Shown here: positions 1-64,000 of the stretch, one piece after another
How positions within the stretch are numbered: position 1 is the stretch's first letter
How the letters are laid out: each line of letters starts with the position of its first letter
NCBI GenBank assembly: GCA_964386905.1
Contig: CAYLUP010000002.1
Location: forward strand, 64,522 to 128,521
DNA: 64,000 bases
Direction of reading: 5' to 3'
DNA from: an uncultured Candidatus Saccharibacteria bacterium
Lineage (GTDB): Bacteria; Patescibacteriota; Minisyncoccia; Phycocordibacterales; UBA6899
Notes under the pieces: model-generated
Database searches by the model: none
Told to the model about the DNA's origin: nothing
Seen by the model: the letters and a program-made list of their open reading frames with translations, nothing else
Translations under genes and position numbers: made by a program

Positions 1-1
1 T

Positions 2-3000
2 ACGTATCGGTATAAACCATCAGCACCACAGCAGGCAGAGACGGTGCGGTATTACGGAGTCCAGGGGACGGCTAACCCTGGCACTGCATCGACAACACCT
101 ACTGCAACAACAGTGTCAATCGCAAACACTGGTGCTGAGGTGAAGAATGCATGGTATCGCATACAGACACCAGCGTCTCGCACATCAAATATGAGTGTGT
201 TTGCTGATATTGGAGGCACAACGAGTGTCGGGCAAACATATCAGTTTACTGCACTCGCGACACCAGTTCGTGCGGGGAGAATGTCTACGATTGTCCACGA
301 TTTGTCGTCGCAATCAGCCGCGATCCAACCGGGCACGTCTATTAGTTTTTCTTATAAGTTTTCTGCGACGGGGAATGCGCCCTCCGCTTCAGAACTTTTT
401 GTTACATTTGTTTGGGATGGAGATATTGGAAGCGCAAAAACAAAAACTGCAGTGTATGCTGCATCACAACCCAACGTTGGTCTTGCAACTGCAAACCTCT
501 ATTACAACAGAACGGTAAAAATTACTTTTCCAGAACACGGAGCAAAAACACTCCATTCTTCTTATCTTTCTACTATTCTTCACCGCTCAGATACAACCGT
601 AAGTGCATCGGGGGCTATCTATATGAATGTAACATCGAATGTTGGGATTGCTATTAATGATACGAGTAATTCTGGCCGATCAATTACTTCATATCTTCTT
701 GCCCCAATCTCCGAGGAGGCGCTGCTTGGTTCTGTTGGGTTTGCATCTGAAAAGCACAGTATTAGTATTTCGCAGCGCATATCTGTTGCCGATCGCGCGT
801 TGTTCTCAAATGAAATCATTGTCACATATACTGCTATGTCCGAGGTTTTTGGAAAAAAACCTGAGCGACAAGTGCGTACTGTGGAGTATGTGTTTGGGGG
901 AGGAACTTCTGTCTCAACATATGCATCGAATATTTTTTCTTACGTTGGTTCTGGGTGGACCTCGACATCAAAGCCAAGTGGTGCAGGAACACGAAGGGTG
1001 GTAAAAATTCCTGGGACAAACGTACGTGTTGTTCATGCATACGTTGATGTTGAGTTTCAGACAACCTCATCGGTAAATATTACGGGGATAGACCTCCTTG
1101 GGGATGTAACATTGCCTGCAAGTGCACGTTCGCTCACAGATATCCGCCTCGACCAGGCGCAGCCGCAGGCTATTTCATATACGACTGGTGGGCAGACTGC
1201 GCTTCGAAGACAGATCAAAGTGACGCCATTGCTTTCCCAGGCATCTCCTGCAGATCTTGCTATTGGAGTAGAAATGCTTTTTGGGCTTAATGTCGTCGGC
1301 CCTACTCGCGCACTCTCCTCTATGAAGTTGGTCGTTACGTATGAAAGTGAGCTCGACTTCAACGCTATTGGAGGTGTTGAGGAGATAAAAACAGTACGAT
1401 TTCCACTAAACTCAACTACCGGTACGCGTGGGACACAGGGCGCGGTGTGTAACGCTGCTTCCTGCACCTTCACTTATACTCCAATCATGCCAGATTTGGC
1501 ACAAGTGGCTGATATTGAATCTGTTCATTTTGAGGTGGTGTCTACGTTAGCCGCAAATACAAACAGTAATCTTGCAATGCAAATTGCTGGAGGCACATTG
1601 TCATCCGCCTTTCCATGGGCTGAAGGAACAACGAACATCACTAACATGCGTTTTTTGTGGTCTCCGCCCGTTGGGGGCTCAGACTTCAATGTCGGGGTAC
1701 AACAGACGCTTGATATACGGAGGGCCGCCGGAGCATTATATGGTGTTGGTGGTGAGGTTGTTGTAACGTATCGCTATAATGGATACGCTCCCGTGCAAAC
1801 AGAAACCATTTCATATGCATTGGGCCAGACAACTGCTGCAGCCCAGGTTGGGTCATTTGGGACAACGAATGTGGTGATCGCAAACAAAGATGTTGCCGCT
1901 CAGAATGTTTGGATCAAAGCACAGCATGCTATCTATGCTCCAGGAACGATTACATTGAATGCAACAGTTGGCGCCGGGGCACAACGTTCACAGGCGTATG
2001 CATACAACTTCACCGACACAACTCGTGCGACTGGTGTCGCAACAACATACCTTGATCTCTCTGTCACGGATGCGGCAAATGTGAGCAGTTCAACGAACGT
2101 GACTGCAGGGTACTCCTATGCTGCGGCAACGAATCTCCCAAGCAGTATCAATGCAGAGCTCTATGTGACCTTTACGTGGTCTGGTGCAAAAGGAGGTCCG
2201 ATGACTCGCACGGCCTTGTATTCTGCCGCGCAGCCAGGAGTGCACGCAATTGCAAACAGGGAGCGATATGCACATACACCCATAACTATTCCAAAGTATG
2301 TTTCAAGTACATTTCATGATGCACGCATGATGATGTACACCCTACACAGCGGTGCGGCAAGTGGTGGTACGACAATTACTCATGGCACACTCACGGGAAA
2401 GCTCAAGGGGACTATTTTGTCCTTTACAACAAACGGAGATAGGGAGGCGCATAATAACACCATGCTGATAAAAGCGACCCCGGATGCACTTTTTGGCACA
2501 TCAACGCCAGAAAGCGGAGGATACGAAATGTCGTATCGGCAACTCGCAAGTGTCGCACAGCGCTTTGCGATATCTGGTGTGATTGGATTAACATATACAG
2601 AACAGCACGAATACCAGCAACCTACATTCGTGCAGAAAGGATTTCGTTTATATGTCAATAACAATGCATTGTTACCAGATGACCCGTGGTCTCTTGGCGC
2701 TCCTGATTTGGCAGAGAATGCAGAAATGACACTTCTTTCGCGACCAGTACGAAAAGGTGAGTTCATTCGATTGCGTATGAATATGCAGATTGGAACAACG
2801 ACATTGAATGCATCAACGTATCGCTTTCGACTCCAATACGGAGAGAAGGTCACGAGTTGTTCTGCCGTATCACAGTGGACGAATGTCGATGGCCCCGCTG
2901 GGGCGTCGATATGGAGAGGGAAGAATAGTCCACCAACTGCTGGCGCAGTGCTTAGTACAAACCCACCAGGTTTAGGTGAGCTCATCCTTTCTGCATCAAA

Positions 3001-4240
3001 TAGGGCAGGAACGTATGAGGAAGGAGGTGTTTCTGCACTGAATCCTTATGATGTTGCTGTTGGTGAATATGTGGAATACGATTGGAATATTGAACATAAT
3101 GGAGCGACGAAAGATACTGCATATTGTTTTCGTATGATTGAAGACAACGGAGATACATTCCTCTCGTATGCATATTACCCTGTGGTTATTGCTGCACCAT
3201 ATACTCCAGAAACAACAGACTGGCGGTGGTATGATGATTTTGGTACGACTCCTCTTGCACTCAAGAATACCGCACCATCGAGTGTTGAAAATGGAGAAAT
3301 TGTGAAATTGCGTATTGGCGTTAAGGATGTTGCCAATGAATCAGATGTTAACCTGCGCTTTGCGGTGCAATGGAGCGTTGATCCAACATTTGGCCGCGGA
3401 TCGACATTCGTGACACCACAGGGTGAATGTACGCCATACAGTACTTTTTGTTATGCAGATGGGGTTGGGGCAGATGACGCATCCCTCCCATCGTCATTGC
3501 TCTCTGGGTTGACACTTGGACGTTATAACGAAGCTACAAGTACTTCGACATTTAGCCCGGGCGCATTGAGCCATATCGAAATGGAGTATGCAATTAAACC
3601 TGTTCGTCAGAGAACAGGACAAGTATATTTCTTCCGTCTCTTTGATACAAAGCGAAATATTCCTGTTGTCTATAATAGCGGATATAGCTACCCATCATTT
3701 GTTGCTGAAGGGGCGACGCTCGGTGTATCAGTATCTGGAGTTAACGCAGGCGTCTCCATCGCTGGGTATACGACCTCAGCAACAACGACAGCGACAGAAC
3801 TTCCGTTTGGACTCTTGGAATTTGATACTTCTGGCATTTTGGCACACCAATTGAATATCCGTTCTAACGCTGCAGAGGGATTTCGCGTTGGTGTACGGTC
3901 GACAGATGACTTGAGAAACTCACTCGGAGAAACGATGTCTGCAATTACGCATCCGAATATAACCCCGGGCGTGTGGGAAAGTGGATGTTTGGCCTCCTTT
4001 GCAGGGTGTTTTGGGTACCATACAACAGATTCGACGTTATTTGGTGACTCAAGTCGCTTCGCTCCAAATCTTTGGGCGGGGATGTCTTCCACAACAGCAG
4101 AGGAAATCGCATTTAATGATATCCCAAACAACACTGTAGGTGAAAATATTGATGTACTCTATCGCATTGAGCCACATACACATGCGCTCGCGGGTGAATA
4201 TACGACTGATTTAATCTATATTGTGACACCAGTGTACTAA
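2..4240 (+). CDS. Large secreted/surface repeat protein, 5'-partial. The frame is open back to the window start, and the tool start at 44 is an internal GTG.
   Basis: No stop in this frame from nt 2 to 4240, so the gene starts upstream of the window. The product is Thr/Ser/Gly/Ala/Val-rich. It has internal duplicated segments, for example ELFVTFVWDGDIGSAKTKTAVYAASQPNVG and ELYVTFTWSGAKGGPMTRTALYSAAQPGVH. The C-terminal ~180 aa (SGVNAG ... EYTTDLIYIVTPVY) is homologous to the C-terminus of the 7064..8224 product. Confidence 0.6.
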   Translation, partial: TYRYKPSAPQQAETVRYYGVQGTANPGTASTTPTATTVSIANTGAEVKNAWYRIQTPASRTSNMSVFADIGGTTSVGQTYQFTALATPVRAGRMSTIVHDLSSQSAAIQPGTSISFSYKFSATGNAPSASELFVTFVWDGDIGSAKTKTAVYAASQPNVGLATANLYYNRTVKITFPEHGAKTLHSSYLSTILHRSDTTVSASGAIYMNVTSNVGIAINDTSNSGRSITSYLLAPISEEALLGSVGFASEKHSISISQRISVADRALFSNEIIVTYTAMSEVFGKKPERQVRTVEYVFGGGTSVSTYASNIFSYVGSGWTSTSKPSGAGTRRVVKIPGTNVRVVHAYVDVEFQTTSSVNITGIDLLGDVTLPASARSLTDIRLDQAQPQAISYTTGGQTALRRQIKVTPLLSQASPADLAIGVEMLFGLNVVGPTRALSSMKLVVTYESELDFNAIGGVEEIKTVRFPLNSTTGTRGTQGAVCNAASCTFTYTPIMPDLAQVADIESVHFEVVSTLAANTNSNLAMQIAGGTLSSAFPWAEGTTNITNMRFLWSPPVGGSDFNVGVQQTLDIRRAAGALYGVGGEVVVTYRYNGYAPVQTETISYALGQTTAAAQVGSFGTTNVVIANKDVAAQNVWIKAQHAIYAPGTITLNATVGAGAQRSQAYAYNFTDTTRATGVATTYLDLSVTDAANVSSSTNVTAGYSYAAATNLPSSINAELYVTFTWSGAKGGPMTRTALYSAAQPGVHAIANRERYAHTPITIPKYVSSTFHDARMMMYTLHSGAASGGTTITHGTLTGKLKGTILSFTTNGDREAHNNTMLIKATPDALFGTSTPESGGYEMSYRQLASVAQRFAISGVIGLTYTEQHEYQQPTFVQKGFRLYVNNNALLPDDPWSLGAPDLAENAEMTLLSRPVRKGEFIRLRMNMQIGTTTLNASTYRFRLQYGEKVTSCSAVSQWTNVDGPAGASIWRGKNSPPTAGAVLSTNPPGLGELILSASNRAGTYEEGGVSALNPYDVAVGEYVEYDWNIEHNGATKDTAYCFRMIEDNGDTFLSYAYYPVVIAAPYTPETTDWRWYDDFGTTPLALKNTAPSSVENGEIVKLRIGVKDVANESDVNLRFAVQWSVDPTFGRGSTFVTPQGECTPYSTFCYADGVGADDASLPSSLLSGLTLGRYNEATSTSTFSPGALSHIEMEYAIKPVRQRTGQVYFFRLFDTKRNIPVVYNSGYSYPSFVAEGATLGVSVSGVNAGVSIAGYTTSATTTATELPFGLLEFDTSGILAHQLNIRSNAAEGFRVGVRSTDDLRNSLGETMSAITHPNITPGVWESGCLASFAGCFGYHTTDSTLFGDSSRFAPNLWAGMSSTTAEEIAFNDIPNNTVGENIDVLYRIEPHTHALAGEYTTDLIYIVTPVY

Positions 4241-4245
4241 AAACT

Positions 4246-4267
4246 CTCCCAGAAGGGAGGGTTTTTA
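4246..4267 (+). terminator. Rho-independent terminator: ctccc-agaa-gggag followed by a T-run.
   Basis: Perfect 5-bp stem, 4-nt loop and ggttttt run 6 nt after the TAA of the upstream CDS. Confidence 0.55.
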
Positions 4268-4480
4268 GTTGGTGGGAGATGGGATAAGGGGTAGAGGGTA
4301 TGGGATAAGAAGAGGAGCGTATTTATATTTTGTTTAACACAGCGTGCTAATTGCGCCCATTGGAACGTTCTTTTTCACAGAGAACATTACCCATCAGCCA
4401 TACCCACTACCCCATACCCTGCACTCTCGTGAGGTCTGTGGAAAAGTGGCGAAGAATAAGCATTATTTGGTGTATACTGA

Positions 4481-5656
4481 ATGGAGGTGAAGTATCCAAA
4501 AACTCTCAACAAGTTGCCGATCACTTTCATGTCTCTGGGTGTATTCCTACTCCCATTTTTTGCATATGCGGCCCCATTTTCTCTTTCTCCGAAGGTCATA
4601 GATATTAAAGGTCGCGTTCGTGAGATTAGTCACCATGGTATTACCGTCAAAAATAACACTGAGGCATTGAGGAATATTTTTGTATGGGTTGTGGATGTTG
4701 ATCAAGCAAAAGGAGATTTATCCGATAAGGACATGAGTGGAGCAAATCAAAATGATGTTGTTACAAGCCCTGCCCGATGGATTGACATTCCTCGATCCAA
4801 TGAAGTGCTGCCAAAAGAAGAACAGACTATCCCTCTGCAGATTCAGATTCCCGGACAAGCAAAGCCAGGCATCTATCACGTCTCAGTGAAGTTTGCATCA
4901 GGTGAAACTCAATCTGCTGCGATGAAATGCAAGGAATGCACAGAAGAAGTTTCTCTGAATATTGAGGTCACTGAGGACATTCGTGAAAAACTTCAGTTGT
5001 ATGCATTCACGACTGCAAAAGATGTCTTCCTCAATCCAAAAGCAGATTTTACGTTTTCTGTTGAGAACACTGGAAATAAAGCCGTTGTGCCGAATGGAAA
5101 AATTCGTATTTTTAATAACATCGGAAAAGAAGTTGGTTTGATTGACGTGAATGGGGAAGGGAAACAAATTGACCCGAAGTCAAAAGAGCTTCTTGCTGCA
5201 ACATGGGCCGCGGGTGGAAAGTTTGGAAAGTATAAGGCTATGCTCGACGTGAGTTATGGACAACGGGGGACAATGCAGGATGTGGTCTACTTTTGGGTGA
5301 TTCCGTGGACGAAGCTGTTTGGCTTTATGTTCACATTGCTCTTAGGCGGAATTATCATCATGCTTTTCATTCGCACACGGACCCTGGCTCAGCCTGCATA
5401 TGCAAGGTCTTATAGTGAACCTACGCCGACAGAGAAAAATGACGAGCTTGTAATGACGCCTCGTCTGGAGAAAAAAACGGCATTTGAGAAAAAGCCTGTT
5501 CGTCTAGATGATGTCCTACTGCAATCAAAAACGCGTACACTAACGGAGGTGAATCTCCCTCCTCGAACACGAACTGTACCGCCCCAGGATTTCTCTGTAG
5601 CCCTAGAGACAAAAAAGGCAACGCCGACTGAATATCATATTGTGCGATTAAAATAG
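4481..5656 (+). CDS. Single-pass surface protein with the DUF916-like architecture: N-terminal signal/TM, beta-rich ectodomains, a C-terminal TM and a basic cytoplasmic tail.
   Basis: N-terminal hydrophobic segment LGVFLLPFFAYAAPFSLSP. A second hydrophobic helix FGFMFTLLLGGIIIMLFI lies near residue 290, followed by a K/R-rich tail. The domain pattern FS(L/V)xP ... W(I/V) ... IP ... G(I/D)Y is shared with the 5658..6788 and 22137..23207 products. Confidence 0.5.
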   Translation: MEVKYPKTLNKLPITFMSLGVFLLPFFAYAAPFSLSPKVIDIKGRVREISHHGITVKNNTEALRNIFVWVVDVDQAKGDLSDKDMSGANQNDVVTSPARWIDIPRSNEVLPKEEQTIPLQIQIPGQAKPGIYHVSVKFASGETQSAAMKCKECTEEVSLNIEVTEDIREKLQLYAFTTAKDVFLNPKADFTFSVENTGNKAVVPNGKIRIFNNIGKEVGLIDVNGEGKQIDPKSKELLAATWAAGGKFGKYKAMLDVSYGQRGTMQDVVYFWVIPWTKLFGFMFTLLLGGIIIMLFIRTRTLAQPAYARSYSEPTPTEKNDELVMTPRLEKKTAFEKKPVRLDDVLLQSKTRTLTEVNLPPRTRTVPPQDFSVALETKKATPTEYHIVRLK

Positions 5657-5657
5657 A

Positions 5658-6788
5658 ATGATGTATCGTCTTTCTCTTCAATACTCAATACTCTATACGA
5701 CCATAATGAGTCTCATTATGGTCGTTCTCCTATATCCCACCTTCGGGGAAGCATCTCTTGGTTCAGGTTTCTCTGTTGAGCCTGCGGTTATACACGTATC
5801 TGTTGCGGAAGATACACTTTTTTCTTCAGCGTTTACACTCAAGAACCTGGAAGCACAGCCCGTCTCAGTATCCATTCGTGTTGCAGATTTTGAGCCACTC
5901 GACTCTGGGGTAGGGGTTCGAGAGTTTGATCATCGTGTCGGGCCCGATGACCCTCTTTTTGCATCTTCTTGGGTTGCTTATCCAAAAGAGACGCTCACTC
6001 TTGCTCCAAAAAAGAAACTTTCCGTCCCATTTTCTATCCGCGTACCGAAAGACGCTGTTCCTGGTGGTAAATCAATTACATTTGTCGTAGAGACTATTGG
6101 GGGGAATGTGCATTCTCGTATGTATGTCCTATGCTTTTTGAATATTCCGGGGGATGCGCGCGAGCTCCTCACTATTGAAGATCTGTCATTTGGGTCACCA
6201 GTATACAATGCACCTCACGGACGCGTGTCTATCCAACTAAAAAATGATGGTGACACGCATATCCGTCCAGAGGGTGTTGTTGTTATTCGAAATATGTTTG
6301 GTGTTGAACGAGGGAGATACATGCTTTCCCATACCGATGCTGTTGGCACATTGGTTCCTGGGGCAAGGCGGACGATAGAGTATCTTTGGGTGGGAGATTC
6401 TGGCCTCTTTGACTTTGGACTATGGAATGCGCGGTTGACACTCACCTATGGAAATGGAAATACCCATGAAGTTTCTGCGCGAGCTTTCATGCTCTTGTTC
6501 CCCGTTCTACCCATGGCGCTCTTTGTGCTCACCATGGGTTCGTCACTTTTCATTGTCATGCGTTCTGTGCACACACTAAAACGAGAGCTTCGTCAATACA
6601 CGCATATCCCTTTTTCGGAACATGAGCATAGCATCATAGAACGACAGGCGAGTATGCGTCTTCTTGTCGTCCCGCTCCTCGCAGGCATCACATTGATTCT
6701 GATTATTGGTTTTACTCTCATTTCGTTTCTGGGAAATCAAGACGCAGGGAAGCTGGAGCGTGTACAAAAAATATACACGAGAGAATAA
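5658..6788 (+). CDS. Membrane-anchored two-domain surface protein, paralogous to 4481..5656 and 22137..23207, with DUF916+DUF3324-like architecture.
   Basis: Signal-like segment MSLIMVVLLYPTFGEA, so an alternative start at about 5706 is possible. Features: the GFSVEP motif, two beta-rich domains, C-terminal TM helices (LFPVLPMALFVLTMGSSLFIV, then LLVVPLLAGITLILIIGFTLISFL). It is only 1 nt downstream of the previous CDS, so they are likely co-transcribed. Confidence 0.5.
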   Translation: MMYRLSLQYSILYTTIMSLIMVVLLYPTFGEASLGSGFSVEPAVIHVSVAEDTLFSSAFTLKNLEAQPVSVSIRVADFEPLDSGVGVREFDHRVGPDDPLFASSWVAYPKETLTLAPKKKLSVPFSIRVPKDAVPGGKSITFVVETIGGNVHSRMYVLCFLNIPGDARELLTIEDLSFGSPVYNAPHGRVSIQLKNDGDTHIRPEGVVVIRNMFGVERGRYMLSHTDAVGTLVPGARRTIEYLWVGDSGLFDFGLWNARLTLTYGNGNTHEVSARAFMLLFPVLPMALFVLTMGSSLFIVMRSVHTLKRELRQYTHIPFSEHEHSIIERQASMRLLVVPLLAGITLILIIGFTLISFLGNQDAGKLERVQKIYTRE

Positions 6789-6790
6789 AA

Positions 6791-6812
6791 GACCCAGAGA
6801 GGTCTTTTTTGT
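6791..6812 (+). terminator. Rho-independent terminator: agacc-cagaga-ggtct followed by tttttt.
   Basis: Hairpin immediately after the TAA at 6786-6788, followed by a T6 run. Confidence 0.55.
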
Positions 6813-7063
6813 TGAGTTATACACAGAGAAGTGTTGGTTGTCCACAGGATATCCATGATGTTGTACACATATATAGTATAATAAACACAGGAGGAGTTCC
6901 TCCGTCGGGTGATTCGCGTCGTCCGAGGCAAATAAGTTTTGCGGGTTTTCCATTTTCCATAGCGCACTTGCGTTATGTCACAAGGCAACTTGTGCCCCCA
7001 CACTTATAGGCCGGGTGTCTCTCCCACAGAGCCACCCCAATTCTGCTTTGCAGAAAAGAAAAC

Positions 7064-8224
7064 ATGAATTATACAAAAGCATTTGCTTATTTGCGTGATC
7101 AAAAAGCATTTACTGCATTTTTGACTACTCTCGTTGTTATTGGTTCTTTTTCAGTTGTATTTGCAGCAAAGACTGCACGTGCAGACATCTTTGCATTCGA
7201 TAATGCAAGCGACAAGCTTTCAGATGCGAGCACAGGATCAACTGCAACTCACCTTGTGAGCTTCAGTCCTGGTGCAGAAAACGGTGGTATTCCTATGGGA
7301 AATGGCGGAAGTGCCCTTCCTATTGTTATGACGTTTACCGGCTTCACAGCACCAGTTGCAGTTGTTGATACAGATATTTCTATTACTGGCGCAACATACA
7401 TTAATACTGGTGCATGTGATGCTGGCGCAGCTGACCAAATTCGTTTCGTGGGCGCAACTAGTGGATTAAATCCTGCTGTGTCGCTCGAGCTCTGTGATGG
7501 TGATACTATTGCAACTACCGAAACAGTGGCAATCACTATCGGTAATGCAAAATTAGTAAACCCAGGAGCAATCGGTTCGTATAATGTAAACATTAGCGCA
7601 GTTGGTGCTACTGATACATTTGAATCAGACATCCTTGTTGCTATCGTTGATAAGGTTCGTGTTCGTGCAGCAGTTGATCCAATCTTTGCGTTTACTGTTT
7701 CTGGCGTGAATGCTGGAACAGCAATTCCATCTGTTGGAAATACTGGTGTAACAACAACTCCTTCAACAATTGACTTTGGTACACTTGCTTCAGGGACTCC
7801 AGTGCTTGCAGCACAAACACTCCAGGTGCGCACCAATGCAAACCAGGGATACAATGTTTATGCTCGCACAGACTCTGAATTCCAGTCAGCAAACGGTGCT
7901 ATTATTGATGGTTTTGCACTTGGAACACCAGCCCCATCTGCATGGGAAAGGCCAGCGGCTTTAATTGGTGATGATCGAACATGGGGACATTTTGGTCTTT
8001 CAAGCACAGACCTTTCTGCAACAGCATTTACTGTAGCAAACACCTGGGTAGGTAATTTTATTGATAACCCAGATGGCGTAAGCATCATGTCTGGCGCACG
8101 TCCTGTTGATGCTGCAAATCAGGGAACAGCTTCAGTTCTTTATCAGACTGAAATCACTGATCTCCAGGAAGCAGCAACTGACTATAAGACTGATATCATC
8201 TACGTAGCTACCCCTACGTTCTAA
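7064..8224 (+). CDS. Secreted surface protein, a small paralog of the C-terminal region of the 2..4240 product.
   Basis: N-terminal signal peptide FLTTLVVIGSFSVVFAAKTARA. The shared SGVNAG motif and the tail ATDYKTDIIYVATPTF are both present in 2..4240, which ends ...GEYTTDLIYIVTPVY. Confidence 0.55.
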   Translation: MNYTKAFAYLRDQKAFTAFLTTLVVIGSFSVVFAAKTARADIFAFDNASDKLSDASTGSTATHLVSFSPGAENGGIPMGNGGSALPIVMTFTGFTAPVAVVDTDISITGATYINTGACDAGAADQIRFVGATSGLNPAVSLELCDGDTIATTETVAITIGNAKLVNPGAIGSYNVNISAVGATDTFESDILVAIVDKVRVRAAVDPIFAFTVSGVNAGTAIPSVGNTGVTTTPSTIDFGTLASGTPVLAAQTLQVRTNANQGYNVYARTDSEFQSANGAIIDGFALGTPAPSAWERPAALIGDDRTWGHFGLSSTDLSATAFTVANTWVGNFIDNPDGVSIMSGARPVDAANQGTASVLYQTEITDLQEAATDYKTDIIYVATPTF

Positions 8225-8242
8225 GACAAAATAAGCAAGAAA

Positions 8243-8269
8243 ACCACCTCCGCGAAGGGGTGGTTTTTG
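8243..8269 (+). terminator. Rho-independent terminator: accacc...ggtggt followed by ttttt.
   Basis: 6-bp GC-rich stem and T-run 19 nt after the stop of 7064..8224. Confidence 0.55.
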
Positions 8270-8304
8270 CATGCAAAAAGTTTCATTTATGTTACTCTTG
8301 GTAT

Positions 8305-9321
8305 ATGCAAGAAGCAAGACAATTTGCGGAAAGATTTAGGCAGTGGAAACAGCAGGTGGCGGAAAAACTCCATGAGTCTATGTCAGAAAGGGGATTACCG
8401 TTTCAATTCGCCCCTCATTTTTCAGGTGTCGCCTCCTATGAACTTCTTCATGCCGACAAGAGCGTCGAAGTCTATACGTTGCAAGAAGTTTTAGGTACAG
8501 AAGGGGTGGGGGACGTATGTATGAATCTTCTTGAAAGCGCGTTTTTTCCAACCCCACGAAATGCATTTGAACAAGAATCACATCGTCAGCTTGGTTCAGG
8601 AATAATCGTGTATGTACAACCATCTCTCGATGAACAAGGGAATTTATTGGAACAACACCTGAAGCTGGAAACGCAACTTCCTGAAAAGAGTTCATCAGAT
8701 ATGTTTATTGTCATAGTGAAATCCGGAGCAAAATTTGCTTTGGAACATCAATATGCAGGGGGAACATTGCAATCACTTCTTTCGAGAACGTGTATCATCG
8801 TTCTTGAGGAAGGTGCGTATGTGCGATATATTGCGCGTGTTGAACCCCATGCTGGTTCAATCGTTGAACGTGAGGTGCACTGCGTTTCTCATACTTCACA
8901 CGAACTCGTTGGGCGCATTCTTTCACCCAGTGATACCTATGGGTTATGGAGTCTTGTTCACCTTCTCGGCGATGGAGCACATGGAACTGTTGAAACCGTA
9001 TGTCTTTCAAAGCCTGATACGCGTATTGATATAGGGCAGTATGTCCGCACGCTTGTCCCTGAAGCACACGAGTCGATACGAACATATATTGCAGGAAATG
9101 AGGGGGCGGACATTCATTACGCAAGTTCCATTGATGGTCATTCGGATAATAAAGATAGTACCGATGAATTGTGGATTGAAGAACAGAAGGGGAAAGTAGA
9201 ACGAGATGAGTCAAAAAGCCATATTCTTCGCCACGAAACACCTGTAGGCACGCATGCCCACGAGAACATTTCTGATGCATTCAGCCTTTCTGAAACACAA
9301 ACACGAATGCGAAAACAATAA
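8305..9321 (+). CDS. Hypothetical protein with no confident family assignment.
   Basis: The tool ORF starts at 8260 inside the upstream terminator, so the first ATG clear of the hairpin (8305, MQEARQ...) is the preferred start. The product has a protein-like composition. The acidic C-terminal half contains GNEGADIHYASSIDGH. Confidence 0.4.
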   Translation: MQEARQFAERFRQWKQQVAEKLHESMSERGLPFQFAPHFSGVASYELLHADKSVEVYTLQEVLGTEGVGDVCMNLLESAFFPTPRNAFEQESHRQLGSGIIVYVQPSLDEQGNLLEQHLKLETQLPEKSSSDMFIVIVKSGAKFALEHQYAGGTLQSLLSRTCIIVLEEGAYVRYIARVEPHAGSIVEREVHCVSHTSHELVGRILSPSDTYGLWSLVHLLGDGAHGTVETVCLSKPDTRIDIGQYVRTLVPEAHESIRTYIAGNEGADIHYASSIDGHSDNKDSTDELWIEEQKGKVERDESKSHILRHETPVGTHAHENISDAFSLSETQTRMRKQ

Positions 9322-9346
9322 AAAACACCTTTTGGTGTTTTTTTTA
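9322..9346. terminator. Bidirectional terminator: A-run, acacc-tttt-ggtgt, T-run.
   Basis: A symmetric hairpin flanked by an A-run and a T-run lies between the convergent genes 8305..9321 (+) and 9344..10126 (-). Confidence 0.55.
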
Positions 9347-10126
9347 TTGCTGTGACAATTGGGTGATTGCAGCACGAAATGCATCGATGGGCTGTGCACC
9401 GTTGACTGGGCGTTGACGTCCCGTCTTCACATTATAGAGAATATTGTGCGGTGTACCCTGAACGCCTGCCATGTCTCCATTTGCTTTGTCTGCTTGAATA
9501 CGCACAGCCATTTCTCCAGAGTCAAGACATGCGCCGAGTTTTTGCTTGTCGAGACCAACCATGTCAGCAATTCGGTCAAGGTCTTCGCGTTTGAGAGAGT
9601 TGTTTCCTTCTGTGATTTCAAACAACTTGTCTGTATACTTCCAGAACATTTCTTCACCCCCAATTTTTGCAGCACACTCAGTTGCTTCTGCCTCCTTTTC
9701 TGCATAGGTGTGGAATGGAAGTGCCCAGTGGCGGTAGACGATAGCAATCTTATCGCCGAATTCGCTTGCGATTTGCTTGATTGTTGTGTGATGTCGTTTA
9801 CAGAATGGACATTCGAGGTCAGACCATACAATCATTACAAGATCAGCATCAGGATTTCCTATGATGTGGTCCTCATCCCGAATTTGAAGATCTGGACTTA
9901 CTACTCCTGCAGTAGGGGATGCATTTTGTGTGCGTTTTGGGGTACCGTTGCTAGTACGACCAGTAAGGAGGATCGCTCCTGCAATAATGAGCCCCGCAAT
10001 AATTATGGAAACGGGAATCGCATATTGTTGTATATGTTTTGTTGTCATATTGTGTGTAAGTTTACCACTATGGTCGTAGTCGACGACAACGTCTTGTGTT
10101 TCAGTGCATGTGTCTTCGTGTTGCAT
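9344..10126 (-). CDS. Membrane-anchored DsbA-like thiol:disulfide oxidoreductase (thioredoxin fold, CPFC active site).
   Basis: CxxC motif LECPFCKRHH in a thioredoxin-like context. The N-terminal TM segment IPVSIIIAGLIIAGAILL lies after the M at 10126. The 5' extension in the tool ORF (start 10294) is Pro/Leu-rich low complexity, and the internal ATG at 10126 has a TGnTATAAT element 12 nt upstream. Confidence 0.55.
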   Translation of the reverse strand: MQHEDTCTETQDVVVDYDHSGKLTHNMTTKHIQQYAIPVSIIIAGLIIAGAILLTGRTSNGTPKRTQNASPTAGVVSPDLQIRDEDHIIGNPDADLVMIVWSDLECPFCKRHHTTIKQIASEFGDKIAIVYRHWALPFHTYAEKEAEATECAAKIGGEEMFWKYTDKLFEITEGNNSLKREDLDRIADMVGLDKQKLGACLDSGEMAVRIQADKANGDMAGVQGTPHNILYNVKTGRQRPVNGAQPIDAFRAAITQLSQQ

Positions 10127-10132
10127 AGTGAG

Positions 10133-10150
10133 AATATTATAGCATGAAAG
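10133..10150 (-). promoter_or_regulatory. Extended -10 promoter element (TGcTATAAT) for the DsbA-like gene.
   Basis: The reverse complement of 10127-10160 reads ...catgctataatattctcactATG. It contains a perfect TATAAT with an upstream TG, about 12 nt from the start codon, implying a short leader. Confidence 0.35.
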
Positions 10151-10169
10151 AGCGGTGGGTGGGGAGGAG

Positions 10170-10520
10170 TGATTAGGGAATACGGTGGTTAGTGGATAGT
10201 GGATGGTGGATAGGAAGAAAATGACTAAAGGGTGTGGGGTAAGGGAAAAGGGAGGGAGGAAGAAGTGAATAGTGGTACGTGAATAGAAAGTCATGAGTCA
10301 TGAGTCATCAGGTGTGAGAAGGAAGTATTTAGTATGCAGAATGAAGGACAATGTATTGTCATTGCGACGGCCCCGAGTCCGCGAGGGTCGGTGGCAATCC
10401 AGGACTGTGTTTGAGGATAGAGAATGGAGAAAGGTAAGAATGATTTATGATTTAAGAATTGTCATTGCGACAACCTTGAGTCTTCGAGAGTTGGTGGCAA
10501 TCCAGGATTGTATTTTGGGT
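10170..10520 (+). repeat. Composite intergenic repeat, upstream copy. It contains a purine-rich ggtggatRg microsatellite, a gagaatggagaaRggtaagaatgatttatgattta block, and two copies of a ~57-bp tgtcattgcgac...ggtggcaatccaggaYtgt element.
   Basis: The same blocks recur at 11262-11440 on the other side of engB. The 57-bp element is found at about 10352-10410, 10458-10512 and 11377-11434, and contains the imperfect inverted repeat attgcgac/gtggcaat. Confidence 0.6.
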
Positions 10521-10696
10521 ACAGGAGAAGGGGTATGGAGGATGGGGGCAGGAATCGAGTTCTATCCACAATCCACTTTCCACTATTCACCGCATCTCTT
10601 CTATGCTATTGTCATTTTATGCAGAAAAACTCTCAACAAAAATTGAATCGCATGGGCCCGTCTGGTTCTGTGAAAGCTGGTATTGGTCGCGCAGGC

Positions 10697-11260
10697 ATGA
10701 ATGTCAGATTCGTGAAAGGTATCCAAGGATCAGATTCTGTACTCCAGGTACCGTACCCACAAATTGCCTTTGTCGGAAAATCAAACGTTGGGAAGTCGTC
10801 AACTATTAATGCACTCCTTGGTGGGACATTTGCACGCGTTTCGGCTGTTCCAGGAAAGACACAAGAGATCAATTTCTATTCCGTAAATGACAAACTCTTT
10901 GTCGTTGATCTTCCGGGGTATGGATATGCCAAACTCCCAATCCCTGTTGCGGAAAAAATCCGCAAACATATTTTGTGGTATCTCGGAGAAGGTGAGGTGC
11001 GACCGGAGATGATTGTTCTTATTATTGACGCACGGCACGGTATGACTGATCAAGATAAGGAACTTCTTCATATTTGCGAGCAAGAGCATCATTCAATTCT
11101 TGTGGCTTTGAATAAATGGGATAAGTTGAATCAATCAGAACGCGTAAAAGCAGAACGTGCTCTTACTGCTGAATTTCCGCATGTTGAATGGATGGCAATT
11201 TCAGCGGAAAAGAAGTACCACATTGCGGAGCTGTATGAGAAGTTGCGGTTGGGAAGATAG
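10697..11260 (+). CDS. engB: Ribosome biogenesis GTPase EngB/YsxC.
   Basis: G1 motif FVGKSNVGKSSTINAL, the G2/G3 context GKTQEINFY...VVDLPGYGYAK, and NKWDKL (G4). The tool ORF (10508) starts inside the repeat, so the preferred start is MNVRF at 10697 (alternatively 10652). Confidence 0.8.
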   Translation: MNVRFVKGIQGSDSVLQVPYPQIAFVGKSNVGKSSTINALLGGTFARVSAVPGKTQEINFYSVNDKLFVVDLPGYGYAKLPIPVAEKIRKHILWYLGEGEVRPEMIVLIIDARHGMTDQDKELLHICEQEHHSILVALNKWDKLNQSERVKAERALTAEFPHVEWMAISAEKKYHIAELYEKLRLGR

Positions 11261-11261
11261 G

Positions 11262-11440
11262 AGTACGGTGGATGGTGGGTGGTGGATGGTGGATGGTAAG
11301 AGAATAGAGGATAGAGAATGGAGAATGGTAAGAATGATTTATGATTTATGAATGAAGATTTAAGAATGAATACTTTGTATTGTCATTGCGACAATCTCGA
11401 GTCTTCGAGAGTTGGTGGCAATCCAGGACTGTGTATGGTG
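11262..11440 (+). repeat. Composite intergenic repeat, downstream copy (same family as 10170..10520).
   Basis: It reads tacggtggatggtgggtggtggatggtggatggtaagagaatagaggatagagaatggagaatggtaagaatgatttatgattta...tgtattgtcattgcgacaatctcgagtcttcgagagttggtggcaatccaggactgtg. It is in direct orientation to the upstream copy. Confidence 0.6.
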
Positions 11441-11465
11441 GATGGTGGACAGAGAAAGAGTATAA

Positions 11466-11498
11466 AAAATAAAAAAATCCCCGAGAGGGGATTTTTTT
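11466..11498. terminator. Bidirectional terminator: A-run, tcccc-gaga-gggga, T-run.
   Basis: A perfect hairpin flanked by A7 and T7 lies between convergent engB (+) and the RRM gene (-). Confidence 0.6.
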
Positions 11499-11502
11499 GA
11501 GA

Positions 11503-11793
11503 TTACCACTGCTGGCGTGGGCGGAATTCGCGCTGTGGGCGATCCTCCTTTGGGCGAGCGATGTTCACCGTAAGGCGGCGTCCACCGAACTCCTTGTCAT
11601 GCCACATGTCGATAGCTGCATTTGCCATCTCTTCAGTCTCCATTTCAACGAAACCAAAACCACGTGAGCGGCGAGTTTCGCGATCTGTTACGATTGAAGC
11701 TGACACTACAGTACCTGCAGTTGCAAAAGCGTCCTTGAGCTCCGCATCTGTTGTTGAATATGGGAGACCACCGACGTAAAGCTTTGTTGTCAT
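11503..11793 (-). CDS. RNA-binding protein with a single RRM domain.
   Basis: RNP2 KLYVGGLPY and RNP1 RGFGFVEM motifs. The sequence reads MTTKLYVGGLPYSTTDAELKDAF...RSRGFGFVEMETEEMANAAI. The tool ORF's 5' extension lacks similarity, and the internal ATG at 11793 gives a typical ~96-aa RRM protein. Confidence 0.75.
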   Translation of the reverse strand: MTTKLYVGGLPYSTTDAELKDAFATAGTVVSASIVTDRETRRSRGFGFVEMETEEMANAAIDMWHDKEFGGRRLTVNIARPKEDRPQREFRPRQQW

Positions 11794-11948
11794 ACTACTC
11801 GGAAAAATTGAACGAATAATCGTGAACGACCTTCCCGAGTAACCTAGGCAGAACCCAAATGCACGAGAATAACACGAACAGCATAATGATACAGGAAATA
11901 GAAAATTATGCAACTGTTTCTTTTTTGGCCATCTGATACACTGCATAT

Positions 11949-12173
11949 GTGAATATTCGCGTGAAAGTACAACTGAACATGAAGCAAGAGTCAGTCTTTC
12001 CTTTATCAGATGGGCGTTTTCAGGTTGCTGTATCAGCAGATCGAAAACACGGGGAGGCGAACATACGCATTGCTAAACTCCTCGCCGAATATTTTGCTAT
12101 TCCTTCATCGTCTGTAGTCCTTGTTTCTGGACACACCCAGTCGACGAAAGTATTTCGGGTATATGGAGCGTAG
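11949..12173 (+). CDS. DUF167/YggU-family small protein.
   Basis: 74 aa. The pattern ...VKVQLNMKQESV...GEANIRIAKLLAEYFAIPSSSVVLVSGHTQSTKVFRV matches the YggU consensus (G.AN..L...LA..L......i.lv.G..s..K.v.i). Confidence 0.6.
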   Translation: MNIRVKVQLNMKQESVFPLSDGRFQVAVSADRKHGEANIRIAKLLAEYFAIPSSSVVLVSGHTQSTKVFRVYGA

Positions 12174-13466
12174 GTGGATAGAGAGTCGAGACCCACGACT
12201 CTCTCTCCATGCTATACTATGTTTATGTTGGACTTTCTTTCGGAGAAAACACGAACACCTCTTCTGCATGGAAGTATTTTAATCGCATGCTCTAGCTTTT
12301 TAGTTTTTCTCTTCTGGAATATCTTCTCTGTGGCGCCTGTGTCTTTTTTTCATTCGTCCTTTTCTTATTTTTGGTTTTTTTTGGCGCTTTTTTTTGGGTT
12401 ACTTTCACAAACATCTTCATCCGCATTTCCATATCTTTTTACTTTTCTCCCATCGACACGTGAACGAGATCGGTTTGTTCCAATGCGTGCAGTGACGTAT
12501 GCATTCACTGTGCTTATACTTGCACTTGGTGTTGGTATGTCGACCTCATATTTGGGCTTTCCTATTTTTACGGCTCTCACGATATTTCCCTCGAGAGAAG
12601 TAGTGTTTGCTTCACTATGCATTGTGTCACTTTTGGTTGCATATGGAATGGGGCTGTATTGGACTGGTCTTATGTCCCATTCTCCTTCGTCATCACAGGC
12701 ACTTCGAATTCCTTTCGTGTATCGCTACCACAAAGTATTGAGTGATATCGTCTACGCTGGTTTCTCCTTTATTCTCGACATTGTTCCATTTTTATGGCTG
12801 CCTCTGCTGGACATCCTACTTCGTGGCGACATGCTCTATGGGTTATACGTATTGCTTGCATTTGCAATCGGGAGAATCCTTCCCGTTATCGTAGTCTCCA
12901 TATACACAGGATTTCATATCGATCTTTCAGCATGGCTTCTTCAAAAACGTCAGAGTGTACAATATACGATTGCCGGGACGTATATTATTGTCTCCGTATT
13001 TCTCTTTTCTTTTTCCACACAGATGATTACGCAAATTCTCCCATATTTTCGTGATCGTGCGCAGCTTGTCTTTGTGTTCACTGATACGATGCTCCCGATT
13101 TTATTGATTCTTCCACTTTGGATATACTTTTTTGTGCGATTTCGAAAGGTATATAGTTCGCTTTCAGCGCAACTCGCAGATATACGCACACACCTCAATG
13201 CCCTGTTGCGGATCAGGGGACGATTATCGATTCATTGTGCGCTGCTTCCACATTCTCCCCAGCGCTGTCTTTCTTCCATTCAAAATTATATTCAAGATTT
13301 AGACCACGAAGCAGCGGTTCTTTCTTCTGCCGTTCGTCATCAACTTCACACTCCGCTGCGTGCACGTAATGTTCAGGAAAGAGAAGAGCGAAGATTATGG
13401 GTATTGCTTTTACATACTACTGTATGTTCTGTGGCTACGATTGTTCTCTATTATGTATTCTTATAA
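12174..13466 (+). CDS. Polytopic integral membrane protein of unknown function.
   Basis: At least 8 hydrophobic helices (F/L/I-rich). It starts 1 nt after the YggU-like gene, so it is probably co-transcribed. Confidence 0.45.
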   Translation: MDRESRPTTLSPCYTMFMLDFLSEKTRTPLLHGSILIACSSFLVFLFWNIFSVAPVSFFHSSFSYFWFFLALFFGLLSQTSSSAFPYLFTFLPSTRERDRFVPMRAVTYAFTVLILALGVGMSTSYLGFPIFTALTIFPSREVVFASLCIVSLLVAYGMGLYWTGLMSHSPSSSQALRIPFVYRYHKVLSDIVYAGFSFILDIVPFLWLPLLDILLRGDMLYGLYVLLAFAIGRILPVIVVSIYTGFHIDLSAWLLQKRQSVQYTIAGTYIIVSVFLFSFSTQMITQILPYFRDRAQLVFVFTDTMLPILLILPLWIYFFVRFRKVYSSLSAQLADIRTHLNALLRIRGRLSIHCALLPHSPQRCLSSIQNYIQDLDHEAAVLSSAVRHQLHTPLRARNVQEREERRLWVLLLHTTVCSVATIVLYYVFL

Positions 13467-13489
13467 ACATAGACCATCGTGGTGATGGT

Positions 13490-13861
13490 CTATTCTTCTT
13501 CCTCAACATACTCTGAAATAATTCTTCTTGCCTCATCTGCATCACACTGTGTGATGGCGATGAGATACGCTTCATATGTTTTTGGAGCTTGTTCTTTCAT
13601 GTTTTGTTCTAATTCATCCCGGAAAAGTGTGTACGCACGGAAGGCTTCCTCTTTGTGAGCACCCCCTGTCGAAATAAGCTCGCTCCAGTGTGCAATGCCC
13701 ATTGCCTTTAAGAAAAAATAAAAACACGCAGTGTTTTGTGCGTCATACATATTGAGTTCTTGCCCACTCAGCTGTCCACGTTCAGGGGATAGTAGTATGT
13801 GTAGGGCTTCGACAAGTGACTCGTTATTCCGTTGTCCTCGCTCGAGAGACATATGTTTCAA
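13490..13861 (-). CDS. Hypothetical acidic protein.
   Basis: ORF with protein-like composition that overlaps the NUDIX gene stop by ~38 nt, so its true start may be at an internal ATG. Confidence 0.35.
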   Translation of the reverse strand: MKHMSLERGQRNNESLVEALHILLSPERGQLSGQELNMYDAQNTACFYFFLKAMGIAHWSELISTGGAHKEEAFRAYTLFRDELEQNMKEQAPKTYEAYLIAITQCDADEARRIISEYVEEEE

Positions 13862-14264
13862 TATGAGGCTTGATGGATGTGAAGAATGCTTTGTCTCGAG
13901 GGTGTGTTAATCGGTCAACGACCTCTTCGACTGGCGTCCAGAGGGCACCGGTAATTTCACTGCTGTGTGGTGTGAGATTTTCATCTTGTGTTGTAAAAAG
14001 ATACATCGTGATTGTACGAAGCTCGTCACTATCTGTCGGGTGTTTCTTGATACGCATTCGCTCGTAGAACCCGAGTGGTGCAATAAAAGTGAGGTGACTT
14101 TCATTTAAGCCGGTTTCTTCCCAGATTTCTCTATATGCAGCTTCTTTCGGGCTTTCTTCGTTTTCAACATGACCTTTTGGAAAAGACCATGAATCATGGT
14201 TTTGATTGACAAGGGCGATGCCTTTTTCTTGATGATAAATCACTCCTCCTGCAACGTGTATCAT
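13824..14264 (-). CDS. NUDIX hydrolase.
   Basis: Nudix box GHVENEESPKEAAYREIWEETGL (Gx5Ex7REuxEExGu) preceded by FPKG. Confidence 0.75.
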   Translation of the reverse strand: MIHVAGGVIYHQEKGIALVNQNHDSWSFPKGHVENEESPKEAAYREIWEETGLNESHLTFIAPLGFYERMRIKKHPTDSDELRTITMYLFTTQDENLTPHSSEITGALWTPVEEVVDRLTHPRDKAFFTSIKPHIETYVSRARTTE

Positions 14265-14334
14265 TTTCGTATTCTAGCATGCGCGATTATTTTTTCCACT
14301 GCAGAACATTCATGGTCTGTGGTATACTATAAGC

Positions 14335-15816
14335 GTGAATCTGTTTTTTGAAAGAACAGTGATTCTGGTAACAGTCCTCGTTTCTGGGGCGTTTTTTGGT
14401 CTGCATGCTTTTGCTCAAGTTTCCGGAGATGGTGTCCCACCGAAGCTTTCAAACATTATTGTTTCTGACGTCACCGCAACAAGTGCTGTTGTGACGTGGG
14501 AGACAGATGAGGAGGCAGATTCGGAAGTGAATTATTGTTTGACAAAGGATTATGGTATTGCACGAAATCCTGTTGCCGACAAGAAACAGCACCGCATGTT
14601 TTTGGAAAATCTTGATCCATCCACACTCTACCACCTACGTGTCGGTTCGAAAGATACTGGAGGGAATCAGGCACTTTCTGGAGATTATACATTCTTTACA
14701 CAGGGAGTGATCCAAGTAAAAACATTGGAGCGGCTCGTTCCAGAGGAGCGCATTAACGTTGAAAAAGTTGTTCAAATTCTTCAGCGTGTTGAGTCCCAAG
14801 AAGCTCTCGAGATTATTCAGCAGGAAGTTACAAAAGCGATAAAAAAGAATACCGATCCGCCACTTATTATGGGTCCACCGAATATCAAAGAAATCGGCAT
14901 GGACTATGTGATTGTTGAGTGGGTGACCGATGAAGAATCTTCTTCTATTGTCGAGTATGCGCGAGAGCAGGAATATGATGCATCTGTCCCAGATCGCTAT
15001 TCTTCTCAGACAACAGATGCGGCGATGACAAAAGAGCACATTATTCGTGTTGTGGGCCTCAACCCTGGAACGATGTATCACCTTCGTGCGGGCTCAGAGA
15101 ATGGTGTTGGGTTGACTGGGTATTCGAGAGATGTGACATTCCAGACGAAGTCGCCAATGCCAACAATCCAGAGTTTTCGTGTGATTAAGGCAGAGGCAGA
15201 TAGCGCGACATTGGGCTGGAAAACGAGTGTACCTGCAGCAGGTATTGTTGAGTATACCGATATTAAAACAAAAGAAGTTCGCTCGGCCGGTTCTCCTATT
15301 TTTGCCTCAACGCAGGCAGTAAAAATTGCAGGCTTGAAACTGGGCGCGCGTTATAAAGCAGTAGTGAAAGCAGAGAATGCGGCAGGCGAAAAAACTGTGA
15401 GTGAGCCGCTCTACTTCTCGACAGTGAAAGATACGACACCTCCAATCATCAGTAAGGTCACAAATGAATCAACATTGTATCCAACTGCGGAGGCAAAAGT
15501 GCAGACTATCATTTCGTGGGCAACTGATGAGCCAGCATACTGTACGATGCATTATCGCGCTGGACTGAATCCGAGCATCGAACCCGTTCATCGCGAAGAA
15601 GAGAGAGAACCAAGAACAAATCATGTGGAAGTTGTTATTGAGTTTATGCCGTCAACGGTGTACCAATTCTGGATGACTTGCCGTGACTCTTCTCGTAATT
15701 CTGCAGAGTCAGAAAAGTTTGTACTCTTCACCCCAAATAAGGAAAAGAGCATTATTGATATCATCCTCGAAAACTTTGAAGGCGCATTTGGATGGGTAAA
15801 GAATATTGGAAAATAA
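14335..15816 (+). CDS. Secreted protein with four fibronectin type III-like repeats.
   Basis: N-terminal signal/TM VILVTVLVSGAFFGLHAFA. Four ~95-aa modules each contain a W...(E/D) core and a tyrosine corner, for example PPKLSNIIVSDVTATSAVVTWETDEEADSEVNY...YHLRVGSKDTGGN and ...EWVTDEESSSIVEYA...YHLRAGSENGVG. Confidence 0.6.
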   Translation: MNLFFERTVILVTVLVSGAFFGLHAFAQVSGDGVPPKLSNIIVSDVTATSAVVTWETDEEADSEVNYCLTKDYGIARNPVADKKQHRMFLENLDPSTLYHLRVGSKDTGGNQALSGDYTFFTQGVIQVKTLERLVPEERINVEKVVQILQRVESQEALEIIQQEVTKAIKKNTDPPLIMGPPNIKEIGMDYVIVEWVTDEESSSIVEYAREQEYDASVPDRYSSQTTDAAMTKEHIIRVVGLNPGTMYHLRAGSENGVGLTGYSRDVTFQTKSPMPTIQSFRVIKAEADSATLGWKTSVPAAGIVEYTDIKTKEVRSAGSPIFASTQAVKIAGLKLGARYKAVVKAENAAGEKTVSEPLYFSTVKDTTPPIISKVTNESTLYPTAEAKVQTIISWATDEPAYCTMHYRAGLNPSIEPVHREEEREPRTNHVEVVIEFMPSTVYQFWMTCRDSSRNSAESEKFVLFTPNKEKSIIDIILENFEGAFGWVKNIGK

Positions 15817-15817
15817 T

Positions 15818-15846
15818 AAAAAACTACACACTGTGTGGTTTTTTGT
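15818..15846 (+). terminator. Rho-independent terminator (aaactacac-act-gtgtggttt followed by a T-run).
   Basis: Hairpin with a 3-nt loop and T-run immediately after the TAA at 15814-15816. Confidence 0.5.
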
Positions 15847-15903
15847 TGTTGCGGCGGTGGTGTGCATATGGTAGGGTGTGCCCAGATTCTTTCGAGGTGT
15901 TAC

Positions 15904-16422
15904 ATGAAAATCGTTCTTACTGGTTTTGTCCTTCTGGCAGCACTTTTTGGATGTCGATCGCCGTATGCTCATCCACAGTCTGGTGTGACGGTCGTGAGCG
16001 TATATCCTCGACCTGGCGAAAAAAAAGTATCCAATTTTGCTGTTCTCAGTATTACATTTTCGAAGCCGCTTTCGTTGCATAAAGATGCCTTCCGTGTTTA
16101 TCTTTTAGGACAACGTACACAGAGTATCGTTCCGGGTTTTATTTACCCATCAAGAGATATGATGACGTATTCTTTTGTCCCAACATATCCATACAAGAAA
16201 GGGGAGCGATATTGCGCAGTTCTTCGCGGATATCCACCGCTGTATTTTTATGGAAACGATTCTCTCGTCTGGGACTTCCAGATTGAGCGTAAGGGCGTAT
16301 TTGAATGGTTTTCGTCACTGTGGGAAAAAGAAGAGCCTCCACCGCGTTTTTATTTTCACGGTGGACCTCTTCAGGAGGTTCCTGGGAATGTGGAGGGGCC
16401 ACACTCATTTCGTCCATATTAA
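15904..16422 (+). CDS. Lipoprotein with an Ig-like (SbsA/Big-type) domain.
   Basis: Lipobox LAALFG-C in MKIVLTGFVLLAALFGCRSP. The segment VTVVSVYPRPGEKKVSNFAVLSITFSKPLSLHKDAFRVYL resembles an SbsA-type Ig domain. The tool start (15835) lies inside the terminator, so the start is placed at 15904. Confidence 0.5.
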   Translation: MKIVLTGFVLLAALFGCRSPYAHPQSGVTVVSVYPRPGEKKVSNFAVLSITFSKPLSLHKDAFRVYLLGQRTQSIVPGFIYPSRDMMTYSFVPTYPYKKGERYCAVLRGYPPLYFYGNDSLVWDFQIERKGVFEWFSSLWEKEEPPPRFYFHGGPLQEVPGNVEGPHSFRPY

Positions 16423-16433
16423 TCTAAAGAGTA

Positions 16434-16460
16434 AAAAAGTCGCTCGTTGAGCGACTTTTA
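16434..16460. terminator. Bidirectional terminator: aaaagtcgctc-gttg-gagcgactttt.
   Basis: 10-bp stem flanked by A/T runs, between the convergent lipoprotein gene (+) and the histidine kinase gene (-). Confidence 0.6.
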
Positions 16461-17417
16461 TAATGGAACAATCATTGTAAATGCAGTCTGTTCTTCGGAT
16501 GATGAAATCGTGAGTTCAATGTTAAGAATATCTGCGAGGAGGTGTGCAGTGTGTGGACCGAGTGATGCAGATTCCATTTCGCCGGTGTGAGGATTTCTAA
16601 TGACACGGGAAAAGATGTCTTTTTGAACGTATTCTGGTGCTGGAGGTGCGTTGTCTGCAATGATAATTTTAACCCCGGAACCATTTTCGTGTTGAGTGCG
16701 AAATGCACGAATCGTGATTGTGTCTGTTGCACCACGTGTTCGCTCAAGACTGTAGGTATAAAGCGATTGGATAATATCTGCGAGAACAACATGGTCTGTG
16801 GTGGCGAGAAGGGTTTCAGGTGGAGGAATAAATGCAAGATGAGAACCATGTGCAAGTGTTCTCCGTGACATTATTGAAAGGACGTTCTCTATTGTCGCTG
16901 CAATATTTCCTTGTGTTTTTGTGATGACAACTTCTTTGCGGTCAATGCGTGAGAGGAGGACAAGGTTGCGGACAATATCTAGAATGTGATCATTACGGTC
17001 ACGAATATGGAGAAGGGTCTCCTGGTCTTGTTTTGAGAGAGATTCGAAGGAGGGTTCGAGCGTGCGAATACCCCATTTCATTGCGGTACTTGCTTCGGCA
17101 ATGTCGCGGGACGCAATGTGTGTGAATTCATTGCGAAGGGCTTCAATTTCTGATTGGTGTTGGAGGGCCTGCTCTTTCTTCTCGATATTGTTTTGTAAGC
17201 GATTGACAAGTAAAAAGAGGAGAAACATGAGTGCGGCAGCAACAGAAATTTCTGTAACGAGTGCTACCTCTGTTTCCAAGTAGAGGTCCGCATATTTTTG
17301 TGTCAGAACAATGATTGCAACACTAAAGGTTCCAAAAATAAGGCTCGCAAAAGCGGGACATTTGTAGAATGGAATGCCGAGTCGTTTGCATGCAGAACGT
17401 GATGAGGTACTTGCCAT
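16458..17417 (-). CDS. Membrane-anchored sensor histidine kinase with a divergent ATPase G-box.
   Basis: Two N-terminal TM helices. H-box-like segment ALRNEFTHIASRDIAEASTAMKWGI. HATPase-like C-terminus VKIIIADNAPPAPE...FSRV...GEMESASLGPHTAHLLADILNIELTI, in which SLGP replaces the usual GLGL. Confidence 0.5.
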   Translation of the reverse strand: MASTSSRSACKRLGIPFYKCPAFASLIFGTFSVAIIVLTQKYADLYLETEVALVTEISVAAALMFLLFLLVNRLQNNIEKKEQALQHQSEIEALRNEFTHIASRDIAEASTAMKWGIRTLEPSFESLSKQDQETLLHIRDRNDHILDIVRNLVLLSRIDRKEVVITKTQGNIAATIENVLSIMSRRTLAHGSHLAFIPPPETLLATTDHVVLADIIQSLYTYSLERTRGATDTITIRAFRTQHENGSGVKIIIADNAPPAPEYVQKDIFSRVIRNPHTGEMESASLGPHTAHLLADILNIELTISSSEEQTAFTMIVPL

Positions 17418-17509
17418 GTTTCTAGTATACCTTGATTTCGCTTCCTTCGTATTTGTTTATCCACTCTCCCAGTGTTCATATGGAAGAGTTTTTGATACAA
17501 TAGGAACGT

Positions 17510-18847
17510 ATGGCGAAGCCAATTGTGCACGTTGATCACGTTGAGATTACCTATAATATCGGACAGGAGAACGAATTCAAGGCAAATAAAGGAACAACGC
17601 TCGAGGTCTTTGAACAGGAATACATTATTTTATTTGGTCCTTCTGGGTGTGGAAAGTCAACTCTCCTCTACTCGATTTTTGGCGTCCTCGCTCCATCTGC
17701 AGGAAAGATTTTTGTAAATGGTGAATCGATTTATGATTATGCTCCAATGGAAATGGTGTATTTCCAGCGCAAGACAATGGGAATCATGTATCAGCAGTTT
17801 AACCTGATTCCATCAATTACTGTTTTGGACAATGTTGCACTTCCATTAATTTTTGATGGTGTAGGACCGCGCGAACGAGAACTTCGTGCAATGGAATTGT
17901 GTAAACGTTTCTCTGTGGATGCAGTTGTTCACAAGCTTCCAACACACTTATCTGGAGGTCAGCAACAGCGTGTGTCTGCGGCACGTTCACTTGTTAATGA
18001 TCCATTAATTTTGATTGCTGACGAGCCTGTCGGCAACTTGGACTCCGTTACTGCTGCTGCAGTCATGGCAACGCTCGATGAAATCAATCAGCGCGACAAA
18101 AAGACGATTTTTTTGGTTACGCACGACGCGAAACTGCTCCCTCGTGCGCACCGTGTTGTATATATGACAGATGGTCGTGTTGCGCGTATCGTCCCAAATC
18201 CAGAGAAAGAACAAATTATGCGCATGGAGGCTGGATCTACGATTGTCACTGAGATTGAGCAGGTTGCCCGTATCTATCCGTATGACTCTCCAAAAGAACT
18301 CCAAGCAAAGAGTCTTATTAATTATCTCATTGAAGAGCTTTCATTTGATCAGATTACCAGATTGCAAAAACTCACTGAGCAAGTTATCGATGGGCGCATG
18401 GATTATCCGCAGTACATGCAAATATTAATGCGCAGCGAGCTTGATGGGGGAATTGGTATTCCAGTCGCACGTGCAAGTGGAATGGTGGAAAAGCTGAAAC
18501 ACATTCTTGAGTTCTCTCGTGATGTCGCGAGGTATCGTCGAGCGTCGGGCGATGGGGAGATGGAGACGTACATTCGAAATTCGGAATATGTCAATCGTAT
18601 CGCAGAGTTTTTGAGCACACAATCTGGAATCACGCTCACCCCAAAAGCAAAAAGCTCCTTTGAGGATATCATTAAACAGCGCATTGGTGGATTTACTAGA
18701 AAAGAAGAATTTACAGCACAGCTTCAGTTCAAGTTGGAGGATGGCGGTGTTGGTTTGAATGCAAAACAAGCGTTTGATGTGACGCGACTTCTTGAAAAAT
18801 TGATTGCACTTGGTACACAACACTTAGCACATCACGGAAAACATTAG
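17510..18847 (+). CDS. ABC transporter ATP-binding protein (MacB/LolD/FtsE-like) with an atypical ~220-aa C-terminal extension.
   Basis: Walker A GPSGCGKST, signature LSGGQQQRVSAARSL, Walker B LIADEPVGNLD and H-loop VTHD. Residues ~225-445 have no recognisable family. Confidence 0.8.
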   Translation: MAKPIVHVDHVEITYNIGQENEFKANKGTTLEVFEQEYIILFGPSGCGKSTLLYSIFGVLAPSAGKIFVNGESIYDYAPMEMVYFQRKTMGIMYQQFNLIPSITVLDNVALPLIFDGVGPRERELRAMELCKRFSVDAVVHKLPTHLSGGQQQRVSAARSLVNDPLILIADEPVGNLDSVTAAAVMATLDEINQRDKKTIFLVTHDAKLLPRAHRVVYMTDGRVARIVPNPEKEQIMRMEAGSTIVTEIEQVARIYPYDSPKELQAKSLINYLIEELSFDQITRLQKLTEQVIDGRMDYPQYMQILMRSELDGGIGIPVARASGMVEKLKHILEFSRDVARYRRASGDGEMETYIRNSEYVNRIAEFLSTQSGITLTPKAKSSFEDIIKQRIGGFTRKEEFTAQLQFKLEDGGVGLNAKQAFDVTRLLEKLIALGTQHLAHHGKH

Positions 18848-18851
18848 GCAT

Positions 18852-20060
18852 ATGCGAATACAAGATATTGGAAAACTTTCTACTCGTATGTTCAAAACCA
18901 ACCCTGCACGTACATGGTTGACGATTTCTGGTATGGGCGTTGGTACGGGTGCTGTTGTGACACTTGTTGCATTGGGTTTTGGAATGCAAAATATTATTTT
19001 GGAACAGATTGTGTTCGGAGAAACCCTATTGTCATTATCTGTTTCTAATCCACTGACAAAAGCGGTGACAATTAATGACACGACGCTGGGAGAGTTTCGC
19101 GCAATGCCGAATGTGAAAGATGTTGCACCTATGGCTCAATACCCGACACTCATTACCATGAAAGGCCTCACAGGAAACGCTTTTGTTCAAGGGGTAGAAC
19201 CCGCATACTATCGATATATTGGCGCAGCTGCTGTTGCTGGGGAATTGCATACAGAAAAAAATAAAATGCAAACAACCGATGGTGTTATTTTGACAAAGGC
19301 GGTGTTGAAGTTATTCGAAATAAAAGAGCCCGCTGATGCTATTGGTCAAGAAATCTCTTTTCGTGTCCTTGTCCCTATGGAAGGAACGGACGATGTGCAG
19401 GAAGTTCCTATCGAGCGCACGTACCGAGTTATTGGCGTATCGAATGAAGAAGCCTTTATTTCCGCATTCATACAGCTCTCTGAGTTGAAGAATTACATTC
19501 AGATCAACGAATATGAAAAAGCACAAGTTCGTGTGACGAAAAGTGAATTTTTGAATGATGCGCAAAACCTTGTTGTTGCAAAAGGGTTTATTGTTACTGC
19601 ACTGAGCAAGACGGTTGATCAAGCAAATAAGATCTTTAAAGGTGTGCAGGCTGTACTTGCCGTGTTCGGAGGAATTGCCTTGACGGTGTCCGCAATTGGT
19701 ATGTTTAATACCATGACTGTGACGTTGCTCGAGCGTACGAAGGAGATTGGTATCATGCGTACACTTGGTGCATCTTCACAGGATATTAAGATCCTCTTTC
19801 TTTCTGAGTCTGTTATTGTCGGCTTTCTTGGGGGAGTGATGGGGATTGTCTTTGGTCTCATTATTGGCCTCTCCTTAAACGGATTAGTCAACCTTGCCGC
19901 TGCAAGTTTTGGGGGAAAATCGATGGCGCTCTTCTCGTTCCCGATTATATTCCTCCTCTTTATTGCCGCATTCTCCGCATTCGTTGGTTTTCTCACGGGA
20001 GTCTTTCCTGCGGTTCGTGCGTCAAAACTCTCTCCATTGGATGCAATGCGGTATGGATAA
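18852..20060 (+). CDS. ABC transporter permease, FtsX/MacB family: 4 TM helices plus a large extracytoplasmic domain.
   Basis: N-terminal TM, ~230-aa periplasmic domain, then three C-terminal TMs carrying the FtsX-type motif ...ERTKEIGIMRTLGASSQDI.... It is 4 nt downstream of the ATPase gene. Confidence 0.75.
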   Translation: MRIQDIGKLSTRMFKTNPARTWLTISGMGVGTGAVVTLVALGFGMQNIILEQIVFGETLLSLSVSNPLTKAVTINDTTLGEFRAMPNVKDVAPMAQYPTLITMKGLTGNAFVQGVEPAYYRYIGAAAVAGELHTEKNKMQTTDGVILTKAVLKLFEIKEPADAIGQEISFRVLVPMEGTDDVQEVPIERTYRVIGVSNEEAFISAFIQLSELKNYIQINEYEKAQVRVTKSEFLNDAQNLVVAKGFIVTALSKTVDQANKIFKGVQAVLAVFGGIALTVSAIGMFNTMTVTLLERTKEIGIMRTLGASSQDIKILFLSESVIVGFLGGVMGIVFGLIIGLSLNGLVNLAAASFGGKSMALFSFPIIFLLFIAAFSAFVGFLTGVFPAVRASKLSPLDAMRYG

Positions 20061-20084
20061 AAAACGCGAAAGCGTTTTTTATTT
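20059..20084 (+). terminator. Rho-independent terminator: aaacgc-gaaa-gcgttt followed by a T-run.
   Basis: Perfect stem-loop directly after the TAA of the permease gene. Confidence 0.6.
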
Positions 20085-20147
20085 TCTGTGGATAAAGAAA
20101 GCCATTTTTCTTGTTTGTAGGGTATAATAGAATAAACAGATACTATT

Positions 20148-22028
20148 ATGAAGTCCATATTACGAACGTTCTCAAAGGAAGCGCCTTTGTTCCCAATAAT
20201 TTTGGGTGTTTTCGCTTCACTTTTATTGATTTTTTTGTCAACTATCGGTGGTATGAGTACAACAGTTGATGCTGGAACGGCATCATCAACTGTCAGGGTA
20301 CTCAACACTCCTCCTGTATTTGAGACTGGAACGGATGCCTATGAAGTGATTGCATCTTCATCGACGAGTCCGACGCGATATGGCACGACTCTTACGTGGG
20401 GTGCTCAGGTAAAGGATAGTGGAAGTAATAGTGTCTATCTCCTTGTATGTCGTACGAATGCTGCGCCAACAGCATCATCAAGCACTGCACCGACCTGTAA
20501 TGGTGGCGCATCCAATTTGCTTGCCGTGTCAGATGCACCAGTATCGACTGCTTGGCCAGCAGCATCACTAGTATACGCAACATCATCTCCACTTTCTGAC
20601 CCATTTATCGGCTCAACAGTTGAAGAGATGAATTGGTATGCATTCTTGTGTGATACTGATTCTCACATGCCAAAATGTACGGCAAGTGCAAATACAGGTA
20701 CGGCAGGAAATGCAGATGCAAGTCCGTTTAATGTGAACCACCCTCACAATTTCACAGTTTTTGCACAAAACGGGCCAGTAAATCCAGGTCAGACAATTAC
20801 GTTTACCGCTACTGCCGCAGAAGCACATCAAGATGTTGTTGGTGGAACTGATGCTGCTCGTTTGTTTGTGTGTAAAGACGCAGATTTTACTGGTTCTGAT
20901 TGTGGTGCAGGTGGAGCATGGGCAACGACAACTGTTGCGGTTCAGACAAATCCTACAGCAAGCGTGACTTTTGCTATTCCATTCCAGGATAGCGCATTCC
21001 AGGCGTATGGATATGTCTTGGATAATCATAATTCTGTCGCTACCGGTGTTGCACAAGGTTCATCTGCTCCATTTTCTATTAATAATGTTGCGCCAACAGT
21101 TGTTGCGAGCTCCATCACGTACGCATCCTCATCGCTCGTACTCACGAATCCGCTTGCAGAGACAAATGGTTTTGTATTGAACTTCACTGCATCAGATAAT
21201 AACAGTTGTATCAGTACAAGTTCTGCACCTGAAGTTTCTGATGTCCGTGTTCAACTCTTTCGCAGTGATCTCTCTGGCACATGCCGTGCAGGTATTCCTG
21301 GCGACTATAATGCAAACAACTGTTATACCAGTGAGGTTGCGACGACAACATGGAATATTCTCTGTACTCCAAATGGAGCATCGTGTACTGGAAATACTGA
21401 TACGACAGTCGATTGGTCTTGCACATTCCCATTGTGGAGTAATGCTGATCCAACAGGAGCGGGGACACCGTGGTCTGCTCAGATGTGGGACGCACGCGTT
21501 ACTGCAATAGACGACAATGCCGCTTCTGGTCTTGCGCTTACGGATAGCCCCGCAAGGCGTGCTGAGGTTGAACCATTTACATACATGGATCTTGGTGCTG
21601 GAAGTATTGATTTCGGAGTCTTCGAACCAGGTTTTGGTAACACAAATCTTGGTGATGAACCAGGCTCAGTTCTCGGGGTACAATCTCAGGGAAACACTGC
21701 ACTCGATATTAATGTTCAGGTGAGTGATATGTGTCCGAACTACAGCAACGGGTGTGCTGGAAATGAATCATCAAACACAATCTTTGGTGACAGACAGCAT
21801 TATGCAACGTCTTCAGTTCCATATGCTGGCCCAGGAATGTTCGTAGGAAGCACATCATCATCACCGCTCCTTGATTTAAATGTGAAAAAACCAACAGCGA
21901 CTTCAACTCCAACATCGAAGGATACTTATTGGGGTATCTTTGTACCCGCAACACTAACAGTCTCTGGTGATTATAAGGGTGTGAATACGCTTACAATGGT
22001 CCTTGAAGCAAATACTTCAACGTGGTAG
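20148..22028 (+). CDS. Secreted Thr/Ser/Cys-rich surface protein.
   Basis: N-terminal TM/signal PLFPIILGVFASLLLIFLSTIGG. Numerous Cys residues (...CNGGAS..., ...CGAGGAW..., ...CPNYSNGCAGN...). C-terminal tail ...SGDYKGVNTLTMVLEANTSTW resembles the DY(K/T) tails of the 2..4240 and 7064..8224 products. A DUF916-like anchor gene lies immediately downstream. Confidence 0.5.
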   Translation: MKSILRTFSKEAPLFPIILGVFASLLLIFLSTIGGMSTTVDAGTASSTVRVLNTPPVFETGTDAYEVIASSSTSPTRYGTTLTWGAQVKDSGSNSVYLLVCRTNAAPTASSSTAPTCNGGASNLLAVSDAPVSTAWPAASLVYATSSPLSDPFIGSTVEEMNWYAFLCDTDSHMPKCTASANTGTAGNADASPFNVNHPHNFTVFAQNGPVNPGQTITFTATAAEAHQDVVGGTDAARLFVCKDADFTGSDCGAGGAWATTTVAVQTNPTASVTFAIPFQDSAFQAYGYVLDNHNSVATGVAQGSSAPFSINNVAPTVVASSITYASSSLVLTNPLAETNGFVLNFTASDNNSCISTSSAPEVSDVRVQLFRSDLSGTCRAGIPGDYNANNCYTSEVATTTWNILCTPNGASCTGNTDTTVDWSCTFPLWSNADPTGAGTPWSAQMWDARVTAIDDNAASGLALTDSPARRAEVEPFTYMDLGAGSIDFGVFEPGFGNTNLGDEPGSVLGVQSQGNTALDINVQVSDMCPNYSNGCAGNESSNTIFGDRQHYATSSVPYAGPGMFVGSTSSSPLLDLNVKKPTATSTPTSKDTYWGIFVPATLTVSGDYKGVNTLTMVLEANTSTW

Positions 22029-22030
22029 AA

Positions 22031-22056
22031 AATGCCGCCATTTGGCGGTTTTTTCT
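22031..22056 (+). terminator. Rho-independent terminator: gccgcc-attt-ggcggt followed by tttttt.
   Basis: GC-rich hairpin and T-run 3 nt after the TAG stop. Confidence 0.6.
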
Positions 22057-22136
22057 TTTCTTTCTATACCCATCTTATACACAGATATTCTATGGTCGAG
22101 GTTGCATAATAATGATAAAATAGATTCACGTTACGC

Positions 22137-23207
22137 ATGACTCATCGCGCAAGTTTTATTGTTGCAGGAATCGTGTTCTTTTGGCTAATGCAGGTGCATA
22201 CCGCTTTGGCTGGTTTTGGTATCACTCCTCCATACGTTCGAAATGAGACACTTCGCCCAGGCAGTGATTTTAGTCAGGAAATTATTATCGTTCGATCTGA
22301 GCCAGAAGAAGACCTGAAAGCAGAGCTTACGATAAATACTCCGGGTTTTGAATCTTGGATTACTTCTGATCGTGGAAATTCTTTTGTTCTTTCTCGTGGT
22401 GAAACACAAACAAAAATTCGATTCACGGTTCGAGTCCCGGAAAATGCGAAGCTTGGAGATTATAGAGGAACCATCCGTATTCGAACAACTGGGGTTGGAG
22501 AGCAGGCATCTGGAGTTTCACTCGCGCTGGGTGCACAGATTGATGTCTTCCTGCGTGTTCGAGATGAGATTTTTGATTTTGCGGTACGGCGAGTCGAACT
22601 CTTTGACGCTGAGGAAGGGAAGAGGGTCTTATGGCTTGATTACCCGGGAAAAATTACTTTTGCAATGCAATTAGAGAATACAGGAAACGTTCCTGCTGCT
22701 CCCTACAAAGTTCGTTTTGAAGTGTATGATATTTCTGGAAGACAACTTTTGGAAACTGCTGAAAGCACAAATAAGATTCGTGAGATTCTTCCTTTTGCAA
22801 CGAAACGCGTAGAAGCATATCTTCCTACCCATCTTCCACCAGGGTCGTACCGAGTGAAATACAATGTTATGAAAGAGAAAGATTCCTCGGCTCAGGTTGG
22901 AGAACTTACTCTTTCCATCTTCCCGAAAGGAACGATTTCTGGCTACGTGGGATATGGTTTTGAAGGTTTGTCATTCGCTGACAAGCTCACCCTGATTCTT
23001 CCTGTGGCGACAGTGAGCCTTGTAATCATTGCTCCAGTTCTTGGAAGAAAGAAGCGAAAACCACGACGACGTATTGATGATATTGATACTGATGAGCCAG
23101 TTGGTCCACGAAAAGTTCAGCGTTCTACTGCGCCAACAAGGACTCGTGCACAGGTTGTGACGAGACGGGCGACAACTTCTGATGTCGTCGATCTCAAAAG
23201 ACGGTAA
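22137..23207 (+). CDS. Membrane-anchored two-domain surface protein, the third paralog with DUF916+DUF3324-like architecture.
   Basis: Signal FIVAGIVFFWLMQVHTALA and the GFGITPP motif. Two beta-rich domains, including FTVRVPENAKLGDYRGTIRIR. C-terminal TM LTLILPVATVSLVIIAPVLG followed by GRKKRKPRRR. Confidence 0.5.
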   Translation: MTHRASFIVAGIVFFWLMQVHTALAGFGITPPYVRNETLRPGSDFSQEIIIVRSEPEEDLKAELTINTPGFESWITSDRGNSFVLSRGETQTKIRFTVRVPENAKLGDYRGTIRIRTTGVGEQASGVSLALGAQIDVFLRVRDEIFDFAVRRVELFDAEEGKRVLWLDYPGKITFAMQLENTGNVPAAPYKVRFEVYDISGRQLLETAESTNKIREILPFATKRVEAYLPTHLPPGSYRVKYNVMKEKDSSAQVGELTLSIFPKGTISGYVGYGFEGLSFADKLTLILPVATVSLVIIAPVLGRKKRKPRRRIDDIDTDEPVGPRKVQRSTAPTRTRAQVVTRRATTSDVVDLKRR

Positions 23208-23210
23208 TAT

Positions 23211-24431
23211 ATGAAGCACAAAAACATGCAACATGCTCCCTCCAGGAAGCACGCAAAGAATCTGGAGCGTGTTGCGTTTTTTTGCACAATTATTTTTTCA
23301 GTATGTGCGCTTCTTTTGTCCTCTGACGTTGAGGTTATTGGGGTGCATCGTGCTTCTGCGGAAACCGTGACGACGACTATCGCTGTTTCGATTTGTGGAA
23401 ACGCTATCGTTGATGTTGGAGAAGTGTGTGATGATGGTTTGGGAATGAATGATGGAACCTACTCGACATCAACTCTTGGAAGAAAGTGTTCCCCAAATTG
23501 TCGTTCGTATGGTCCTTATTGTGGAGATACAATTCTCCAGGCGTATTATCTCGAAGAGTGTGATGATGGAAATAATACAAATGGCGATCGGTGTTCACTT
23601 TCCTGTGAGCAGGAAGAGGACCCCATATCTTCTACAACACCTCCTGTTCCACCATCTACTCCGTCCGGGGATGGAGGAGGTTCGGGTGGAAATGTGCCAA
23701 TTCGTGCACAGACCCAAATTGTCTTTGAAGGGAAAGCCTACCCGAATGTAAGCGTGCAAATATTAAAAGACGGACAGTTGGTCGGTATCGCACAATCAGA
23801 CAGTGAAGCAAAGTTTTCCTACCTTGTCTCAAATGCAACACCAGGTCCGACTACGTTTGGATTCTGGGCAGAAGATGCAAAAAAGATTCGCTCTATTACG
23901 CAAACAACAACATTCCAGGTGACGCAGAATGCTGTGACAAATGTTGGAAACGTGTACCTCCCGCCGACTATCCGCGCACTTGTAAATAAGGTTCGCCCAG
24001 GTGCAGAAATAGCCATTGATGGGACAACAGTTCCAAGCGCTGTCGTAAACATTCTCCTAGATAAAAGCAAGATTCCTACGCATATGGCGACGTCATCATC
24101 TAACGGTGCATGGGACATGAAAATCCCGACGACCGGAATGACACCAGAGATCTTTCATACATTGATTCCATTCTTCGAAATACACCCTGGCGGATCTGCT
24201 GCAAAATTGAAAAGCACTAATGGATTGTCGCTGAACATTTTTGTTGGGAACAATGAGGTAACAAATCGTGCAGTACGGGCAGATATCAATAATGACGGAA
24301 AGGTGAACATGGTCGACTTTTCTATGCTGCTCTTTCACTGGGGTTCGACAAGTACTATCGCTGACTTAAACAGCGATGGGAAGGTGAATATCGCAGACTT
24401 TTCGGTCTTACTCTTTAATTGGACAGGATAA
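23211..24431 (+). CDS. Secreted protein with an N-terminal Myxococcus-type cysteine-rich repeat and a C-terminal type I dockerin domain.
   Basis: Cys-rich repeat CGNAIVDVGEVCDDGLGMNDGTYS...CSPNC...CGDTILQAYYLEECDDGNNTNGDRCSLSCEQE. C-terminal duplicated Ca-binding dockerin segments DINNDGKVNMVDFSMLLFHWG and DLNSDGKVNIADFSVLLFNW. Confidence 0.7.
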   Translation: MKHKNMQHAPSRKHAKNLERVAFFCTIIFSVCALLLSSDVEVIGVHRASAETVTTTIAVSICGNAIVDVGEVCDDGLGMNDGTYSTSTLGRKCSPNCRSYGPYCGDTILQAYYLEECDDGNNTNGDRCSLSCEQEEDPISSTTPPVPPSTPSGDGGGSGGNVPIRAQTQIVFEGKAYPNVSVQILKDGQLVGIAQSDSEAKFSYLVSNATPGPTTFGFWAEDAKKIRSITQTTTFQVTQNAVTNVGNVYLPPTIRALVNKVRPGAEIAIDGTTVPSAVVNILLDKSKIPTHMATSSSNGAWDMKIPTTGMTPEIFHTLIPFFEIHPGGSAAKLKSTNGLSLNIFVGNNEVTNRAVRADINNDGKVNMVDFSMLLFHWGSTSTIADLNSDGKVNIADFSVLLFNWTG

Positions 24432-24432
24432 T

Positions 24433-25428
24433 ATGAAATATTTTCTTTATGTTGTGCTTTTCTCTGTATTGCCGCTTGTGTCTTCAGCTGCAACACTTCG
24501 CCTTGACCCTGCGGAAAAGCACGTTGGTCCAGGAGATGTTTTTGTTGCGGACGTTCGCATCGATGTTCTCGCTGATGAATGTGTCAATGCCGCGACCGTG
24601 GTGGCGACATATGATCCAGAGGTGCTTCGCTTGAATGCGTTATCTCGGGGTGAATCGATATTTTCTTTGTGGATTGAGGAGGTCATTCATCATGATACTG
24701 GAGTAGCTCGTTTTACTGCTGGCATTCCTGCTGGGTATTGCGGACGTGCTCAAGGGGATCCGGGGCAAACAAATATTATCGGGAAGCTTGTGTTTCAATA
24801 TGTTGGCAATGAAACGAGTGGGGGTACTATCATTACGTTTTCTCCCGAAACAGAAGTTATCCTCAATGATGGTCTTGGTACAAAAACTCAGCTCGATATA
24901 CAGCAGCTATCGGTTTTGTTTGTTCCAAAAGCAGATGTTTCTAACGAGTGGCTTGCTGAGGTGCGTCAGGATACATTTTCACCAGAGTCATTCACACCTG
25001 AAATTATCCAGGATACATCATCTCCAGATCAGCCATACTATCTTATCTTCCACACAACAGATAAACAAAGCGGGGTAGAACATTACGAAGTTGTTGAAGA
25101 AGATCCAAGGAGCTTCGGGTTCCGTATTGGGAGTCGCGTCAAGGCGAAACTCTCTCGCGCAACGAGCCCGTATCTCTTAAGTGATCAAACACTGAGTAGC
25201 CGTATTGTTGTTCGTGCATATGATCATGCTGGAAATATGGAAGAGACGATTCTCCCACCTCGGAATATGCCACTGCTCTTTGATCCTGCGCAGCCTGATG
25301 ATTATATCCTTCCGCTTATAGTCATGTTGTGCTGTGGTGGTGTTGTGTCGTATTTCTTCTATCGGAAGAAAAAGATGCAGTTGCAGGATGAGCCGCATAA
25401 TCCGAGTGAAGATATGCATGTACAGTAA
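24433..25428 (+). CDS. Membrane-anchored cohesin-domain protein.
   Basis: After the signal peptide comes a cohesin-like beta-sandwich: TLRLDPAEKHVGPGDVFVADVRIDVLADECVNAATVVATYDPEVLRLNALSRGESIFSLW.... This is followed by an Ig-like module ending AYDHAGN, a C-terminal TM LPLIVMLCCGGVVSYFFY and a basic tail. It starts 1 nt after the dockerin gene. Confidence 0.6.
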   Translation: MKYFLYVVLFSVLPLVSSAATLRLDPAEKHVGPGDVFVADVRIDVLADECVNAATVVATYDPEVLRLNALSRGESIFSLWIEEVIHHDTGVARFTAGIPAGYCGRAQGDPGQTNIIGKLVFQYVGNETSGGTIITFSPETEVILNDGLGTKTQLDIQQLSVLFVPKADVSNEWLAEVRQDTFSPESFTPEIIQDTSSPDQPYYLIFHTTDKQSGVEHYEVVEEDPRSFGFRIGSRVKAKLSRATSPYLLSDQTLSSRIVVRAYDHAGNMEETILPPRNMPLLFDPAQPDDYILPLIVMLCCGGVVSYFFYRKKKMQLQDEPHNPSEDMHVQ

Positions 25429-25430
25429 AA

Positions 25431-25457
25431 ATAAACACGCACGTGTTTATTTTTTTG
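25431..25457 (+). terminator. Rho-independent terminator: aaacac-gcac-gtgttt followed by a T-run.
   Basis: Palindrome plus a T-rich tail immediately after the TAA. Confidence 0.5.
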
Positions 25458-25502
25458 TGCATAACTTCAAAGGCGAAAGAGATTGCATGGTATACTAAGA
25501 GT

Positions 25503-27125
25503 ATGAAGCTCTCGTGGTCTATGCAGGGGATTTTTGCGCTTATCTTAGGCGTATTTTTGCCTGTTTCCGCGTGGGCAGCCAGCAGCTTGCAATTTACCCC
25601 CGCATCGGGGAGTTACCTTGTGGATGAAGTAGTCCCAGTGCGCGTTAGTGTCGATTCACCTGAGAAATTATCTGCGATTGAAGCAACAATACAGTTCGAT
25701 CCTATAAATTTCGACGTGTCACTTTTGAGTACCTCCGCAGAGGTATCGTGGATTGCCGCTCCTGTCGTCGATACTGAAAAAGGGGAAATATATTATTCTG
25801 GAATGCTTTCGAAAACAGCAATTCTCCCGCTGGATGTATTAACCTTACGAGTTAAAGGGATTCGGCCAGGAAAGCATGAGTTACGGTTTGTTTCAGGTGC
25901 TTCAACCGTGGCAGCTGACGGAACTGGTGGAAATACACTAGGTAAAATCACGCATGCGCAATTTGATATATTAACAGAAGAAGGTTTTGTTTCTCCTGAT
26001 GGTGAGGTGCTCGGTCTCCAGGACGAACAATTTATTATTCGATCTTCGGAAATTGTAGATCCTGCAAAATGGTATGCATTCCATCAGGCAACCCTCGAAT
26101 GGACGCTTCCTGAGCGGGTGCAGAATGTTCTCCTTGGTTTAACGAAAAAGCATGATGATGTAGGATATAAGCCTGGCCCAAAAGGAACAACGACACGAAC
26201 TCTTACAGACCTCGAAGAGGGTGAATGGTACTTTCATCTCACACCAGAAGGAAAAGGGAAAGAAGAAAGTGTTCATTTTCGTATTGCAATTGATCGTGAA
26301 GCACCACTGATTGGCACAACCACAATAATGGAAAGAGCAGATGTTCGCGATCCAAACATTTCTGTGTTCATAGAAGCAGAAGATGTTCTTTCAGGTATTT
26401 CGCATTATGAATTTCTGATTAATGGAAATCATGTCGCGAAGTGGGAAGATGATGGAACTCACCAATATCGCTTTAAAAGCCCTGTTGTTGGTAACGCTGA
26501 TCTTACAATTTCAGCATTTGATCACGCGGGAAATCGAAGCGAAGTACACATTCCATTTCGCGTTGAACCACTACCTGTTCCAAGTATTGTACTTCAAAAA
26601 GACTCGTTTGGAGAATCGAGTCCAATTATTGCTGATGTCATAGGTCTCCCGAGTGCTGTTGTGAAAATAGTATTTGAAGGAGATCGCGTACGCCAAGAAA
26701 GTATCATAAACTTAGATCACAATGGGCGTGGGCGGTATGTTCTTCGAGAAACGCTTCTTCCTGGAGCATATCAATTACATGCATTGCAGACGCTCGATCA
26801 TGGGGGGTCTTCAGAGCAACCAATCATTACTGATGTTATAATCACTCCGTCTATTGCAGGCTACATAGGTAGAAATTTCGCTCTTTCTCTCGTTCTCATT
26901 CCCATTCTATTCGTTGCATTTCTATACGGTTTTTGGAGGTTCGGGGTTATTCATGTGCTTCTTTCTTTGCGTCGGAGAAAAAAGAGTATATTGCGAACAC
27001 CACCGGCTCTTCCAGTACCAACAAGTTCATCCCCCCGGACAAAAGTTGTTTCTTCGTCGCTCCAAGTAAAAAAGAGTATTCGAACACATGCTCATGCTGG
27101 TGTTGTTGATTTAAGAAAAAAATAA
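25503..27125 (+). CDS. Second membrane-anchored cohesin-domain protein.
   Basis: Signal MKLSWSMQGIFALILGVFLPVSAWA. Cohesin-like N-domain SSLQFTPASGSYLVDEVVPVRVSVDSPEKLSAIEATIQFDPINFDVSLLS.... Ig-like modules ending AFDHAGN. C-terminal TM LSLVLIPILFVAFLYGFW and basic tail RRRKKS.... Start placed at the in-frame ATG 25503, whereas the tool used GTG at 25443. Confidence 0.6.
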   Translation: MKLSWSMQGIFALILGVFLPVSAWAASSLQFTPASGSYLVDEVVPVRVSVDSPEKLSAIEATIQFDPINFDVSLLSTSAEVSWIAAPVVDTEKGEIYYSGMLSKTAILPLDVLTLRVKGIRPGKHELRFVSGASTVAADGTGGNTLGKITHAQFDILTEEGFVSPDGEVLGLQDEQFIIRSSEIVDPAKWYAFHQATLEWTLPERVQNVLLGLTKKHDDVGYKPGPKGTTTRTLTDLEEGEWYFHLTPEGKGKEESVHFRIAIDREAPLIGTTTIMERADVRDPNISVFIEAEDVLSGISHYEFLINGNHVAKWEDDGTHQYRFKSPVVGNADLTISAFDHAGNRSEVHIPFRVEPLPVPSIVLQKDSFGESSPIIADVIGLPSAVVKIVFEGDRVRQESIINLDHNGRGRYVLRETLLPGAYQLHALQTLDHGGSSEQPIITDVIITPSIAGYIGRNFALSLVLIPILFVAFLYGFWRFGVIHVLLSLRRRKKSILRTPPALPVPTSSSPRTKVVSSSLQVKKSIRTHAHAGVVDLRKK

Positions 27126-27148
27126 GGCTGAAGGCCTTATTTTTTTTA
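27123..27148. terminator. Bidirectional terminator: aaggc-tgaag-gcctt followed by tttttttt.
   Basis: Hairpin between convergent genes 25503..27125 (+) and 27146..28153 (-). Confidence 0.55.
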
Positions 27149-28153
27149 GATTTCCATTTGCTTGTTACTTTGTTCCGTACTCATTACTGCATGATGGTTT
27201 TTAAATACAGTCACAAATGTAATTAGTGTTGCCGGCGGAATAACGACTACTGCAATAAATGAGCCAATAATTGGAATGACAGATGAGATGATTGCGCTGA
27301 TGAGACCGAATACAATCGAGAAGACGGTCAACTTCCATAATATACTTTTCCAGTAGTGTGCGGTAAGATGGATGCTTTGTTGTATTGCTTTAAACCCCCG
27401 TGTGCCATGGATAAGATATGCAAAAATTGAAAATGTGGAGAAAAGACTGAAACAAAGTGATGGGAGAATGAGTATCGCTATTGCGGCATAGATATGACCC
27501 GTGTGGGGGAGTGCCAAACCGATGCTTTCAGGAGTTATTGGTGATCCGACTTTTTGGAAGAAGTTACGCACTAGGATGAAGATATATGTAATTCCAGGAA
27601 GAATGAGGAGGGTTTTAATAAGTAGCTTTTCAGTCATGATGAGAATATACCCAGGAAGAAGCGACCACGCTTTTCGTGAGGATTCCTCGATAGAAATATT
27701 TCCATCACGTGTCACTGTTTGTAGGAGGATAATGTTCCCAAGAGAACCAAAAAGTATAGTAAAGAGGACGCCGGCAGACAGATGTGAAATCAGGAATGGG
27801 AGAAGAGGGAGTGTTAGAAAATCTTTTGGCTGAAGTTCTAGCTGAATAAACGCATAATGCAATGGGAGTGAAAAGAGTGCAATAATAAGAAGCGGGAGTG
27901 CAATTGCAACCGCACCGGCAGACAGAAAGGAGAGTGGTTTGTTTTTATATGTTGCAATCGTTTGGTTAAATATTTCCTTGATCCCCTGAATATGATGGGA
28001 AGTATGCTGATTCTTGTCATACACTTCTGCTATGCCGACTTCAATCATGTCAATAGCCCAGCCTTTCTCTGAGAGAAGACTGTACACACGCTCACGAGGG
28101 ATTCCATCATGATACTGTTCTCGAATAAAGGCATTGAGTGCTTCTTTTGACAT
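27146..28153 (-). CDS. Polytopic membrane protein with an N-terminal cytoplasmic domain; function unknown.
   Basis: Soluble N-terminal ~60 aa (MSKEALNAFIREQYHDGIPRERVYSLLSEKGWAIDMIEVGIAEV), then at least 7 hydrophobic helices. Confidence 0.45.
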   Translation of the reverse strand: MSKEALNAFIREQYHDGIPRERVYSLLSEKGWAIDMIEVGIAEVYDKNQHTSHHIQGIKEIFNQTIATYKNKPLSFLSAGAVAIALPLLIIALFSLPLHYAFIQLELQPKDFLTLPLLPFLISHLSAGVLFTILFGSLGNIILLQTVTRDGNISIEESSRKAWSLLPGYILIMTEKLLIKTLLILPGITYIFILVRNFFQKVGSPITPESIGLALPHTGHIYAAIAILILPSLCFSLFSTFSIFAYLIHGTRGFKAIQQSIHLTAHYWKSILWKLTVFSIVFGLISAIISSVIPIIGSFIAVVVIPPATLITFVTVFKNHHAVMSTEQSNKQMEI

Positions 28154-28163
28154 AGTATTCTTA

Positions 28164-28847
28164 TTATTTTAAGTAATCGTAGTACTGAAGTGCAGTGTTC
28201 ACATCCCTGTAGTTTATAATCCCATCTCCGTTAATATCATGAGATTTTGCATATCCTCGACTAATCTGACGAATCACCCGCGTGATATCGTAAATGCTGA
28301 TCTTTCCATCGCCATCTATATCTGGTGTTGCGGTCCCGAGGGGTCTTGGGTATATGCGGACACCTGAAGTGTGTTCAAGAATATCTTTTGCAGTGCCGTT
28401 GGCAAGCAAAAGAGTGCCATTTGTAATGATGAGTGTAAGCGGAGTGGCTTGTTTTGCTTGGAACCATGCTCGAAGAATATGTGATTGTTGCACCCCTTGG
28501 TTGAGTTGTGGTTTGATGATTCCGCCGCTCCAGGTGAGCACGCCATTGCTGTTGCTTATTTCTGGATTACCGCCCCAAAGATTGATTGCGCTGGCGTCAG
28601 TATCTATTCGCAATCCTTCCAGCTGGGGGGTCGGAAAACTTAAGACTCCGTCGGTTGCATTAATGGGGTATTGTGATTTCAGGTAGATATCAACAAAAAA
28701 AATCTCTCCAATTGACGGTGTTCTTGTGGACGGTTTGAGAAAAATCCCATTTTGTGGGATAGGGGTTTGAGGGGAAAGCATGAGAAACATGAGCGGAACA
28801 GATACGAGCGCTTTTCTGTGATGTTTTGTGATGATCTTTCTAATCAT
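28164..28847 (-). CDS. Secreted protein combining a cohesin-like domain with a C-terminal type I dockerin, an adaptor-scaffoldin-like architecture.
   Basis: N-terminal signal LVSVPLMFLMLSP. Beta-sandwich IFLKPSTRTPSIGEIFFVDIYLKSQYPINATDGVLSF.... C-terminal dockerin repeats DIDGDGKISIYDITRVIRQI and DINGDGIINYRDVNTALQYY. Confidence 0.55.
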   Translation of the reverse strand: MIRKIITKHHRKALVSVPLMFLMLSPQTPIPQNGIFLKPSTRTPSIGEIFFVDIYLKSQYPINATDGVLSFPTPQLEGLRIDTDASAINLWGGNPEISNSNGVLTWSGGIIKPQLNQGVQQSHILRAWFQAKQATPLTLIITNGTLLLANGTAKDILEHTSGVRIYPRPLGTATPDIDGDGKISIYDITRVIRQISRGYAKSHDINGDGIINYRDVNTALQYYDYLK

Positions 28848-28853
28848 GAGATG

Positions 28854-29237
28854 TTATGACAAGTGCGTTTTGACTCGCGCAACAATATCTTCGAGCCCCC
28901 ATTCACTTTTTATCAGGAACTCTGTTTTCTGATAGCCAGAGATGGTTGCAACTGTAGTCGCGTCGACGGAGTTTGTAATCACCATGACAAAGACCGTTGC
29001 TCCCCATGCGTCCTCATTGCGAAGCTTGTGGAGCATTGAAATACCATCCATATTAGGCATAAAAATATCGAGCAAAATAATCGAAGGGTGGTGGAGGAGC
29101 GCTGTGCTTAATCCCTCTGCTCCGTCTTTAGCCGTTAAGACTCCAAAACCCTCCTCGCGAAGTCTATCTGAGAGTACTTGCCGAAGAGCGTGATCATCCT
29201 CGATGATGAGTACTTTTTTTGGAATAGCATTTGTCAT
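28854..29237 (-). CDS. Stand-alone response-regulator receiver (CheY-like) protein.
   Basis: VLIIEDDHALRQVL...ILLDIFMPNMDGISMLHKLR, with the conserved phospho-acceptor Asp (LLD) and the DD pair. There is no output domain. Confidence 0.7.
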   Translation of the reverse strand: MTNAIPKKVLIIEDDHALRQVLSDRLREEGFGVLTAKDGAEGLSTALLHHPSIILLDIFMPNMDGISMLHKLRNEDAWGATVFVMVITNSVDATTVATISGYQKTEFLIKSEWGLEDIVARVKTHLS

Positions 29238-29241
29238 GATG

Positions 29242-29646
29242 TTAGTGGGATACTTGAGAAAGTTGATTGTATAATTCCTCTGGTGAAAGTTCTTCCTTGC
29301 TATATATTTCGAGAATAGACAGATGTTTTATTTCTTGAAGAAGACTTTCTTTTGCTGCATGTGTATAGAGATAGCAGGGGACGTGTGCTCCGTAGCTTCC
29401 CAGGAGGCGAACTCTTTTAATAAACGCTATGCCGTCCATCGGGTACATGATGACATCGCTGAGAATCATCGCTGGCTTTTCGTTTTCTGCAATCGTTATT
29501 GCGTGTTCTCCTTGCTCTGCATCAAAAACCTCATACCCATGTGATTCGAATACCTTTTTCAGTTGTTCTCTGTATGTATTATCGTCTTCAAGAATAAGGA
29601 TATTTTTCCCTTTCATAGTATTTAGTATATCATGATTTTTTGGCAC
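29242..29646 (-). CDS. Second stand-alone response-regulator receiver protein.
   Basis: ILILEDDNTYREQL...MILSDVIMYPMDGIAFIKRVR. It is 134 aa with a receiver domain only, 4 nt downstream of the previous receiver gene. Confidence 0.65.
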   Translation of the reverse strand: MPKNHDILNTMKGKNILILEDDNTYREQLKKVFESHGYEVFDAEQGEHAITIAENEKPAMILSDVIMYPMDGIAFIKRVRLLGSYGAHVPCYLYTHAAKESLLQEIKHLSILEIYSKEELSPEELYNQLSQVSH

Positions 29647-29699
29647 AATGTGTGGATGTTTTCTCGCGATGGTTTTCTATCTGTGATATAGTATTTCGT

Positions 29700-30128
29700 A
29701 TGAAAGAACAGAAATTTGTCATTGGAATTGTCGTCGCGCTTCTTGCGGCAGCAGGTATTTTCTTTTTTATGTCACGAGAAAGGAACCCTGCGGATATTAT
29801 CGCGAGTGGGGAACGCACTCTTTTCGGACAACACCTTAAAGAACAGGGTGTCGTGTTTTATGGAGCATTTTGGTGCTCCCACTGTCAAGAACAAAAGAAA
29901 CTTATGGGTAAAGAAGTTTGGGAGCCAATTTATGTCGAGTGTTCGACTCCTGATGGCCGAGGCCAGCTGGATGTCTGTAAAGAGGCAGGAGTGGATTCAT
30001 ACCCCACAACCGTCTTTAAAGATGGCACAAGAAAGGTAGGAGTTATCGATATTGCCGAACTCGAACAACGCACTGGATATGTGAAGGCAACGACTACGGA
30101 GCCTCTCTTGGGCCAGATTCAAGAATAA
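29700..30128 (+). CDS. Membrane-anchored thioredoxin-like protein of the VKOR-associated type (CSHC).
   Basis: N-terminal [20 protein letters not shown]. The segment [54 protein letters not shown] matches the Trx-like domain normally fused to, or partnered with, bacterial VKOR (consensus YGA.WCPHC..QK..FG......YVEC........C...GI..YPTW). Confidence 0.6.
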
Positions 30129-30150
30129 CAGCACGGGCTGTTTTTCTTTT
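30129..30150 (+). terminator. Rho-independent terminator: cagc-acgg-gctg followed by ttttt.
   Basis: Hairpin plus T-run immediately after the TAA. Confidence 0.45.
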
Positions 30151-30210
30151 CAGATTTTGGTATACTACGGGAACTTATTCGTTGTCCACGTGGACGTAAG
30201 ACATCGTATT

Positions 30211-30840
30211 ATGGGGAATACACAAACCTACTGGATTATTGGTATCGGAGTACTCGTCGTTGCTTTTGCAGTCGGCCTATTCCTGTACGGAGAGCGTCCA
30301 GGAGCACCAAAAATACAACAAAACAATACACAGAATATGGAAACACAACAAGAATTCGCTACACAAAGAGCAGTGTTAAAAACAACGAAAGGCGACATTA
30401 CGCTCGAGTTGTATGGAAAAAGCGCACCAAAGACTGTAGAAAATTTTCTTACTCTTGCACAAAAAGGGTTTTATGACGGAACGCGTTTTCATCGTGTGAT
30501 TCGCGGTTTCATGATTCAGGGAGGTGATCCATTGTCAAAAGATGACACTGCAGGTGCACGGTGGGGAACAGGTGGCCCAGGATATCAATTTGAGGATGAG
30601 ATTAATTCTATTGCACTTGTTCGTGGCGTGCTTGCGATGGCAAATGCAGGGCCAAATACGAATGGAAGTCAGTTCTTCATCGTTACGGCAGAAAGTACGC
30701 CATGGCTTGATGGAAAGCACACTGCATTTGGTCGCGTCATAGCAGGCATGGAAGTGGTTGAGAGTATTGAATCCATTCAGACGCTTCCAGGAGATCGACC
30801 AAAAGAACCAATCACTATTCTCTCGATAGAGATGAAATAA
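30211..30840 (+). CDS. Cyclophilin-type peptidyl-prolyl cis-trans isomerase, membrane-anchored.
   Basis: [22 protein letters not shown] and [12 protein letters not shown] motifs. The N-terminal [21 protein letters not shown] lies after the internal ATG at 30211. Confidence 0.8.
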
Positions 30841-30865
30841 AAGACGCCTCGGCGTCTTTTTGTGC
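30841..30865 (+). terminator. Rho-independent terminator: agacgcc-tc-ggcgtct followed by a T-run.
   Basis: 7-bp stem directly after the TAA. Confidence 0.55.
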
Positions 30866-30879
30866 TATACTATACGTGT

Positions 30880-31110
30880 ATGAGAAAACTTTATCGTCAT
30901 ACACATGGAGAAAAACACATTCTTGGTGGTGTTTTTAGTGGGCTTGGCGAGTGGATGGAAGTGAGCCCAGGAATTCTTCGTGTGGGGTTTGCCGTATTTC
31001 TCTTTTTCGGAGGCATTATTCCGGCAGTCCTCCTCTATTTTGCTGCAATGTTTTTAATAAAAAAACACCCTCATGGTGATTCGCAGCCGGTAGATCACTT
31101 GGCACATTAA
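30880..31110 (+). CDS. PspC-domain membrane protein.
   Basis: KLYRHTHGEKHILGGVFSGLGEWMEVSPGILRVGFAVFLFFGGIIPAVLLYFAAMFLI matches the PspC domain consensus (L.R.....GVcgGlaeY...dp..vRl.fv...). Confidence 0.6.
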   Translation: MRKLYRHTHGEKHILGGVFSGLGEWMEVSPGILRVGFAVFLFFGGIIPAVLLYFAAMFLIKKHPHGDSQPVDHLAH

Positions 31111-31114
31111 AACA

Positions 31115-31148
31115 CTGATGCTGCGCCTTTCGGCGCAGCATTATTTTT
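31115..31148. terminator. Bidirectional terminator: atgctgcgcc-tttc-ggcgcagcat followed by a T-run.
   Basis: 10-bp perfect stem between the convergent genes 30880..31110 (+) and 31141..31530 (-). Confidence 0.6.
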
Positions 31149-31530
31149 TGAAAATAGTATGCGACAAGATTTTGTTGTCGCTGCTCCAGCAGCTTCGCTG
31201 AACAACAGCTCCATCCTTGTCGTAGGTCAGAACCACTCTTTCGCTGAAGCGGATGGTCTGACCGCCTTGCCAGGCGATCTTGATCCCATCTTTTCCGATA
31301 TACGTACCATCCTTCAATTCTTTCTCAAATTGAAGTTGGAAGTATACCTTGCGATCCCCGTTATCGAGATGCTCAGTATTCGTAACAGTGTGCCCGGTGA
31401 ATGTGCTTTTGTTGAGCACTTCGGACACCTTCACGAACTCCTGAACTTCTTTCGGGAGGGGGTTCCGCAATGTGATTGCGAAGAGGACGGCCGACGAAAG
31501 AACAAACAGTACAGTGAAAATTCGCTTCAT
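31141..31530 (-). CDS. Small secreted protein, hypothetical.
   Basis: Signal peptide MKRIFTVLFVLSSAVLFAITL, followed by a mixed-charge ~105-aa domain. Confidence 0.4.
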   Translation of the reverse strand: MKRIFTVLFVLSSAVLFAITLRNPLPKEVQEFVKVSEVLNKSTFTGHTVTNTEHLDNGDRKVYFQLQFEKELKDGTYIGKDGIKIAWQGGQTIRFSERVVLTYDKDGAVVQRSCWSSDNKILSHTIFKK

Positions 31531-31605
31531 GAGCGCTCCTTTGATGTATGTATATTATAACATAAAATAATATTTTGTCAATTAAACAAAAAGCCCGGAA
31601 AGGGG

Positions 31606-32190
31606 CTAGTGAGAAAGTTTTTGACCGATAAATTGGAGTACTGCTCCAATGCTTGCATTCATCAGTCTGTCGCTCATGTTCACAACAAGGTCAAAATATG
31701 AGGATGTACTGTGAGAGAGTTCTTCGGTGATTTCTTCCATGCTCGCGTTTGCGTCTTTTTGTGTGAGAGAGCGCTCATTGATTCGCTTTCGTATGCCTGG
31801 CATATCTGCAAGAACAAAGATGCCGTACACCTTATTTGTGTGAGATAGCGCCTCGGAGATTTCAATCGCGCCGCATGGGTTGACGATCATACATACTGGG
31901 CCTTGCTGACGAAGGTGTTCGACATTGATGCTCGATACACCGTAGGAGTATCCATGGACGGGACTTGTTTCAATAAAGGCCCCCGCTTTTTCTTGACGTG
32001 TGAATTCTTCTGGCGTCATGAAGAAATGGTCAACACCTTCCTGTTCTCCAGGGAGAGCCGGTCTATCTGTCGTCGTAACGATGTGCTGCACTGAAGGGTA
32101 TGTGCGAAGAACATGCTGAAGAAGCATACGTTTCCCTGCGCACGTGAGTCCACTGATGAGAAACAGCGGATGGTGCTTTCGTCGTGTCAT
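31606..32190 (-). CDS. Guanylate kinase-like protein with an atypical P-loop.
   Basis: LFLISGLTCAGKRML...VTTTDRPALPGEQEGVDHFFMTPEEFTRQEKAGAFIETSPVHGYSYGVS follows the Gmk pattern (SxTTRxxRxGExDGxDYxF...FxE...vxgxxYGT). However, the Walker A reads GLTCAGKR, not GxxGxGK[ST]. Confidence 0.55.
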   Translation of the reverse strand: MTRRKHHPLFLISGLTCAGKRMLLQHVLRTYPSVQHIVTTTDRPALPGEQEGVDHFFMTPEEFTRQEKAGAFIETSPVHGYSYGVSSINVEHLRQQGPVCMIVNPCGAIEISEALSHTNKVYGIFVLADMPGIRKRINERSLTQKDANASMEEITEELSHSTSSYFDLVVNMSDRLMNASIGAVLQFIGQKLSH

Positions 32191-32380
32191 GATGGCTCCA
32201 AAGAAAAGTCCTGTGTGATACTACCGTATTCAAACTCTATGTCAACAAAAAACCGCCCAAGAAGCGGTTTTTTGATTATTAGCGCATCCGTGTTGTACAT
32301 GATTTGCCTGCGCGATTTGCCTTCTTTCGCTGTGCGTGCTTTGTTTTCTTATTTGCCATGTTGATTAGTAGTCTAACAAA

Positions 32381-33682
32381 TTATCCTCTTTTTTTCAAGA
32401 CAAGCAGGGATTCGAGGTGTGGTGTATTGGGATAGAAATCAAAACCATGGATATGAGAAATATCGTACTTTTCTGAGAGCATCGCGTAGTCGCGCGCTTG
32501 TGTTTCTGGGTTACAAGAAAGATAAAGAAGGATTGGTGGTTGCGTTTCGAGAATTGCGGAAATCAATTTTGGGTGTAATCCTGCACGTGGAGGATCGAGA
32601 ACGAGACAGTCTGTTTGAGCAAGTCGCACTTTCGGGATATGTTCTGACGGAATTGCTTCTGCTGTGTAGTTCCGGATTGCGTTCTGTTGCGCATTTTTAT
32701 TCGCCATTGCGACGGAGTGTGGATGAATTTCTACCCCGTGAACTGATTTTGCGGAAGATGCAAGAAGGAGCCCTATTGTACCAACGCCGGAATAGAGTTC
32801 AAGGATATTCGCAGATGGTGGTACGTGCTCTCTCATAATGGCCACTGCATTAAGAAACAGGGGGATGTTGTTTTGGAAAAAACTATCCCAGGCATACGAA
32901 AGAGTGACCCCCTGGAGTGTTTCGGTCAGTTCTGCAGCACCTTCTGAAACAAGAAGCTCAGTCGGTACTGCTGCTGGGGATTTGTGAGTAGAATAATAGA
33001 TGTGCAGCCCTATGAGGTGGGGAATATTCTTCCATGAGATATGCGGTATCTTCCGTTCTTTCAAGTAGAGAATCGCGATACAATCTCCAGTGGTCTTGCT
33101 TTCCCGAATGGTGAGCGCTTTCGTATCGCGATAGGTGAATCCTTGTGATGCAAGTGAGGACGCAATCGCTATACCAACGGAATTCGTGTGATTGCTGGCA
33201 AGGATACACCCAGTATGATCGAGTTGAACACTGTGTTTTCCATTATTTCGCTCCCGAAAAGACAGAGAGAGGGGGATAGTATTTCCTGCCTGATCTTTGT
33301 CTGTAAAAGAGAATTCTATTTTTGTGCGATACCTCGAGATGTCGTCTGCAGGCGTGAACGATATAGGGGTAGGATGTGCGTATCTTCCATAGAGGTCGCT
33401 GAGGAGTTGTCGTTTGTGCGTGCATTGTGTGGGATAGTGCATCACTTGCCACGGGCTACAAGAAAGATAGTGTGCTTCATTTGGTTCTTTCCTTTCGCTT
33501 GACCGGACGATGAATTCTTCTACACTCCCAAAGAAAACTCTGTGTTTCTTCTCAACAGAAACAAGCGCCGTTTCTCCTGGAAGCATGCCGTGAATGTATA
33601 CTTTTTTACCCTCATGCTCGGCAAAAGCGGCACCATTGTGCGCTATGCCTGTTGCTGTGATTGTCAGTATGCGTTTAGTCAT
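32381..33682 (-). CDS. rlmD: 23S rRNA (uracil-C5)-methyltransferase RlmD/RumA family (TRAM + SAM-MTase).
   Basis: N-terminal TRAM domain ITATGIAHNGAAFAEHEGKKVYIHGMLPGETALVSVEKK. C-terminal MTase motifs LYSGVGTIGLLLA, LVLDPPRAGL and LYLSCNPETQARD. The start is placed at 33682 (MTKRIL), 5 nt downstream of the prmC stop; the tool's longer N-terminus has no similarity. Confidence 0.7.
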   Translation of the reverse strand: MTKRILTITATGIAHNGAAFAEHEGKKVYIHGMLPGETALVSVEKKHRVFFGSVEEFIVRSSERKEPNEAHYLSCSPWQVMHYPTQCTHKRQLLSDLYGRYAHPTPISFTPADDISRYRTKIEFSFTDKDQAGNTIPLSLSFRERNNGKHSVQLDHTGCILASNHTNSVGIAIASSLASQGFTYRDTKALTIRESKTTGDCIAILYLKERKIPHISWKNIPHLIGLHIYYSTHKSPAAVPTELLVSEGAAELTETLQGVTLSYAWDSFFQNNIPLFLNAVAIMREHVPPSANILELYSGVGTIGLLLASSAKSVHGVEIHPHSVAMANKNAQQNAIRNYTAEAIPSEHIPKVRLAQTDCLVLDPPRAGLHPKLISAILETQPPILLYLSCNPETQARDYAMLSEKYDISHIHGFDFYPNTPHLESLLVLKKRG

Positions 33683-34472
33683 GGTGTTTCGGGTATGCCT
33701 CGAACCAGCGAGTAATACCATATTGATCGTCGTGATAGGTGATGTCCCAGTGCGCCGCGTCTTCAAGCTGGCGTATCGCTTCATGTTGCCCCTGTGCAAA
33801 CTCGCAAAATAGGACGCCATCTTCTGTGAGGTGTTGTGCTGATTCTTGGAGGAGCCTTTTGATTTCACCGAGCCCTTCCTCATTTGCATAAAGTGCACGG
33901 TGTGGCTCCCAGGTGTAGACACTCTCGTCGACCGTTGATTGATCTGCGATGTATGGAGGGTTTGCAAAGATGGTATGGTATGGGCCAGTCATGAGTGTTG
34001 TCGCGTCCCCGTGAATGACTTTTGCTCGTTCTGCATGATAGACATTATTTTTAATGTTCTTTGCAGTCGAGGCACATTCATCAAAACCGATGTCAATGAA
34101 GGTGCACTGTGCTTTTGGGAAGCGCATCAGTGCAGAAATCCCGATACATCCGCTTCCAGCAAAGAGGTCTGCGAATCGAAATGGGAAGATGTGGGGAAAT
34201 CGTGCTTCAATAATACGAAATGCTTCACTTGCCCAGTATTCCGTCTCTGGGCGTGGGATAAGGGGGCGATCGTCGAGATTGATACGTGCACGCAAAAAAG
34301 GAATCCATCCGATGACATAGGCAATGGGCTCACCTCGCTCGAGGCGCTCAAGGTCTTTGTAGTATTGGGGAGGAGTTTCTCCTTGGTATTTCTCCATTTT
34401 GAGCCAATGTGCATCACGTGCGCGTACAGACATGGGGACAGTATATGAAATATCCGAGGGAAAATCAAACAA
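33675..34472 (-). CDS. prmC: HemK/PrmC-family N5-glutamine protein methyltransferase.
   Basis: DLFAGSGCIGISAL (motif I) and the catalytic motif IFANPPYI (NPPY). Confidence 0.7.
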   Translation of the reverse strand: MFDFPSDISYTVPMSVRARDAHWLKMEKYQGETPPQYYKDLERLERGEPIAYVIGWIPFLRARINLDDRPLIPRPETEYWASEAFRIIEARFPHIFPFRFADLFAGSGCIGISALMRFPKAQCTFIDIGFDECASTAKNIKNNVYHAERAKVIHGDATTLMTGPYHTIFANPPYIADQSTVDESVYTWEPHRALYANEEGLGEIKRLLQESAQHLTEDGVLFCEFAQGQHEAIRQLEDAAHWDITYHDDQYGITRWFEAYPKHHD

Positions 34473-34487
34473 AAAGTAGCCCGAAGG
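34466..34487 (-). terminator. Rho-independent terminator, minus strand: gtagcc-ttcg-ggctac followed by a T-run.
   Basis: The reverse complement shows a hairpin followed by tttttgttt, just downstream of the stop of 34488..35150. Confidence 0.45.
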
Positions 34488-35150
34488 CTACTTGGGTGGG
34501 ATGAGATGTTCAGGGAATGTTTTGGCGAAATCGCTCATAGATTCCATCATCTTTGCGATACTGTCATCAACTCCATTTAGGCGCGAATTCTTATAGAAAA
34601 GCGACGTTGGGGTAAAAGGCCCCAAAGTTTTCAGTTGGCGAAACTCATATGGGAGTCTAAGTGCTTTTGCATGCTTTATGAGTGTGCGCACGTCCTTGGC
34701 TTTTGCATCTCCAGAAATGATAAAGAGGGGTTGTGCGTTGTCCCAGTGGTTGGGGCAGTGCTGAGGGTGCGACATCGTAAGATGGAGCTGGGTCGCGAGC
34801 ATGTGAGCAATATTCCACGAGACACCGGTGAAAGCAAAGAGGGTGTGTTTGTCTCCTTGGAGTTCAACGCGCTTTTCTTCAGGTCTATAGCGCATCTCGA
34901 CGTGTGTGAAAAGAGAGAAAATATCTCTGAGACCAACTAGATGGAGTTCAAGTTGGACGGAAAGTACAAAATTGTCTCGCGTTGAAAACTGCGGCATATG
35001 TTCTCCTTCGTCTGATGGTAATCTATCAGGTAAAATATTCCTGTAAAGGAAAAGCGGCCGTCTCCTGAGGCCGCTTTTGCGAGCTAGTGCTTCCGATACA
35101 ACGCCTGAGCGCAGATGGAAGCGATGAGCATGGAAAGGAAGTAGAGCCAT
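34488..35150 (-). CDS. Hypothetical protein.
   Basis: ORF with protein-like composition and no confident motif. The tool's N-terminal ~50 aa are Arg/Leu-rich, so the true start may be the internal MPQFS near 34997. Confidence 0.35.
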   Translation of the reverse strand: MALLPFHAHRFHLRSGVVSEALARKSGLRRRPLFLYRNILPDRLPSDEGEHMPQFSTRDNFVLSVQLELHLVGLRDIFSLFTHVEMRYRPEEKRVELQGDKHTLFAFTGVSWNIAHMLATQLHLTMSHPQHCPNHWDNAQPLFIISGDAKAKDVRTLIKHAKALRLPYEFRQLKTLGPFTPTSLFYKNSRLNGVDDSIAKMMESMSDFAKTFPEHLIPPK

Positions 35151-35278
35151 TCTCCGACTCGCATCCTTGACCTCCTACATATGCATTATACCATAAATAG
35201 TCCATTTGTCAATATAATCTGTTTGGCTATATTGAGCCATTTTTAGTTTACTGGTATACTGCGAACAACTCCTCGTAG

Positions 35279-35350
35279 TTCAATGGATACGACGCCTCCC
35301 TCCGAAGGAGGAGATGCAGGTTCGATTCCTGCCGAGGGGAGAGAAGGAAA
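35279..35350 (+). tRNA. tRNA-Arg, anticodon CCG.
   Basis: Manual cloverleaf over 72 nt. Acceptor CTCCTCG/CGAGGGG (7 bp with one G-U pair). D-arm GTT...GAC. Anticodon stem CCTCC/GGAGG with loop CTCCGAA, giving anticodon CCG. Variable loop AGAT. T-arm GCAGG-TTCGATT-CCTGC. Discriminator A. CCA is not encoded. Confidence 0.7.
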
Positions 35351-35354
35351 AACG

Positions 35355-35378
35355 CGTTAGCGTTTTTTTCTTTCTCCC
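35355..35378 (+). terminator. Rho-independent terminator: aaacgc-gtta-gcgttt followed by tttttt.
   Basis: Perfect hairpin plus T7, 5 nt after the tRNA 3' end. Confidence 0.6.
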
Positions 35379-35385
35379 CTCGGTA

Positions 35386-35517
35386 GAATCGAACGGAAGG
35401 GGGTCGGGGAAACAGTCGTTTCCCCGTAGAGGAAGGCAGCGAGTGAGTCTTCGAATGAGCGTCGGAAAACCATGGGTTTCCGAGGAGTTCGACTCCTGCC
35501 GAGGGGAGAAAATGAAA
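35386..35517 (+). other. tRNA-like palindromic element that duplicates the tRNA-Arg acceptor/T-arm 3' half. It is not a canonical tRNA.
   Basis: It begins CCCCTCGG and ends GTTCGACTCCTGCCGAGGGGAG. The last 23 nt closely copy the tRNA-Arg 3' end (GTTCGATTCCTGCCGAGGGGAG), and the 8-bp termini could pair like an acceptor stem. The span is ~128 nt, no valid D-arm or anticodon arm can be drawn, and an 8-bp hairpin GGGGAAAC-AGTC-GTTTCCCC lies inside. A second terminator, gcgc-tcat-gcgc followed by ttttt, follows at about 35521-35545. Confidence 0.4.
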
Positions 35518-35542
35518 AAGCGCTCATGCGCTTTTTCTATTC

Positions 35543-35965
35543 TCACTGCTTCACTCCTACAAGAACAATGACATCACCATGCTTTGGGATAAATCTTCCG
35601 ATTGGCTGACCAGGTTGTGCATTGTTAATGAAGTATGTCCACTGGAATCCCTCTGTTGCATTGATAAAAGAAGTAAGGGTGCGGTCTTTTCCGTTTCCAT
35701 TCCAGGTGATAGGGAGTTGCTCAATTGATGCAATTTTGTCGATAAGATCCGCGACGGATTGTCCTTCTTCAAGTGTAACGTTATTCCAATTTCGAGTAGA
35801 AATTCCATCGCTGACAAGTACGTGTACTGTTCGTGTTGCAGTTTTTATGTTTGTCGCATCTCGCTGTCCAATCATATACCCTACGAGAATTCCAGAAAGC
35901 AGTGCTGCTCCAGTAATGAGATAGGTAAAAAGAGAAAAAGTTCGCTTAGTTTGTTGTTGATTCAT
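35543..35965 (-). CDS. Membrane-anchored protein with a C-terminal DUF4430-like small beta domain.
   Basis: TM FSLFTYLITGAALLSGILVGYMI. The C-terminal EGFQWTYFINNAQPGQPIGRFIPKHGDVIVLV resembles the W.Y.vNg....G....l.dGD.i motif. The tool's upstream extension (His/Gln-rich) overlaps the neighbouring gene, so the start was moved to the internal ATG. Confidence 0.35.
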   Translation of the reverse strand: MNQQQTKRTFSLFTYLITGAALLSGILVGYMIGQRDATNIKTATRTVHVLVSDGISTRNWNNVTLEEGQSVADLIDKIASIEQLPITWNGNGKDRTLTSFINATEGFQWTYFINNAQPGQPIGRFIPKHGDVIVLVGVKQ

Positions 35966-36209
35966 ATGGTGCTGTGGATGATGTTGTGTCTGATAATGAT
36001 GATGTTCCATTTTCTGAAGGAGAAGCATCAATGCGTATCGCTTGGTCAAGTTCCATGGCAGTGGTGTCTTGCTGTTGCTGTGGAGGAATTTCCTCAATGG
36101 TATACACAGGTGTCGAGATGGTTCGTTCTTGACCAAGAATTGAGAACACGATGGCGCCTGCTGCACACAGGCAGATAATTCCGACGAGCAGTATTCGTGA
36201 GCTTTTCAT
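35946..36209 (-). CDS. Small bitopic membrane protein with a Ser/Thr-rich tail.
   Basis: MKSSRILLVGIICLCAAGAIVFSILG, then QQQ/ST-rich low complexity. Start placed at the ATG (36209) that avoids overlap with uppP. Confidence 0.35.
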   Translation of the reverse strand: MKSSRILLVGIICLCAAGAIVFSILGQERTISTPVYTIEEIPPQQQQDTTAMELDQAIRIDASPSENGTSSLSDTTSSTAPYESTTN

Positions 36210-36270
36210 GACCCTATGATACATGATGATGATGGAAGATGGAAGAAGATGTGCATGATATACTGTTCTC

Positions 36271-37038
36271 ATGGATTATCTTTCCGCAATTATTCTTGGC
36301 GTTGTAGAGGGGGCAACAGAGTTTCTTCCTATTTCATCGACGGCACATCTTTTAATTTCAGAGCATTTCCTTGGTTTATCGCAGACAGATCTTCTTTCCT
36401 TGTTTAATATTATTGTGCAATGTGGTGCGATTCTTGCGGTGCTCGTGTATGCGCCACGCAGGCTTTTGGTTGAGCGAAAAACTCAATGGGCTATCGTTTG
36501 GGCGTTTATTCCAACAGCCATCCTTGGGCTTCTACTGAAAGACGCTGTTGGTTTTCTCCATGGGTATCTTCTTGTCTCTATCGCAGCTTTGTTTCTCGGT
36601 GGTGTTTTTATGCTTTTCTTCGAATCAAGAATTGCACGCATTTCTCGTGGGTATCCGATAGAAGCTCTCTCCAAAAAGTCGCTTGTCGCCATTGGCGCAC
36701 TTCAGACTATTGCTTTTATCCCCGGCATCTCGCGTTCTGCTGCGACCATCTATGCAGGATTGTCGCAGGGGCTGAGTAAAAAGGAAGCTGTTGCATTCTC
36801 ATTCTTTTTAGGGATTCCTACTATGGCATCTGCTGGTATCTTGTCTCTGTTTCAATATAACGGAGACGTAACATGGGACGGCTTGAGTCTTATTCTCTGT
36901 GGAACGATCGTTTCATTTATTGTTGCGTATTCTGTGATCCACGCATTAATGGCATATATTGAGAAAAGAGGTTTTACGTTTTTTGCGTGGTATCGTATCG
37001 TTTTCTCAATACTCCTTGCTGGAATATTTTTACTGTAA
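36271..37038 (+). CDS. uppP: Undecaprenyl-diphosphatase (BacA/UppP).
   Basis: MDYLSAIILGVVEGATEFLPISSTAHLLI (conserved EGxTEFLPISS motif), 8 TM helices, and ...PGISRSAATI.... Confidence 0.85.
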   Translation: MDYLSAIILGVVEGATEFLPISSTAHLLISEHFLGLSQTDLLSLFNIIVQCGAILAVLVYAPRRLLVERKTQWAIVWAFIPTAILGLLLKDAVGFLHGYLLVSIAALFLGGVFMLFFESRIARISRGYPIEALSKKSLVAIGALQTIAFIPGISRSAATIYAGLSQGLSKKEAVAFSFFLGIPTMASAGILSLFQYNGDVTWDGLSLILCGTIVSFIVAYSVIHALMAYIEKRGFTFFAWYRIVFSILLAGIFLL

Positions 37039-37101
37039 TTGTGTATCTTTTTTTAAAAAAAATTGATATACTAAAGACATAATAGCTAATAACAACAACA
37101 T

Positions 37102-37464
37102 ATGAGATTAACACTCAAAGCAACGGGTATCGATCACACAAATGCACTTGATGCATATGTCGCAATGCGGTTGCGTGAACTCGAAAAAGTTCTGGATCCA
37201 AAAGAAAAGAGTTGTATCGCTCGTGTGGAGATTAGCAAAGAAACAAAACACCACAAGACGGGTGCACAGGTATTTAAGGCGGAATTGACGATGCGAGCAG
37301 GAAAGAAAGATTTTCGTGTAGAAAAATTTGATGCATCAGATTTGTATGCCGCAATTGATGCAATGAAAGACGAGGCTGTACAAGATGTCAAAGAGCATTA
37401 TAAGCGCGCTCGTGTGCTTGAAAAGAAGGGTGAGCGAAAGGTGAAAGAAGCATTACGAAAATAA
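37102..37464 (+). CDS. hpf: Ribosome hibernation promoting factor / RaiA (YfiA-HPF family, short form).
   Basis: MRLTLKATGIDHTNALDAYVAMRLRELEKVLD...SDLYAAIDAMKDEA matches the HPF fold consensus (i.i.g......al..yv..kl..l.k........DmYaAID.l...l). Confidence 0.75.
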   Translation: MRLTLKATGIDHTNALDAYVAMRLRELEKVLDPKEKSCIARVEISKETKHHKTGAQVFKAELTMRAGKKDFRVEKFDASDLYAAIDAMKDEAVQDVKEHYKRARVLEKKGERKVKEALRK

Positions 37465-37492
37465 AAAAAACGCGAAAGCGTTTTTTTTAATG
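37465..37492. terminator. Bidirectional terminator: A-run, aacgc-gaaa-gcgtt, T-run.
   Basis: Symmetric hairpin flanked by A8 and T8, between hpf (+) and fmt (-). Confidence 0.6.
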
Positions 37493-38356
37493 GAGGCCAC
37501 GAAGAAAGTCGGCATAAAACATCTCCTTTTTTCCTTCAGGGATAACTTTTTCGATAATAAGAGTATGATGTTCTACACGTGCTTGGGTGATTTTTATTCG
37601 AATATCTTTTTCATTATGTTTCAGGAAGAAGAACGCTCCAGGCCAGAGGTGGTATGCACGAATTTTTCGTATTGCAATAATTGGGTCACCATGAATATCG
37701 ACGAGTCCATCTTCTTTCTCAATTTTTTTGCAATAGGTTGCTTGTGTGTGAGCTTGCTCCTGTTTGTGCTTTATGTGCTCTTCAATGCCTGGAAGAGCAC
37801 CAATAAGTATTTTCCCTGCAATGGAAGCAAGTGCATGCTCAATTTCGGCGCTTGTAGGGGGGTTTGAGGGATCCCATGATTGATTGAGGGATTCTTGAAG
37901 GATAACAGGGCCGTGATCCATTTCGGTATCAAGTTCCATGAGGGTGACCCCTGTTGTCGTGTCGCCCGCAATGATCGTGCTTTCAATAGGAGAAGGACCT
38001 CGAAACTTTGGAAGAAGTGATGGGTGAATGTTGAGTGTTGCAATTCGAGGCATGCGAAGCATGTGTTCAGGAATCATTTTTCCATATGCAACCACAAGGA
38101 ATATGTCAGCACGTTCTCGTTCGAGGACTTCTGTTATTTCTTGTGTTCTGAGTGTTGCGGGAGTGCACACGGGTATGTGGTTTTGTATTGCCCATTCGTG
38201 CATTGGGGTCTTTGTGAGGAGCAATTTTCGACCAACTGGTTTTTCTGGGGTGGTCACGACAAGAGAGGGGACTATGCCGTTCGCGCGAAGCATCTCTGCG
38301 ATTGCAACAGCAAACACGGGTGTTCCAAAATAAACAAAGCGAAGTGGTGCCGTCAT
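37487..38356 (-). CDS. fmt: Methionyl-tRNA formyltransferase.
   Basis: LRFVYFGTPVFAV...VVTTPEKPVGRK; the SLLPKFRGPSPIE segment (Fmt consensus HxSLLPxxRGxxPI); GVTLMELDTEMDHGPVI. Confidence 0.85.
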   Translation of the reverse strand: MTAPLRFVYFGTPVFAVAIAEMLRANGIVPSLVVTTPEKPVGRKLLLTKTPMHEWAIQNHIPVCTPATLRTQEITEVLERERADIFLVVAYGKMIPEHMLRMPRIATLNIHPSLLPKFRGPSPIESTIIAGDTTTGVTLMELDTEMDHGPVILQESLNQSWDPSNPPTSAEIEHALASIAGKILIGALPGIEEHIKHKQEQAHTQATYCKKIEKEDGLVDIHGDPIIAIRKIRAYHLWPGAFFFLKHNEKDIRIKITQARVEHHTLIIEKVIPEGKKEMFYADFLRGLH

Positions 38357-38361
38357 AGATA

Positions 38362-38952
38362 TTACGTTAGTGTGCGAATGTGTTCAGCAGCCTTTTTGAC
38401 TTCACGAATTTCCTTGTCGCTCATTTCTGCAAGTGCGCTCGCATGATCGCAAAAGAGTACTCCATTAAGATGCTCAATCTCGTGCTGGAAGATTTGTGCC
38501 ATAAGTCCCGACGCACCACGTGAGTGGATTTTTCCGATTTCATCTTGGTATTCGATTGTTGCTTTTACATATCTTTCTGTTGTGCCAAAAAGCCAACGAA
38601 CAGACAAGCATCCTTCAGGAACACGTTGTTTTTGCTGAGATACTTTAATGATCTTGGGATTGATGACAATAAGATGCTGTTTTGGGAGTTTTTCTTCAGG
38701 GAAACCATCATCATCTACTGGTGCGAATGCTCTGCGGTGAACAACAAAAATTCTCCAGTTCTCTCCTATTTGAGGACAGGCAATCGCAACGCCATCTGGT
38801 TCAGCCTCGAGTGCGGTTATCATGCGTGAGATAATGTCTCGCAGTGTATCTGACCCAAACATTTCTGGGGGGACTTCTGGTGAAATCTTTCGTAACGCAG
38901 GATGATCTTTTTGAACGATATGCGTTTCGTAATTATGTGAAATGGTATACAT
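38362..38952 (-). CDS. def: Peptide deformylase.
   Basis: Motifs GVAIACPQIG (motif I), EGCLSV (motif II) and QHEIEHLNG (motif III, HExxH). Confidence 0.9.
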   Translation of the reverse strand: MYTISHNYETHIVQKDHPALRKISPEVPPEMFGSDTLRDIISRMITALEAEPDGVAIACPQIGENWRIFVVHRRAFAPVDDDGFPEEKLPKQHLIVINPKIIKVSQQKQRVPEGCLSVRWLFGTTERYVKATIEYQDEIGKIHSRGASGLMAQIFQHEIEHLNGVLFCDHASALAEMSDKEIREVKKAAEHIRTLT

Positions 38953-38963
38953 TGGTGATGGTA

Positions 38964-40994
38964 TTATTCTGGTAGAACACTTCGTGGTTCCACTTTAACA
39001 GTAACTTCTTGAGGAAGAGAGGCGAGGAAAGCACGAAAATCTTCATGTGGCCACAAATCTCTTTTGAGTACGAAGAGTACGTGAGTTGCATACATATTTC
39101 CTTTTTTTCCAAGTGTGTGTGGAAAGATGGGGGTGACGTTGGGAAAGCGCTGTGCGTGCTCTTTCATGTAAGAAAGGAACGCATCGACAGCATCCTTCTG
39201 GCCTTCAAAGTGCGTCTTTACAAATATTGTGTATGGAGGAAAACGAAGTTCTTCACGAAGCGCAAGTTCCTGCTCCATAAACTCACTAATATTTCCGCGC
39301 GTTGCAAGATCGAAGAGATCATGTTTCTCGCGGAATTGCACAGCAAAATGGTCGCGAGCTTTTTCTCTTAAAACAAGGAGGAGTCGGAAAACATGTTCGT
39401 TCATGCGATACTCGGGAACAGTAAGAAGGGAGTTTACTGAGAGGATGCCAACAAGGCCAACTGGGTCGGTGATATAGGGTATGGCCATTTCTGTCCCAAG
39501 AAGAATGGACCCTGGTGTACTGAGGAATGCCTGTGCACGTTCTTTTGCTTCTTTGTGAGAATGGACAGCGTCTGCGTCAATGCGAAAAATTGAGTGATCT
39601 CCATATTTTTGCTTCAAGATATGCTCTGCCTGCTCGATGCCGAGTCCAAGTGAGGTAAATCTCCAGCCGTGACAATGATTGCAGTTGCGATGTGGTTCAG
39701 CCTTTGTTCCGCATCGGTGGCAGAGAAAAATATTTTGGGTGGTTTCGTTGTGTTCTGAAAGGCCAACGCCATCATGCACTGTTTCTGCAAGTGCCGCTTC
39801 TTCTTCTGCGGTTACATTGTGAGGAATGTTTTGCTGTTGTTTGTGTGCTGGTTGTTGCGTGTGTTTCTGTGCATGTAATACGAGGGGTGCACCACAATGT
39901 GTGCAGTCGACAACTGTCCCACAATCTCCACACACGGTGACTGGCGCAATCCCCTTGCGGATACAGAGAATAAATGAAGATGATCCACGTTTCTTTGCGT
40001 CACTCAAGAGTGCTACAAGTTCCTTAGAAAAGAATGCCACTTTCCCAGCTGATGGTTGTTCCCCTGAAGAACGCATGTCAATAAGGTGACTTTTTGAGGT
40101 GGAAGAATAGCGGGCTTTTGGGCGCATAAGTGCGTCATATGCACCGTTTTGGTATGCGAGAAGGGTCTCGCTTCGCAAGAAAAGATCGCCAAGAATACAA
40201 GTTAGTTTTTGCTCTTGTGCATATGCTTCGACATAATATCGGGTGTCAATAAATGGGCGATGAGTGAGTGTGTATGCGTGTGCACTTTCTCTTTCAAGAA
40301 TAATACTTTGCACATTTGGACATGGAGTGCTTACAAACTGTGGAGTTGCGATTACTAAAACAGAGTGATCACTTGTTGCAATTTCTCTAATGCGGTCGTC
40401 GAGTTGTTTTTGTGTAAGATTACTATGGAGTACATATGTGTACGTGCTTATACCTTTTCCGATCGCAGCATCTATACGTTCGATGTCCTGTATGGTTGGA
40501 AGAATAAAAAATACAGACCCTCCTCGTGCAAATACCTCACGGATATGACTTTTGTATGTGGCGATGCGTTCTGTTTCCTCAGCTTGAAGAATGAAGGGGT
40601 GAAGAATTGTGCCTTCTGTGTGTTTTGGTATTAGTTCTTGAAAAAGCTCTGGGTGTCGCAAGAGTGATGCTGGAAGAAGTGCATCAAGTGCAGCACCAAA
40701 CGGAGAAACATGCCATTCTGCGGTTTTTTGCACTGCTCGAATGATGCTTTCTGGAAGGCGTCCATACACTGTAACGTGTTTTAATTGCGTAAGAGAGAAT
40801 CGAGATTGCTTGATGTCGCTTTTTGATTCTGCTGCGGGCGAGACATGTACGACAAGCGCTTGAGTGTGTTTTTTTCGGATGGGCACCGAAATGAGCGATC
40901 CAAGAGGAATCGCAGAAGAAGAAAGATACGAGAGTTCAGCAAGTGGTATACCTCGTGATATTGGTGCGACGGTAATGAGATACATCAAGGTCAC
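38964..40994 (-). CDS. priA: Primosomal protein N' (PriA replication-restart helicase).
   Basis: DEAD/DEAH-like helicase motifs, a Cys-rich zinc-binding insertion CGDCGTVVDCTHCGAPLVLH...CHRCGTKAEPHRNCNHC, and ILLGTEMA. The gene order priA-def-fmt is conserved. Confidence 0.8.
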   Translation of the reverse strand: MTLMYLITVAPISRGIPLAELSYLSSSAIPLGSLISVPIRKKHTQALVVHVSPAAESKSDIKQSRFSLTQLKHVTVYGRLPESIIRAVQKTAEWHVSPFGAALDALLPASLLRHPELFQELIPKHTEGTILHPFILQAEETERIATYKSHIREVFARGGSVFFILPTIQDIERIDAAIGKGISTYTYVLHSNLTQKQLDDRIREIATSDHSVLVIATPQFVSTPCPNVQSIILERESAHAYTLTHRPFIDTRYYVEAYAQEQKLTCILGDLFLRSETLLAYQNGAYDALMRPKARYSSTSKSHLIDMRSSGEQPSAGKVAFFSKELVALLSDAKKRGSSSFILCIRKGIAPVTVCGDCGTVVDCTHCGAPLVLHAQKHTQQPAHKQQQNIPHNVTAEEEAALAETVHDGVGLSEHNETTQNIFLCHRCGTKAEPHRNCNHCHGWRFTSLGLGIEQAEHILKQKYGDHSIFRIDADAVHSHKEAKERAQAFLSTPGSILLGTEMAIPYITDPVGLVGILSVNSLLTVPEYRMNEHVFRLLLVLREKARDHFAVQFREKHDLFDLATRGNISEFMEQELALREELRFPPYTIFVKTHFEGQKDAVDAFLSYMKEHAQRFPNVTPIFPHTLGKKGNMYATHVLFVLKRDLWPHEDFRAFLASLPQEVTVKVEPRSVLPE

Positions 40995-41096
40995 AATAGC
41001 ATTATTTCCTTTAAAAATCTAGCAAGGAACACATTCCAACAAGAACGTTCTGGTGTGATATACACAGAGAAAACAGAGAATCCTGTGATACAATAA

Positions 41097-44000
41097 ATGA
41101 GAATTATGACAACGCCAGAGCTGTTGGAGTTTATTCGTATCGAGCATGCACTTGGTATGAGTCTTGCAGAGATCACTCGTCTATTGGTTACTGAGGGGGA
41201 GTGGGATCGAGAAGACGTTGCCGAAGCATTTCGTGCGCTTGGACTTCCGGAGGAACAAGCTGAAGAAGGATATGACCAGAAGAATGTTGCACCGCCACAA
41301 TCTTCTGATTTTGCGTCCCCCGTAGCACCGGTAACGAATGGCGCTCAGCTTGAACTCACCCAAAGTAGCGCTCCTTTTGAGGCTCAAGAGCCTGTCGTAA
41401 GACACGCTCCTGCTCCGGTTTCAGCACCTGGTCCAAAAGACATGGAATACCCACGGCATGCTGCTCCAATGCAGTATGTGGAGAAACCCGAAGAGAAACC
41501 GAAGCCAACACTTGCACGTCCAGCGTCGCTTAAGCCACAAGCATTTCGTCCGATGGTTCGCTCGACGCAAAATGGCATGGAAGTTTCCGCTGCACAAAAA
41601 CATGCGCACTCACAACATGGACCAACTATTCACGTGTCAAAATTACAGCATTTAGGTGCTGACACAAAGCACGGTCCAGCACCAGTTCCCCAAATACATA
41701 AATCAAAAGAATCAATTGAGACTAAAGTTGTTTTTGGGCTCGATGTGCCAGATGATGAGCCAACCCCAAAGAAGGTTGTATCACCTCTAGCGACAGAGAT
41801 TTTAGAGCCGCATGCAGAAATTGCGCTTTCTGTTCAGAACACACAAGAAAAAGAAAAAATATCATCGGATCTTTCTGTTCAGAAGACGGGGCCGACGAGT
41901 GCGGTCGCTATAGAGAAAGTTCAGGTTTCAGAATCTCACGGTACAGAAAGAAAAGCAGAAGATTCTTCTCAGGCCGATGAGGTGTTGCCAAAGTTTGATC
42001 TTGCTTCCGCCTTGTTGAAACAAGACGGTCATGCTGATACACAAGATGATACTTCTCGTGCCATAGAACATCCTGTTGCTGACACGGTTTCTGACTCAGT
42101 AGTGATCGAGGAGAAGGGCGTTGCGCGTACTGAATTACCAATTTCTCCAATCGATGCGAATCGGCAGTCTCAGAGTCTCACGACTCCTTCTGTTGACACA
42201 CAAACGCCGATATTGAATGAGAAGCCTCACGATACACAAGAGAAGAGCGCTTCAATAGAAACAACTCTCCACACAGAAACATCTCCAACGCATACGGAAG
42301 CACCAAGTAGTGTTGAGATTCATCATAAAGAAGAAGGGGCTGTGGAAAAACAGGTACATCAGCAAGGAGACGTCTCGATTGGGATTCCGCGGCACGATAC
42401 CGCTCCCCAATCTCCTCTACCTGCAGGTACTGTTGTGCCACAACAGCAACCACCAGTGGTTCCCGTTGCTGCCCAACCACCACCGCCTCCAGTTGCACCA
42501 CAGCCACAAATAATCGTTGTGCCAGCAAATATGTTTGGTGCCCCTCAGGGATTTCAGTTCCCTGAGATGCCGATGCAGATGGCTGGGATGCAGCCACGCA
42601 TGGCTCCTGCTTCGCCGCCTACGCAATACGCACCTGGCTCTCGCGTTGCTGAAATGAACGGAGTTTCTCCTGATGTTGAGGAGCAAGCATATCTCGCTCA
42701 ATTTGGGCAAGCACCAATGCAACAGGGTATAGAAAGGCCTCCACAGGCAACAATTGTGTCTCCGACTATTATTCATGCGCCGCAAGTCAATGCTCCAGCG
42801 ATGAGCACTCAACAGCCAGTCGCCCATGAAAGCATTTTGCCGCCAAAGCCAGAGCCTGTTCGTTTTGATATTGGCAAAGTACGAAGCACACAAAAGGGCG
42901 AATCCCCAAAATCTGCATTGCGCGATTCTGTTGAAAGTGCTCTTGCTTCAAACGGAGATCTTTCCGATTCTCACCCTGTTGTTTCGCCGATTATTAAACC
43001 GGATGAAGAACAAATTGCAGCCGCCGCAGCGCATTCACTGAAAGTTCCTCAAAAAAGAACAATGCATGCGGACTTGTTACGTATTGGGGAGGGGGTTATT
43101 CCTGAGCAAGTTGTTGCACTTGGCGATAAAACAGATGCGGTTGCTGGTGTTGCTCTTTCAGATACAGAGGCGTTTGAACAAGATTCTGTTCCGCCACCAC
43201 CACAAAAAAAAGTGAGTGCATCAATTTTTTTCCTAGCAATGAGTATCCTTCTTGTCTTGGGTTTGATTTTTGGTATTGGATATTATATTGTCGTCCTCAA
43301 AAAACCAAGTGCACAATCTGCTCTCTCGGGGGCGCTTCGTGGGTTATTCCAGGATGGGGCATTTTCTTATAATGCCGTGCTACAGATTCACGCCTCTTCA
43401 ACAGATGCACTGTTGGAATCACTCACTGTGCAAGCAAATGTCATGGGTACTGTTGTTGGACGTGCAAATATGTTTGAAAAAAGTATTCACGAGGGAGAAT
43501 TCATCATGACACAGCGAGGTGTGCCAGAGCCAATACATATCGAGTTTCAGGGTTCAATCATTGGGCAGGAAAAAGAAGTGTTTCTGTCTCAGCAAAAACC
43601 TACATTGAACACACCTATCGAACACCTTCTCCCTGTCTCAGAGTGGCTACGTGTTCCATACGCGCAACTTGGTGAAATGCTCGGTTTTTCAGGTGCCACA
43701 GAGTCTTATGATGCTGTGATATCAGAAACACAATTGTTCCAGGGCTTTATGGAACATTTCCCTATTGTTGCTCGTGGTCCAGTAACTGAAATTTCCGAAG
43801 GTGATCGGGTCTTATATCGCATCCCCGTATCTCTTGATGGGGGGAAAATGATTACACTTAGTGATCTTGTCTCTCGAATGCTTCGTGGTTCAACTGTGGT
43901 GGGTACTGATTCTGCGCGTCGTGACGTTCTTCTTGGGCGCTACGATATGATTTCTGGAGAATTAGTTGTCGACAAACTTAAACTGCATCCAATACGCCTC

Positions 44001-44561
44001 ACACTTCAGTCAGCGTTTGATCCAAGTAAAATTCCATTTCAGGGAAATGTGCTTGTGGATATCGCGTTCCAATATCCTAAGGAGTTGCCAGTTTTCGACC
44101 GCAATACAAAAACGATAGATGAATATAAGATTTTGCATGCTGATGCATCAGAAGCGGGTATTGTTATCGCAAAAGATTCGCCAGTGCTGCTTGCGGTTCC
44201 AACAATTGTTACCGCACTAAAACAATTTAGTGAGAAGGAAGGTTATTATCCTCTCCGTATCGATCAACTCTTTACGCTGAAATACGTGAATAGTGATGCG
44301 ATCCCTCAAGAGATTCGTTCGCGAATTCTTTATGCTCCATATGCAAGGCAACCAAAAGAGGGAGAGTCATTTGCTGCATGTGTGGCAAAGAAGGGAATGT
44401 GCAGTTTTTACCACCTTGGAACGACACTTGAGCATATGCGCGCACAAGAGCTTCAGGCAGATGTAGATTTGGTTTCTTCAAAAATTCAAGGAGGGGATAC
44501 TTCAGGTTGTGCTGGTGAACAAAGTCGTGCTTGCTATGATGTTGTAGGCATTCTCGAATAG
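41097..44561 (+). CDS. Giant bitopic membrane protein (1154 aa). It has a small N-terminal helical domain, a ~650-aa Pro/Gln/Ala-rich disordered linker, one TM helix and a ~440-aa C-terminal extracytoplasmic domain. It sits immediately upstream of mreB.
   Basis: N-terminus MTTPELLEFIRIEHALGMSLAEITRLLVTEGEWDREDVAEAFRALGLP. Low-complexity PQ-rich region including VPQQQPPVVPVAAQPPPPPVAPQPQ. TM VSASIFFLAMSILLVLGLIFGIGYYIVVL. The C-terminal domain is globular. Confidence 0.55.
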   Translation: MRIMTTPELLEFIRIEHALGMSLAEITRLLVTEGEWDREDVAEAFRALGLPEEQAEEGYDQKNVAPPQSSDFASPVAPVTNGAQLELTQSSAPFEAQEPVVRHAPAPVSAPGPKDMEYPRHAAPMQYVEKPEEKPKPTLARPASLKPQAFRPMVRSTQNGMEVSAAQKHAHSQHGPTIHVSKLQHLGADTKHGPAPVPQIHKSKESIETKVVFGLDVPDDEPTPKKVVSPLATEILEPHAEIALSVQNTQEKEKISSDLSVQKTGPTSAVAIEKVQVSESHGTERKAEDSSQADEVLPKFDLASALLKQDGHADTQDDTSRAIEHPVADTVSDSVVIEEKGVARTELPISPIDANRQSQSLTTPSVDTQTPILNEKPHDTQEKSASIETTLHTETSPTHTEAPSSVEIHHKEEGAVEKQVHQQGDVSIGIPRHDTAPQSPLPAGTVVPQQQPPVVPVAAQPPPPPVAPQPQIIVVPANMFGAPQGFQFPEMPMQMAGMQPRMAPASPPTQYAPGSRVAEMNGVSPDVEEQAYLAQFGQAPMQQGIERPPQATIVSPTIIHAPQVNAPAMSTQQPVAHESILPPKPEPVRFDIGKVRSTQKGESPKSALRDSVESALASNGDLSDSHPVVSPIIKPDEEQIAAAAAHSLKVPQKRTMHADLLRIGEGVIPEQVVALGDKTDAVAGVALSDTEAFEQDSVPPPPQKKVSASIFFLAMSILLVLGLIFGIGYYIVVLKKPSAQSALSGALRGLFQDGAFSYNAVLQIHASSTDALLESLTVQANVMGTVVGRANMFEKSIHEGEFIMTQRGVPEPIHIEFQGSIIGQEKEVFLSQQKPTLNTPIEHLLPVSEWLRVPYAQLGEMLGFSGATESYDAVISETQLFQGFMEHFPIVARGPVTEISEGDRVLYRIPVSLDGGKMITLSDLVSRMLRGSTVVGTDSARRDVLLGRYDMISGELVVDKLKLHPIRLTLQSAFDPSKIPFQGNVLVDIAFQYPKELPVFDRNTKTIDEYKILHADASEAGIVIAKDSPVLLAVPTIVTALKQFSEKEGYYPLRIDQLFTLKYVNSDAIPQEIRSRILYAPYARQPKEGESFAACVAKKGMCSFYHLGTTLEHMRAQELQADVDLVSSKIQGGDTSGCAGEQSRACYDVVGILE

Positions 44562-44651
44562 CCTATTGACAAATAAGCTGTTAATGTGCAAAAAATCGTA
44601 CTGTTTGTACGATTTTTTGCTATTTCTTTCTCCTATGCTAGAGTTCAGTGC

Positions 44652-45665
44652 ATGAGTATATTTGGTGGAAAGCTTGGCATTGATTTGGGCACCGCAAACA
44701 CGCTCGTATACGTTCCCGGGAAAGGAATTGTTTTAAACGAGCCATCTGTTGTTGCAGTTTCAGAGCGAGATAATAAAATTCTTGCAGTTGGTGTTGAGGC
44801 AAAAGAAATGATTGGACGAACACCAGATGATATTATCGCATATCGCCCAATGAGAGATGGTGTTATTGCTGATTATCGTGTGACCGAAGCGATGTTGCGT
44901 TACTTTATTTCCAAAGCGATGGGAACATGGTCGCTCTTGAAGCCCGAAGTCATGGTTTCTGTTCCTGCTGGAGTAACATCGACAGAGCGCAGGGCGGTCA
45001 TCGAAGCTGCACTTCGGGCTGGCGCCAAAAATGCATATGTTGTAAAGGAACCAATTCTTGCCGCCATTGGAGCAGGTATTCCGATCTATGAAGCTCGAGG
45101 ACATATGATTGTGGATATTGGGGGAGGAACGACAGATGTTGCAGTTATTTCTTTAGGTGGAATTGTTGCATCGACTTCAGTAAAGTGTGCAGGTAATCGT
45201 ATTGATGCGGCAATCGCTGATTACATTAAAAAAACATTTAATCTTGCCATCGGTGACAAAACCGCAGAAGATATCAAAACGCAAATTGGTTCTGCTGTTC
45301 CATTAGAGCAAGAACTATCGATGACAATAAAAGGACGTGATTTCATTGCTGGACTTCCACGATCAGTGACAATATCAACAAATGAGATTGTGCGTGCCAT
45401 TGACCGAGAACTTCGAGAAATGATTAAGGCAATTAAGGATGTTCTTCAGGAGACACCACCAGAACTATCGGCGGACATTATTGATCGCGGAATTATTATG
45501 ACTGGCGGTTCGTCACAGCTTCGAAATTTACCAGAACTGGTGTATCGAAGAACTGGTGTGAAGGCAAGCATCGCAGATGATTCGTTGTATTGTGTTGCAA
45601 AAGGAACTGGAGTTGCCCTTGAACACTTAGACACATACAAAAAGACGATTATTACAAAACGATAA
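44652..45665 (+). CDS. mreB: Rod shape-determining actin homolog MreB.
   Basis: FGGKLGIDLGTANTLVYVPGKGIVLNEPSVVAV (phosphate-1 motif), DIGGGTTDVAVISLGG, and IMTGGSSQLRNLPELV. Start placed at ATG 44652 (MSIFGG...). Confidence 0.9.
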   Translation: MSIFGGKLGIDLGTANTLVYVPGKGIVLNEPSVVAVSERDNKILAVGVEAKEMIGRTPDDIIAYRPMRDGVIADYRVTEAMLRYFISKAMGTWSLLKPEVMVSVPAGVTSTERRAVIEAALRAGAKNAYVVKEPILAAIGAGIPIYEARGHMIVDIGGGTTDVAVISLGGIVASTSVKCAGNRIDAAIADYIKKTFNLAIGDKTAEDIKTQIGSAVPLEQELSMTIKGRDFIAGLPRSVTISTNEIVRAIDRELREMIKAIKDVLQETPPELSADIIDRGIIMTGGSSQLRNLPELVYRRTGVKASIADDSLYCVAKGTGVALEHLDTYKKTIITKR

Positions 45666-45704
45666 TACCGCCACAAAGTGGTGGTATTTTGTTATACTGT
45701 ATCT

Positions 45705-46424
45705 ATGGAACAATTGAATGACCTTACTCTTGCAAAGATTGGGCAATCTTGCATTTTGGAAATCCCTGGTGATGCGCATCTTGCGGTAGCATCGTATGTT
45801 CGAAAACATCTTTTAGGAGGACACGACATGCTCTCGGAACTGCACGCAACAACATTTCTCATTGAGCATGCACGACAGTTGAAAGAGATTGATTCACGCA
45901 TAAATAAAGGAGAGCATATTATCCTTGTATCGTTTGATAAAATCGTTGAAGCCGCTCAGCATGCATTACTGAAAACAATAGAAGAACCAAAAGAAAAGAC
46001 ACACATTCTTTTTGTAGTAAGAAACAAGGATGTCTTTTTGCCGACAATACTATCTCGCGCACCTGCATATCATCTGCTTTCTGTGTCGCCTCGGCTTCTT
46101 TCCCTTGATCCTGAAACATATCTTTCAGCATCATTTTCTGAGCGCCTCGAGTATCTTTCGCCACTCCTAGACACTGCTCGCGGCGACGAAGGTGAAGAGC
46201 GAGATTCTGCTCGGAGAGAACTTCTAGCGTTTTTAGAGAGTCTCCTTGAGTGCTTGGCGTCCCGTGGATTCCAGCGCGAAGAAAGTTGGCAACAGGTGAT
46301 GCGGCTACTTTTTGAAGCAGAGCGAGACATGCAAGACATCTCTCCATCTTTAAAGATGATTTTTGAGCATCTTTCACTTCGACTCCCACAAGTGTCTCCT
46401 GCTGGAAAGTCGCAGAAAATTTGA
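45705..46424 (+). CDS. holB: DNA polymerase III delta-prime-like clamp-loader subunit.
   Basis: The signature HALLKTIEEPKEKTHILFVVRNKDVFLPTILSRA follows the delta-prime/tau pattern (LLKTLEEPP ... TI.SRC). There is no Walker A, as is typical of delta prime. Confidence 0.5.
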   Translation: MEQLNDLTLAKIGQSCILEIPGDAHLAVASYVRKHLLGGHDMLSELHATTFLIEHARQLKEIDSRINKGEHIILVSFDKIVEAAQHALLKTIEEPKEKTHILFVVRNKDVFLPTILSRAPAYHLLSVSPRLLSLDPETYLSASFSERLEYLSPLLDTARGDEGEERDSARRELLAFLESLLECLASRGFQREESWQQVMRLLFEAERDMQDISPSLKMIFEHLSLRLPQVSPAGKSQKI

Positions 46425-46993
46425 TATACTTTCTCTATATGGCATACGATTTCACAATATTTCAGAATGCAGTATCAGAAGCAGAAGATTGGCTTAAAAA
46501 AGAGCTCTCCTTACTTCGGACGGGGCGCGCAACCACTGCTGTGCTTGATTCTATCCATGTTGAGTCTTATGGGTCAATGAGTCCAATTGCACACGTTGCA
46601 ACAATTACAATGGAAGATTCGCGAACTATTCGCGTCTCTCCGTGGGATAAGTCTCAGGTAAAAAATATCGATCAGGCAATCCAGAAAGCAAATCTTGGAC
46701 TATCTGTCAGTGCTGATGATGCTGGTCTCCGAGTAATCTTTCCAGAACTCACAGGGGAAAGAAGGCAGCAAGTCATTAAGCTATTGCGCGAGCGACTTGA
46801 AGATGCAAAAATTACCATGCGCAAAGCGCGGGAGCAGATTATTGCTGATATGAAGACAAAAGAGAAGGATGGAGAAATATCTGAAGATGAGCATTTCAAG
46901 GCAAAAGAAGACCTCCAAAAGCTCGTTGATGCTGCAAATGCTGCCTTTGAAGCCATGGCCGAGAAGAAGGAAAAAGATATTCTCACACAATAA
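46421..46993 (+). CDS. frr: Ribosome recycling factor.
   Basis: ...VESYGSMSPIAHVATITMEDSRTIRVSPWDKSQVKNIDQAIQKANLGLSVSADDAGLRVIFPELTGERRQQVIKLLRERLEDAKITMRKARE. Its start overlaps the holB-like stop in an ATGA arrangement. Confidence 0.85.
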   Translation: MIYFLYMAYDFTIFQNAVSEAEDWLKKELSLLRTGRATTAVLDSIHVESYGSMSPIAHVATITMEDSRTIRVSPWDKSQVKNIDQAIQKANLGLSVSADDAGLRVIFPELTGERRQQVIKLLRERLEDAKITMRKAREQIIADMKTKEKDGEISEDEHFKAKEDLQKLVDAANAAFEAMAEKKEKDILTQ

Positions 46994-47034
46994 TTTATTC
47001 GAAGTGCCTCAGGTGCGAGGTACTTTTTATCATC

Positions 47035-48135
47035 ATGTTTATGTCAATTCTTATTTTCATTGTTATACTCCTCGTTCTTGTTCTTGCTCATGAGTTTGGA
47101 CATTTCATTATTGCAAAGAAGTCTGGGGCACGCGTTGATGAATTTGCTTTCGGCTTTCCACCAAAAATATTTTCAAAAAAGTATGGGGAAACGACATACG
47201 TTCTAAACGCTTTACCGATAGGTGGATATGTAAAGATCCATGGTGAAGATGCATCAGAAAAAGAATTAGATGAACAAAGAAGTCTCACTCATAAGCCTCG
47301 ATATGTACAAGCGGCAGTCATTCTTGGAGGTATCATTGCAAATATCCTGGTTGCGTGGATCCTCTTTTCGATCATTTTGATGATGGGTATGCAAACAAGT
47401 GTTGGAGCTCATCGTTTTGGAGAACTTCGTGATCCAAAAATTATCGTCACAGATGTCATACCAGAAAGTCCTGCTGCACAAGCAGGAATACTTCCAGGCG
47501 ATCGCCTTATTTCCGTTAGGTCCCTTCTTGATTCTCGCGCATCATCCCCATTGAACGATGTCTCAGATTTATCTGCATACATTTCCGAACAAGGTGGTGT
47601 CCCCGTGGTTCTTACGTCAGAGAGGCAAGGTGTTGTTATGAATAGTGAAATTACTCCACGCATTCTTGACACAACAGAGAGATTTTTGATCGGTGTTGCT
47701 ATGGACAAGGCAGGTGAGTTGAAGTTGCCTGTGCATCTGGCGATTGTGGAAGGCGCAATAAAAACGACAGATTATTTTATCGCAACAGCAGTCGGTATTT
47801 ATCATTTTATTGCTTCTGCAATAGTCGGTGAGGGGAGTATGAGTGAAGTGAGTGGGCCAGTTGGTATTGTACAGGCGGTTGGTAGTGCAGCATCGCTTGG
47901 TTTTACACATATTCTCTTATTTACCGCACTGATTTCTTTGAACCTCGCAGTTATCAACCTTGTTCCATTTCCGGCGCTTGACGGCGGGAGGTTTCTCTTT
48001 ATTTTGATTGAAAGTGTTACCCGAAAGAAGCTTCCTGCTTCAGTGACGACTTGGGCAAACTTTATCGGTTTCGCCTTACTGATGCTTCTGATGGTTGTTG
48101 TGACCTACCATGATGTCTTGAAGATGTTGAAATAA
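47035..48135 (+). CDS. rseP: RIP zinc metalloprotease RseP (site-2 protease, M50 family).
   Basis: HEFGHFIIAKKSG (HExxH), a PDZ domain (VIPESPAAQAGILPGDRLISV), and NLAVINLVPFPALDGGR (LDG motif). Confidence 0.85.
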   Translation: MFMSILIFIVILLVLVLAHEFGHFIIAKKSGARVDEFAFGFPPKIFSKKYGETTYVLNALPIGGYVKIHGEDASEKELDEQRSLTHKPRYVQAAVILGGIIANILVAWILFSIILMMGMQTSVGAHRFGELRDPKIIVTDVIPESPAAQAGILPGDRLISVRSLLDSRASSPLNDVSDLSAYISEQGGVPVVLTSERQGVVMNSEITPRILDTTERFLIGVAMDKAGELKLPVHLAIVEGAIKTTDYFIATAVGIYHFIASAIVGEGSMSEVSGPVGIVQAVGSAASLGFTHILLFTALISLNLAVINLVPFPALDGGRFLFILIESVTRKKLPASVTTWANFIGFALLMLLMVVVTYHDVLKMLK

Positions 48136-48165
48136 CCCCATGTTTTTGGGGTTATTTTTTTTAGA
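48136..48165 (+). terminator. Rho-independent terminator: aacccc-atgttttt-ggggtt followed by tttttttt.
   Basis: Hairpin and T8 run directly after the rseP TAA. Confidence 0.55.
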
Positions 48166-48313
48166 GAGAGAGTCACTTGTACAAAGAATTTTTACTGCTT
48201 CTGTGGATAGTATGGGAATATTCAGTATAATGGCTTTGTTGAGCTGTATAATTGGTACTCTTTCTGTGTAAAAATACACACAATTTTAGGAAAATGATGG
48301 TAAAATAGTTCTA

Positions 48314-51300
48314 ATGACCAAAACCTCGTGGAGGAACTGGTTTTCACGTTGCGTACGCAGGGTATTTTTCTCTTTGCGTGGCTTTTTCGTTGGGGCTCAG
48401 AATCATTCTGTCGTGCGTTTTGGTAGGAGGATTTGGGCACTTTTTCAGCAGTCGTTCCGAATGATTTCGACACAGAAGCGCTCAAAAATGGTGTGGATGT
48501 CTACTGCTGCTTTTGTGATTTTTCTTTCTGCAACAATGACCGTTTTTGCTTTGCGAGCGAAGGCGGAAAAAGAAGTTCACGCCTATATCAGTCCTTCGTA
48601 CGTGACCGGTGAGGGTTTTGAAAGAGTAGAAGCTGCACTTGTTCAGGATTTTTCTGTTGATGCGCGATTTTCTGATTTCACACCAGAATATGTTGCACGT
48701 GTCGCATTTGGCTCCTTTGCACAAACCGTAGAGGAGAGTGTTCAGGAGGAATTGCTTTCAAGCACAACAACGCCATCCGCAACGACGACAGAAAGCACGA
48801 GCGGTGCACCTGCAGATACTGGTGTTGTTCCTGCTGAAACAACGAGTGTTTCTGAGTCTTCGACCGTCCCAGCTTCAGAAGAAAGTTCTTCTGCGCCTTC
48901 TTTGGAAAATCCCATTGAAACAAATGGTGCTCAATCTGCACCAGAAGCACCGTCAACCGAACCGCTTTCATTTTTGCGTAGTATTGTTTCTCCAAAGACT
49001 ATCTTGGCTCAAGAGACACCAGAGAGTGCTCCTGTCTCTGTTGCCGAAGATACTCCTGAATCAACTCTCGTTGTCGAAGGAGTTGAAGCGGTGACTGCGC
49101 CTGTTCAAGATGACAACACTTTTTCGGTGGATGCGACTTCATCAGCAACAATTGTTTCTGATACGGTAAAAGAAGAAAAAGAAAATCGTGATCCATATGC
49201 GATTGCCTCGTGCTCTGTATTTTCTAAACCATGCCACATGGCTGTGTTTGAGGGCTTTGGAGTTGGCACGGAACTTTCTCAGTATCCTGTGAGAAATGCT
49301 GAGGTTGTATTTTCTGTTGCCGCAAAATCACTTCCAACAGAACAACACGATCGCCTTCTTGTCCGCGCGTATAAAAATGGTCGTTGGGTATTTTTGGGTG
49401 AGCATGTCGTTCGTGGTGAGACAGATAACGCATTTCGAGGAGGATATTTACGATTCCCACTTGAATTATCTTCATGGTCAGACTTGTCGGACATGATCGT
49501 AGTTGCTGAATATGTCCGTGAAGGCGAATCTGATTCAACTCTGTTGCTTGATGCTGCATGGGTGGACGTTGGTTTTGAGGCGGCAGAATCACCGGATGAT
49601 CTTGCATTGTTCTCTCCAAATGTAAAAAGCGCGTTGCTTTCTCGCGACGCAGAGCGTCGTGCAAAGGAGCGAGATACGCTTGATGTCGGTGCAGGTGCTG
49701 TTGTGCATTTTGAGAACACTATTTCTGATCTTCCGAGTGCAAAACTCCGCGTGGCAACAACGAAGGAAAAACATGCAGTTTTGGGAACAGGAGAAGAGTA
49801 TGTCGCGGTGACCAATTTTAGTAATGCAACCGAACAGGTGCGTTTGTCCTTTTTCTTCCCAGACGGAAATGGTCGAGTGACCTCACTTTCGAAATATGTT
49901 CATAATGCGCCGGTAAAAAATGTTGAGACAGAGGTGACTCCTATTGCATATGTGTGTGAGTCACCTTGGGTAATAGCATCTTCATCCCTCGACGTATCTT
50001 CAAATGAAGATGTTGGGATTTCTGAGTACACATGTCTGCAGACAGAAGAGAAGCGCTCATGTGCATCGCTTTCGGATGATGCAACAAACTGTTACTCAGA
50101 AGTGACGACAATGACTGACGCAAATGCGACCGTTTTCAGACGCGGGTTTTATGTCGATGCGATCACCGGGGGTCCGTTCTCTGATGAACAGAGCATATTT
50201 GGAAAGGCACTCAGTGCTTTGCTTCTTGATATGCCAGAAGGAATTATTCCATCATCATCTGCTGAGGTGTCTCATAGCCAGACGTACGATATCGAACCCG
50301 GAGCAACAAAGTATTTTAAATTCGCATACAATGTCCCATTAAATGCACGGAGCGATGTGTACATTCAAGCAGTCTCTTCTGGCGGTGCATATGGACTCTC
50401 AAAAATTGTTGCAGATGGATCATGGAACTGGAGGGTCCCTGTGGATGTCGGACTTCCATACGCAACGTTTGGAGAGGAGGCTGTTGTGCCGATTTCTTTG
50501 GATCGTATGCCTCAAGAGTTTTGGACAACGGTACATGAAGATGGCTTAGATATTCGTGTATCTGATGAGCGTGGCGTTGTTGAGCTCCCATCATGGGTAT
50601 CGGAGTTCAATTTTGCGCAACGGAAAGGGCTTGTATGGGTGCGATTGCCACATGGTTCTGGGGTCATGCCTCGCGTCTATCTCTATGCAGGGAACTCTGA
50701 AGCAGCCTCGAAGATGGCTCCAGAAAAACCTTTTCTTTCATCCAGTCTCATTGAGAGGGCCGTTGTGATGTCAGAAGACGAAGAGGTGTCTTCGGTGAAG
50801 ATCACTGCGCTTGCTGATGATACGCGTGTCCGCGTCGGAGATGCTGCGGAAAAGAATCTTGTGTACGGTGAGACTGTTCTTTATGAACATGTTCCTCACG
50901 GTGCACTCGTCTATGCAAATGGTCCAGTTGCTGTCCATGCGCTATCGTTGTCGTCTCGTGCCATTGCATTACCTTTTGGTGTGGCAGGGAACGAGTTCGG
51001 TATTGCGGAGAAGTATGGTGAGTTTTATGTTGCATCGACACGTCCAGAGGAATCAGCGCTTTCTCTTGATCAGAACGAAGAGGTACTTGTCCCATACGGT
51101 CTGACACATTTCTCAGAACACGAAAGTTCTGCTTTTTCGGTACGTCTTCCTTCTGTTGCCGCGTTGTTTGATGAACAAGAAATTCTCCCTCTTCTCTCGA
51201 GGACATCTGACGAGAGGTTGCGTTTTTCTGCTTCTGCTCTGCTCGATCAAAAGGCTGATGCTGTTCGTGCTGTTTGTCCGAATGGGTATGCATACGGCGT

Positions 51301-54300
51301 ATTTGACGTCTCTGGCGCATCTCTTGCAACGACAACTTGTGGAAATATCCTCAATGGTCCATTTGAACACGGCATGCTCCTTCGTGTTCTTCCGACTGTA
51401 GGAAAAACGTCTCCTGGTGCTCTGTTCTCCTACGTACTCCGAGGGAATGAGTATCCTATGCTTCAGTCTGCTGCGCTTTCGCGTGGGACTGCAGGGTTTG
51501 ATCCAGAGGTTGCTTTTGGAGCACCAGAGTTTGTGGTCCCAGGAGAGCATCGCATATTTGATATTGAAGGAGAGAAAGAGCGTGCGCATGTGAGTCGTTT
51601 TCTGAGTAAACAGCGAGAATTTGCTGCTGAAGAAAATCCAACATTCCGTTTTCAATATGTTCCTCAGTCAGGAGGGTTTTTCCGTACTCTCCGCTCTTTG
51701 GTTGGTGCAGCTCCTTTTGCAATTACGAATGTCTCGGTAGAGCAAGCGGGCGCAGTGCTCCCAATCACCCCTGTTGTTTCTTATGGGTCATCTCTTGAGT
51801 GGACGGTGACTATTGACAAGAAAGAAGCAACAAAGATTGTTCCTGGGAAATTACTTCTACGGATGACGATTAAAGAAGGCGGTCAGACCTACGAAGATGT
51901 GTATGATTTTTATTGGGGACTTCTTGCGGTGAATTTCAATAAAGCAACATACGAGCAAGGAGAGATAGCAGACATCTGGTTGGGGGCATTGTCAGAAACA
52001 GGAAACACTGTCTGTGATGCAAAACTCAAAATCTTCATCACTGATACTGCGAGTTCGACTGTTGAAGTTCCCGTAGTGCAGTCGGGAAAGTGTGATGGTA
52101 ATTCCGTTGTTGATGTTCCGGATTATTCCGCGTCATATCCCGTAGTTGATGTTGGCGTCCATTCTGTGCGCGTATTGCGTCTTGATGAACAAGATAATGT
52201 TATTGCAGAAGTGCGAAGTCACTTTAATGCCGTGTCCCGTTCTCCTTTTGTCATTGAGAGAAAGGGCCCAACGCGTATTAATCCGACCGCTCCCTACAGC
52301 ATGACGCTTCGCGTATTTGCACGTGAAGCTTATGAGGGGCAAATTGTTGAGCAGATTCCTGCTGATTTTGAGGTACTTGAAAGAGGTGGATCGACGTTGC
52401 GCTGGAAGGACGATTCTCAACAAATTAAAGAAGCGGTATGGTCTGTCAAGATGAAAGCTGGGGAAATCTATCAGTTTACCTATACGTTTGATGCTGCTGA
52501 CAAATCGCCGTACATCTATTTCCTCGGCCCTGCTCGTATTGGTGATACAGATTCGTTGTATATTGAGCCTCGTGAGTGGCAAATTGCATCTGACGTCGCA
52601 GGAAACATGCTCATCTACTGGGATGGTGGAACGACTCCACCAGGGTGGACATGTGTATCGTGTCTCGGCACTGATCCGTTCTATCAACGGTACCCAATGG
52701 GATCATCAACTCCGAGCATTAATGGTGGCGCAACAACACATACCCATACGTTTACGACATCGGTCAGTTCTGCGATTTACTCAACGTCAATTTTGGTGAA
52801 TACGGGAATTCCAGCAACATTGGTGTATAAGGACCACACACATGCGTTTACTCCGACATTTGCCACAGGCTCAAATCTTCCACCATCCATGTCTTTGCGC
52901 ATCTTGCGAGCGAACGCAGTGGGTGATGTTCCTATTCCGCAAAATGCAATTGTGATGTTTGAATCTACTCCTCCGTCTGGATGGACAACATATAGTACGT
53001 TGGATGGAAATTTCCCATATGGTGATTCTGGTATTTTCAATACGCAAGGAAGTGCGACTCATAGCCATGCACTTTCTGGCACACTTGGTACATATAGTGG
53101 AGGTTCGCTCTATCGCAGTACAACTTTTGGAATATACCCGAAGGTTGCGAATACTACTCACGGACATGCAGTCACAGCAACATCAACGAACACAATTTCA
53201 AATGACCCTCCATACGTGACATACATGCTCGGAAAAGCAAGCGCTGCAGGGGCACTTCCAAATGGAGCGATTACGATGTGGGATAACGACCCTGCTTCTG
53301 GATGGGTGCATTTGTCTGTCGATGGTGCGGTAATGAGTAATCGTTTTGTGAAGGCGATGAGTTCTGCAGGTGCAACGGGAGGGTTATCACATCACGAGCA
53401 TACAGATACGACCAATATCCCAACTGGAGCATCGAATTCAAATACAAGTTCTGCATCACTTTCTGGATCTTTTGGATCAAATCCAAATCATACACATACT
53501 GTTGACTATACCCTCTTTTCTGATGCAGTTACCCTTCCTCCATATCGTACGGTTGTCTTTGCAAAAAGAAGTGTTGGCGTGCCAGAATTTACACAAACAG
53601 CTTTCCGGTTTTACGATAATGTAAATGACCCACTTCCAGTTGATCCATGGCCAGCTGGTGCTGTAGATGTTGCAGAAGGGATGTCTATTGAAGATGTTGC
53701 TTATCGCATTAAGCCTGGTTCGACATTCAGACTTCGCGTCTCTGCACAAATCTCTAATGCAACAGCAACTGCAAGCACAACACCACTCAAACTTCAGTAT
53801 TCTACTGATGGGGCATGTTCTACTGCGCTCAACTGGAATGATGTTGGTACTCCTGGCGGCTCAGCTCCGCTTCGTGGATACGATAATACTCTTGTGTCAC
53901 AAGGCACTCAGTTGGCTAGTGTTGTATTGGCTTCAAGCACTTTGTCATCGGTGCAGTTCTATAGTGAATCTTCGTCAGCACAAGCATTCACACAGGATGC
54001 AGGAATTGGGACATATGCTGAGTTCGATTGGGTCTTGCAGGCAGGAACAAGTCTTGCATCATCTTCTCGATATTGTTTGCGTATGGTTGAGGGGAGTGGA
54101 AAAGTTTTCGGTCAATACAGCGCATTTCCAAGTTTTCTCTCAAATAGCGCGCCAATTGCTCCCGTGCTTCAGACACAATTTAATCATGCGAAGATCCTGA
54201 CGTTAACTCCGACGTTGACATTTGCAGCCTCGGATGAGGAGGGGAACCCAATGCACTATGCGATTGAAATTGACGATGATCCAAATTTTGGATCACCAGT

Positions 54301-57300
54301 CGTCTCGCATTCGACAACAAATAACTCAGCATATTTCAGCAACCTGACAACGCTAAGTAACAAAGCACCATATAACAACGCAGATACAATTCAGTACACT
54401 GTGCAGAATGGTGCGCTTGCGAATAATACAACGTATTGGTGGAGGGTTCGTGCGATGGATCCTACAGGCAGTACACAGTATGGGTTGTGGTCTAGCGCAC
54501 GTGCTTTTACAACGGACACTTCTCTCGCGACGTCGGCATGGTTCCAGACAACAGATGCACAGTTTGTACAAAATACGCTCGAGAATATTACTATTTCAGG
54601 AAATGCTGCACGGCTGACAGGGGGTCAAACCTCTGGCACGATGTATTCTCCTTCGATCGTCTTTAATGCGGGTCCAATGGGAACCGTATGGGGGAGTTTG
54701 CTCTTTACCGATGATGGGGGAGCTGGAATTACATACCAAGTTGAATACCAGGATGAGCAGCAGAACTGGGTTCTTATTCCAGACACTGCGTTATCTGGAA
54801 ATTCGACTGGGTTCGGAAGTTCCCCTGTGTCTCTTACAAGTGTTGACCCACAGTTTTATCCAGCAATTCGCCTGCGTGCAAATTTCACAAATAGTGGAAC
54901 GCCAGTACTTTCTGATTGGGGCGTGAATTGGGCATACAAAACACTTGCTCCAATCCTTTCATCACCATTCAATCATGCAAAGGTGAGTACAACTACACCA
55001 GCATTACTCTTTGCATCGACAGATCCATTGAATCGTCCAGTAACATACGAGGTACAGTACTCAACAGACCCGACATTTACCACTTCAACGACCTGTAATA
55101 GCGACTCTTCGTGTACTGCAGGTTTTAAGAATATTGATACCCCAGCAGACACTTCTCCGTTTACATCTGCAGAACGCGTCGAGTTTACCTTCCAAACTCC
55201 ACTAACAAATGGAACGACGTATTTTTACCGTGTTCGTGGATACGGCTTTGGAAGCGGGGCTTGGTCATTCTGGTCTGAAGTACGTGCATTCACTGTAGAT
55301 ACGGCAGCGACGACATACCCAACGTGGTTCCAAACGATGAAGGGACAATGGGATGCTGATACACTTTCTGGAACGTATGCAAACCCTTCTCATAGCGTCG
55401 CTGTTGCAACGACAAGTGATCGCGTGCTGGTGGTATATGGGGACGGCTCCAATAGTAGGCCGAAGTACCGATTTTACGAAAATGGTGTACTCGGCACGGC
55501 AAAGGAGATGCTTTCCATTAACTCGACTGTGCTTTGGGCGGTAGCACGACCCTCACTTGTTAATGACCAGTTTGTGGTTGGAACAATGGGGGCTGACCGT
55601 GATGTGCGATTTCAGGTGTTTGAAAATGGCATTTGGTCACGACTCTTTACTCTGACCGATACATCACCTTCCGACAAGAGGCGAAGTTTTGATGTTGCGT
55701 ATGAATCGCAAAGTGGTCGTGCAGTGGCTGTTGCTTGCAGTGGCACAGATGCAGTCTATGCAATATTTGACGGTTCTACCTGGGGAAGTGTACAGAATCT
55801 CGATTTACCTTTTACAACAAACTGCGAACTGGTAAAGATGGCTTCAAGCCCAACACAGAATCAGATTATTGCGCTCTTCCGCAACACTGGTTCAACATTT
55901 CGTGCAGAGGTATGGAATGGAACTCAGTGGGATAATGGTTCCGCAATGAGTTTCAGCGCTTCCGCACAGATTCAAGAGCCAGCGCACGATGGTATGGCGA
56001 TTGAGTATGAACGAACGAGTGGGAAGGCAGTTGCGGTTGTATCAAATAACACGACGAGAGGATTTCGATATCGTGTATGGAGTGGAAACAACTGGGGTAC
56101 AGAGACCGCGTATGCGCTTCTCGGGGGAAACGATGGAAATAGAACAAATGCGCAATTCGAATGGGGAAATTTGAGACGCAGTCCAACAAGTAATGATTTG
56201 ATGCTTTGTGGCATCTCACAGTATTCTCCGACAGATGATGGTGCATATACGGAATTTGTTCGATGGAATGCAGTAACACCAGCATGGGAGCCAACAACGG
56301 CTTCAAAACTTGGTGAATACTGGCCATATTCTCGCCATGCGCAATCAAATGATTGTGTTTATGAAACGAAATCAGGACGTGCAAACAAACTCGTATATGT
56401 TGCTGATGAATCATGGCAGGTTGCTGACGGAAGTGCCTCATACAATAGAACTATATTTGACGTACTTTCTAATACGACAAATATGGCAAGCGCTTGGCAA
56501 TCTGGAGCATCATATACTACTCGAATTTGGTCTACGTATGCTGCATATCGATGGTATGCGGGAGAGACATGGACATCACGTCTTGAACGAGCATCGTACT
56601 CTGGAGATATTTTAGGGATTTCCTTAATGCGAAATTCTTTGAGCTATATTTTCCGTATGTGGAATGGTTCTGCCTGGTCTTCCGCAATTACGATGGGTGC
56701 ATCTTCTGTAACGACAAAGCCGTATGGTCAGCCGTATGACATGTCTGCGCAGCAAGGACTAACCCAAGGAAAAGTATTTTCATCTCCAATCGTTTTTGCA
56801 GATGGAAATGGTCCTTCATGGAGACAGGCCCGCTTTACCACGACACGACCTGTTGGGACAACGGCATTGATTTCTGTTGAATATGAATCGTCTCCTGGGA
56901 ATTGGGAACGAGTTCCAGATGCGGTTATTCCTGGAAACTCAACAGGAACATCAACAAGCCCGATTGATTTATCTGGCTTGAACTCTTCCGTCTACAGTGT
57001 GATTCGCCTCCGTGCGGATTTAACCTGTAATGGTTTTGCTACATGTCCAACTCTTGATGACTGGACAGTGGAGTGGGCGGCGGGTCTTAATATTTCTGGT
57101 ATTGCACGAGACAATGATCGTACGACTGCACTTACGAGTGGTACGGTAAAGGTCGCCGTAAACGGTGTTGAGCAGGTTGGAAAAACAGGGGCAATTTCTG
57201 GAACAGGAACATGGACAATTTCTGGCGTGAACTACAAGAATGGAGAGACTGTTACTGTGTGGATCGACAATCCAGGAGTAGCAAATCGCGCTGTTTCTGT

Positions 57301-60300
57301 TGTAAAGTATGCTGGTGCCGGAAATCTCTCAAATGTGGAGTTGTCACGACGCTGGCTCACGATTGGTGATTCGGGACAGGCTGGACAAACAATCACAAAT
57401 GCAGATCTGAAGCTGTTTGATAATTATAATGAATCATTAGCCCAAACACGTGCGGACATCTTCTTTAATGTCGACGGTTCAGACAATCTTACTGCATGTG
57501 CAAGTGCACCGTGTAGTGATGCGTCTATCGTCGTGGCAACAGGAACAACCTGGAGGCCGAAAGCATCAGGAACAAGTGTAAGTACACTTTCTTCTCTTGT
57601 ATTAAATGGAGAGGTGACAGCTGATGCAAATACGATAAAGATTGGAGGTGATTGGAGGAATACAGGAACATTTACCCCTGGAACATCTGTTGTGATTTTT
57701 ACTGCAACCTCAAGTACACGAATACTCAATAATACAGGTGCTGCACAATACAAATTTTACTCAGTGACATTCGGAGAGGGTTCGTCTTCAGCGACATGGC
57801 AATTGCAATCACCGCTGTACACGAATGGAGATCTTGTGGTGAATTATGGTACGCTTTCTCCGCTTTCACAGCCTATTTCGATTGAGAAGAGTTTATCTCT
57901 TGGTTCGAACGGGGTATTCCTAAAGGGGACAGCAACAACAACATTCCTTGGAACTGCTGTTGCGACATGGTCTGACTTGACTGCTCTGCAGCAAGACATG
58001 GGAAATGTGCTTGTTGATGGTTCGCCAAAGACACTTACCCTAAGTACCCCCGCAAAAGCAACCTCACTCACCATTGCAGATGGAGATACGTTTGCATTTG
58101 GAGTGAACACGTTAACACTTTCTTCGCACTTCACAAATAATGGATATATTAATTCCGGTTCGGGGCGCCTCTCTATTGCCGCATCTGGAACAGCTAATGT
58201 GAAGCAGGGCGGACAGACGTTGAATAATGTGACACTTGCAAGCGGGACAGTGACTTGGATTGATGCACATGCAACAACCACGGGTGATCTCTTGATCTCG
58301 GGTGGGGCAGTAAACCTGCCGGCACAATCACTCGCGGTGGGAGGAAGCTTCTTGCACACGGCTGGATCTTTCGCAGCTCCGCTGACAACGCGCATGACAT
58401 CGAATGTATCAGGAAAGCAGCTTTCTCTTCTGTCGTCACTTCAGACTCTTGAGTTTGTTGGCACTGGAGCCTGGTCATTTATCTCATCAGCAACCACAAC
58501 TGGGACAACGAGTATCCAGTCTGGGTCTGTGACACTCCCTTCTGGCATACTCGCCGTTGGAGGAAATCTCGTCGTGTCTCCAACTGCGACATTGCAATCA
58601 AATACTGGGACAGTCAGAATGTATGGAGCATCTGCGACCATACAGCTCAACGGAAAACAGCTCTCATCTCTTGTTGTGGCATCTGGGTCTTCGGCGGCAC
58701 TACAAGATGCGACGGCGACATTCCTCGGGTCTCTTACTGTTGATGCTTCTGGCGTGTTTACTCCCGCATCAAGCAGCACCTTGACCATTGGCGGTTCGTT
58801 AATAAATAATGGATCATTTATTGCAAATGCATCTCATGTCATTATGAATCGTGCAGCAGGTCCTGCGACTCTGAGTATTGGTTCATCCATGTTGAGCAAG
58901 TTGACTATCTCTGGTGCGGGAAGTTTCAGTATTATAGGAAATACTCGCGTGACATCCGATTTCGCATTAGGAAATGTAGGAGCCTTTAGTATGGAGAGCG
59001 GACGCGAGTTACGAGTTGATGGGTTTTATACAACAACTGCACAACAGGCAAATACAACATGGACGGGGTCTACGCTGCGTTTGACTTCTGGCGCAACCAT
59101 GAGTGCAAACACAAAAACAACAGGTGGGGATAGTTACGGAAGTATCATTCTGGATGAAAATACTCAATTACGTTTATGGAACTCTGATGCAGTATCAATA
59201 ACAACGAATGCGGGAAGTAGCGTGTATGCGCAAAACTGGGCAAACGTATCGGGAGCGCTTCGCATTTATGGAACCTATACTCAGCAATCAGGTACTGCAT
59301 GGTGGAGTTATGCAACTGATTTTGATGGCACAGCACTTCCATCTGGAAGTGAGCGAACTGCTACTGTCGCCATTGCGCCAGGATCATCTGTCGCTTTTGC
59401 AACATCATCCGCTCTTGCTGTGATTGGAGATGCTGGCGCGTCAACCACAGTGGCAACGATTGGTGTAGGAAATTATGCTATGAGTTTTGCTTCGTCTACA
59501 CTCTCTGCCCAATTTGCAACATTCAGTGGTATGAATACCTCTGGACTCTCGTTGTCTGGTGCAACAAATATTGCAGTATTGAGCGATGTGTCGTTTACAA
59601 CTGATATTAATGCGGGAAATATCATGACGTTTACAGCGGATGTTGTAAACGCGAATGCAGGAGAACAGTATTATCGCGTCGGCTTTGACAGATCTTCTCT
59701 TTCTGCGACAAACATCCGTGTTTTGTCAGCAACAACGCAATCTCTTCGTTTTAAACAGCATTATGGAAATATTGACGGGGAATCATTTGACAATGATCCA
59801 ACGGGGAATCCAGGAGAAATTCGATGGGATGATTCAAATTATCTCATCACGATTTCAGGTACCGTTTATAGTGACGCAGGTGTCACGCCAATGGATGCTT
59901 CTGTTTGCGATGGAGCAACCCCAGCAGTAACGATAAAAGTTTCTGGTGGTGGATCTTTCACTGGTCCATGTGATGTTGGTGGGACATTTAGTATCCCTAA
60001 TGTCTCCTTTACTGGAGAAACAACGATGTCTATCTTCCTGGATGACACTGGTGCGCAGGCAGTAACGGTAACACGAGGCGCGTCTGTTGATTTGTCGGGA
60101 ATCCGGCTCTATCAAAATCGTGTCATTCTTCGTCATGAAGACGTGACCCCAATGACTATCGCAGCATTGTCTGATTTTGACGTGGATGATGATAGCGACA
60201 TGATCTTTACTGCAAATGGAGGTACTCTGTCTGTTCCAGGTACGGCTGAGCTTTGGGTTTGGAGTGGAAAAACATTCACTCCTGGGGGAAACGTGACAAC

Positions 60301-63300
60301 GGCAGCTGGTGGAACTATTGGATATGGTGGTGCGTTTCACTTAGACAATAGTGCCACTTATACCGCATCTTCTGGTGAAATTATCACCATAGGTGGACGA
60401 TTCCAAATGGATTCAAGCGCAATACTGAATGCTGCATCATCAACTTTTGTCTTTAATCCATCAGATACACGAACATTGACTGCAACCGCCCCAATTGTGT
60501 TCCATAATCTAGAGAAGACTGGCGTTGGAACACTAACCGTGAGTTCGACAATGGCAATCGGTGGTACATTCACGATTACAATGGGAACATTGTCTGGTGT
60601 TGGGAGTATTACTGCACAACAAGGGATAGTGGGAGATGGAACTGTATCTCTTACAGGGGGGACAGTGACGCTTCCCAATGGTGGATTCTTTGGTGGAAAT
60701 ACTGCCTGGACAGTCAATAATTTGGTTCTTGGAGATACGGGTACTTCTACAACCATAAAGACTGGAGCCGGGACAACGACAGTACGAGCATTACTCACAG
60801 TGAGGAGTCAACACAGTCTTGATCTCAATGCAACGCCCTTGGTGTTTACTGGATCAAATACTGTCCTGTCTGTTCTGGGATCTATTGATACTACCGGTGC
60901 AACCATTACTTATGCGCCAACAGGAACAGTGAGTGTTGCAAATATTCCGTATACCAATCTTTCTTTCATGGGAACAGGAACAAGCACCTTGCCTGCTATG
61001 CAGTTGCAGGTTGCTGGAAATATGACTATTGGAGGCGGAGCATCAACCCCAAAAGTGACAGCTCTGGTCAATGACCCAACAATTACCGTTGGCGGAAACA
61101 TTTCCATTGCCTCTGGCGCTCGATTTACTGCATCTGATGTTGGAACACTATTTGTTTCCGGGAGCTGGACAAATGCAGGAGTCTTTACACACTCACTTGG
61201 CTCTGTTCAGTTCACTGGGGGTGGAGTTAAGACAGTGAATCCAGGGTCCTCTCCGTTCGGGAATATTTCCTTCGCAGACGATCTTGGCTCATGGACTATT
61301 TTGGAAAATGCTACTGCTACAAATATGGTTATTGCGTCAACCTCTGCATTTACCATGGCAAGCGGGAGAACTTTGGAAATTACAGGAAGTTTCAGTAACG
61401 CTGTTGGTGGCACTGCGACAACATGGACTGGTGCAACGCTGTTTGTGAATAGTGGAACACGTTCGGAAATAAATACAAAGACTGCAGGTGCTGATACGTA
61501 TGATATTGTTCGTGTTGGGGCTAATACACAGACAGTGTTCTGGAACTCATCATCAACGCAGTTTGTTGCACAGCCTACTGGTGGTGCACTTTCTCTGAAT
61601 CACGCAGGAATCGCTGGTGATGCCTATGTGTTTGGTGATTACACTCGAAGCACGGGCACAGAGTATTGGAGTTATTACAAGGATTTTGATGGAGCAGTCT
61701 TAAATGCGGGTGACTTACGAGCTCCACGGATTCGATTCGCACCATCTTCTACAGCATCATTTGTTGGTACAAGTGCGATTGAACTTGTTGGTGTTGCTTC
61801 TGCAACAACAACTGTTGAGGCGCTCTCAGGGTCCTACGGATTGAATTTTGGTGGGGCAACATCAACACTTCAGTTTGTAGATTTCTCTGGCATGAATGCA
61901 ACAGGCATTCAGTTTACTGGTTCTGGAAAAGTGACACAGTTTGATGATATTGTGCTTCGAAACCCTTCTGGGGTTGGGACAATGGTGTCTCTTGCAGCCT
62001 CTGTCATTACGGCAAATCCACTTCGTACAACGTATCGCAATGCATTCATTGCACCAGGCGGAACAAATATTTCTGTGACTGGAACAACAACATCCGCTTG
62101 GCGTATTCGCAACCACTACGGTGGGAGAGATGGTGAAGCGTTTGATGGTGATCCTGCAGGAGATCCGGGATATGTTATTTGGGATGATTCTGCTGCACAG
62201 ATTTATATTTCTGGAAAAGTACTCCAAAGTGATGGTGTAACAGTGTCGTCTGCGTGTAATGGTGTTTCTCAGTATGTTGCATTAAAAGTGCAAGGGTCTG
62301 GAACATTGACGTCTGCATGTAGTGCTGTTGATGGGAGTTACTCAATCGGTCCGATTGTATATGCTCCGTATGACACTCTTGCTGTATACACTACAGCTGC
62401 AAGCGGGGTTCAGGCGGTTTCATATGCATACCGTCCGATGACGAATATTGGTGATTATGATTTGTACGAACGTACGATTATCCTTCGAAATGAACAAGAT
62501 GCGATTACCAATGCCGGCATAAACTCCTATGATAAAGATAATGACGCAAATATCCCGGTACGGGTGACGGGGAGTGCGCTCGTTACAGATACAAATTCGA
62601 AAGTCATCGTCTGGGATGGAAAGAAATACCAGCCACAAGGATCAGTCACTGTAGGAAGCAACATGAATGCTTCCTCTATCGACGGAGACGTTGAACTGCG
62701 TACGCAGGCATCTTGGATAACTGGTGCTGGGGAACAATACACCATTGGAGGAGACCTTGTTGTTCTTTCACAAGGCCAGGTTCTTGGTATGTCGGGAGAA
62801 TTCATCTTTACTTCGGCTGTTGCCGGGAAATCAGTGTCAGCGCTTTCTTCTACAACGTTGCCGTCACTTCGCTTTAATGGTACGGGGAGCTGGTCTCTGT
62901 CTGGTTTCGCATCAACCACTGGGACACTTCTCGTTTCTCAGGGAACCGTAGCGCTCCCGGCAAGCACCTTCGGTATTGGTGGGAGTTTCACTAATCAGGG
63001 TACTGTACAATCAAATAACGGAACACTATTCTTTGAGGCAACAACAACAGGGAATCAGATTCGCACAAATGGGAGCACATTTGGAACGCTTCTATTTACG
63101 GGAGTGGGCTCATGGGAGTTTATGGATTCCGCAACCACGACTGGGGCATTCACTGTTGCGTCTGGTACCGTGAAGCTTCCGGCAGGATCGTTATCTGTTG
63201 GTCTCGACTTCGAGAATACTGGAGGTTCGTTTATCGCAAACGGTGGTACGGTCATTGTGCGTGGAGCTGGCACACGGAAGGTCGCTCCGGGCGGGTCAGC

Positions 63301-64000
63301 TTTCCACACACTTCGAGTTGAAAATGGGGATTATGTACTTGGTGTACAGCATGCAACATCGACTGGCGATGTGACTGTTGCTTCGGGTTCACTTGAATTA
63401 CCAACGGAGCGATTCGCTGTTGGGGGTTCATTCAGAAATTCGGGAACCTTTATTGCAGGCGCTTCGTCGACTGTAATCATGAATGCGACATCAACAGGGA
63501 AGATTATAAACCCAGGAACATCATCATTTACCCATGTCATTGTTCAGGGTCCTGGGGGTGGATTCACGTTGGAGTCTAGTGCGACAAGTACGGGGGCATT
63601 TGAAATAAAAACAGCAAATGCATTCGTTGTCTCGCCATCGGTTCGATTGGTGGTTCGTGAGCAGTTCTTGAATGCTGTTGGTGGTACGTGGACCGGGTCT
63701 ACGCTCAGATTAGAGAAGGTGGGAACATCAACCATAAACCTGAAGACAGACCCGGGTGCGGCATATAATACTGTTGAGCTTGGTCCTGGTGCACAGGTTC
63801 GCTCGTGGAAGTCATCTTATGGAACCGTAAACTTCGCATCGTCTTCTGCAATCTATTCACAGAATGACAATAACGTAAATGGCGCACTTCGTATCTATGG
63901 AGAGTATCGCAATACTGCGACAACAGACCACTGGTCCGCAACAACTGACTTTGATGGCTCCGCAGTCGCATCTCGTGCAGCCTCTGTCCGATTTGCATCT
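48314..64000 (+). CDS. Giant cell-surface protein gene, 3'-partial. It has at least 5229 codons in the window and is absent from the ORF track because it has no in-window stop.
   Basis: Frame open from TAG at 48287-48289 to the window end; the ATG-to-stop track lists no frame-2 ORF anywhere in 48.3-64 kb. I checked about 12 kb of lines by hand at 48314-53580, 56641, 58981, 60301, 62221 and 62461-62580. Start is uncertain: the first ATG is at 48314, and candidates 48461 or 48488 precede the signal/TM MVWMSTAAFVIFLSATMTVFAL. The product has an acidic S/T/P-rich linker, Cys-containing domains, three phage-tail-collar-like HxH modules, Fn3-like pairs (FNHAK...YWWRVRA), W-rich propeller-like repeats, prealbumin-like domains (ISGTVYSDAGV...), beta-helix-like T/G/S-rich repeats and ~2.3-kb super-repeats. 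The small ORFs listed on both strands here are overlap shadows of this frame. Confidence 0.75.
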   Translation, partial: MTKTSWRNWFSRCVRRVFFSLRGFFVGAQNHSVVRFGRRIWALFQQSFRMISTQKRSKMVWMSTAAFVIFLSATMTVFALRAKAEKEVHAYISPSYVTGEGFERVEAALVQDFSVDARFSDFTPEYVARVAFGSFAQTVEESVQEELLSSTTTPSATTTESTSGAPADTGVVPAETTSVSESSTVPASEESSSAPSLENPIETNGAQSAPEAPSTEPLSFLRSIVSPKTILAQETPESAPVSVAEDTPESTLVVEGVEAVTAPVQDDNTFSVDATSSATIVSDTVKEEKENRDPYAIASCSVFSKPCHMAVFEGFGVGTELSQYPVRNAEVVFSVAAKSLPTEQHDRLLVRAYKNGRWVFLGEHVVRGETDNAFRGGYLRFPLELSSWSDLSDMIVVAEYVREGESDSTLLLDAAWVDVGFEAAESPDDLALFSPNVKSALLSRDAERRAKERDTLDVGAGAVVHFENTISDLPSAKLRVATTKEKHAVLGTGEEYVAVTNFSNATEQVRLSFFFPDGNGRVTSLSKYVHNAPVKNVETEVTPIAYVCESPWVIASSSLDVSSNEDVGISEYTCLQTEEKRSCASLSDDATNCYSEVTTMTDANATVFRRGFYVDAITGGPFSDEQSIFGKALSALLLDMPEGIIPSSSAEVSHSQTYDIEPGATKYFKFAYNVPLNARSDVYIQAVSSGGAYGLSKIVADGSWNWRVPVDVGLPYATFGEEAVVPISLDRMPQEFWTTVHEDGLDIRVSDERGVVELPSWVSEFNFAQRKGLVWVRLPHGSGVMPRVYLYAGNSEAASKMAPEKPFLSSSLIERAVVMSEDEEVSSVKITALADDTRVRVGDAAEKNLVYGETVLYEHVPHGALVYANGPVAVHALSLSSRAIALPFGVAGNEFGIAEKYGEFYVASTRPEESALSLDQNEEVLVPYGLTHFSEHESSAFSVRLPSVAALFDEQEILPLLSRTSDERLRFSASALLDQKADAVRAVCPNGYAYGVFDVSGASLATTTCGNILNGPFEHGMLLRVLPTVGKTSPGALFSYVLRGNEYPMLQSAALSRGTAGFDPEVAFGAPEFVVPGEHRIFDIEGEKERAHVSRFLSKQREFAAEENPTFRFQYVPQSGGFFRTLRSLVGAAPFAITNVSVEQAGAVLPITPVVSYGSSLEWTVTIDKKEATKIVPGKLLLRMTIKEGGQTYEDVYDFYWGLLAVNFNKATYEQGEIADIWLGALSETGNTVCDAKLKIFITDTASSTVEVPVVQSGKCDGNSVVDVPDYSASYPVVDVGVHSVRVLRLDEQDNVIAEVRSHFNAVSRSPFVIERKGPTRINPTAPYSMTLRVFAREAYEGQIVEQIPADFEVLERGGSTLRWKDDSQQIKEAVWSVKMKAGEIYQFTYTFDAADKSPYIYFLGPARIGDTDSLYIEPREWQIASDVAGNMLIYWDGGTTPPGWTCVSCLGTDPFYQRYPMGSSTPSINGGATTHTHTFTTSVSSAIYSTSILVNTGIPATLVYKDHTHAFTPTFATGSNLPPSMSLRILRANAVGDVPIPQNAIVMFESTPPSGWTTYSTLDGNFPYGDSGIFNTQGSATHSHALSGTLGTYSGGSLYRSTTFGIYPKVANTTHGHAVTATSTNTISNDPPYVTYMLGKASAAGALPNGAITMWDNDPASGWVHLSVDGAVMSNRFVKAMSSAGATGGLSHHEHTDTTNIPTGASNSNTSSASLSGSFGSNPNHTHTVDYTLFSDAVTLPPYRTVVFAKRSVGVPEFTQTAFRFYDNVNDPLPVDPWPAGAVDVAEGMSIEDVAYRIKPGSTFRLRVSAQISNATATASTTPLKLQYSTDGACSTALNWNDVGTPGGSAPLRGYDNTLVSQGTQLASVVLASSTLSSVQFYSESSSAQAFTQDAGIGTYAEFDWVLQAGTSLASSSRYCLRMVEGSGKVFGQYSAFPSFLSNSAPIAPVLQTQFNHAKILTLTPTLTFAASDEEGNPMHYAIEIDDDPNFGSPVVSHSTTNNSAYFSNLTTLSNKAPYNNADTIQYTVQNGALANNTTYWWRVRAMDPTGSTQYGLWSSARAFTTDTSLATSAWFQTTDAQFVQNTLENITISGNAARLTGGQTSGTMYSPSIVFNAGPMGTVWGSLLFTDDGGAGITYQVEYQDEQQNWVLIPDTALSGNSTGFGSSPVSLTSVDPQFYPAIRLRANFTNSGTPVLSDWGVNWAYKTLAPILSSPFNHAKVSTTTPALLFASTDPLNRPVTYEVQYSTDPTFTTSTTCNSDSSCTAGFKNIDTPADTSPFTSAERVEFTFQTPLTNGTTYFYRVRGYGFGSGAWSFWSEVRAFTVDTAATTYPTWFQTMKGQWDADTLSGTYANPSHSVAVATTSDRVLVVYGDGSNSRPKYRFYENGVLGTAKEMLSINSTVLWAVARPSLVNDQFVVGTMGADRDVRFQVFENGIWSRLFTLTDTSPSDKRRSFDVAYESQSGRAVAVACSGTDAVYAIFDGSTWGSVQNLDLPFTTNCELVKMASSPTQNQIIALFRNTGSTFRAEVWNGTQWDNGSAMSFSASAQIQEPAHDGMAIEYERTSGKAVAVVSNNTTRGFRYRVWSGNNWGTETAYALLGGNDGNRTNAQFEWGNLRRSPTSNDLMLCGISQYSPTDDGAYTEFVRWNAVTPAWEPTTASKLGEYWPYSRHAQSNDCVYETKSGRANKLVYVADESWQVADGSASYNRTIFDVLSNTTNMASAWQSGASYTTRIWSTYAAYRWYAGETWTSRLERASYSGDILGISLMRNSLSYIFRMWNGSAWSSAITMGASSVTTKPYGQPYDMSAQQGLTQGKVFSSPIVFADGNGPSWRQARFTTTRPVGTTALISVEYESSPGNWERVPDAVIPGNSTGTSTSPIDLSGLNSSVYSVIRLRADLTCNGFATCPTLDDWTVEWAAGLNISGIARDNDRTTALTSGTVKVAVNGVEQVGKTGAISGTGTWTISGVNYKNGETVTVWIDNPGVANRAVSVVKYAGAGNLSNVELSRRWLTIGDSGQAGQTITNADLKLFDNYNESLAQTRADIFFNVDGSDNLTACASAPCSDASIVVATGTTWRPKASGTSVSTLSSLVLNGEVTADANTIKIGGDWRNTGTFTPGTSVVIFTATSSTRILNNTGAAQYKFYSVTFGEGSSSATWQLQSPLYTNGDLVVNYGTLSPLSQPISIEKSLSLGSNGVFLKGTATTTFLGTAVATWSDLTALQQDMGNVLVDGSPKTLTLSTPAKATSLTIADGDTFAFGVNTLTLSSHFTNNGYINSGSGRLSIAASGTANVKQGGQTLNNVTLASGTVTWIDAHATTTGDLLISGGAVNLPAQSLAVGGSFLHTAGSFAAPLTTRMTSNVSGKQLSLLSSLQTLEFVGTGAWSFISSATTTGTTSIQSGSVTLPSGILAVGGNLVVSPTATLQSNTGTVRMYGASATIQLNGKQLSSLVVASGSSAALQDATATFLGSLTVDASGVFTPASSSTLTIGGSLINNGSFIANASHVIMNRAAGPATLSIGSSMLSKLTISGAGSFSIIGNTRVTSDFALGNVGAFSMESGRELRVDGFYTTTAQQANTTWTGSTLRLTSGATMSANTKTTGGDSYGSIILDENTQLRLWNSDAVSITTNAGSSVYAQNWANVSGALRIYGTYTQQSGTAWWSYATDFDGTALPSGSERTATVAIAPGSSVAFATSSALAVIGDAGASTTVATIGVGNYAMSFASSTLSAQFATFSGMNTSGLSLSGATNIAVLSDVSFTTDINAGNIMTFTADVVNANAGEQYYRVGFDRSSLSATNIRVLSATTQSLRFKQHYGNIDGESFDNDPTGNPGEIRWDDSNYLITISGTVYSDAGVTPMDASVCDGATPAVTIKVSGGGSFTGPCDVGGTFSIPNVSFTGETTMSIFLDDTGAQAVTVTRGASVDLSGIRLYQNRVILRHEDVTPMTIAALSDFDVDDDSDMIFTANGGTLSVPGTAELWVWSGKTFTPGGNVTTAAGGTIGYGGAFHLDNSATYTASSGEIITIGGRFQMDSSAILNAASSTFVFNPSDTRTLTATAPIVFHNLEKTGVGTLTVSSTMAIGGTFTITMGTLSGVGSITAQQGIVGDGTVSLTGGTVTLPNGGFFGGNTAWTVNNLVLGDTGTSTTIKTGAGTTTVRALLTVRSQHSLDLNATPLVFTGSNTVLSVLGSIDTTGATITYAPTGTVSVANIPYTNLSFMGTGTSTLPAMQLQVAGNMTIGGGASTPKVTALVNDPTITVGGNISIASGARFTASDVGTLFVSGSWTNAGVFTHSLGSVQFTGGGVKTVNPGSSPFGNISFADDLGSWTILENATATNMVIASTSAFTMASGRTLEITGSFSNAVGGTATTWTGATLFVNSGTRSEINTKTAGADTYDIVRVGANTQTVFWNSSSTQFVAQPTGGALSLNHAGIAGDAYVFGDYTRSTGTEYWSYYKDFDGAVLNAGDLRAPRIRFAPSSTASFVGTSAIELVGVASATTTVEALSGSYGLNFGGATSTLQFVDFSGMNATGIQFTGSGKVTQFDDIVLRNPSGVGTMVSLAASVITANPLRTTYRNAFIAPGGTNISVTGTTTSAWRIRNHYGGRDGEAFDGDPAGDPGYVIWDDSAAQIYISGKVLQSDGVTVSSACNGVSQYVALKVQGSGTLTSACSAVDGSYSIGPIVYAPYDTLAVYTTAASGVQAVSYAYRPMTNIGDYDLYERTIILRNEQDAITNAGINSYDKDNDANIPVRVTGSALVTDTNSKVIVWDGKKYQPQGSVTVGSNMNASSIDGDVELRTQASWITGAGEQYTIGGDLVVLSQGQVLGMSGEFIFTSAVAGKSVSALSSTTLPSLRFNGTGSWSLSGFASTTGTLLVSQGTVALPASTFGIGGSFTNQGTVQSNNGTLFFEATTTGNQIRTNGSTFGTLLFTGVGSWEFMDSATTTGAFTVASGTVKLPAGSLSVGLDFENTGGSFIANGGTVIVRGAGTRKVAPGGSAFHTLRVENGDYVLGVQHATSTGDVTVASGSLELPTERFAVGGSFRNSGTFIAGASSTVIMNATSTGKIINPGTSSFTHVIVQGPGGGFTLESSATSTGAFEIKTANAFVVSPSVRLVVREQFLNAVGGTWTGSTLRLEKVGTSTINLKTDPGAAYNTVELGPGAQVRSWKSSYGTVNFASSSAIYSQNDNNVNGALRIYGEYRNTATTDHWSATTDFDGSAVASRAASVRFAS
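52600..53580 (+). other. Triple phage tail-collar-like (MdpB-type) module inside the giant CDS.
   Basis: Three consecutive ~95-aa units: IYWDGGTTPPGWTCVSCLGTDPFYQRYPMGSSTPSINGGATTHTHTF; IVMFESTPPSGWTTYSTLDGNFPYGDSGIFNTQGSATHSHAL; ITMWDNDPASGWVHLSVDGAVMSNRFVKAMSSAGATGGLSHHEHTD. A trailing NPNHTHTVDY follows. The pattern (hydrophobic-x-W/F ... PxGW ... G ... G ... HxH) is that of phage tail collar domains. Confidence 0.5.
59050..61420 (+). repeat. Super-repeat copy A (~2.37 kb, ~790 aa) within the giant CDS.
   Basis: Ordered markers TWTGSTLRLTSGATMSANTKTTGGDSYG ... DFDGTALPSGSERTATVAIAPGSS ... SAQFATFSGMNTSGLSLSGATN ... HYGNIDGESFDNDPTGNPGEIRWDDSNYLITISGTVYSDAGV recur in the same order in copy B. 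Confidence 0.6.
61420..63690 (+). repeat. Super-repeat copy B (~2.27 kb) within the giant CDS.
   Basis: TWTGATLFVNSGTRSEINTKTAGADTYD ... DFDGAVLNAGDLRAPRIRFAPSST ... TLQFVDFSGMNATGIQFTGSGK ... HYGGRDGEAFDGDPAGDPGYVIWDDSAAQIYISGKVLQSDGV. Each marker is collinear with copy A at a ~2.3-2.4-kb offset. The DNA has diverged while the protein shows moderate identity. Confidence 0.6.
63690..64000 (+). repeat. Super-repeat copy C (start only; continues beyond the window).
   Basis: TWTGSTLRLEKVGTSTINLKTDPGAAYN ... YGEYRNTATTDHWSATTDFDGSAVASRAASVRFAS repeats the opening markers of copies A and B. Confidence 0.5.

What the first reader, a model, noticed from the sequence alone, without database searches (positions are those of the whole stretch)
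2..8224. Csc/WxL-like gene organisation: large secreted proteins sharing a C-terminal tail, interleaved with DUF916/DUF3324-like single-pass anchor proteins (repeated again at 20148-23207)
Three paralogous type-I membrane proteins share an F[SG][VIL][ST]P-initiated two-domain ectodomain plus a C-terminal TM and basic tail. This is the architecture of DUF916-DUF3324 (WxL-interacting) proteins of Firmicutes csc clusters. Each sits next to large secreted proteins: 4481..5656 and 5658..6788 next to 2..4240 and 7064..8224, and 22137..23207 next to 20148..22028. Those secreted proteins end in a conserved tail ([GT][ED]Y[TK]x[DV] followed by an alternating hydrophobic strand, e.g. ...EYTTDLIYIVTPVY and ...DYKTDIIYVATPTF), which could be a non-covalent anchoring or sorting element analogous to WxL. 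Such a system would be unexpected in this lineage and may be an undescribed surface-display pathway.
Basis: inference. Interest (0 to 1): 0.65.

Follow-up and report, generated by a model that had tools for sequence, protein, structure and literature searches.

The report
Pam-type pilus genes in a Paceibacterium
These genes most likely build a thin surface filament of the recently described "Pam" type in an ultra-small (CPR) bacterium: membrane-tethered helper proteins would join the subunits end to end, and the shared C-terminal "tail" is the last strand of the subunits' joining domain rather than a sorting signal.

Summary
All six ORFs exist as described. B (4481..5656), C (5658..6788) and F (22137..23207) are true paralogues: signal peptide, two Ig-like domains, TM helix, cytoplasmic tail.

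A (2..4240) and D (7064..8224) share a whole ~175-aa C-terminal domain, not just a tail. E (20148..22028) does not detectably share it.

That domain matches NCBIfam NF058581, "CPR_Pam_pilin_C", end to end. The match is significant but below the curated cut-off. Pam pili were described in a 2026 preprint on a Saccharimonadia bacterium.

Pfam WxLIP and WxL profiles are not met.

In 40 related genomes, mostly labelled Parcubacteria/Paceibacteria lineages, the operon has a fixed order:
- a giant protein with the domain but no linker (acceptor only);
- two anchors;
- a pilin with linker and domain;
- a third anchor;
- a protein with pilin N-domain and linker but a dockerin instead of the domain (donor only);
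- a cohesin-like membrane protein.

This polarity indicates a donor-strand-exchange filament.

The second window locus (ABC transporter, E, F, dockerin protein G, cohesin-like H and I) is a conserved companion module.

Verdict: a divergent variant of a known kind, with new features.

The parts
2..4240 (+). A: C-terminal 1412 aa of a 1776-aa secreted protein. Proposed tip adhesin: a large variable N-terminal region plus an acceptor-only Pam-type C-terminal domain.
   Evidence: ORF. Full length and signal peptide from the identical contig L001. No Pfam hit. The first-gene position is conserved in 29 related loci, with sizes of 445-2413 aa.
3716..4237 (+). C-terminal domain of A (residues 1239-1412 of the window translation). 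It ends in '...AGEYTTDLIYIVTPVY' followed directly by the stop codon, and lacks the conserved linker.
   Evidence: D-family HMM E=1.3e-26. NF058581 positions 3-148 of 148, E=1.1e-4, 22.3 bits. In 27 of 29 tip-type proteins the domain HMM match starts after the linker, at positions 16-22.
4244..4259 (+). Hairpin followed by a T-run, directly after the stop codon of A. Possible terminator or attenuator.
   Evidence: The number of such sites in the region is at chance level, so only its position is notable.
4481..5656 (+). B: membrane-anchored protein with two Ig-like domains, the proposed pilin chaperone. Domain 1 at nt 4577-4969, domain 2 at 4991-5299, TM helix at 5306-5389, disordered cytoplasmic tail ending 'HIVRLK' at 5636-5653.
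   Evidence: AF2 model with pLDDT 80. Foldseek matches to WxLIP 9i25_C (3.5e-11), RbmA and the CfaA chaperone. Family of 1330 or more proteins. Tail motif.
5658..6788 (+). C: a paralogue of B and second proposed chaperone, with two C-terminal hydrophobic segments.
   Evidence: BLASTP against B 3e-13. B-like HMM E=1e-12. TM scan. The C-type gene follows the B-type gene in nearly all of the 40 loci.
7064..8224 (+). D: proposed shaft pilin. Signal peptide, N-terminal beta-sandwich (nt 7184-7645), conserved linker and putative donor strand 'DKVRVRAAVDPIFAF' (7646-7693), C-terminal domain (7694-8221) ending '...LQEAATDYKTDIIYVATPTF' followed directly by the stop codon.
   Evidence: AF2 model with pLDDT 88. 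NF058581 positions 2-148 of 148, E=7.8e-4; 23 of 40 and 78 of 121 relatives hit the model, best E=1.5e-10. 3187 cluster representatives. Linker consensus. Match to the CfaB donor strand.
9344..10294 (-). Membrane-anchored DsbA-like thiol-disulfide oxidoreductase next to the operon. A possible folding factor for the cysteine pairs of the secreted subunits.
   Evidence: PF13462 1.7e-17 and PF01323 5.7e-12. A conserved Cys pair is visible in the tip-type domains printed.
14335..15816 (+). Secreted protein of FN3 repeats that opens the conserved second module.
   Evidence: fn3 2.7e-20. Syntenic in L043, L044 and L045.
17510..20060 (+). MacB-type ABC transporter: ATPase with a long C-terminal extension (17510..18847) and a MacB_PCD/FtsX permease (18852..20060), directly upstream of E.
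   Evidence: The same order is found in three other genomes.
20148..22028 (+). E: 626-aa secreted protein paired with F. Its mature N-terminus 'STVRVLNTPP' (nt 20286-20315) is invariant. Its C-terminal domain is of a separate type, not detectably Pam-like.
   Evidence: 162 homologues. Invariant V51 L52 N53 T54 P56. No link to the D family. The E-type C-terminal ~250 aa is shared by other proteins in L043 and L045.
22137..23207 (+). F: a distant paralogue of B and C, from the largest subfamily. It has a TM helix (22968-23051) and a tail ending 'DVVDLKRR' (23181-23204).
   Evidence: B-like HMM E=7e-8 and F-like HMM against B 2.5e-4. E and F are adjacent in four genomes.
23211..24431 (+). G: secreted protein with DUF4215 Cys-rich repeats, an Ig-like region and a C-terminal dockerin. 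By eye, its Ig-like region and dockerin end resemble the C-terminal part of the donor-only 'pilin N-domain-dockerin' proteins of related operons.
   Evidence: DUF4215 2.1e-9 and Dockerin_1 4.4e-9. phmmer G hits to the donor-only proteins at 1e-31 to 1e-44.
24433..27125 (+). H (24433..25428) and I (25443..27125): cohesin-like ectodomains with a C-terminal TM helix. Proposed membrane docking sites. I ends in 'AGVVDLRKK'.
   Evidence: Weak Cohesin hits with E=0.012 and 0.2; the record for the L043 homologue lists a Cohesin hit. TM segments. An I-like gene follows the dockerin protein in 8 loci.
28164..28847 (-). J: small protein with a C-terminal dockerin and an N-terminal region similar to the cohesin-like parts of H and I. 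Possible adaptor.
   Evidence: Dockerin_1 3.2e-7. BLASTP links to H- and I-like proteins.

Best explanation
The finding is a Pam-type pilus gene cluster of a CPR bacterium of the Parcubacteria/Paceibacteria group. Pam pili are usher-less filaments assembled by donor-strand exchange, in which a strand from one subunit completes the fold of the previous one.

Shown here:
- A and D end in a homologous ~175-aa beta domain related to the Pam pilin C-terminal domain.
- D has an N-terminal sandwich, a highly conserved linker and that C-terminal domain.
- B, C and F are paralogous type-I membrane proteins with two Ig-like domains.
- The gene order is conserved in 40 genomes.

Inferred mechanism:
1. 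After Sec export, the incomplete C-terminal domain of each subunit is capped by a strand of a membrane-anchored chaperone (B, C or F).
2. A has the domain but no linker. It can only accept a strand, so it starts the filament as the distal tip adhesin.
3. D subunits add one after another. Each inserts its linker strand into the groove of the previous subunit and displaces that subunit's chaperone.
4. The growing fibre therefore stays tethered to the membrane through whichever chaperone caps the proximal subunit.
5. In most relatives, a donor-only subunit ends growth. It has the pilin N-domain and linker, no C-terminal domain, and a C-terminal dockerin.
6. That dockerin hands the fibre to a membrane-anchored cohesin-like protein. 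The window's G, H and I are the corresponding parts.

The conserved tail is the last strand of the acceptor domain, and the protein always stops right after its terminal aromatic residue. This parallels the C-terminal F strand and free carboxylate that chaperone-usher pilins present to their chaperone.
For: Pilin domain:
- NF058581 'CPR_Pam_pilin_C' is matched end to end by D (E=7.8e-4) and by the C-terminal domain of A (1.1e-4).
- It is matched by 10 of 10 tip-type domains (down to 6e-10), by 23 of 40 D relatives and by 78 of 121 relatives (best 1.5e-10).
- It is the only family hit consistently.
- The AF2 model of D has two beta domains and pLDDT 88. Its Foldseek matches include the FimH-FimG and PapG pilin complexes and the TasA fibre.

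Anchors:
- The AF2 model of B has two sandwich domains and a TM helix.
- Its Foldseek matches are WxLIP, RbmA, PapD-like domains and the CfaA fimbrial chaperone.
- The Pam preprint describes PamC and PamD as PapD-like chaperones with a C-terminal TM helix, and pilins built as N-domain, linker and C-domain.

Polarity:
- The domain HMM starts after the linker in 27 of 29 first-gene proteins, but at the linker in 27 of 27 D-type pilins.
- All 55 complete proteins with the domain stop exactly at the tail.
- The linker consensus is 'RVAIvDxVTVTAsVDTsfTFT'.
- The only PDB sequence match of the D profile is the CfaB donor strand 'VEKNITVTASVDPVI' fused into dsc-CfaE (E=0.18).
- Donor-only proteins ending in a dockerin are followed by cohesin-like TM genes.

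Operon: the order is conserved in 40 species-level genomes.
Against: - All NF058581 scores (17-39 bits) lie below the curated 55-bit cut-off.
- No sequence of PamA-E, PamT or PamR could be obtained, so homology of B, C and F to PamC and PamD is untested. B, C and F hit no Pam-named NCBIfam model at E<=1, and none is among the families listed for the anchor relatives.
- No multimer model could be run, so strand insertion is inferred, not shown.
- Foldseek TM-scores are low (0.2-0.4), and tandem Ig folds are common.
- The closest solved structure of the anchors is WxLIP, which is thought to hold WxL proteins at the surface rather than polymerise them.
- Within its 64 kb, the window lacks the third anchor and the donor-only subunit seen in relatives.
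- The match to the CfaB strand is not statistically significant.
- No filament has been observed in any organism carrying this operon.
Confidence: 0.7

Rival explanations
1. WxL/Csc-like surface display without polymerisation, essentially the first reader's idea. The anchors are WxLIP homologues that stay bound by strand insertion to the C-terminal domain of A and D. They hold these proteins non-covalently at the membrane as monomeric adhesins.
For: WxLIP is the top structural match of B (9i25_C at 3.5e-11 and 9i1y at 2e-10). The topology is the same: signal peptide, two Ig-like domains, TM helix. AF2 predicts that a DUF916 strand inserts into WxL (PMC10599100). WxL clusters likewise combine a domain-only protein, a large protein with a C-terminal domain, and one anchor.
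Against: The anchors do not reach the Pfam WxLIP thresholds. The D family has no WxL profile hit. No WxL chain is in the top 50 structural matches of D. Simple anchoring does not explain the ultra-conserved linker in D, its absence from the tip-type protein, or the subunit with N-domain and linker but no C-terminal domain. The C-terminal domain matches a model built from experimentally resolved filament subunits.
Confidence: 0.15
2. E-F-G-H-I, together with the ABC transporter, is an independent surface system. It could be a cohesin-dockerin scaffold or a second filament type. It would merely reuse the same anchor fold and would be functionally unrelated to A-D.
For: The E family has no detectable Pam-type domain and does not occur in the 40 B-type loci. 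Its own synteny (FN3, ABC, FtsX, E, F, G, H, I) is conserved separately.
Against: In L044 a D-type pilin (38% identical to D) sits between G and H. In relatives, G-like dockerin bodies are fused to the pilin N-domain, and I-like cohesin proteins close the A-D-type operon. F is a paralogue of B and C.
Confidence: 0.3
3. This is a chance grouping of unrelated Ig-like surface proteins, and the shared tail is a compositional coincidence.
For: Ig-like folds and beta-rich, Thr/Ser-rich secreted proteins are very common in CPR genomes. Many weak Pfam hits to unrelated Ig families were seen.
Against: The domain-level homology has E=1.3e-26. The gene order is fixed in 40 genomes. All 55 complete proteins with the domain end exactly at the motif.
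Confidence: 0.02

Closest known systems
Pam pili of Candidatus Mycosynbacter amalyticus (Saccharimonadia): PamA, PamB and PamE pilins, PamT tip, PamC and PamD membrane-anchored chaperones, PamR terminator (bioRxiv 10.64898/2026.03.03.709456; NCBIfam NF058581, NF058579)
   Same: - It is CPR-specific.
- Pilins are built as N-terminal beta-sandwich, conserved linker and C-terminal open Ig-like domain.
- The C-terminal domain matches NF058581 end to end.
- The chaperone candidates have two Ig-like domains plus a C-terminal TM helix.
- There is no usher.
- The operon contains an acceptor-only first subunit.
- The linker and the C-terminal strand are the most conserved parts.
   Different: - Scores fall below the NCBIfam cut-off, so standard annotation leaves these genes as 'hypothetical'.
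- The lineage is Parcubacteria/Paceibacteria, which the preprint does not mention.
- The tip is a 445-2413-aa protein rather than a single-domain PamT.
- There are three or four anchor paralogues.
- No RbmA-like, TM-anchored PamR is present. Relatives instead have a donor-only subunit ending in a dockerin, followed by a cohesin-like membrane protein.
- A companion module with a MacB-type ABC transporter and the E family is present.
- The anchors carry a conserved cytoplasmic end motif.
WxL (Csc) clusters of Firmicutes: WxLIP (DUF916 + DUF3324 + TM) with small and large WxL proteins (PMC10599100; PDB 9i1y, 9i25)
   Same: WxLIP is the best PDB structural match of anchor B, with the same topology. 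In both systems a membrane-anchored two-Ig protein sits next to secreted proteins that share a C-terminal domain into which a strand is predicted to insert. Both occur in monoderm envelopes.
   Different: There is no significant Pfam DUF916, DUF3324 or WxL similarity. The partner domain is Pam-type, not WxL. It lacks the dual Trp-x-Leu definition and was not tested for peptidoglycan binding. The linker logic here indicates polymerisation, which is not proposed for WxL.
Chaperone-usher pili (Pap/Fim; class 5 CFA/I)
   Same: Both have an incomplete Ig-like subunit domain with a conserved C-terminal strand at the very end of the protein. Both are structurally matched by two-domain chaperones (CfaA at 3.7e-8). 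Both follow the order tip adhesin, shaft, terminator. The D linker resembles the CfaB donor strand.
   Different: There is no outer membrane and no usher. The chaperone is membrane-anchored. The donor strand is an internal linker between two domains rather than an N-terminal extension.
Cellulosome-type cohesin-dockerin anchoring
   Same: G carries a type-I dockerin, as do the donor-only subunits of relatives. H, I and J carry cohesin-like modules on membrane-anchored proteins.
   Different: No enzymes are attached. Here the pair would tether a filament base to the membrane. The cohesin hits in the window proteins themselves are weak.

Membership tests
Pam pilus system (CPR) | Pilin C-terminal domain scores above the curated cut-off (55 bits) of NCBIfam NF058581 CPR_Pam_pilin_C | tested here: not met
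   D scores 19.6 bits and the C-terminal domain of A 22.3 bits. The best tip-type relative scores 39.4 bits. The best E among 121 representatives is 1.5e-10.
Pam pilus system (CPR) | Statistically significant, end-to-end similarity of the C-terminal domain to the Pam pilin C-terminal domain | tested here: met
   Model positions 2/3-148 of 148 are aligned up to the protein's last residue in D, A and 9 of 10 tip-type domains. E-values range from 1e-4 to 6e-10. 23 of 40 and 78 of 121 relatives hit the model, and no other family recurs.
Pam pilus system (CPR) | Pilin architecture: N-terminal beta-sandwich, single linker strand, C-terminal open Ig-like domain | tested here: met
   AF2 model of D (pLDDT 88): strands 41-194, coil 195-207, strands 208-384. 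The linker is the most conserved segment. An open groove could not be inspected because no coordinates were available.
Pam pilus system (CPR) | Assembly by donor-strand exchange, with the linker of subunit n+1 in the C-terminal domain of subunit n | not testable with these tools
   No multimer prediction was available. The evidence is indirect only: the acceptor-only, donor+acceptor and donor-only classes, and the match to the CfaB donor strand at E=0.18.
Pam pilus system (CPR) | PapD-like chaperones of two beta domains with a C-terminal TM helix (PamC, PamD) | tested here: inconclusive
   The architecture is met. B, C and F hit no Pam-named NCBIfam model at E<=1.
Pam pilus system (CPR) | Single-domain tip pilin PamT (NF058579) | tested here: not met
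   Only faint hits to NF058579 (E=0.02 and 0.13, against a 240-bit cut-off). The acceptor-only role is taken here by a large multi-domain protein.
Pam pilus system (CPR) | RbmA-like, TM-anchored terminator PamR | tested here: not met
   None was recognised in the operon or its relatives. Relatives instead have a protein with N-domain, linker and dockerin, followed by a cohesin-like TM protein. RbmA is only a generic structural match of anchor B.
WxL/Csc cluster (Firmicutes) | Anchor belongs to Pfam WxLIP_PGBD (DUF916, PF06030) and WxLIP_HBD (DUF3324) | tested here: not met
   PF06030: C has E=0.33; 12 of 58 relatives hit, best E=1.4e-3, all below the 27.3-bit cut-off. DUF3324 gave no hit for B, C or F and is not among the families listed for the relatives. 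Other Ig-like families score equally. The anchor profile finds no WxLIP chain in PDB sequences.
WxL/Csc cluster (Firmicutes) | Anchor has the WxLIP three-dimensional architecture (two Ig-like domains plus a TM helix) | tested here: met
   The top Foldseek match is 9i25_C (E=3.5e-11, 271 columns, 15% identity); 9i1y gives 2e-10. TM-scores are low (0.24-0.37), and CfaA and RbmA match similarly.
WxL/Csc cluster (Firmicutes) | Partner proteins end in a WxL domain | tested here: not met
   None of the 40 D-family members hits a WxL profile at E<=1. A, D and E have no Pfam hits. No WxL chain is among the top 50 Foldseek matches of D.
Chaperone-usher pili | Outer-membrane usher | tested here: not met
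   No operon gene has an usher-like Pfam or NCBIfam hit. The conserved operon contains only subunits, anchors, and dockerin and cohesin proteins.
Chaperone-usher pili | PapD-family chaperone and pilin with an incomplete Ig fold | tested here: inconclusive
   Structural matches were found to CfaA (3.7e-8) and to FimH and PapG (2e-5 to 5e-4). There is no sequence-level signal apart from the CfaB donor-strand match at E=0.18.
Cohesin-dockerin pair | Type-I dockerin on one partner and a cohesin on a membrane-anchored partner | tested here: inconclusive
   Dockerin: G 4.4e-9 and J 3.2e-7. Cohesin: H E=0.012 and I E=0.2, both below cut-off. The precomputed record for the I-like homologue in L043 lists a Cohesin hit.

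The most novel reading that the evidence does not exclude
The membrane-anchored two-Ig-domain proteins of this operon, and by extension PamC and PamD, may be homologues of Firmicutes WxLIP (DUF916/DUF3324). If so, CPR Pam pili and WxL/Csc clusters would be two branches of one ancient monoderm system. In that system a membrane-tethered chaperone completes the open C-terminal domain of secreted proteins by strand insertion.

The Paceibacteria branch would add a previously unseen way of anchoring a donor-strand-exchange fibre. A donor-only terminal subunit would plug the fibre base through its dockerin into a cohesin on a membrane protein. A conserved cytoplasmic end motif ([IV][IV]xL[KR][KR]) and a MacB-type ABC transporter would couple assembly to the cytoplasm.
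Probability: 0.25. Interest if true: 0.75.

Novelty: new variant of a known kind. Interest (0 to 1): 0.55.

Why it matters
Parcubacteria/Paceibacteria lineages make up a large part of the CPR (my own background knowledge, not tested here), and how they touch their hosts is largely unknown.

- **Scale.** This operon family is large: at least 3187 pilin cluster representatives and at least 1330 anchors. It is annotated throughout as hypothetical.
- **Reach of the Pam system.** Recognising it as a Pam-type filament extends a system so far resolved only in one Saccharimonadia isolate.
- **Testable host-contact candidate.** The family offers a giant, highly variable tip protein as a candidate host-recognition adhesin.
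- **Two leads the Pam preprint does not mention.** One is the structural kinship of the chaperones with WxLIP of Gram-positive bacteria. The other is cohesin-dockerin anchoring of the filament base.

Tried and rejected
**Searches that found nothing useful**
- PDB sequence searches with D, B and their family profiles found nothing significant.
- The PamA and PamB entries (25PZ, 25QA) are not in the local PDB copy. The preprint supplement holds no sequences.
Direct comparison with PamC, PamD, PamR and PamT was therefore impossible.
- Rfam found only the tRNA.
- The promoter and terminator scan was at chance level.

- The search for related loci with the mixed anchor alignment failed because no block was conserved enough. 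It was repeated with B-type sequences only.

**Tests on E**
- E was tested as a third carrier of the tail by BLASTP, HMM, NCBIfam and two hhalign runs. All were negative or marginal. E is therefore not filed as a Pam-type pilin.

**Ideas considered and rejected**
- I considered the anchors' C-terminal TM helix and basic stretch as an exosortase-, sortase- or PEP-CTERM-like sorting signal. Weak NCBIfam hits to several CTERM models appeared. I rejected this because 50-90 further residues with their own conserved end motif follow the helix.
- No internal repeats were found in A.

Full report
**What is at the coordinates**

I call them:
- A (2..4240, cut by the window edge)
- B (4481..5656)
- C (5658..6788)
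- D (7064..8224)
- E (20148..22028)
- F (22137..23207)

An identical Logan contig shows that A is a 1776-aa protein with its own signal peptide. B, C and F each have an N-terminal signal-like segment, a C-terminal hydrophobic helix (two in C) and a charged tail. D and E have N-terminal signal-like segments. The window has ~45% GC.

Its closest named homologues are from Candidatus Paceibacterota, Lloydbacteria, Giovannonibacteria, Adlerbacteria, Sungbacteria and other Parcubacteria. The organism is therefore a CPR bacterium of the Parcubacteria/Paceibacteria group.

**The anchors**

Paralogy was tested without circularity. An HMM built only from database B-like proteins finds C (E=1e-12) and F (E=7e-8) among the 447 window ORFs. 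An HMM of F-like proteins finds B (E=2.5e-4). BLASTP of B against C gives 3e-13. The family has at least 1330 members at 90% clustering.

The AF2 model of B has mean pLDDT 80. It shows:
- two beta-sandwich domains (residues 33-163 and 171-273);
- a TM helix (276-303);
- a disordered tail.

Foldseek against the PDB ranks 9i25_C first. This is 'WxLIP from Enterococcus faecium locus A bound to long WxL' (E=3.5e-11, 271 columns, 15% identity). 9i1y (WxLIP) follows, along with RbmA, PapD-like and ASH domains, and the CfaA fimbrial chaperone (3.7e-8). [quoted passage not shown]

- PF06030 (DUF916) is hit only below threshold (C: E=0.33; 12 of 58 relatives, best 1.4e-3).
- DUF3324 gave no hit for B, C or F and is not among the families listed for the relatives.
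- Several unrelated Ig-like families score as well.
- The family profile finds no WxLIP chain among PDB sequences.

**The secreted partners**

A and D share a domain, not merely a tail:
- D211-386 against A1243-1412 gives 27% identity, E=2e-9.
- An HMM of 40 D relatives that excludes A hits A1239-1412 at E=1.3e-26.

NCBIfam NF058581, 'CPR_Pam_pilin_C, Pam pilus system pilin subunit', aligns end to end (positions 2/3-148 of 148) up to the last residue of:
- D (E=7.8e-4);
- the C-terminal domain of A (1.1e-4);
- nine other tip-type domains (down to 6e-10).

It is also hit by 23 of 40 D relatives and by 78 of 121 relatives (best 1.5e-10). It is the only family hit consistently. All scores stay below the curated 55-bit cut-off.

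The D family is large, with 3187 cluster representatives at E<=1e-3 among 1.84 billion.

The AF2 model of D has pLDDT 88. It shows an N-terminal sandwich (41-194), a coil (195-207) and a C-terminal beta domain (208-384). Its Foldseek matches are generic two-domain Ig-like adhesins. They include FimH with the FimG strand, PapG and the TasA fibre, but no WxL chain in the top 50. No WxL profile is hit by any of the 40 family members.

E is different:
- BLASTP, the D-family HMM and NCBIfam find nothing.
- hhalign aligns only a 15-column 'IxFGxLxPG' motif.

**The literature**

A 2026 preprint (10.64898/2026.03.03.709456) resolved 'Pam' pili of the Saccharimonadia bacterium Ca. Mycosynbacter amalyticus by cryo-EM. 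It reports that:
[quoted passage not shown] That domain accepts the linker of the neighbouring pilin.
- PamT is a tip subunit made of the domain alone.
- PamC and PamD are PapD/FimC-like chaperones that carry a C-terminal TM helix.
- PamR is a TM-anchored terminator.
- There is no usher.

This is the architecture seen here. The preprint does not mention WxL, DUF916, Paceibacteria or Parcubacteria.

The WxLIP paper (PMC10599100) describes DUF916 and DUF3324 as two Ig-like domains followed by a TM helix. It also reports an AF2 prediction that a DUF916 strand inserts into the WxL domain.

**Conserved operon and its polarity**

A genome-contig scan with B-type sequences returned 40 species-level loci. 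Mapping family HMMs onto them gives one recurring gene order:
1. a large protein of 445-2413 aa ending in the Pam-type domain;
2. a B-type anchor;
3. a C-type anchor;
4. one or two D-type pilins;
5. a third anchor;
6. a protein of 437-695 aa with a D-like N-domain and the first part of the linker, no C-terminal domain, Pro/Gly-rich and Ig-like regions, and a C-terminal dockerin;
7. where the flank allows, an I-like cohesin/TM gene (8 loci) or a J-like gene (2 loci).

Three observations define the polarity:
- The domain HMM match starts after the linker (positions 16-22) in 27 of 29 first-gene proteins. It starts at the linker (positions 1-3) in 27 of 27 D-type pilins.
- All 55 complete proteins with the domain stop exactly at the tail. 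Tip-type proteins end '[PA]G.Y.[ST]...Y[IV][IV]VP[IVT][FY]'. Pilins end 'LQEAA.DY...L.Y[VI][AC]TP[TVI]F'.
- The pilin linker consensus is 'RVAIvDxVTVTAsVDTsfTFT'.

The only PDB sequence match of the D profile is weak (E=0.18). It is the CfaB donor strand 'VEKNITVTASVDPVI' that was engineered onto CfaE in 2hb0. That this segment is the CfaB strand is from my knowledge of that construct.

The three classes are acceptor-only, donor-plus-acceptor and donor-only. They are what a polar donor-strand-exchange fibre requires. Simple anchoring would not explain them.

**The second locus**

F is a distant paralogue of B and C, and the order around it recurs in three other Paceibacteria contigs:
1. FN3 protein (14335..15816)
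2. ABC ATPase (17510..18847)
3. MacB_PCD/FtsX permease (18852..20060)
4. E
5. F
6. G (DUF4215 repeats, Ig-like region and dockerin)
7. H and I (cohesin-like ectodomain plus TM helix)

In one of these contigs (L044), a D-type pilin (38% identical to D) sits between G and H. G is related to the donor-only proteins of the other operons (phmmer 1e-31 to 1e-44). By eye, the similarity lies in their Ig-like region and dockerin end.

The window's two loci therefore look like one system that is contiguous elsewhere. In the window it is split, and the third anchor and the fused donor-only subunit are not visible within its 64 kb.

E's mature N-terminus 'STVRVLNTPP' is invariant in 34 relatives and resembles the D linker. 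E's role remains open.

**How it most likely works**

The steps below are inferred from the anatomy above, from the Pam model, and from established chaperone-usher biology.
1. Subunits are exported by Sec.
2. The incomplete C-terminal domain of each subunit is capped by a strand of a membrane-anchored chaperone (B, C or F).
3. A, which can only accept a strand, nucleates the fibre as the distal adhesin.
4. D subunits add at the base. Each inserts its linker and displaces the chaperone of the previous subunit. The fibre therefore stays tethered through the proximal chaperone.
5. A donor-only subunit ends growth. Because it has no chaperone tether, it carries a dockerin that binds a membrane cohesin-like protein (H- or I-type).

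On this reading the conserved tail is the last strand bordering the groove. Chaperone-usher pilins likewise present their C-terminal strand and free carboxylate to the chaperone. The invariable stop right after the terminal aromatic residue fits that picture.

I put this explanation at about 0.7. The main rival is non-polymerising WxL-like display, at about 0.15.

**Comparison, novelty and limits**

What it works like: a Pam pilus.

Membership:
- Homology of the pilin C-terminal domain is supported, but the curated cut-off is not reached.
- The pilin and chaperone architectures are met.
- PamT- and PamR-type components are not met.
- Homology of the anchors to PamC and PamD could not be tested, because no Pam sequences or structures were reachable.

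It is not a WxL cluster by Pfam criteria, although WxLIP is the closest solved fold to the anchors. The Pam preprint does not mention this link.

I rate it a new variant of a known kind. Its new features are:
- the Parcubacteria/Paceibacteria lineage;
- the giant variable tip;
- the dockerin/cohesin base;
- the ABC-transporter companion module;
- the conserved cytoplasmic end motif.

Noticed in passing
window 5636..5653 (B), 23181..23204 (F), 27099..27122 (I): The extreme C-terminus of the cytoplasmic tails is conserved. B-type anchors end 'H[IV][IV][NR]L[KR][KR]'. F-type anchors end 'GVVDL[SK]RRR'. The cohesin-like TM protein I ends 'AGVVDLRKK'. The motif occurs in most of the 58 family members. 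This looks like a short linear motif for an unknown cytoplasmic partner.
   Followed up: partly
window 17510..20060: A MacB-type ABC transporter lies directly upstream of E and F, and does so in four genomes. Its ATPase has a ~220-aa C-terminal extension, and the permease has MacB_PCD and FtsX domains. It may couple ATP hydrolysis to assembly or release of the surface structure.
   Followed up: partly
window 20286..20315 (E) and 23358..23399 (G): The mature N-termini of E ('STVRVLNTPP', invariant in 34 relatives) and of G ('TVTTTIAVSICGN', similar in three relatives) resemble the pilin linker, the putative donor strand. They could be N-terminal donor strands.
   Followed up: partly
window 9344..10294 (-), 29640..30128 (+), 30157..30840 (+): Envelope folding factors flank the surface-protein loci: a membrane-anchored DsbA-like oxidoreductase, a small thioredoxin-like protein, and a cyclophilin PPIase with an N-terminal extension. 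The tip-type domains have a conserved Cys pair ('GC...GC[FYW]GYH').
   Followed up: partly
window 28164..28847 (-), 28854..29646 (-): J combines an N-terminal region similar to the cohesin-like parts of H and I with a C-terminal dockerin, and may be an adaptor. It is followed by two stand-alone response-regulator receiver genes.
   Followed up: partly
L043 3211..5841; L045 2874..4076: The C-terminal ~250 aa of E is itself a shared C-terminal domain. It is carried by other secreted proteins in related genomes (E=3e-16 and 9e-12). This second 'common C-terminal domain' family is distinct from the Pam type.
   Followed up: no
window 4244..4259: A hairpin followed by a T-run lies four bases after the stop codon of A. 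It could separate expression of the tip gene from the chaperone genes. The count of such sites in the region is at chance level.
   Followed up: no
window 41097..44561 (+), 38964..40994 (-), 12174..13466 (+): Three large ORFs (1154 aa, 676 aa, and 430 aa with many hydrophobic segments) have no Pfam hit.
   Followed up: no
L004, L005, L014, L017, L018, L022, L023, L025, L026, L031, L035, L041; L034: Twelve loci with the full operon carry the record title 'uncultured Candidatus Saccharibacteria bacterium', and one is titled 'Gammaproteobacteria'. Either the operon reaches beyond Paceibacteria or these MAG labels are loose. This was not resolved.
   Followed up: no

Follow-up and report, generated by a model that had tools for sequence, protein, structure and literature searches.

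The window, i.e. the whole 64-kb stretch of DNA that was analysed, carries on its forward strand a gene for a large bitopic membrane protein, referred to below as BIG, followed by a paralogue of mreB (mreB1) and then by holB, frr, rseP and a giant ORF. The features of the locus are the following:

41097..44561, + strand: BIG, the gene of the large bitopic protein; ORF of 1154 aa from the first ATG, with homologues of the same architecture
41106..41252, + strand: N-terminal cytoplasmic domain, aa 4-52; predicted acidic three-helix bundle (AF2), the best-conserved part of BIG
41262..43208, + strand: cytoplasmic linker, aa 56-704 (649 aa); composition enriched in Pro/Ala/Ser/Gln, with low conservation and a length that differs between relatives
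42414..42776, + strand: P/Q-rich core of the linker, aa 440-560; 27 P, 17 Q and 15 A in 121 aa
42654..43196, + strand: block of conserved short motifs, aa 520-700; invariant columns in alignment A1
43215..43301, + strand: single transmembrane helix, aa 707-735; Kyte-Doolittle maximum and AF2 helix
43308..44132, + strand: outer domain 1, aa 738-1012; predicted LolA/LprG-like open beta-barrel with helices (AF2, Foldseek)
44133..44558, + strand: outer domain 2, aa 1013-1154; type IV pilin/pseudopilin-like head with a long helix, a sheet and four conserved Cys
44588..44620, + strand: terminator-like hairpin with 14 base pairs, lying between an A-run and a T-run; sequence scan
44617..44644, + strand: putative mreB promoter, identified by eye; -35 TTGCTA, 16-nt spacer, TGn-TAGAGT
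44652..45665, + strand: mreB1, mreB paralogue of 337 aa; Pfam MreB_Mbl 3e-136, NCBIfam PRK13927 463 bits

An earlier note on this DNA had described a 1154-aa ORF upstream of mreB, a 90-nt gap between the two genes and the absence of mreC and mreD after mreB. All three hold: the ORF is present, the distance from its stop codon to mreB is exactly 90 nt, and no homologues of MreC, MreD or MurA were found within the 64-kb window. Because homologues share its architecture, the ORF represents a real gene and not a chance product. Translation probably starts at M4 (ATG at 41106, yielding 1151 aa), since all 55 aligned relatives begin at the equivalent of this residue, with M-[VIT]-T-x-E-L-L. An exhaustive search recovered about 50 clusters (at 50% identity) with the BIG architecture, none of which has a Pfam or NCBIfam family, and the family is lineage-specific, as had been supposed of the protein. 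BIG is a real single-pass membrane protein without prior annotation. Its sequence is only about 20% identical across the assessable loci, and the family includes 859-aa forms that do not have the pilin-like domain.

The overall layout that the note had given, namely a small N-terminal domain, a linker, one transmembrane (TM) helix and an extracytoplasmic C-terminal part, agrees with the sequence features, although two of its details needed adjustment. The outer region is present but measures about 419 rather than about 440 aa, and the linker has the length of about 650 aa and the enrichment that had been reported, but is truly P/Q-rich only between aa 440 and 560. Over aa 61-715 the composition is P 12.7%, A 11%, V 9%, S 8.9% and Q 8.1%, and aromatic residues make up only 2.5% of aa 56-704. 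The linker is probably largely disordered: its composition fits, its conservation is poor with an alignment rich in indels, and the position of the TM helix varies widely across the family, from aa 271 to aa 744. A crude charge-hydropathy test was borderline (H 0.438 versus a boundary of 0.430). Embedded in its last part (aa 520-700) are the conserved short motifs SPDVEEQAYLAQFGQA, KPEPVRFDIGKVR and KVPQKRTM..DLL, with PPPPQKK immediately N-terminal of the TM helix; the family-wide consensus of the linker includes KFDLSxxR and KRTMxSDLLLRG.

The TM helix coincides with a Kyte-Doolittle maximum of 2.7 over 19 aa, there is no second peak, and an N-terminal signal peptide was not found in BIG. 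The predicted topology accordingly has a cytoplasmic N-terminus and an extracytoplasmic C-terminus. The conserved Cys pairs and the pilin-like domain are located C-terminal of the helix, and the four conserved Cys together with the pilin- and LolA-like folds are consistent with a C-terminus outside. The AF2 model of the whole construct (aa 702-1154) has a mean pLDDT of 84.9. Outer domain 1 has no Pfam match and forms, in the predicted structure, an open antiparallel beta-barrel with helices and a cavity, for which Foldseek retrieved from the PDB LprG (E 8e-8), a LolA-superfamily protein (1e-6) and RseB (9e-5), all with a probability of about 1.0 and sequence identities of 8-13%, the target-normalised TM-score being about 0.5 for LprG and the LolA-family match. 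Outer domain 2 was modelled as a long helix (construct residues 314-347) plus a sheet, and its four Cys are nearly invariant in the family. As judged from profile comparison, this pilin-like head is homologous to the heads of prepilins: hhalign aligned it to a set of 19 short N_methyl prepilins (99.84%, E 3.7e-30, 127 columns), which themselves match solved GspG and PilA and Pfam N_methyl, and the head was matched with E 1e-13 in a search of 1.84 billion proteins. The T2SSG profile gave sub-threshold matches in 3 of 25 family members. The hhalign match begins at prepilin position 38, past the hydrophobic N-terminal helix, and both the G-F-T-L-I-E prepilin motif and the hydrophobic alpha1-N helix are absent from the whole BIG protein. 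Lacking a prepilin signal and being the C-terminal module of a TM-anchored protein, the head should be neither processed nor polymerised.

At the other end of the protein, the N-domain of about 48 aa was modelled confidently as a three-helix bundle (AF2, pLDDT 82; helices 4-15, 20-29 and 35-45). W36 and D40 are invariant in 55/55 aligned sequences and G20 is found in 52/55. The domain alone gave no XRE/HTH_25 profile match at E<=10 and only a sub-threshold one to MerR-DNA-bind, and no HTH_25/XRE match was obtained at E<=1 for the 55 relatives of BIG. Because it is acidic (net charge -6; family mean -5.4), the domain looks more suited to binding protein than DNA. The same domain also heads other bitopic membrane proteins encoded away from mreB, and its target may therefore be more general.

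MreB1 is a bona fide MreB (463 bits versus an NCBIfam cutoff of 293). It is 85-96% identical to the BIG-adjacent mreB of seven relatives and 47% identical to the mreB2 within the operon of locus L007, and a separate mreB-mreC-mreD-PBP2 operon is kept in the relatives; by these comparisons the BIG-adjacent mreB is a second paralogue that lies outside the mreBCD-PBP2 operon. MreB1 thereby stands out in conservation against Frr (about 66%) and HolB (33-41%), which is what one would expect of a filament whose partners are fixed. The conservation of the mreB adjacency in relatives had been named beforehand as the point on which the original proposal could fail, and it was borne out despite the low identity of BIG: the gene is located directly upstream of mreB1 in 13/14 assessable loci, with gaps of 56-234 nt and no gene in between. 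PriA is about 44% identical across these loci, and the divergence of both proteins indicates that the adjacency has outlasted substantial sequence change. The junctions on either side vary: priA and BIG may be adjacent or separated by a 252-aa gene, by murA, by HTH-murA or by murA together with a small gene, and zero to three genes are inserted between mreB1 and holB. In eight loci murA is a neighbour of BIG, which connects the block with synthesis of the wall. Gene order is shared by the examined genomes along the entire block fmt-def-priA ... mreB1-holB-frr-rseP, and the BIG-mreB1 adjacency may thus partly represent inherited gene order.

The region between BIG and mreB1 contains the terminator-like hairpin, which recurs in L001, L003 and L004 with stem cores that differ but stay complementary. 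The putative promoter motif, which recurs in the same three loci and scores under the threshold of the scan, ends 7 nt upstream of the mreB ATG and would imply a near-leaderless mRNA. On this basis mreB1 probably has its own promoter, and the combination of hairpin and probable separate promoter in the clade of the window makes co-transcription of BIG and mreB1 doubtful.

The analysis documents how BIG is built, its predicted folds, its homology to pilins, its family, the synteny of the locus and the paralogy of MreB, while every binding step and the cellular role are inferred. We tentatively propose that BIG is a transmembrane adaptor that couples MreB1 to the envelope, i.e. an analogue of RodZ. 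The acidic N-domain and the short conserved motifs, carried on a long flexible tether, would bind a conserved partner on the cytoplasmic side, most probably filaments of MreB1 beneath the membrane, and the TM helix would pass positional information across. Outside, the LolA/LprG-like, putatively lipid-binding module and the presumably non-polymerising pilin-like head may engage envelope lipid/lipoprotein or pilus components, with the outcome that envelope or surface assembly would be organised along the MreB1 cytoskeleton, while the neighbouring murA might supply wall precursors in most relatives. Such an adaptor is favoured by the persistent BIG-mreB1 adjacency next to variable junctions, by MreB1 being a distinct and unusually conserved paralogue, by the conserved acidic N-domain, by the location of the conserved motifs on the cytoplasmic side, by the features that place the C-terminus outside and by the murA neighbour.

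The adaptor competes with a reading that is somewhat less probable but has to be taken seriously, namely that BIG is a lipid- or lipoprotein-carrying or pili-associated envelope protein on one TM anchor, with no functional tie to MreB, in which case the adjacency would be inherited order and the cytoplasmic part a spacer or the site of another partner. Only the outer domains have recognisable relatives (the LprG, LolA and RseB folds, and the prepilins), and several observations speak for this reading and against the adaptor alike: the synteny of the whole fmt-to-rseP block, the terminator between BIG and mreB1, the proteins with the N-domain away from mreB, and locus L002, where an 859-aa form of BIG has no adjacent mreB. 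Against it stands that no gene interrupts the BIG-mreB1 junction in any of 13 loci, although the junctions on either side are both interrupted. In addition, BIG evolves fast, yet its N-domain and cytoplasmic motifs are better conserved than the rest, and this speaks for a conserved partner in the cytoplasm. That BIG is a true, highly divergent RodZ orthologue is extremely improbable and largely refuted. RodZ would be compatible with the bitopic N-in/C-out topology, the small helical domain in the cytoplasm, the Pro-rich linker and the mreB neighbour, but the likeness that the earlier note had proposed to check fails at both ends. The XRE-type HTH (HTH_25/HTH_3), which is the MreB-binding part of RodZ and forms an approximately 80-aa, five-helix fold, has no profile match in BIG or its 55 relatives, the BIG N-domain having three helices in 48 aa; hhalign to RodZ gave 0.25%, and RodZ was not among the top Foldseek matches for the N-domain model. 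Likewise, RodZ_C (DUF4115) was not matched in BIG or 25 relatives, the outer domains having LolA/LprG-like and pilin-like folds instead, while E. coli RodZ as positive control matched both profiles (HTH_25, 53 bits; RodZ_C, 85.5 bits). BIG was rejected as a RodZ homologue on these grounds.

Two further readings are both, in our view, improbable. BIG could be a signalling protein tethered to the membrane, comparable to anti-sigma factors or to ToxR/CadC, in which an outer sensor controls release or activity of the N-domain, possibly via RseP. Such regulators have the same topology, the LolA-like RseB, which is a sensor partner in the sigma-E pathway, is among the fold matches of outer domain 1, the three helices of the N-domain form a helix-turn-helix-like bundle that weakly resembles MerR, and the site-2 protease gene rseP lies three genes downstream. 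However, there were no matches to zf-HC2, RskA or OmpR-type DNA-binding domains, the N-domain is on average acidic in the family, no sigma factor gene adjoins BIG in the loci examined, and the order frr...rseP is common among housekeeping genes. Equally improbable is that BIG and MreB1 belong to a machine resembling a pilus or pseudopilus, with a PilN-like BIG, the N-terminus of which binds the actin-like ATPase while the head docks on pilins. PilM-PilN provides the precedent of an actin-fold protein that binds the N-terminus of a bitopic partner, and the prepilins to which the C-terminal domain is homologous come from similar metagenomic sources. Yet MreB1 scores as a true MreB and not as PilM, pilB, pilC, pilM and pilN are missing from the loci examined, the pilin-like domain has neither the signal nor the hydrophobic helix needed for fibre entry, and the 859-aa forms do without this domain altogether.

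If the adaptor reading is extended to the level of the organism, two MreB systems might operate in one uncultivated bacterial lineage, probably of the CPR/Patescibacteria, an idea we regard as rather unlikely: classical mreBCD-PBP2 elongation, and an ultra-conserved MreB1 wired via BIG to the surface, positioning a lipid-handling/pilin-like outer module. The MreB1-BIG system would then organise surface lipoproteins, lipoglycans or pilus sites, and would constitute an inside-out coupling device without a described counterpart.

Among known systems, ZipA, the tether of FtsZ, resembles BIG by analogy only, in that a small cytoskeleton-binding domain (putative in BIG) sits on a long flexible P/Q-rich linker; the two are not homologous, and the orientation of ZipA is opposite, with an N-terminal TM helix, a C-terminal globular domain and no outer domains. 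With the type IV pilins and GspG (N_methyl plus T2SSG) BIG shares, in its last ~130 aa, a homologous short-prepilin head with conserved Cys pairs, but it has no class III signal peptide, N-methylation motif or hydrophobic alpha1-N helix, and its head is the C-terminal module of a TM-anchored protein of about 1150 aa. The lipid and lipoprotein binders LolA, LolB, LprG and RseB have the open beta-barrel fold that is predicted for aa 738-1012, but the identity of 8-13%, the modest TM-scores and the missing Pfam match set BIG apart, as does its anchoring on an N-terminal TM helix instead of being a lipoprotein or a soluble periplasmic protein. RodZ, finally, is like BIG a single-pass N-in/C-out protein with a small helical cytoplasmic N-domain, a low-complexity Pro-rich region and a place next to MreB (presumed for BIG). 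The two nevertheless differ in having no sequence or profile similarity and in the BIG N-domain being a 48-aa three-helix and not an XRE-type HTH domain; moreover, the RodZ linker is mostly periplasmic whereas the long linker of BIG is cytoplasmic, the outer part of BIG is LolA/LprG-like and pilin-like instead of RodZ_C, and its putative partner is the second MreB paralogue outside mreBCD.

The large bitopic protein encoded directly upstream of mreB (here called BIG) belongs to a new and uncharacterised family that is assembled from known kinds of parts and is genetically tied to a second MreB. The layout described in the earlier note was confirmed: the open reading frame encodes 1154 aa, hydropathy indicates a single strong hydrophobic segment and no second one, and mreB begins exactly 90 nt past the stop codon. 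Translation probably starts at the ATG at 41106 (1151 aa), because all aligned relatives begin with M-[VIT]-T-x-E-L-L; a TGnTACAAT element is present directly 5' of the start (41085-41093). The genes and the parts of the protein are as follows.

41097..44561 (+): BIG
44652..45665 (+): mreB1, the BIG-linked mreB
BIG aa 4-52: N-domain, cytoplasmic
BIG aa 56-704: linker
BIG aa 707-735: transmembrane (TM) helix
BIG aa 738-1012: LolA/LprG-like domain
BIG aa 1013-1154: pilin-like head

The mreB gene is genuine (MreB_Mbl, 3e-136; PRK13927, 463 bits at a cutoff of 293), and its association with BIG, for which a check in relatives had been proposed, was retained in 13 of the 14 loci that could be assessed (the window, L001, L003-L008, L013-L015, L017 and L018); in these the two genes are 56-234 nt apart and no other gene intervenes. 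The sole exception is L002, in which BIG is an 859-aa form without a pilin-like domain and has rplU as its downstream neighbour. The BIG-mreB junction is uninterrupted throughout the 13 loci. The junctions on either side differ between loci: priA and BIG can be separated by a variety of genes, in many cases murA, and 0-3 genes are inserted between mreB and holB. In L005 the gene immediately upstream of BIG (4717-6225; 502 aa) encodes a MurA (EPSP_synthase) that carries an XRE-type HTH_3 domain as an N-terminal fusion, at a position where other relatives have a plain murA and the window has none; in L001, a close relative, a 252-aa gene without a Pfam match or a window counterpart (9155-9913) lies between priA and BIG. 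Downstream of the window mreB the order is holB, frr, rseP and a giant ORF (48314-64000, +), which runs beyond the window end without a stop codon (>5200 aa) and has DUF2341 as its only Pfam match.

Homologues of MreC, MreD and MurA were absent from the window, and the earlier remark that no mreC or mreD follows mreB is thereby borne out. The arrangement is explained by mreB1 being a paralogue separate from the operonic copy: relatives (L007 and L008/L009) carry a second mreB (mreB2, 349 aa) 4.7-6.6 kb downstream, and two MreB systems thus occur in one genome. In L007 this second gene heads mreC, a gene for a 91-aa membrane protein that is probably mreD, and the gene for PBP2; the L008/L009 locus stops inside the second mreB, so that the remainder of the operon falls outside it.

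L007 16729-18895: second mreB region
L008/L009 18639-18976: second mreB region

The BIG-linked MreB (337 aa) shares 85-96% identity from locus to locus (the window copy, 44652-45665, and those of L001, L003, L005-L008, L013-L015, L017 and L018) but only 47% with the operonic copy. Set against the divergence of its neighbours over the same loci (BIG ~20% identity, PriA ~44%, Frr ~66%, HolB 33-41%), MreB1 is under unusually strong constraint.

The 90-nt gap contains a 14-pair hairpin (44588-44620) with a flanking A-run and T-run, and the same hairpin is found in L001, L003 and L004. Its stem cores (ATCGTAC, GTCGTCC, GTCACCC and GTCACCA) are different but complementary, i.e. the hairpin is conserved with compensatory changes. 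On its 3' side follow TTGCTA, a 16-nt spacer and TGn-TAGAGT, ending 6-7 nt before the mreB ATG.

window 44588-44644: hairpin and promoter-like element
L001 ~13486-13545: hairpin and promoter-like element
L003 ~9830-9885: hairpin and promoter-like element
L004 ~4300-4360: hairpin and promoter-like element

These elements suggest a terminator and, after it, a promoter from which a near-leaderless mRNA would be made; mreB1 is inferred to be transcribed separately in this way, and BIG and mreB1 probably do not form a simple operon.

Neither Pfam nor NCBIfam assigns BIG to a family. Word-indexed searches for homologues, whether run with full-length BIG or with alignments of the family, returned 3-4 proteins only; for the full-length queries the low-complexity linker is the probable cause. 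The family was revealed by an exhaustive profile (HMM) search (184 matches). The full architecture, i.e. N-domain, linker, TM helix, LolA-like domain and pilin-like domain, is present in roughly 50 clusters at 50% identity, with lengths of 736-1195 aa; linkers are longest in the clade to which the window belongs. A scan of GTDB genomes recovered BIG in one genome only (MAG JAJZQJ01); the metagenome loci were searched with a closer, 11-sequence alignment. Most large ORFs at 1-30 kb of the window lack a Pfam match as well, including one of 1398 aa (44-4240); dockerin type I proteins (one with DUF4215) and an fn3/purple-acid-phosphatase-N protein are encoded at 23211-24431 (+), 28164-28847 (-) and 14335-15816 (+). 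The many ORFs outside any family, the dockerin and fn3 surface proteins, the surface ORF of more than 5200 aa and an abundance of prepilin relatives may point to an organism of the CPR/Patescibacteria kind.

The linker had been described as disordered and rich in proline and glutamine. The enrichment stands (aa 61-715: P 12.7%, A 11%, V 9%, S 8.9%, Q 8.1%), with the P/Q-rich core proper at aa 440-560 and 2.5% aromatic residues in the linker as a whole; the disorder itself is borderline in a crude charge-hydropathy test. Composition, poor conservation and the variable position of the TM helix (anywhere from aa 271 to 744 among relatives) make disorder likely, and a tandem-repeat analysis revealed no repeat expansion that accounts for the length. 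Short motifs on the cytoplasmic side are conserved throughout the family (KFDLSxxR and KRTMxSDLLLRG) or in its main group (DFLGIF); conserved motif peptides of BIG are RFDIGKVR, KVPxKRTMxxDLL and SPDVEEQAYLAQFGQA.

The N-domain was modelled confidently as a three-helix bundle (AF2, 55 sequences; pLDDT 82) and is acidic (net charge -6; family mean -5.4). Its sole sequence similarity, to MerR (second helix pair), is sub-threshold (22 bits; cutoff 25.4) and recurs in 12 of the 55 members; Foldseek returned only generic HTH-like bundles (E >= 1), and PDB sequence searches with full-length BIG and the N-domain profile gave nothing significant. This ~48-aa domain also heads many other single-pass proteins with unrelated outer regions, and for two of these that were looked up mreB is not nearby. 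It gives the impression of an unannotated module that is used repeatedly on the cytoplasmic side.

P0091 (L011 8001-9677), P0098 (L010 2359-3879), P0112, P0116, P0123 and others: N-domain-headed bitopic proteins
P0088, P0101, P0103, P0146: polytopic proteins (3-7 predicted TM segments) ending in a pilin-like head

In the model of aa 702-1154 (AF2, 25 sequences; mean pLDDT 84.9) the TM helix leads into a beta-rich domain that includes helices, after which a helix of 34 residues packs against a sheet. Foldseek related the beta-rich domain to LprG (8e-8), the LolA superfamily (1e-6 to 9e-6) and RseB (9e-5), each with a probability of ~1.0. The last ~130 aa match the heads of short prepilins (hhalign 99.84%, E 3.7e-30; also E 1e-13 in a search of 1.84 billion proteins), which themselves carry the Pfam N_methyl domain and resemble the solved GspG and PilA; by profile comparison this end is homologous to the short-prepilin head. 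Since it ends several architectures, the head is reused as a C-terminal surface module. Four cysteines are near-invariant in the family, which fits an extracytoplasmic location.

The best-supported reading, which we hold tentatively, is that BIG is a transmembrane adaptor: in the cytoplasm, the conserved acidic N-domain and the short motifs, carried on a flexible tether, would bind MreB1, while the outer LolA/LprG-like and pilin-like modules may act on envelope lipids, lipoproteins or pilus components. Part of the adjacency signal is inherited gene order, because the whole housekeeping block is syntenic, and we consider it possible, if on balance unlikely, that BIG is an envelope protein whose position next to mreB is merely inherited; the uninterrupted junction between variable flanks, in loci where BIG itself retains ~20% identity, has to be set beside this. 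The gain would then be a modest one of annotation, namely a LolA/LprG-like and pilin-like surface protein.

That BIG is a membrane-tethered regulator is improbable: the MerR-like similarity of its N-domain points that way, and a DNA-binding membrane regulator was rejected because the domain is acidic. A PilN-like component of a pilus machine, a reading for which the pilin-like end speaks, is likewise improbable; a search of BIG for the prepilin motif and the hydrophobic alpha1-N helix was negative, and a functional polymerising pilin was rejected for want of that signal. The RodZ-family reading of the earlier note did not hold. An E. coli RodZ control, whose identity was confirmed by the domains it matched, scored 85.5 bits with RodZ_C and 53 bits with HTH_25, whereas neither profile matched BIG, its isolated domains, or the sets of 55 and 25 relatives, and hhalign of the N-domain profile with the RodZ N-terminus gave a probability of 0.25%. 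A true orthologue was rejected on these grounds, and a divergent RodZ, which shares the topology, is very improbable indeed. Of the proposed scaffold, the topology and the mreB adjacency are thus supported, and the homology to RodZ is not.

If the adaptor reading is true, one copy of a duplicated MreB can be set aside for work other than mreBCD-driven elongation, and this in bacteria about whose cell biology hardly anything has been learnt. An unannotated family (roughly 50 clusters at 50% identity) would thereby gain a first point of entry, the three-helix N-domain would be defined as a module at the start of many of these organisms' membrane proteins, and BIG would exemplify the reuse of a pilin head as a fixed surface module. 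BIG has only its topology in common with RodZ, and even there it differs in having the long linker inside the cell; its proposed working is similar to that of RodZ and of the ZipA tether, although it is a member of neither family, and binding to MreB1, if it occurs, would make BIG a counterpart of RodZ that evolved independently and is not homologous to it.

Follow-up and report, generated by a model that had tools for sequence, protein, structure and literature searches.

A giant, predicted extracellular protein of a Minisyncoccia bacterium combines a lectin-like propeller with a probable solenoid shaft

The window, by which we mean the whole 64,000-nucleotide stretch of DNA analysed here, ends within a single, very long gene. 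Translation from the ATG at 48314 to base 64000 gave 5,229 codons with zero stops, and an in-frame TAG lies upstream at 48287. The runner-up among open stretches in all six frames has 1,412 codons; at 45% GC, where about 5.5% of random codons are stops, an open run of 5,229 codons is expected by chance with a probability of about 1e-128. A promoter-like site occupies the 178-nt gap between this gene and the RseP-like gene upstream of it. The features of the locus are collected in Table 1.

Table 1. Features of the giant gene and of the partner gene cluster in the window
Feature	Residues	Coordinates	Strand	Basis or remark
Partner gene cluster		14335-27125	+	Flanks the giant gene in relatives; here 21-34 kb upstream
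Fn3 protein		14335-15816	+	Partner cluster
ABC ATPase		17510-18847	+	Partner cluster
MacB/FtsX permease		18852-20060	+	Partner cluster
Two proteins without assigned function		20148-22028, 22137-23207	+	Partner cluster
DUF4215 and dockerin protein		23211-24431	+	Partner cluster; Pfam
Cohesin-like anchored protein		25443-27125	+	Partner cluster; signal peptide and C-terminal membrane anchor
Promoter-like site, TGGATA-16-TATAAT		48204-48231	+	Consensus scan, 10/12 positions; pattern match only
Giant ORF, open at window edge		48314-64000	+	5,229 codons, stop-free translation; collinear with P0017
Hydrophobic segment	59-82	48488-48559	+	Sole one in 5,229 residues
Acidic S/T/P/E-rich linker	140-295	48731-49198	+	Composition: S 17%, E 14%, T 14%, P 10%
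N-terminal globular region	296-1089	49199-51580	+	Includes DUF2341; 290-720 family-conserved
DUF2341 (PF10102)	743-800	50540-50713	+	E 1.8e-7, 31.9 bits vs cut-off 23.4
Domain N3, motif DFYWGLLAVN	1090-1430	51581-52603	+	Family conservation
HxH module	1429-1757	52598-53584	+	Three sub-repeats of ~107 aa; sub-repeat alignment
Domain D5	1757-1945	53582-54148	+	In 28 family members among matches listed
Fn3-like 1; D7 (~108 aa); Fn3-like 2	1947-2091; 2100-2208; 2210-2338	54152-55327	+	Internal match, Pfam
Beta-propeller (predicted)	2340-2812	55331-56749	+	Eight W-x-G-x-x-W repeats of ~49 aa (family alignment)
D7 copy 2; conserved ~165-aa domain	2815-2923; 2924-3090	56756-57583	+	Internal match, conservation
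G/T/S-rich repeat region	3091-3513	57584-58852	+	Internal matches to 4830-5140; 73-75-aa units stackable
Super-repeat copy 1	3514-4301	58853-61216	+	Self-comparison, alignment A4
Super-repeat copy 2	4304-5064	61223-63505	+	602-column alignment to copy 1, 32% identity
Super-repeat copy 3, start	5065-5229	63506-64000	+	35% identical to start of copy 1; cut by edge

Several observations bear on whether so long a frame is intact. The stretch 48000-64000 lacks direct DNA repeats of at least 25 nt, so the gene is free of the near-identical repeats that make a region prone to assembly collapse; its internal protein copies share only 30-35% identity. An independently assembled Logan contig of 4.6 kb (L001, from run SRR27710297) corresponds to window positions 45537-50110, differing at just one of 4,574 nt, which confirms the junction with RseP and the first 1.8 kb of the giant gene; the identical start codon is called there. 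An orthologue, P0017, is a complete gene of 6,106 aa on its own contig, and BLASTP aligns the two proteins as a single segment (residues 16-5227 against 2-5181 of P0017, spanning 5,212 residues at 52.7% identity). This collinearity excludes both frameshifts and a fusion of adjacent genes along all of the visible sequence. The preliminary description had claimed one stop-free frame from 48314 to the end of the window and its continuation beyond; the frame indeed contains no in-frame stop or frameshift, and the length of P0017 leads us to expect about 925 further codons past the edge. By comparison with this orthologue, the window holds about 85% of an intact single gene, predicted to measure about 18-18.5 kb and 6,150 codons.

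The amino terminus suggests export. Scanning the whole visible protein with a 19-residue Kyte-Doolittle window gave values above 1.6 only at residues 59-64. The hydrophobic segment at this position follows a basic N-terminal region and is succeeded by A-K-A/E; the motif AKAEKEVHAY is kept in P0017. A single N-terminal hydrophobic segment, with no other membrane segment, is the pattern looked for in Sec-exported proteins, and we read residues 59-82 as either a putative Sec signal peptide or a putative signal anchor. An N-terminal signal or membrane anchor followed by an acidic, S/T/P-rich stalk had been proposed, and both elements are present: the sole hydrophobic segment, and a linker rich in S, E, T and P.

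Beyond the linker, the protein is built from modules that are mostly recognizable through conservation within its own family. Searches of ten tiles of the protein against Pfam, NCBIfam and PHROGs returned matches to DUF2341 and Fn3-like domains only. Residues 290-720, ahead of DUF2341, are conserved in 10 family members among the matches listed. Domain N3, present in 22 members among the matches listed, is the family's most widely conserved non-repetitive domain, with 58 invariant columns in alignment A5; its profile found no match among PDB sequences. Domain D5 is 31% identical to residues 874-1069 of an ORF at the left edge of the window (2-4240). We considered whether that ORF might be the tail of a second giant family member, and rejected this, as the two have only one domain of about 195 aa in common.

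Between N3 and D5 lies a module of three sub-repeats; every one of them contains two HxH motifs and ends in an LPPY strand. Four histidine positions are invariant or nearly so across 18 aligned sub-repeats, and all twelve histidines of the module are conserved; homologues of the module include P0003-P0011. The module had been described as triple phage-tail-collar HxH repeats. Its threefold HxH structure stands, but the collar label found no support: residues 1401-1800 have no Pfam match at E<=5 and no PHROG match at E<=0.1, and a Collar annotation is carried by 0 of 14 homologues. The sub-repeat profile returned nothing from PDB sequences, and an AF2 model of the module (pLDDT 62, pTM 0.60) had no significant structural neighbour. 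What the module does share with phage tail-fibre tips and collars (T4 gp37 tip 2xgf, gp12; PF07484) is the occurrence of repeated HxH motifs in a beta-rich setting. As judged from the gp37 structure, the three sub-repeats could mimic a trimer with six histidines per site, as in trimeric phage fibres; a plausible arrangement is that the twelve conserved histidines make up two His6 metal sites, so that one chain folds as a pseudo-trimer and stiffens the fibre.

The Fn3 pairs that had been claimed are borne out as two Fn3-like units flanking the first copy of D7. The units match each other with an E value of 9e-28; unit 1 scores 36.4 bits against Ig_Rha78A_N, above the cut-off of 27.4, and unit 2, which is homologous to unit 1, scores 24.5-25.5 bits against Pur_ac_phosph_N, below the cut-off of 30. 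The two D7 copies (residues 2104-2208 and 2815-2923) match each other with an E value of 2e-19, and the domain that follows the second, residues 2923-3090, is conserved in at least 30 family members.

The tryptophan-rich region between the D7 copies had been called propeller-like, and modelling agrees: AF2 predicts a beta-propeller with a pLDDT of 76 and a pTM of 0.83. When this model was compared with the PDB by Foldseek, 17 of the top 20 matches were sugar-binding propeller lectins of the PLL, PHL, BP39L or AAL types (E 2.9e-9 to 1e-7, probability 1.0, TM on target 0.60-0.67, identity 11-13%). Matches with E values of about 1e-7 were also obtained to generic propellers (nitrite reductase, Kelch, sialidases). 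The region has no Pfam match and no PDB sequence-profile match at E<=10. Tryptophan-rich repeat blades are characteristic of PLL/AAL-type propeller lectins. On the strength of its best structural matches, we regard the region as a predicted beta-propeller of lectin-like fold that may bind sugars. Its closest structural counterparts, the lectins PLL and PHL of Photorhabdus, BP39L of Burkholderia and AAL/AFL of fungi, belong to a type that stands alone, measures about 340 aa and has seven blades in PLL and six in AAL. In contrast, the propeller described here has eight repeats in 470 aa, is embedded in a giant protein and belongs to no recognizable sequence family.

The C-terminal half of the protein is dominated by repeats, which were missed by self-BLASTP and detected by tile-wise phmmer. 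A super-repeat of about 790 aa, with an insert of about 150 aa in each copy, occurs in at least 2.4 copies. The same layout is seen in P0017, P0018, P0025 and P0031, and in the orthologues copy 3 spans about 330 aa, after which comes a C-terminal region containing DUF2341. Residues 4790-5110 show a 74-aa periodicity (z 5.9). The repeats match no Pfam beta-helix family and their profile finds nothing in the PDB; TIGR02601 scores 16.9 bits where its cut-off demands 19.85, and does so in just 1 of 10 super-repeat copies. The preliminary description had called the long G/T/S-rich repeats beta-helix-like; the periodicity and the sub-threshold TIGR02601 match are what points in that direction. We consider these repeats, in the region 3091-3513 and in the super-repeats, to form a probable beta-solenoid shaft of about 24-aa rungs arranged in 74-aa units. 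For the prealbumin-like domains also suggested there, PF13620/CarboxypepD_reg gave no match at E<=5 in the tiles or at E<=0.1 in the ten super-repeat copies, and the motif ISGTVYSD...C...C is at most suggestive of such a domain.

An exhaustive search with one 800-aa repeat unit recovered 661 related protein clusters, 169 of them at E<=1e-30. The top relatives are giants of 5,300-7,700 aa; the two of them that carry an organism name come from Minisyncoccota (Paceibacteria/CPR), and the annotation goes no further than "DUF2341 domain-containing" or "hypothetical". Examples of such giants are MEX0931679.1 (Candidatus Paceibacterota, 5,649 aa) and MFZ2886416.1 (Minisyncoccia). Besides P0017, whose C-terminal 957 residues include a DUF2341 match with an E value of 1e-17, the protein aligns with P0018 (40% identity over 4,345 columns) and P0025 (38% over 4,252 columns). 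Super-repeats, propeller, Fn3 pair, N3 and DUF2341 are common to the giant protein and its Minisyncoccota relatives; some family members differ in having no HxH module or propeller, or in carrying other inserts. Precomputed Pfam matches of family members are confined to DUF2341 and Ig-like domains. Scans of genome and metagenome contigs for the 400 residues nearest the window edge yielded distant relatives only, namely L002 (32% identity, from a Flavipsychrobacter MAG), L011 and L012. Word-indexed searches gave a quite different picture: residues 290-1450 returned one weak, DUF2341-based match (P0001, annotated as GH43/DUF377) and N3 returned nothing. Given the dozens of clear relatives found exhaustively, these negatives reflect a limitation of the tool and not orphan status. 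A single-sequence search of the PDB was empty, and our literature search found no paper on this family.

We conclude from these alignments that the protein belongs to a large, conserved and functionally uncharacterized Minisyncoccota family and is not an orphan. The preliminary description had ranked the gene as the most unusual feature in the window. A giant intact gene it is, but the claim to extreme unusualness is weakened by the large family already present in public databases and by the fact that giant surface proteins are a recognized feature of CPR bacteria (PMC13059738, PMC11573180). Once NRPS/PKS are set aside, most large bacterial proteins act in attachment or at the surface (PMC11573180), and the very large proteins of CPR bacteria are regarded as surface-targeted candidates for adhesion (PMC13059738).

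Gene order adds a further line of evidence. In the relatives' loci L008, L009 and L010, the giant gene lies between a gene for a cohesin protein and Fn3/ABC/FtsX genes. When the neighbours of P0025, P0018 and P0031 were compared with the window by tblastn, all partner genes were found, at 25-66% identity. The conserved position beside this cluster is not kept here, where the giant gene instead follows MreB, holB-like, RRF and RseP genes; the displaced cluster is a rearrangement and does not exclude homology of the giant gene. The cohesin, dockerin and Fn3 partner proteins all carry signal peptides.

Taken together, these data favour, with a probability that we put at roughly 60%, a lectin-bearing adhesion fibre: an extracellular protein of giant size made by a member of the Minisyncoccia (Paceibacteria, Patescibacteria/CPR). 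The protein would be exported by Sec and then either held in the membrane by its N terminus or released by cleavage at A-K-A/E, with the acidic linker traversing the wall. Globular modules and long G/T/S-rich repeats would form a shaft tens of nanometres long, displaying carbohydrate-binding modules: the propeller at mid-shaft and, by orthology, a distal C-terminal DUF2341/ConA-like region. Their ligands might be glycans of a host or partner cell, or else a polysaccharide substrate, and the linked cohesin, dockerin and MacB-type ABC products would probably assemble with the giant protein or service it at the surface. The attachment role already proposed for the gene, which we too infer, is plausible and is narrowed by the lectin-like propeller.

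Other explanations have to be set against this one. The locus could be misassembled, or it could be a pseudogene or several neighbouring genes run together; such doubts might be fed by the metagenomic origin of the contig, the repeats within the encoded protein and a 3' end that lies beyond the window. Yet the lack of DNA repeats of 25 nt or more, the divergence of the internal copies (30-35% identity), the independent assembly of the 5' end, the collinear alignment to a complete orthologue over 5,212 residues and the dozens of relatives that share length and order make this scarcely credible. Hardly less improbable is the origin to which the tail-collar reading would lead, in which the gene resembles a tail fibre and derives from a phage, or belongs to a prophage or tailocin; we rejected it. 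It also seems very unlikely that the protein is a giant enzyme-bearing weapon that degrades the cell wall of prey or host, as proposed for the giant genes of Omnitrophota and other predatory bacteria. In favour of this, a link to cell-wall degradation has been drawn for giant genes in uncultivated bacteria that depend on a host (bioRxiv 10.1101/2023.11.21.568195), there are parasites among the Minisyncoccota (PMC13293708), and the weak match P0001 carries a GH43/DUF377 annotation; but Pfam, NCBIfam and PHROGs identified zero catalytic domains in the 5,229 residues or in the orthologue's C-terminal 957, and the precomputed Pfam matches of family members likewise include only DUF2341 and Ig-like domains.

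A serious, if still improbable, competitor is an envelope scaffold, in which a cohesin-dockerin surface assembly, or an S-layer-like coat, would have the protein as its backbone and would carry the neighbouring dockerin proteins. In three relatives the giant gene directly follows a cohesin-domain gene amid secreted, dockerin-bearing proteins; the window encodes the same proteins, including the doubly equipped cohesin-like one with signal peptide and C-terminal anchor; and the conserved length and order of the family are as expected of a structural component. Against this, the giant protein itself has no detectable cohesin or dockerin module, its lectin-like propeller and DUF2341 region point outward to ligands, and in this genome at least 21 kb separate it from the cohesin and dockerin genes. 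The scaffold and adhesion readings are not mutually exclusive. A bolder extension of the adhesion fibre is doubtful at present: that the giant protein, the cohesin/dockerin/Fn3 proteins and the MacB-type ABC system together make an undescribed, pilus-independent attachment apparatus of Minisyncoccia, with the HxH module as a new single-chain, pseudo-trimeric metal-clamp fold that has no solved relative and the eight-bladed propeller as a new host-specifying lectin class.

Minisyncoccota (CPR) account for a large share of bacterial diversity, life attached to other cells is the rule among them, and to our knowledge type IV pili are the only attachment devices studied in them so far. The giant gene would take up about a percent or more of a genome that we take to be roughly 1 Mb; this share, together with the conservation of length and domain order across many Minisyncoccia, implies strong selection. 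The lectin-like propeller, the DUF2341 regions and the His-rich module, which has no structural relative, are expressible targets for binding tests, and linkage to cohesin, dockerin and ABC genes suggests a surface system made of several proteins. Genes of this class are missed by ORF lists that drop contig-end ORFs and by word-indexed homology searches.

Experiments on the Minisyncoccota phylum have until now traced host attachment to type IV pili (PMC13293708), which speaks against an adhesion fibre, as does the separation of the gene from its usual partner cluster in this genome. Several other systems resemble the giant protein in part. Omnitrophota and predatory bacteria have giant genes (bioRxiv 10.1101/2023.11.21.568195; PMC10066038) that likewise are very long single genes of ultra-small, host-dependent, uncultivated bacteria with dockerin and cohesin modules in their context; they differ in encoding tens of thousands of residues and in their link to cell-wall-degrading domains, whereas no catalytic domain was found here. 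Giant1-5 of Apilactobacillus kunkeei and the serine-rich repeat adhesins (PMC12863079), which are giant beta-solenoid surface proteins of Gram-positive bacteria, and the beta-helical adhesins with autotransporter-type beta-strand repeats (TIGR02601) are, like the present protein, elongated extracellular chains of 3,000-8,000 aa with a solenoid and a glycan-binding role, both of these probable for the present protein, although they have no detectable sequence relationship to it, and the solenoid of Giant1-4 is N-terminal whereas the repeats here fill the C-terminal half. Finally, the giants of Absconditicoccaceae (Vampirococcus, Strigamonas; PMC13059738), with which we compare by description, belong to another class of the phylum and are reported to carry integrin, fibrinogen C and Ca-stabilised adhesin repeats. 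They share with the Minisyncoccia protein an oversized chain, a signal or membrane segment, Fn3 and ConA-like modules, an origin in ultra-small episymbionts and a proposed part in host recognition.

Translation showed that the giant gene is a single frame of 5,229 codons without a stop, which begins on the + strand with the ATG at 48314 and is still open where the window ends, as the preliminary description had stated; the preceding in-frame stop is a TAG at 48287. At 45% GC, where about 5.5% of random codons are stops, the calculated chance of such a run is about 1e-128, and the runner-up among open stretches in all frames of the window has 1,412 codons. An independent Logan assembly of SRR27710297 covers the 5' end (window 45537-50110) with 1 mismatch in 4,574 nt and gives the identical start call. 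Collapsed repeats had been raised as a concern. Direct DNA repeats reaching 25 nt are absent from 48000-64000, and the internal repeats are just 30-35% identical to one another as protein, so that assembly collapse of near-identical repeats has no substrate.

The gene is one member of a large family that public databases hold under uninformative names. Residues 3501-4300 (numbered from the ATG) were compared exhaustively, by HMMER, with 1.84 billion representative proteins; 661 clusters scored E<=1e-3, of which 169 reached E<=1e-30, and the best matches are proteins of 5,300-7,700 aa with the repeat at the equivalent position. The best organism-named relatives, MEX0931679.1 ("Candidatus Paceibacterota") and MFZ2886416.1 ("Minisyncoccia bacterium"), both belong to the phylum Minisyncoccota, that is, Patescibacteria/CPR; the earlier guess at a small-genome uncultivated bacterium was therefore right. 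An orthologue of 6,106 aa (P0017), whose gene is complete within its own contig, aligns with residues 16-5227 in one BLASTP segment at 52.7% identity, and for two further giant relatives, P0018 and P0025, the alignment exceeds 4,200 columns, with 38-40% identity. These collinear alignments exclude frameshift, pseudogenization and gene fusion over the visible 15.7 kb. The window edge falls at residue 5181 of the 6,106 in P0017, so about 925 codons (about 2.8 kb) are expected beyond it, with a predicted full length of about 6,150 aa; in P0017 the counterpart of the missing part holds the remainder of the third super-repeat copy and a strong DUF2341 domain (E 1e-17).

A word-indexed protein search with residues 290-1450 and with the N3 domain gave at most one weak DUF2341 match; the giant proteins reached by the exhaustive search contain dozens of clear homologues of those regions. 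Word indexing thus seems to reach very long proteins poorly, and an apparent "orphan" giant ORF should therefore not be trusted without an exhaustive search.

Features of the giant protein (residues), its partner cluster (window positions) and a distant relative (contig positions)
Feature	Position	Strand	Remarks
Hydrophobic segment	residues 59-82		sole one in product; basic region before, conserved A-K-A/E-K-E motif after
S/E/T/P-rich linker	residues 140-295		
DUF2341	residues 743-800		Pfam, above cut-off
N3 domain	residues 1090-1430		most widely conserved non-repetitive domain of family
HxH (His-x-His) module	residues 1429-1757		
D5 domain	residues 1757-1945		present too in left-edge ORF of window
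Fn3-like pair	residues 1947-2091 and 2210-2338		mutual match E 9e-28; first unit passes Ig_Rha78A_N cut-off
D7 domain, ~108 aa	residues 2100-2208 and 2815-2923		one copy each side of propeller
Propeller	residues 2340-2812		
G/T/S-rich repetitive part	residue ~3090 onward		
Super-repeat copies, ~790 aa	residues 3514-4301, 4304-5064, 5065 onward		
Partner cluster	14335-27125	+	Fn3/PAP-N, ABC ATPase, MacB/FtsX permease, two unknown secreted, DUF4215+dockerin, cohesin-like membrane-anchored
Distant solenoid-repeat relative	L002 10001-10768		Bacteroidota; Flavipsychrobacter MAG JAJNBJ010000008.1

The orthologues carry the same 2.4 super-repeat copies. Every unit has a conserved "...HYGN..GE.FDNDP.G.PG.I.WDDS" motif followed by an "ISG.VY.D.G....C....C" stretch, and the G/T/S-rich stretches have a 74-aa periodicity (z 5.9), consistent with three rungs of about 24 aa in a beta-solenoid. 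No curated model matches the super-repeats consistently: TIGR02601 matches one of ten copies, with a score below cut-off, and no copy has a beta-helix or CarboxypepD_reg Pfam match. The earlier "beta-helix-like" and "prealbumin-like" labels are reasonable inferences for this half rather than findings. Distant relatives of the solenoid repeat (32-35% identity across some 220-260 residues) are present outside CPR (contigs L002, L011 and L012), so the repeat type is not confined to Minisyncoccota.

The W-rich region suspected of being a propeller was borne out by modeling. With a 13-sequence family alignment as input, AlphaFold2 gave an all-beta model (pTM 0.83, pLDDT 76), and 17 of its top 20 Foldseek matches in the PDB are sugar-binding propeller lectins, namely Photorhabdus PLL/PHL, Burkholderia BP39L and Aleuria AAL (E down to 2.9e-9; TM on target 0.60-0.67), with generic propellers ranking next. 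Pfam and PDB-profile searches with the region gave no match. Across the family it contains eight W-x-G-x-x-W repeats spaced by about 49 aa, whereas the PLL family is seven-bladed; the model would make it an eight-repeat relative by fold, not a member of that family by sequence.

The HxH module is conserved, and no structural neighbor of it was found. Its three sub-repeats, each of about 107 aa, follow the pattern I..[FW]D..P.GW..G.F..GG..H.H..(about 25 residues)..HTH..LPPY..V; six modules supplied 18 sub-repeats for comparison, and among these the second HxH never varies and the first hardly does. We infer a single-chain pseudo-trimer in which the three sub-repeats pack together and their twelve histidines would make up two six-His metal sites. 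Among the relatives are small secreted proteins of 480-630 aa and a partial protein from Saccharibacteria that has the module twice. The "phage tail collar" label once attached to the module is not supported: Pfam gave no Collar match at E<=5 and PHROGs no match, none of the homologues is annotated as Collar, a profile search of PDB sequences yielded nothing real, and Foldseek gave no match to its model. A stand-alone secreted triple HxH protein of 484 aa with a TasA/SipW-type N-terminus (L004 10001-11455; L005 and L006 4127-5581) is encoded between genes for a camelysin/TasA-like Peptidase_M73 and an S26 signal peptidase, on a contig that does not look like CPR and has many PAS/HisKA sensor genes; this module is thus mobile between very different surface systems.

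Directly upstream of the giant gene, on the same strand, lie housekeeping genes: those for MreB, a DNA polymerase III delta'-like protein, ribosome recycling factor and, immediately preceding it, an RseP-type M50 protease, with fmt, def, uppP and a tRNA farther upstream. In three relatives (L008, L009 and L010) the 5' side instead holds unknown proteins, a dockerin/Big protein, HSP20 and a cohesin protein, and the 3' side an Fn3/PAP-N protein, an ABC ATPase and a MacB/FtsX permease, then two unknown proteins and a DUF4215-dockerin protein. Homologues of these flanking genes (25-66% identity) lie in the window at 4481-8224 and in the partner cluster, 21-34 kb upstream of the giant gene. The window yielded no homologue of HSP20. 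The cluster's ABC ATPase is unusually long (445 aa). The partners carry signal peptides and the cohesin-like protein adds a C-terminal membrane anchor, which argues for a multi-protein surface system together with the giant protein; its genes would be rearranged in this genome, since the cluster flanks the giant gene in the relatives yet here more than 21 kb of housekeeping genes lie between the two.

Many window ORFs lack a Pfam match, and several secreted window proteins bear dockerin or DUF4215 domains. Small secreted proteins of this CPR bacterium bear dockerin type I modules (23211-24431, +; 28164-28847, -), and the cohesin-like protein is at 25443-27125; together they hint at a surface assembly of the cohesin-dockerin type that has nothing to do with cellulose degradation. 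The left-edge ORF at 2-4240 (+), absent from an ORF list demanding both ends, encodes a second large protein of surface type that the window truncates. It has no Pfam match over its 1,412 or more codons, and one domain of about 195 aa (its residues 874-1069) matches residues 1757-1950 of the giant protein, and the corresponding domain in P0017, P0018 and P0025, at 31-41% identity. Two ORFs adjoining MreB and def/fmt, 41097-44561 (+; 1,154 aa, with an internal hydrophobic segment near residue 710) and 38964-40994 (-; 676 aa), have neither a Pfam match nor similarity to the giant protein.

The best-supported reading is that the giant protein is a Sec-exported fiber, tethered or cleaved at its N-terminus. 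After export, the linker would span the wall, and the modules and probable solenoid shaft would project putative carbohydrate-binding domains, namely the lectin-like propeller and, by orthology, a distal DUF2341 plus ConA-like region, toward polysaccharide or the surface of a partner cell. An unlikely alternative, compatible with adhesion, is that the protein serves the linked cohesin-dockerin proteins as a structural scaffold. We consider a lytic weapon, like the giant genes of Omnitrophota, improbable, as no catalytic domain was found. Phage derivation is more improbable still, and an assembly artifact or pseudogene, given the one-segment P0017 alignment, is the least credible of all.

To the earlier picture, this analysis adds the family assignment and predicted full length, a lectin-like eight-repeat propeller, a conserved HxH module for which no structural neighbor was found, the dropping of the tail-collar label, and the linked cohesin/dockerin/ABC cluster. 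The gene is of a kind already discussed, the giant surface proteins of CPR proposed as attachment devices. The adhesive fiber fits the literature: in bacteria, proteins larger than 5,000 aa are NRPS/PKS or, mostly, attachment and surface proteins (PMC11573180), and in other CPR the very large proteins are targeted to the surface and have adhesion domains (PMC13059738). It is a tentative and rather doubtful further step that the giant and linked genes together make up an attachment apparatus not described before, independent of pili and with a new metal-clamp fold. Because experiments have so far linked attachment in this phylum to type IV pili (PMC13293708), a second attachment system would be of interest.
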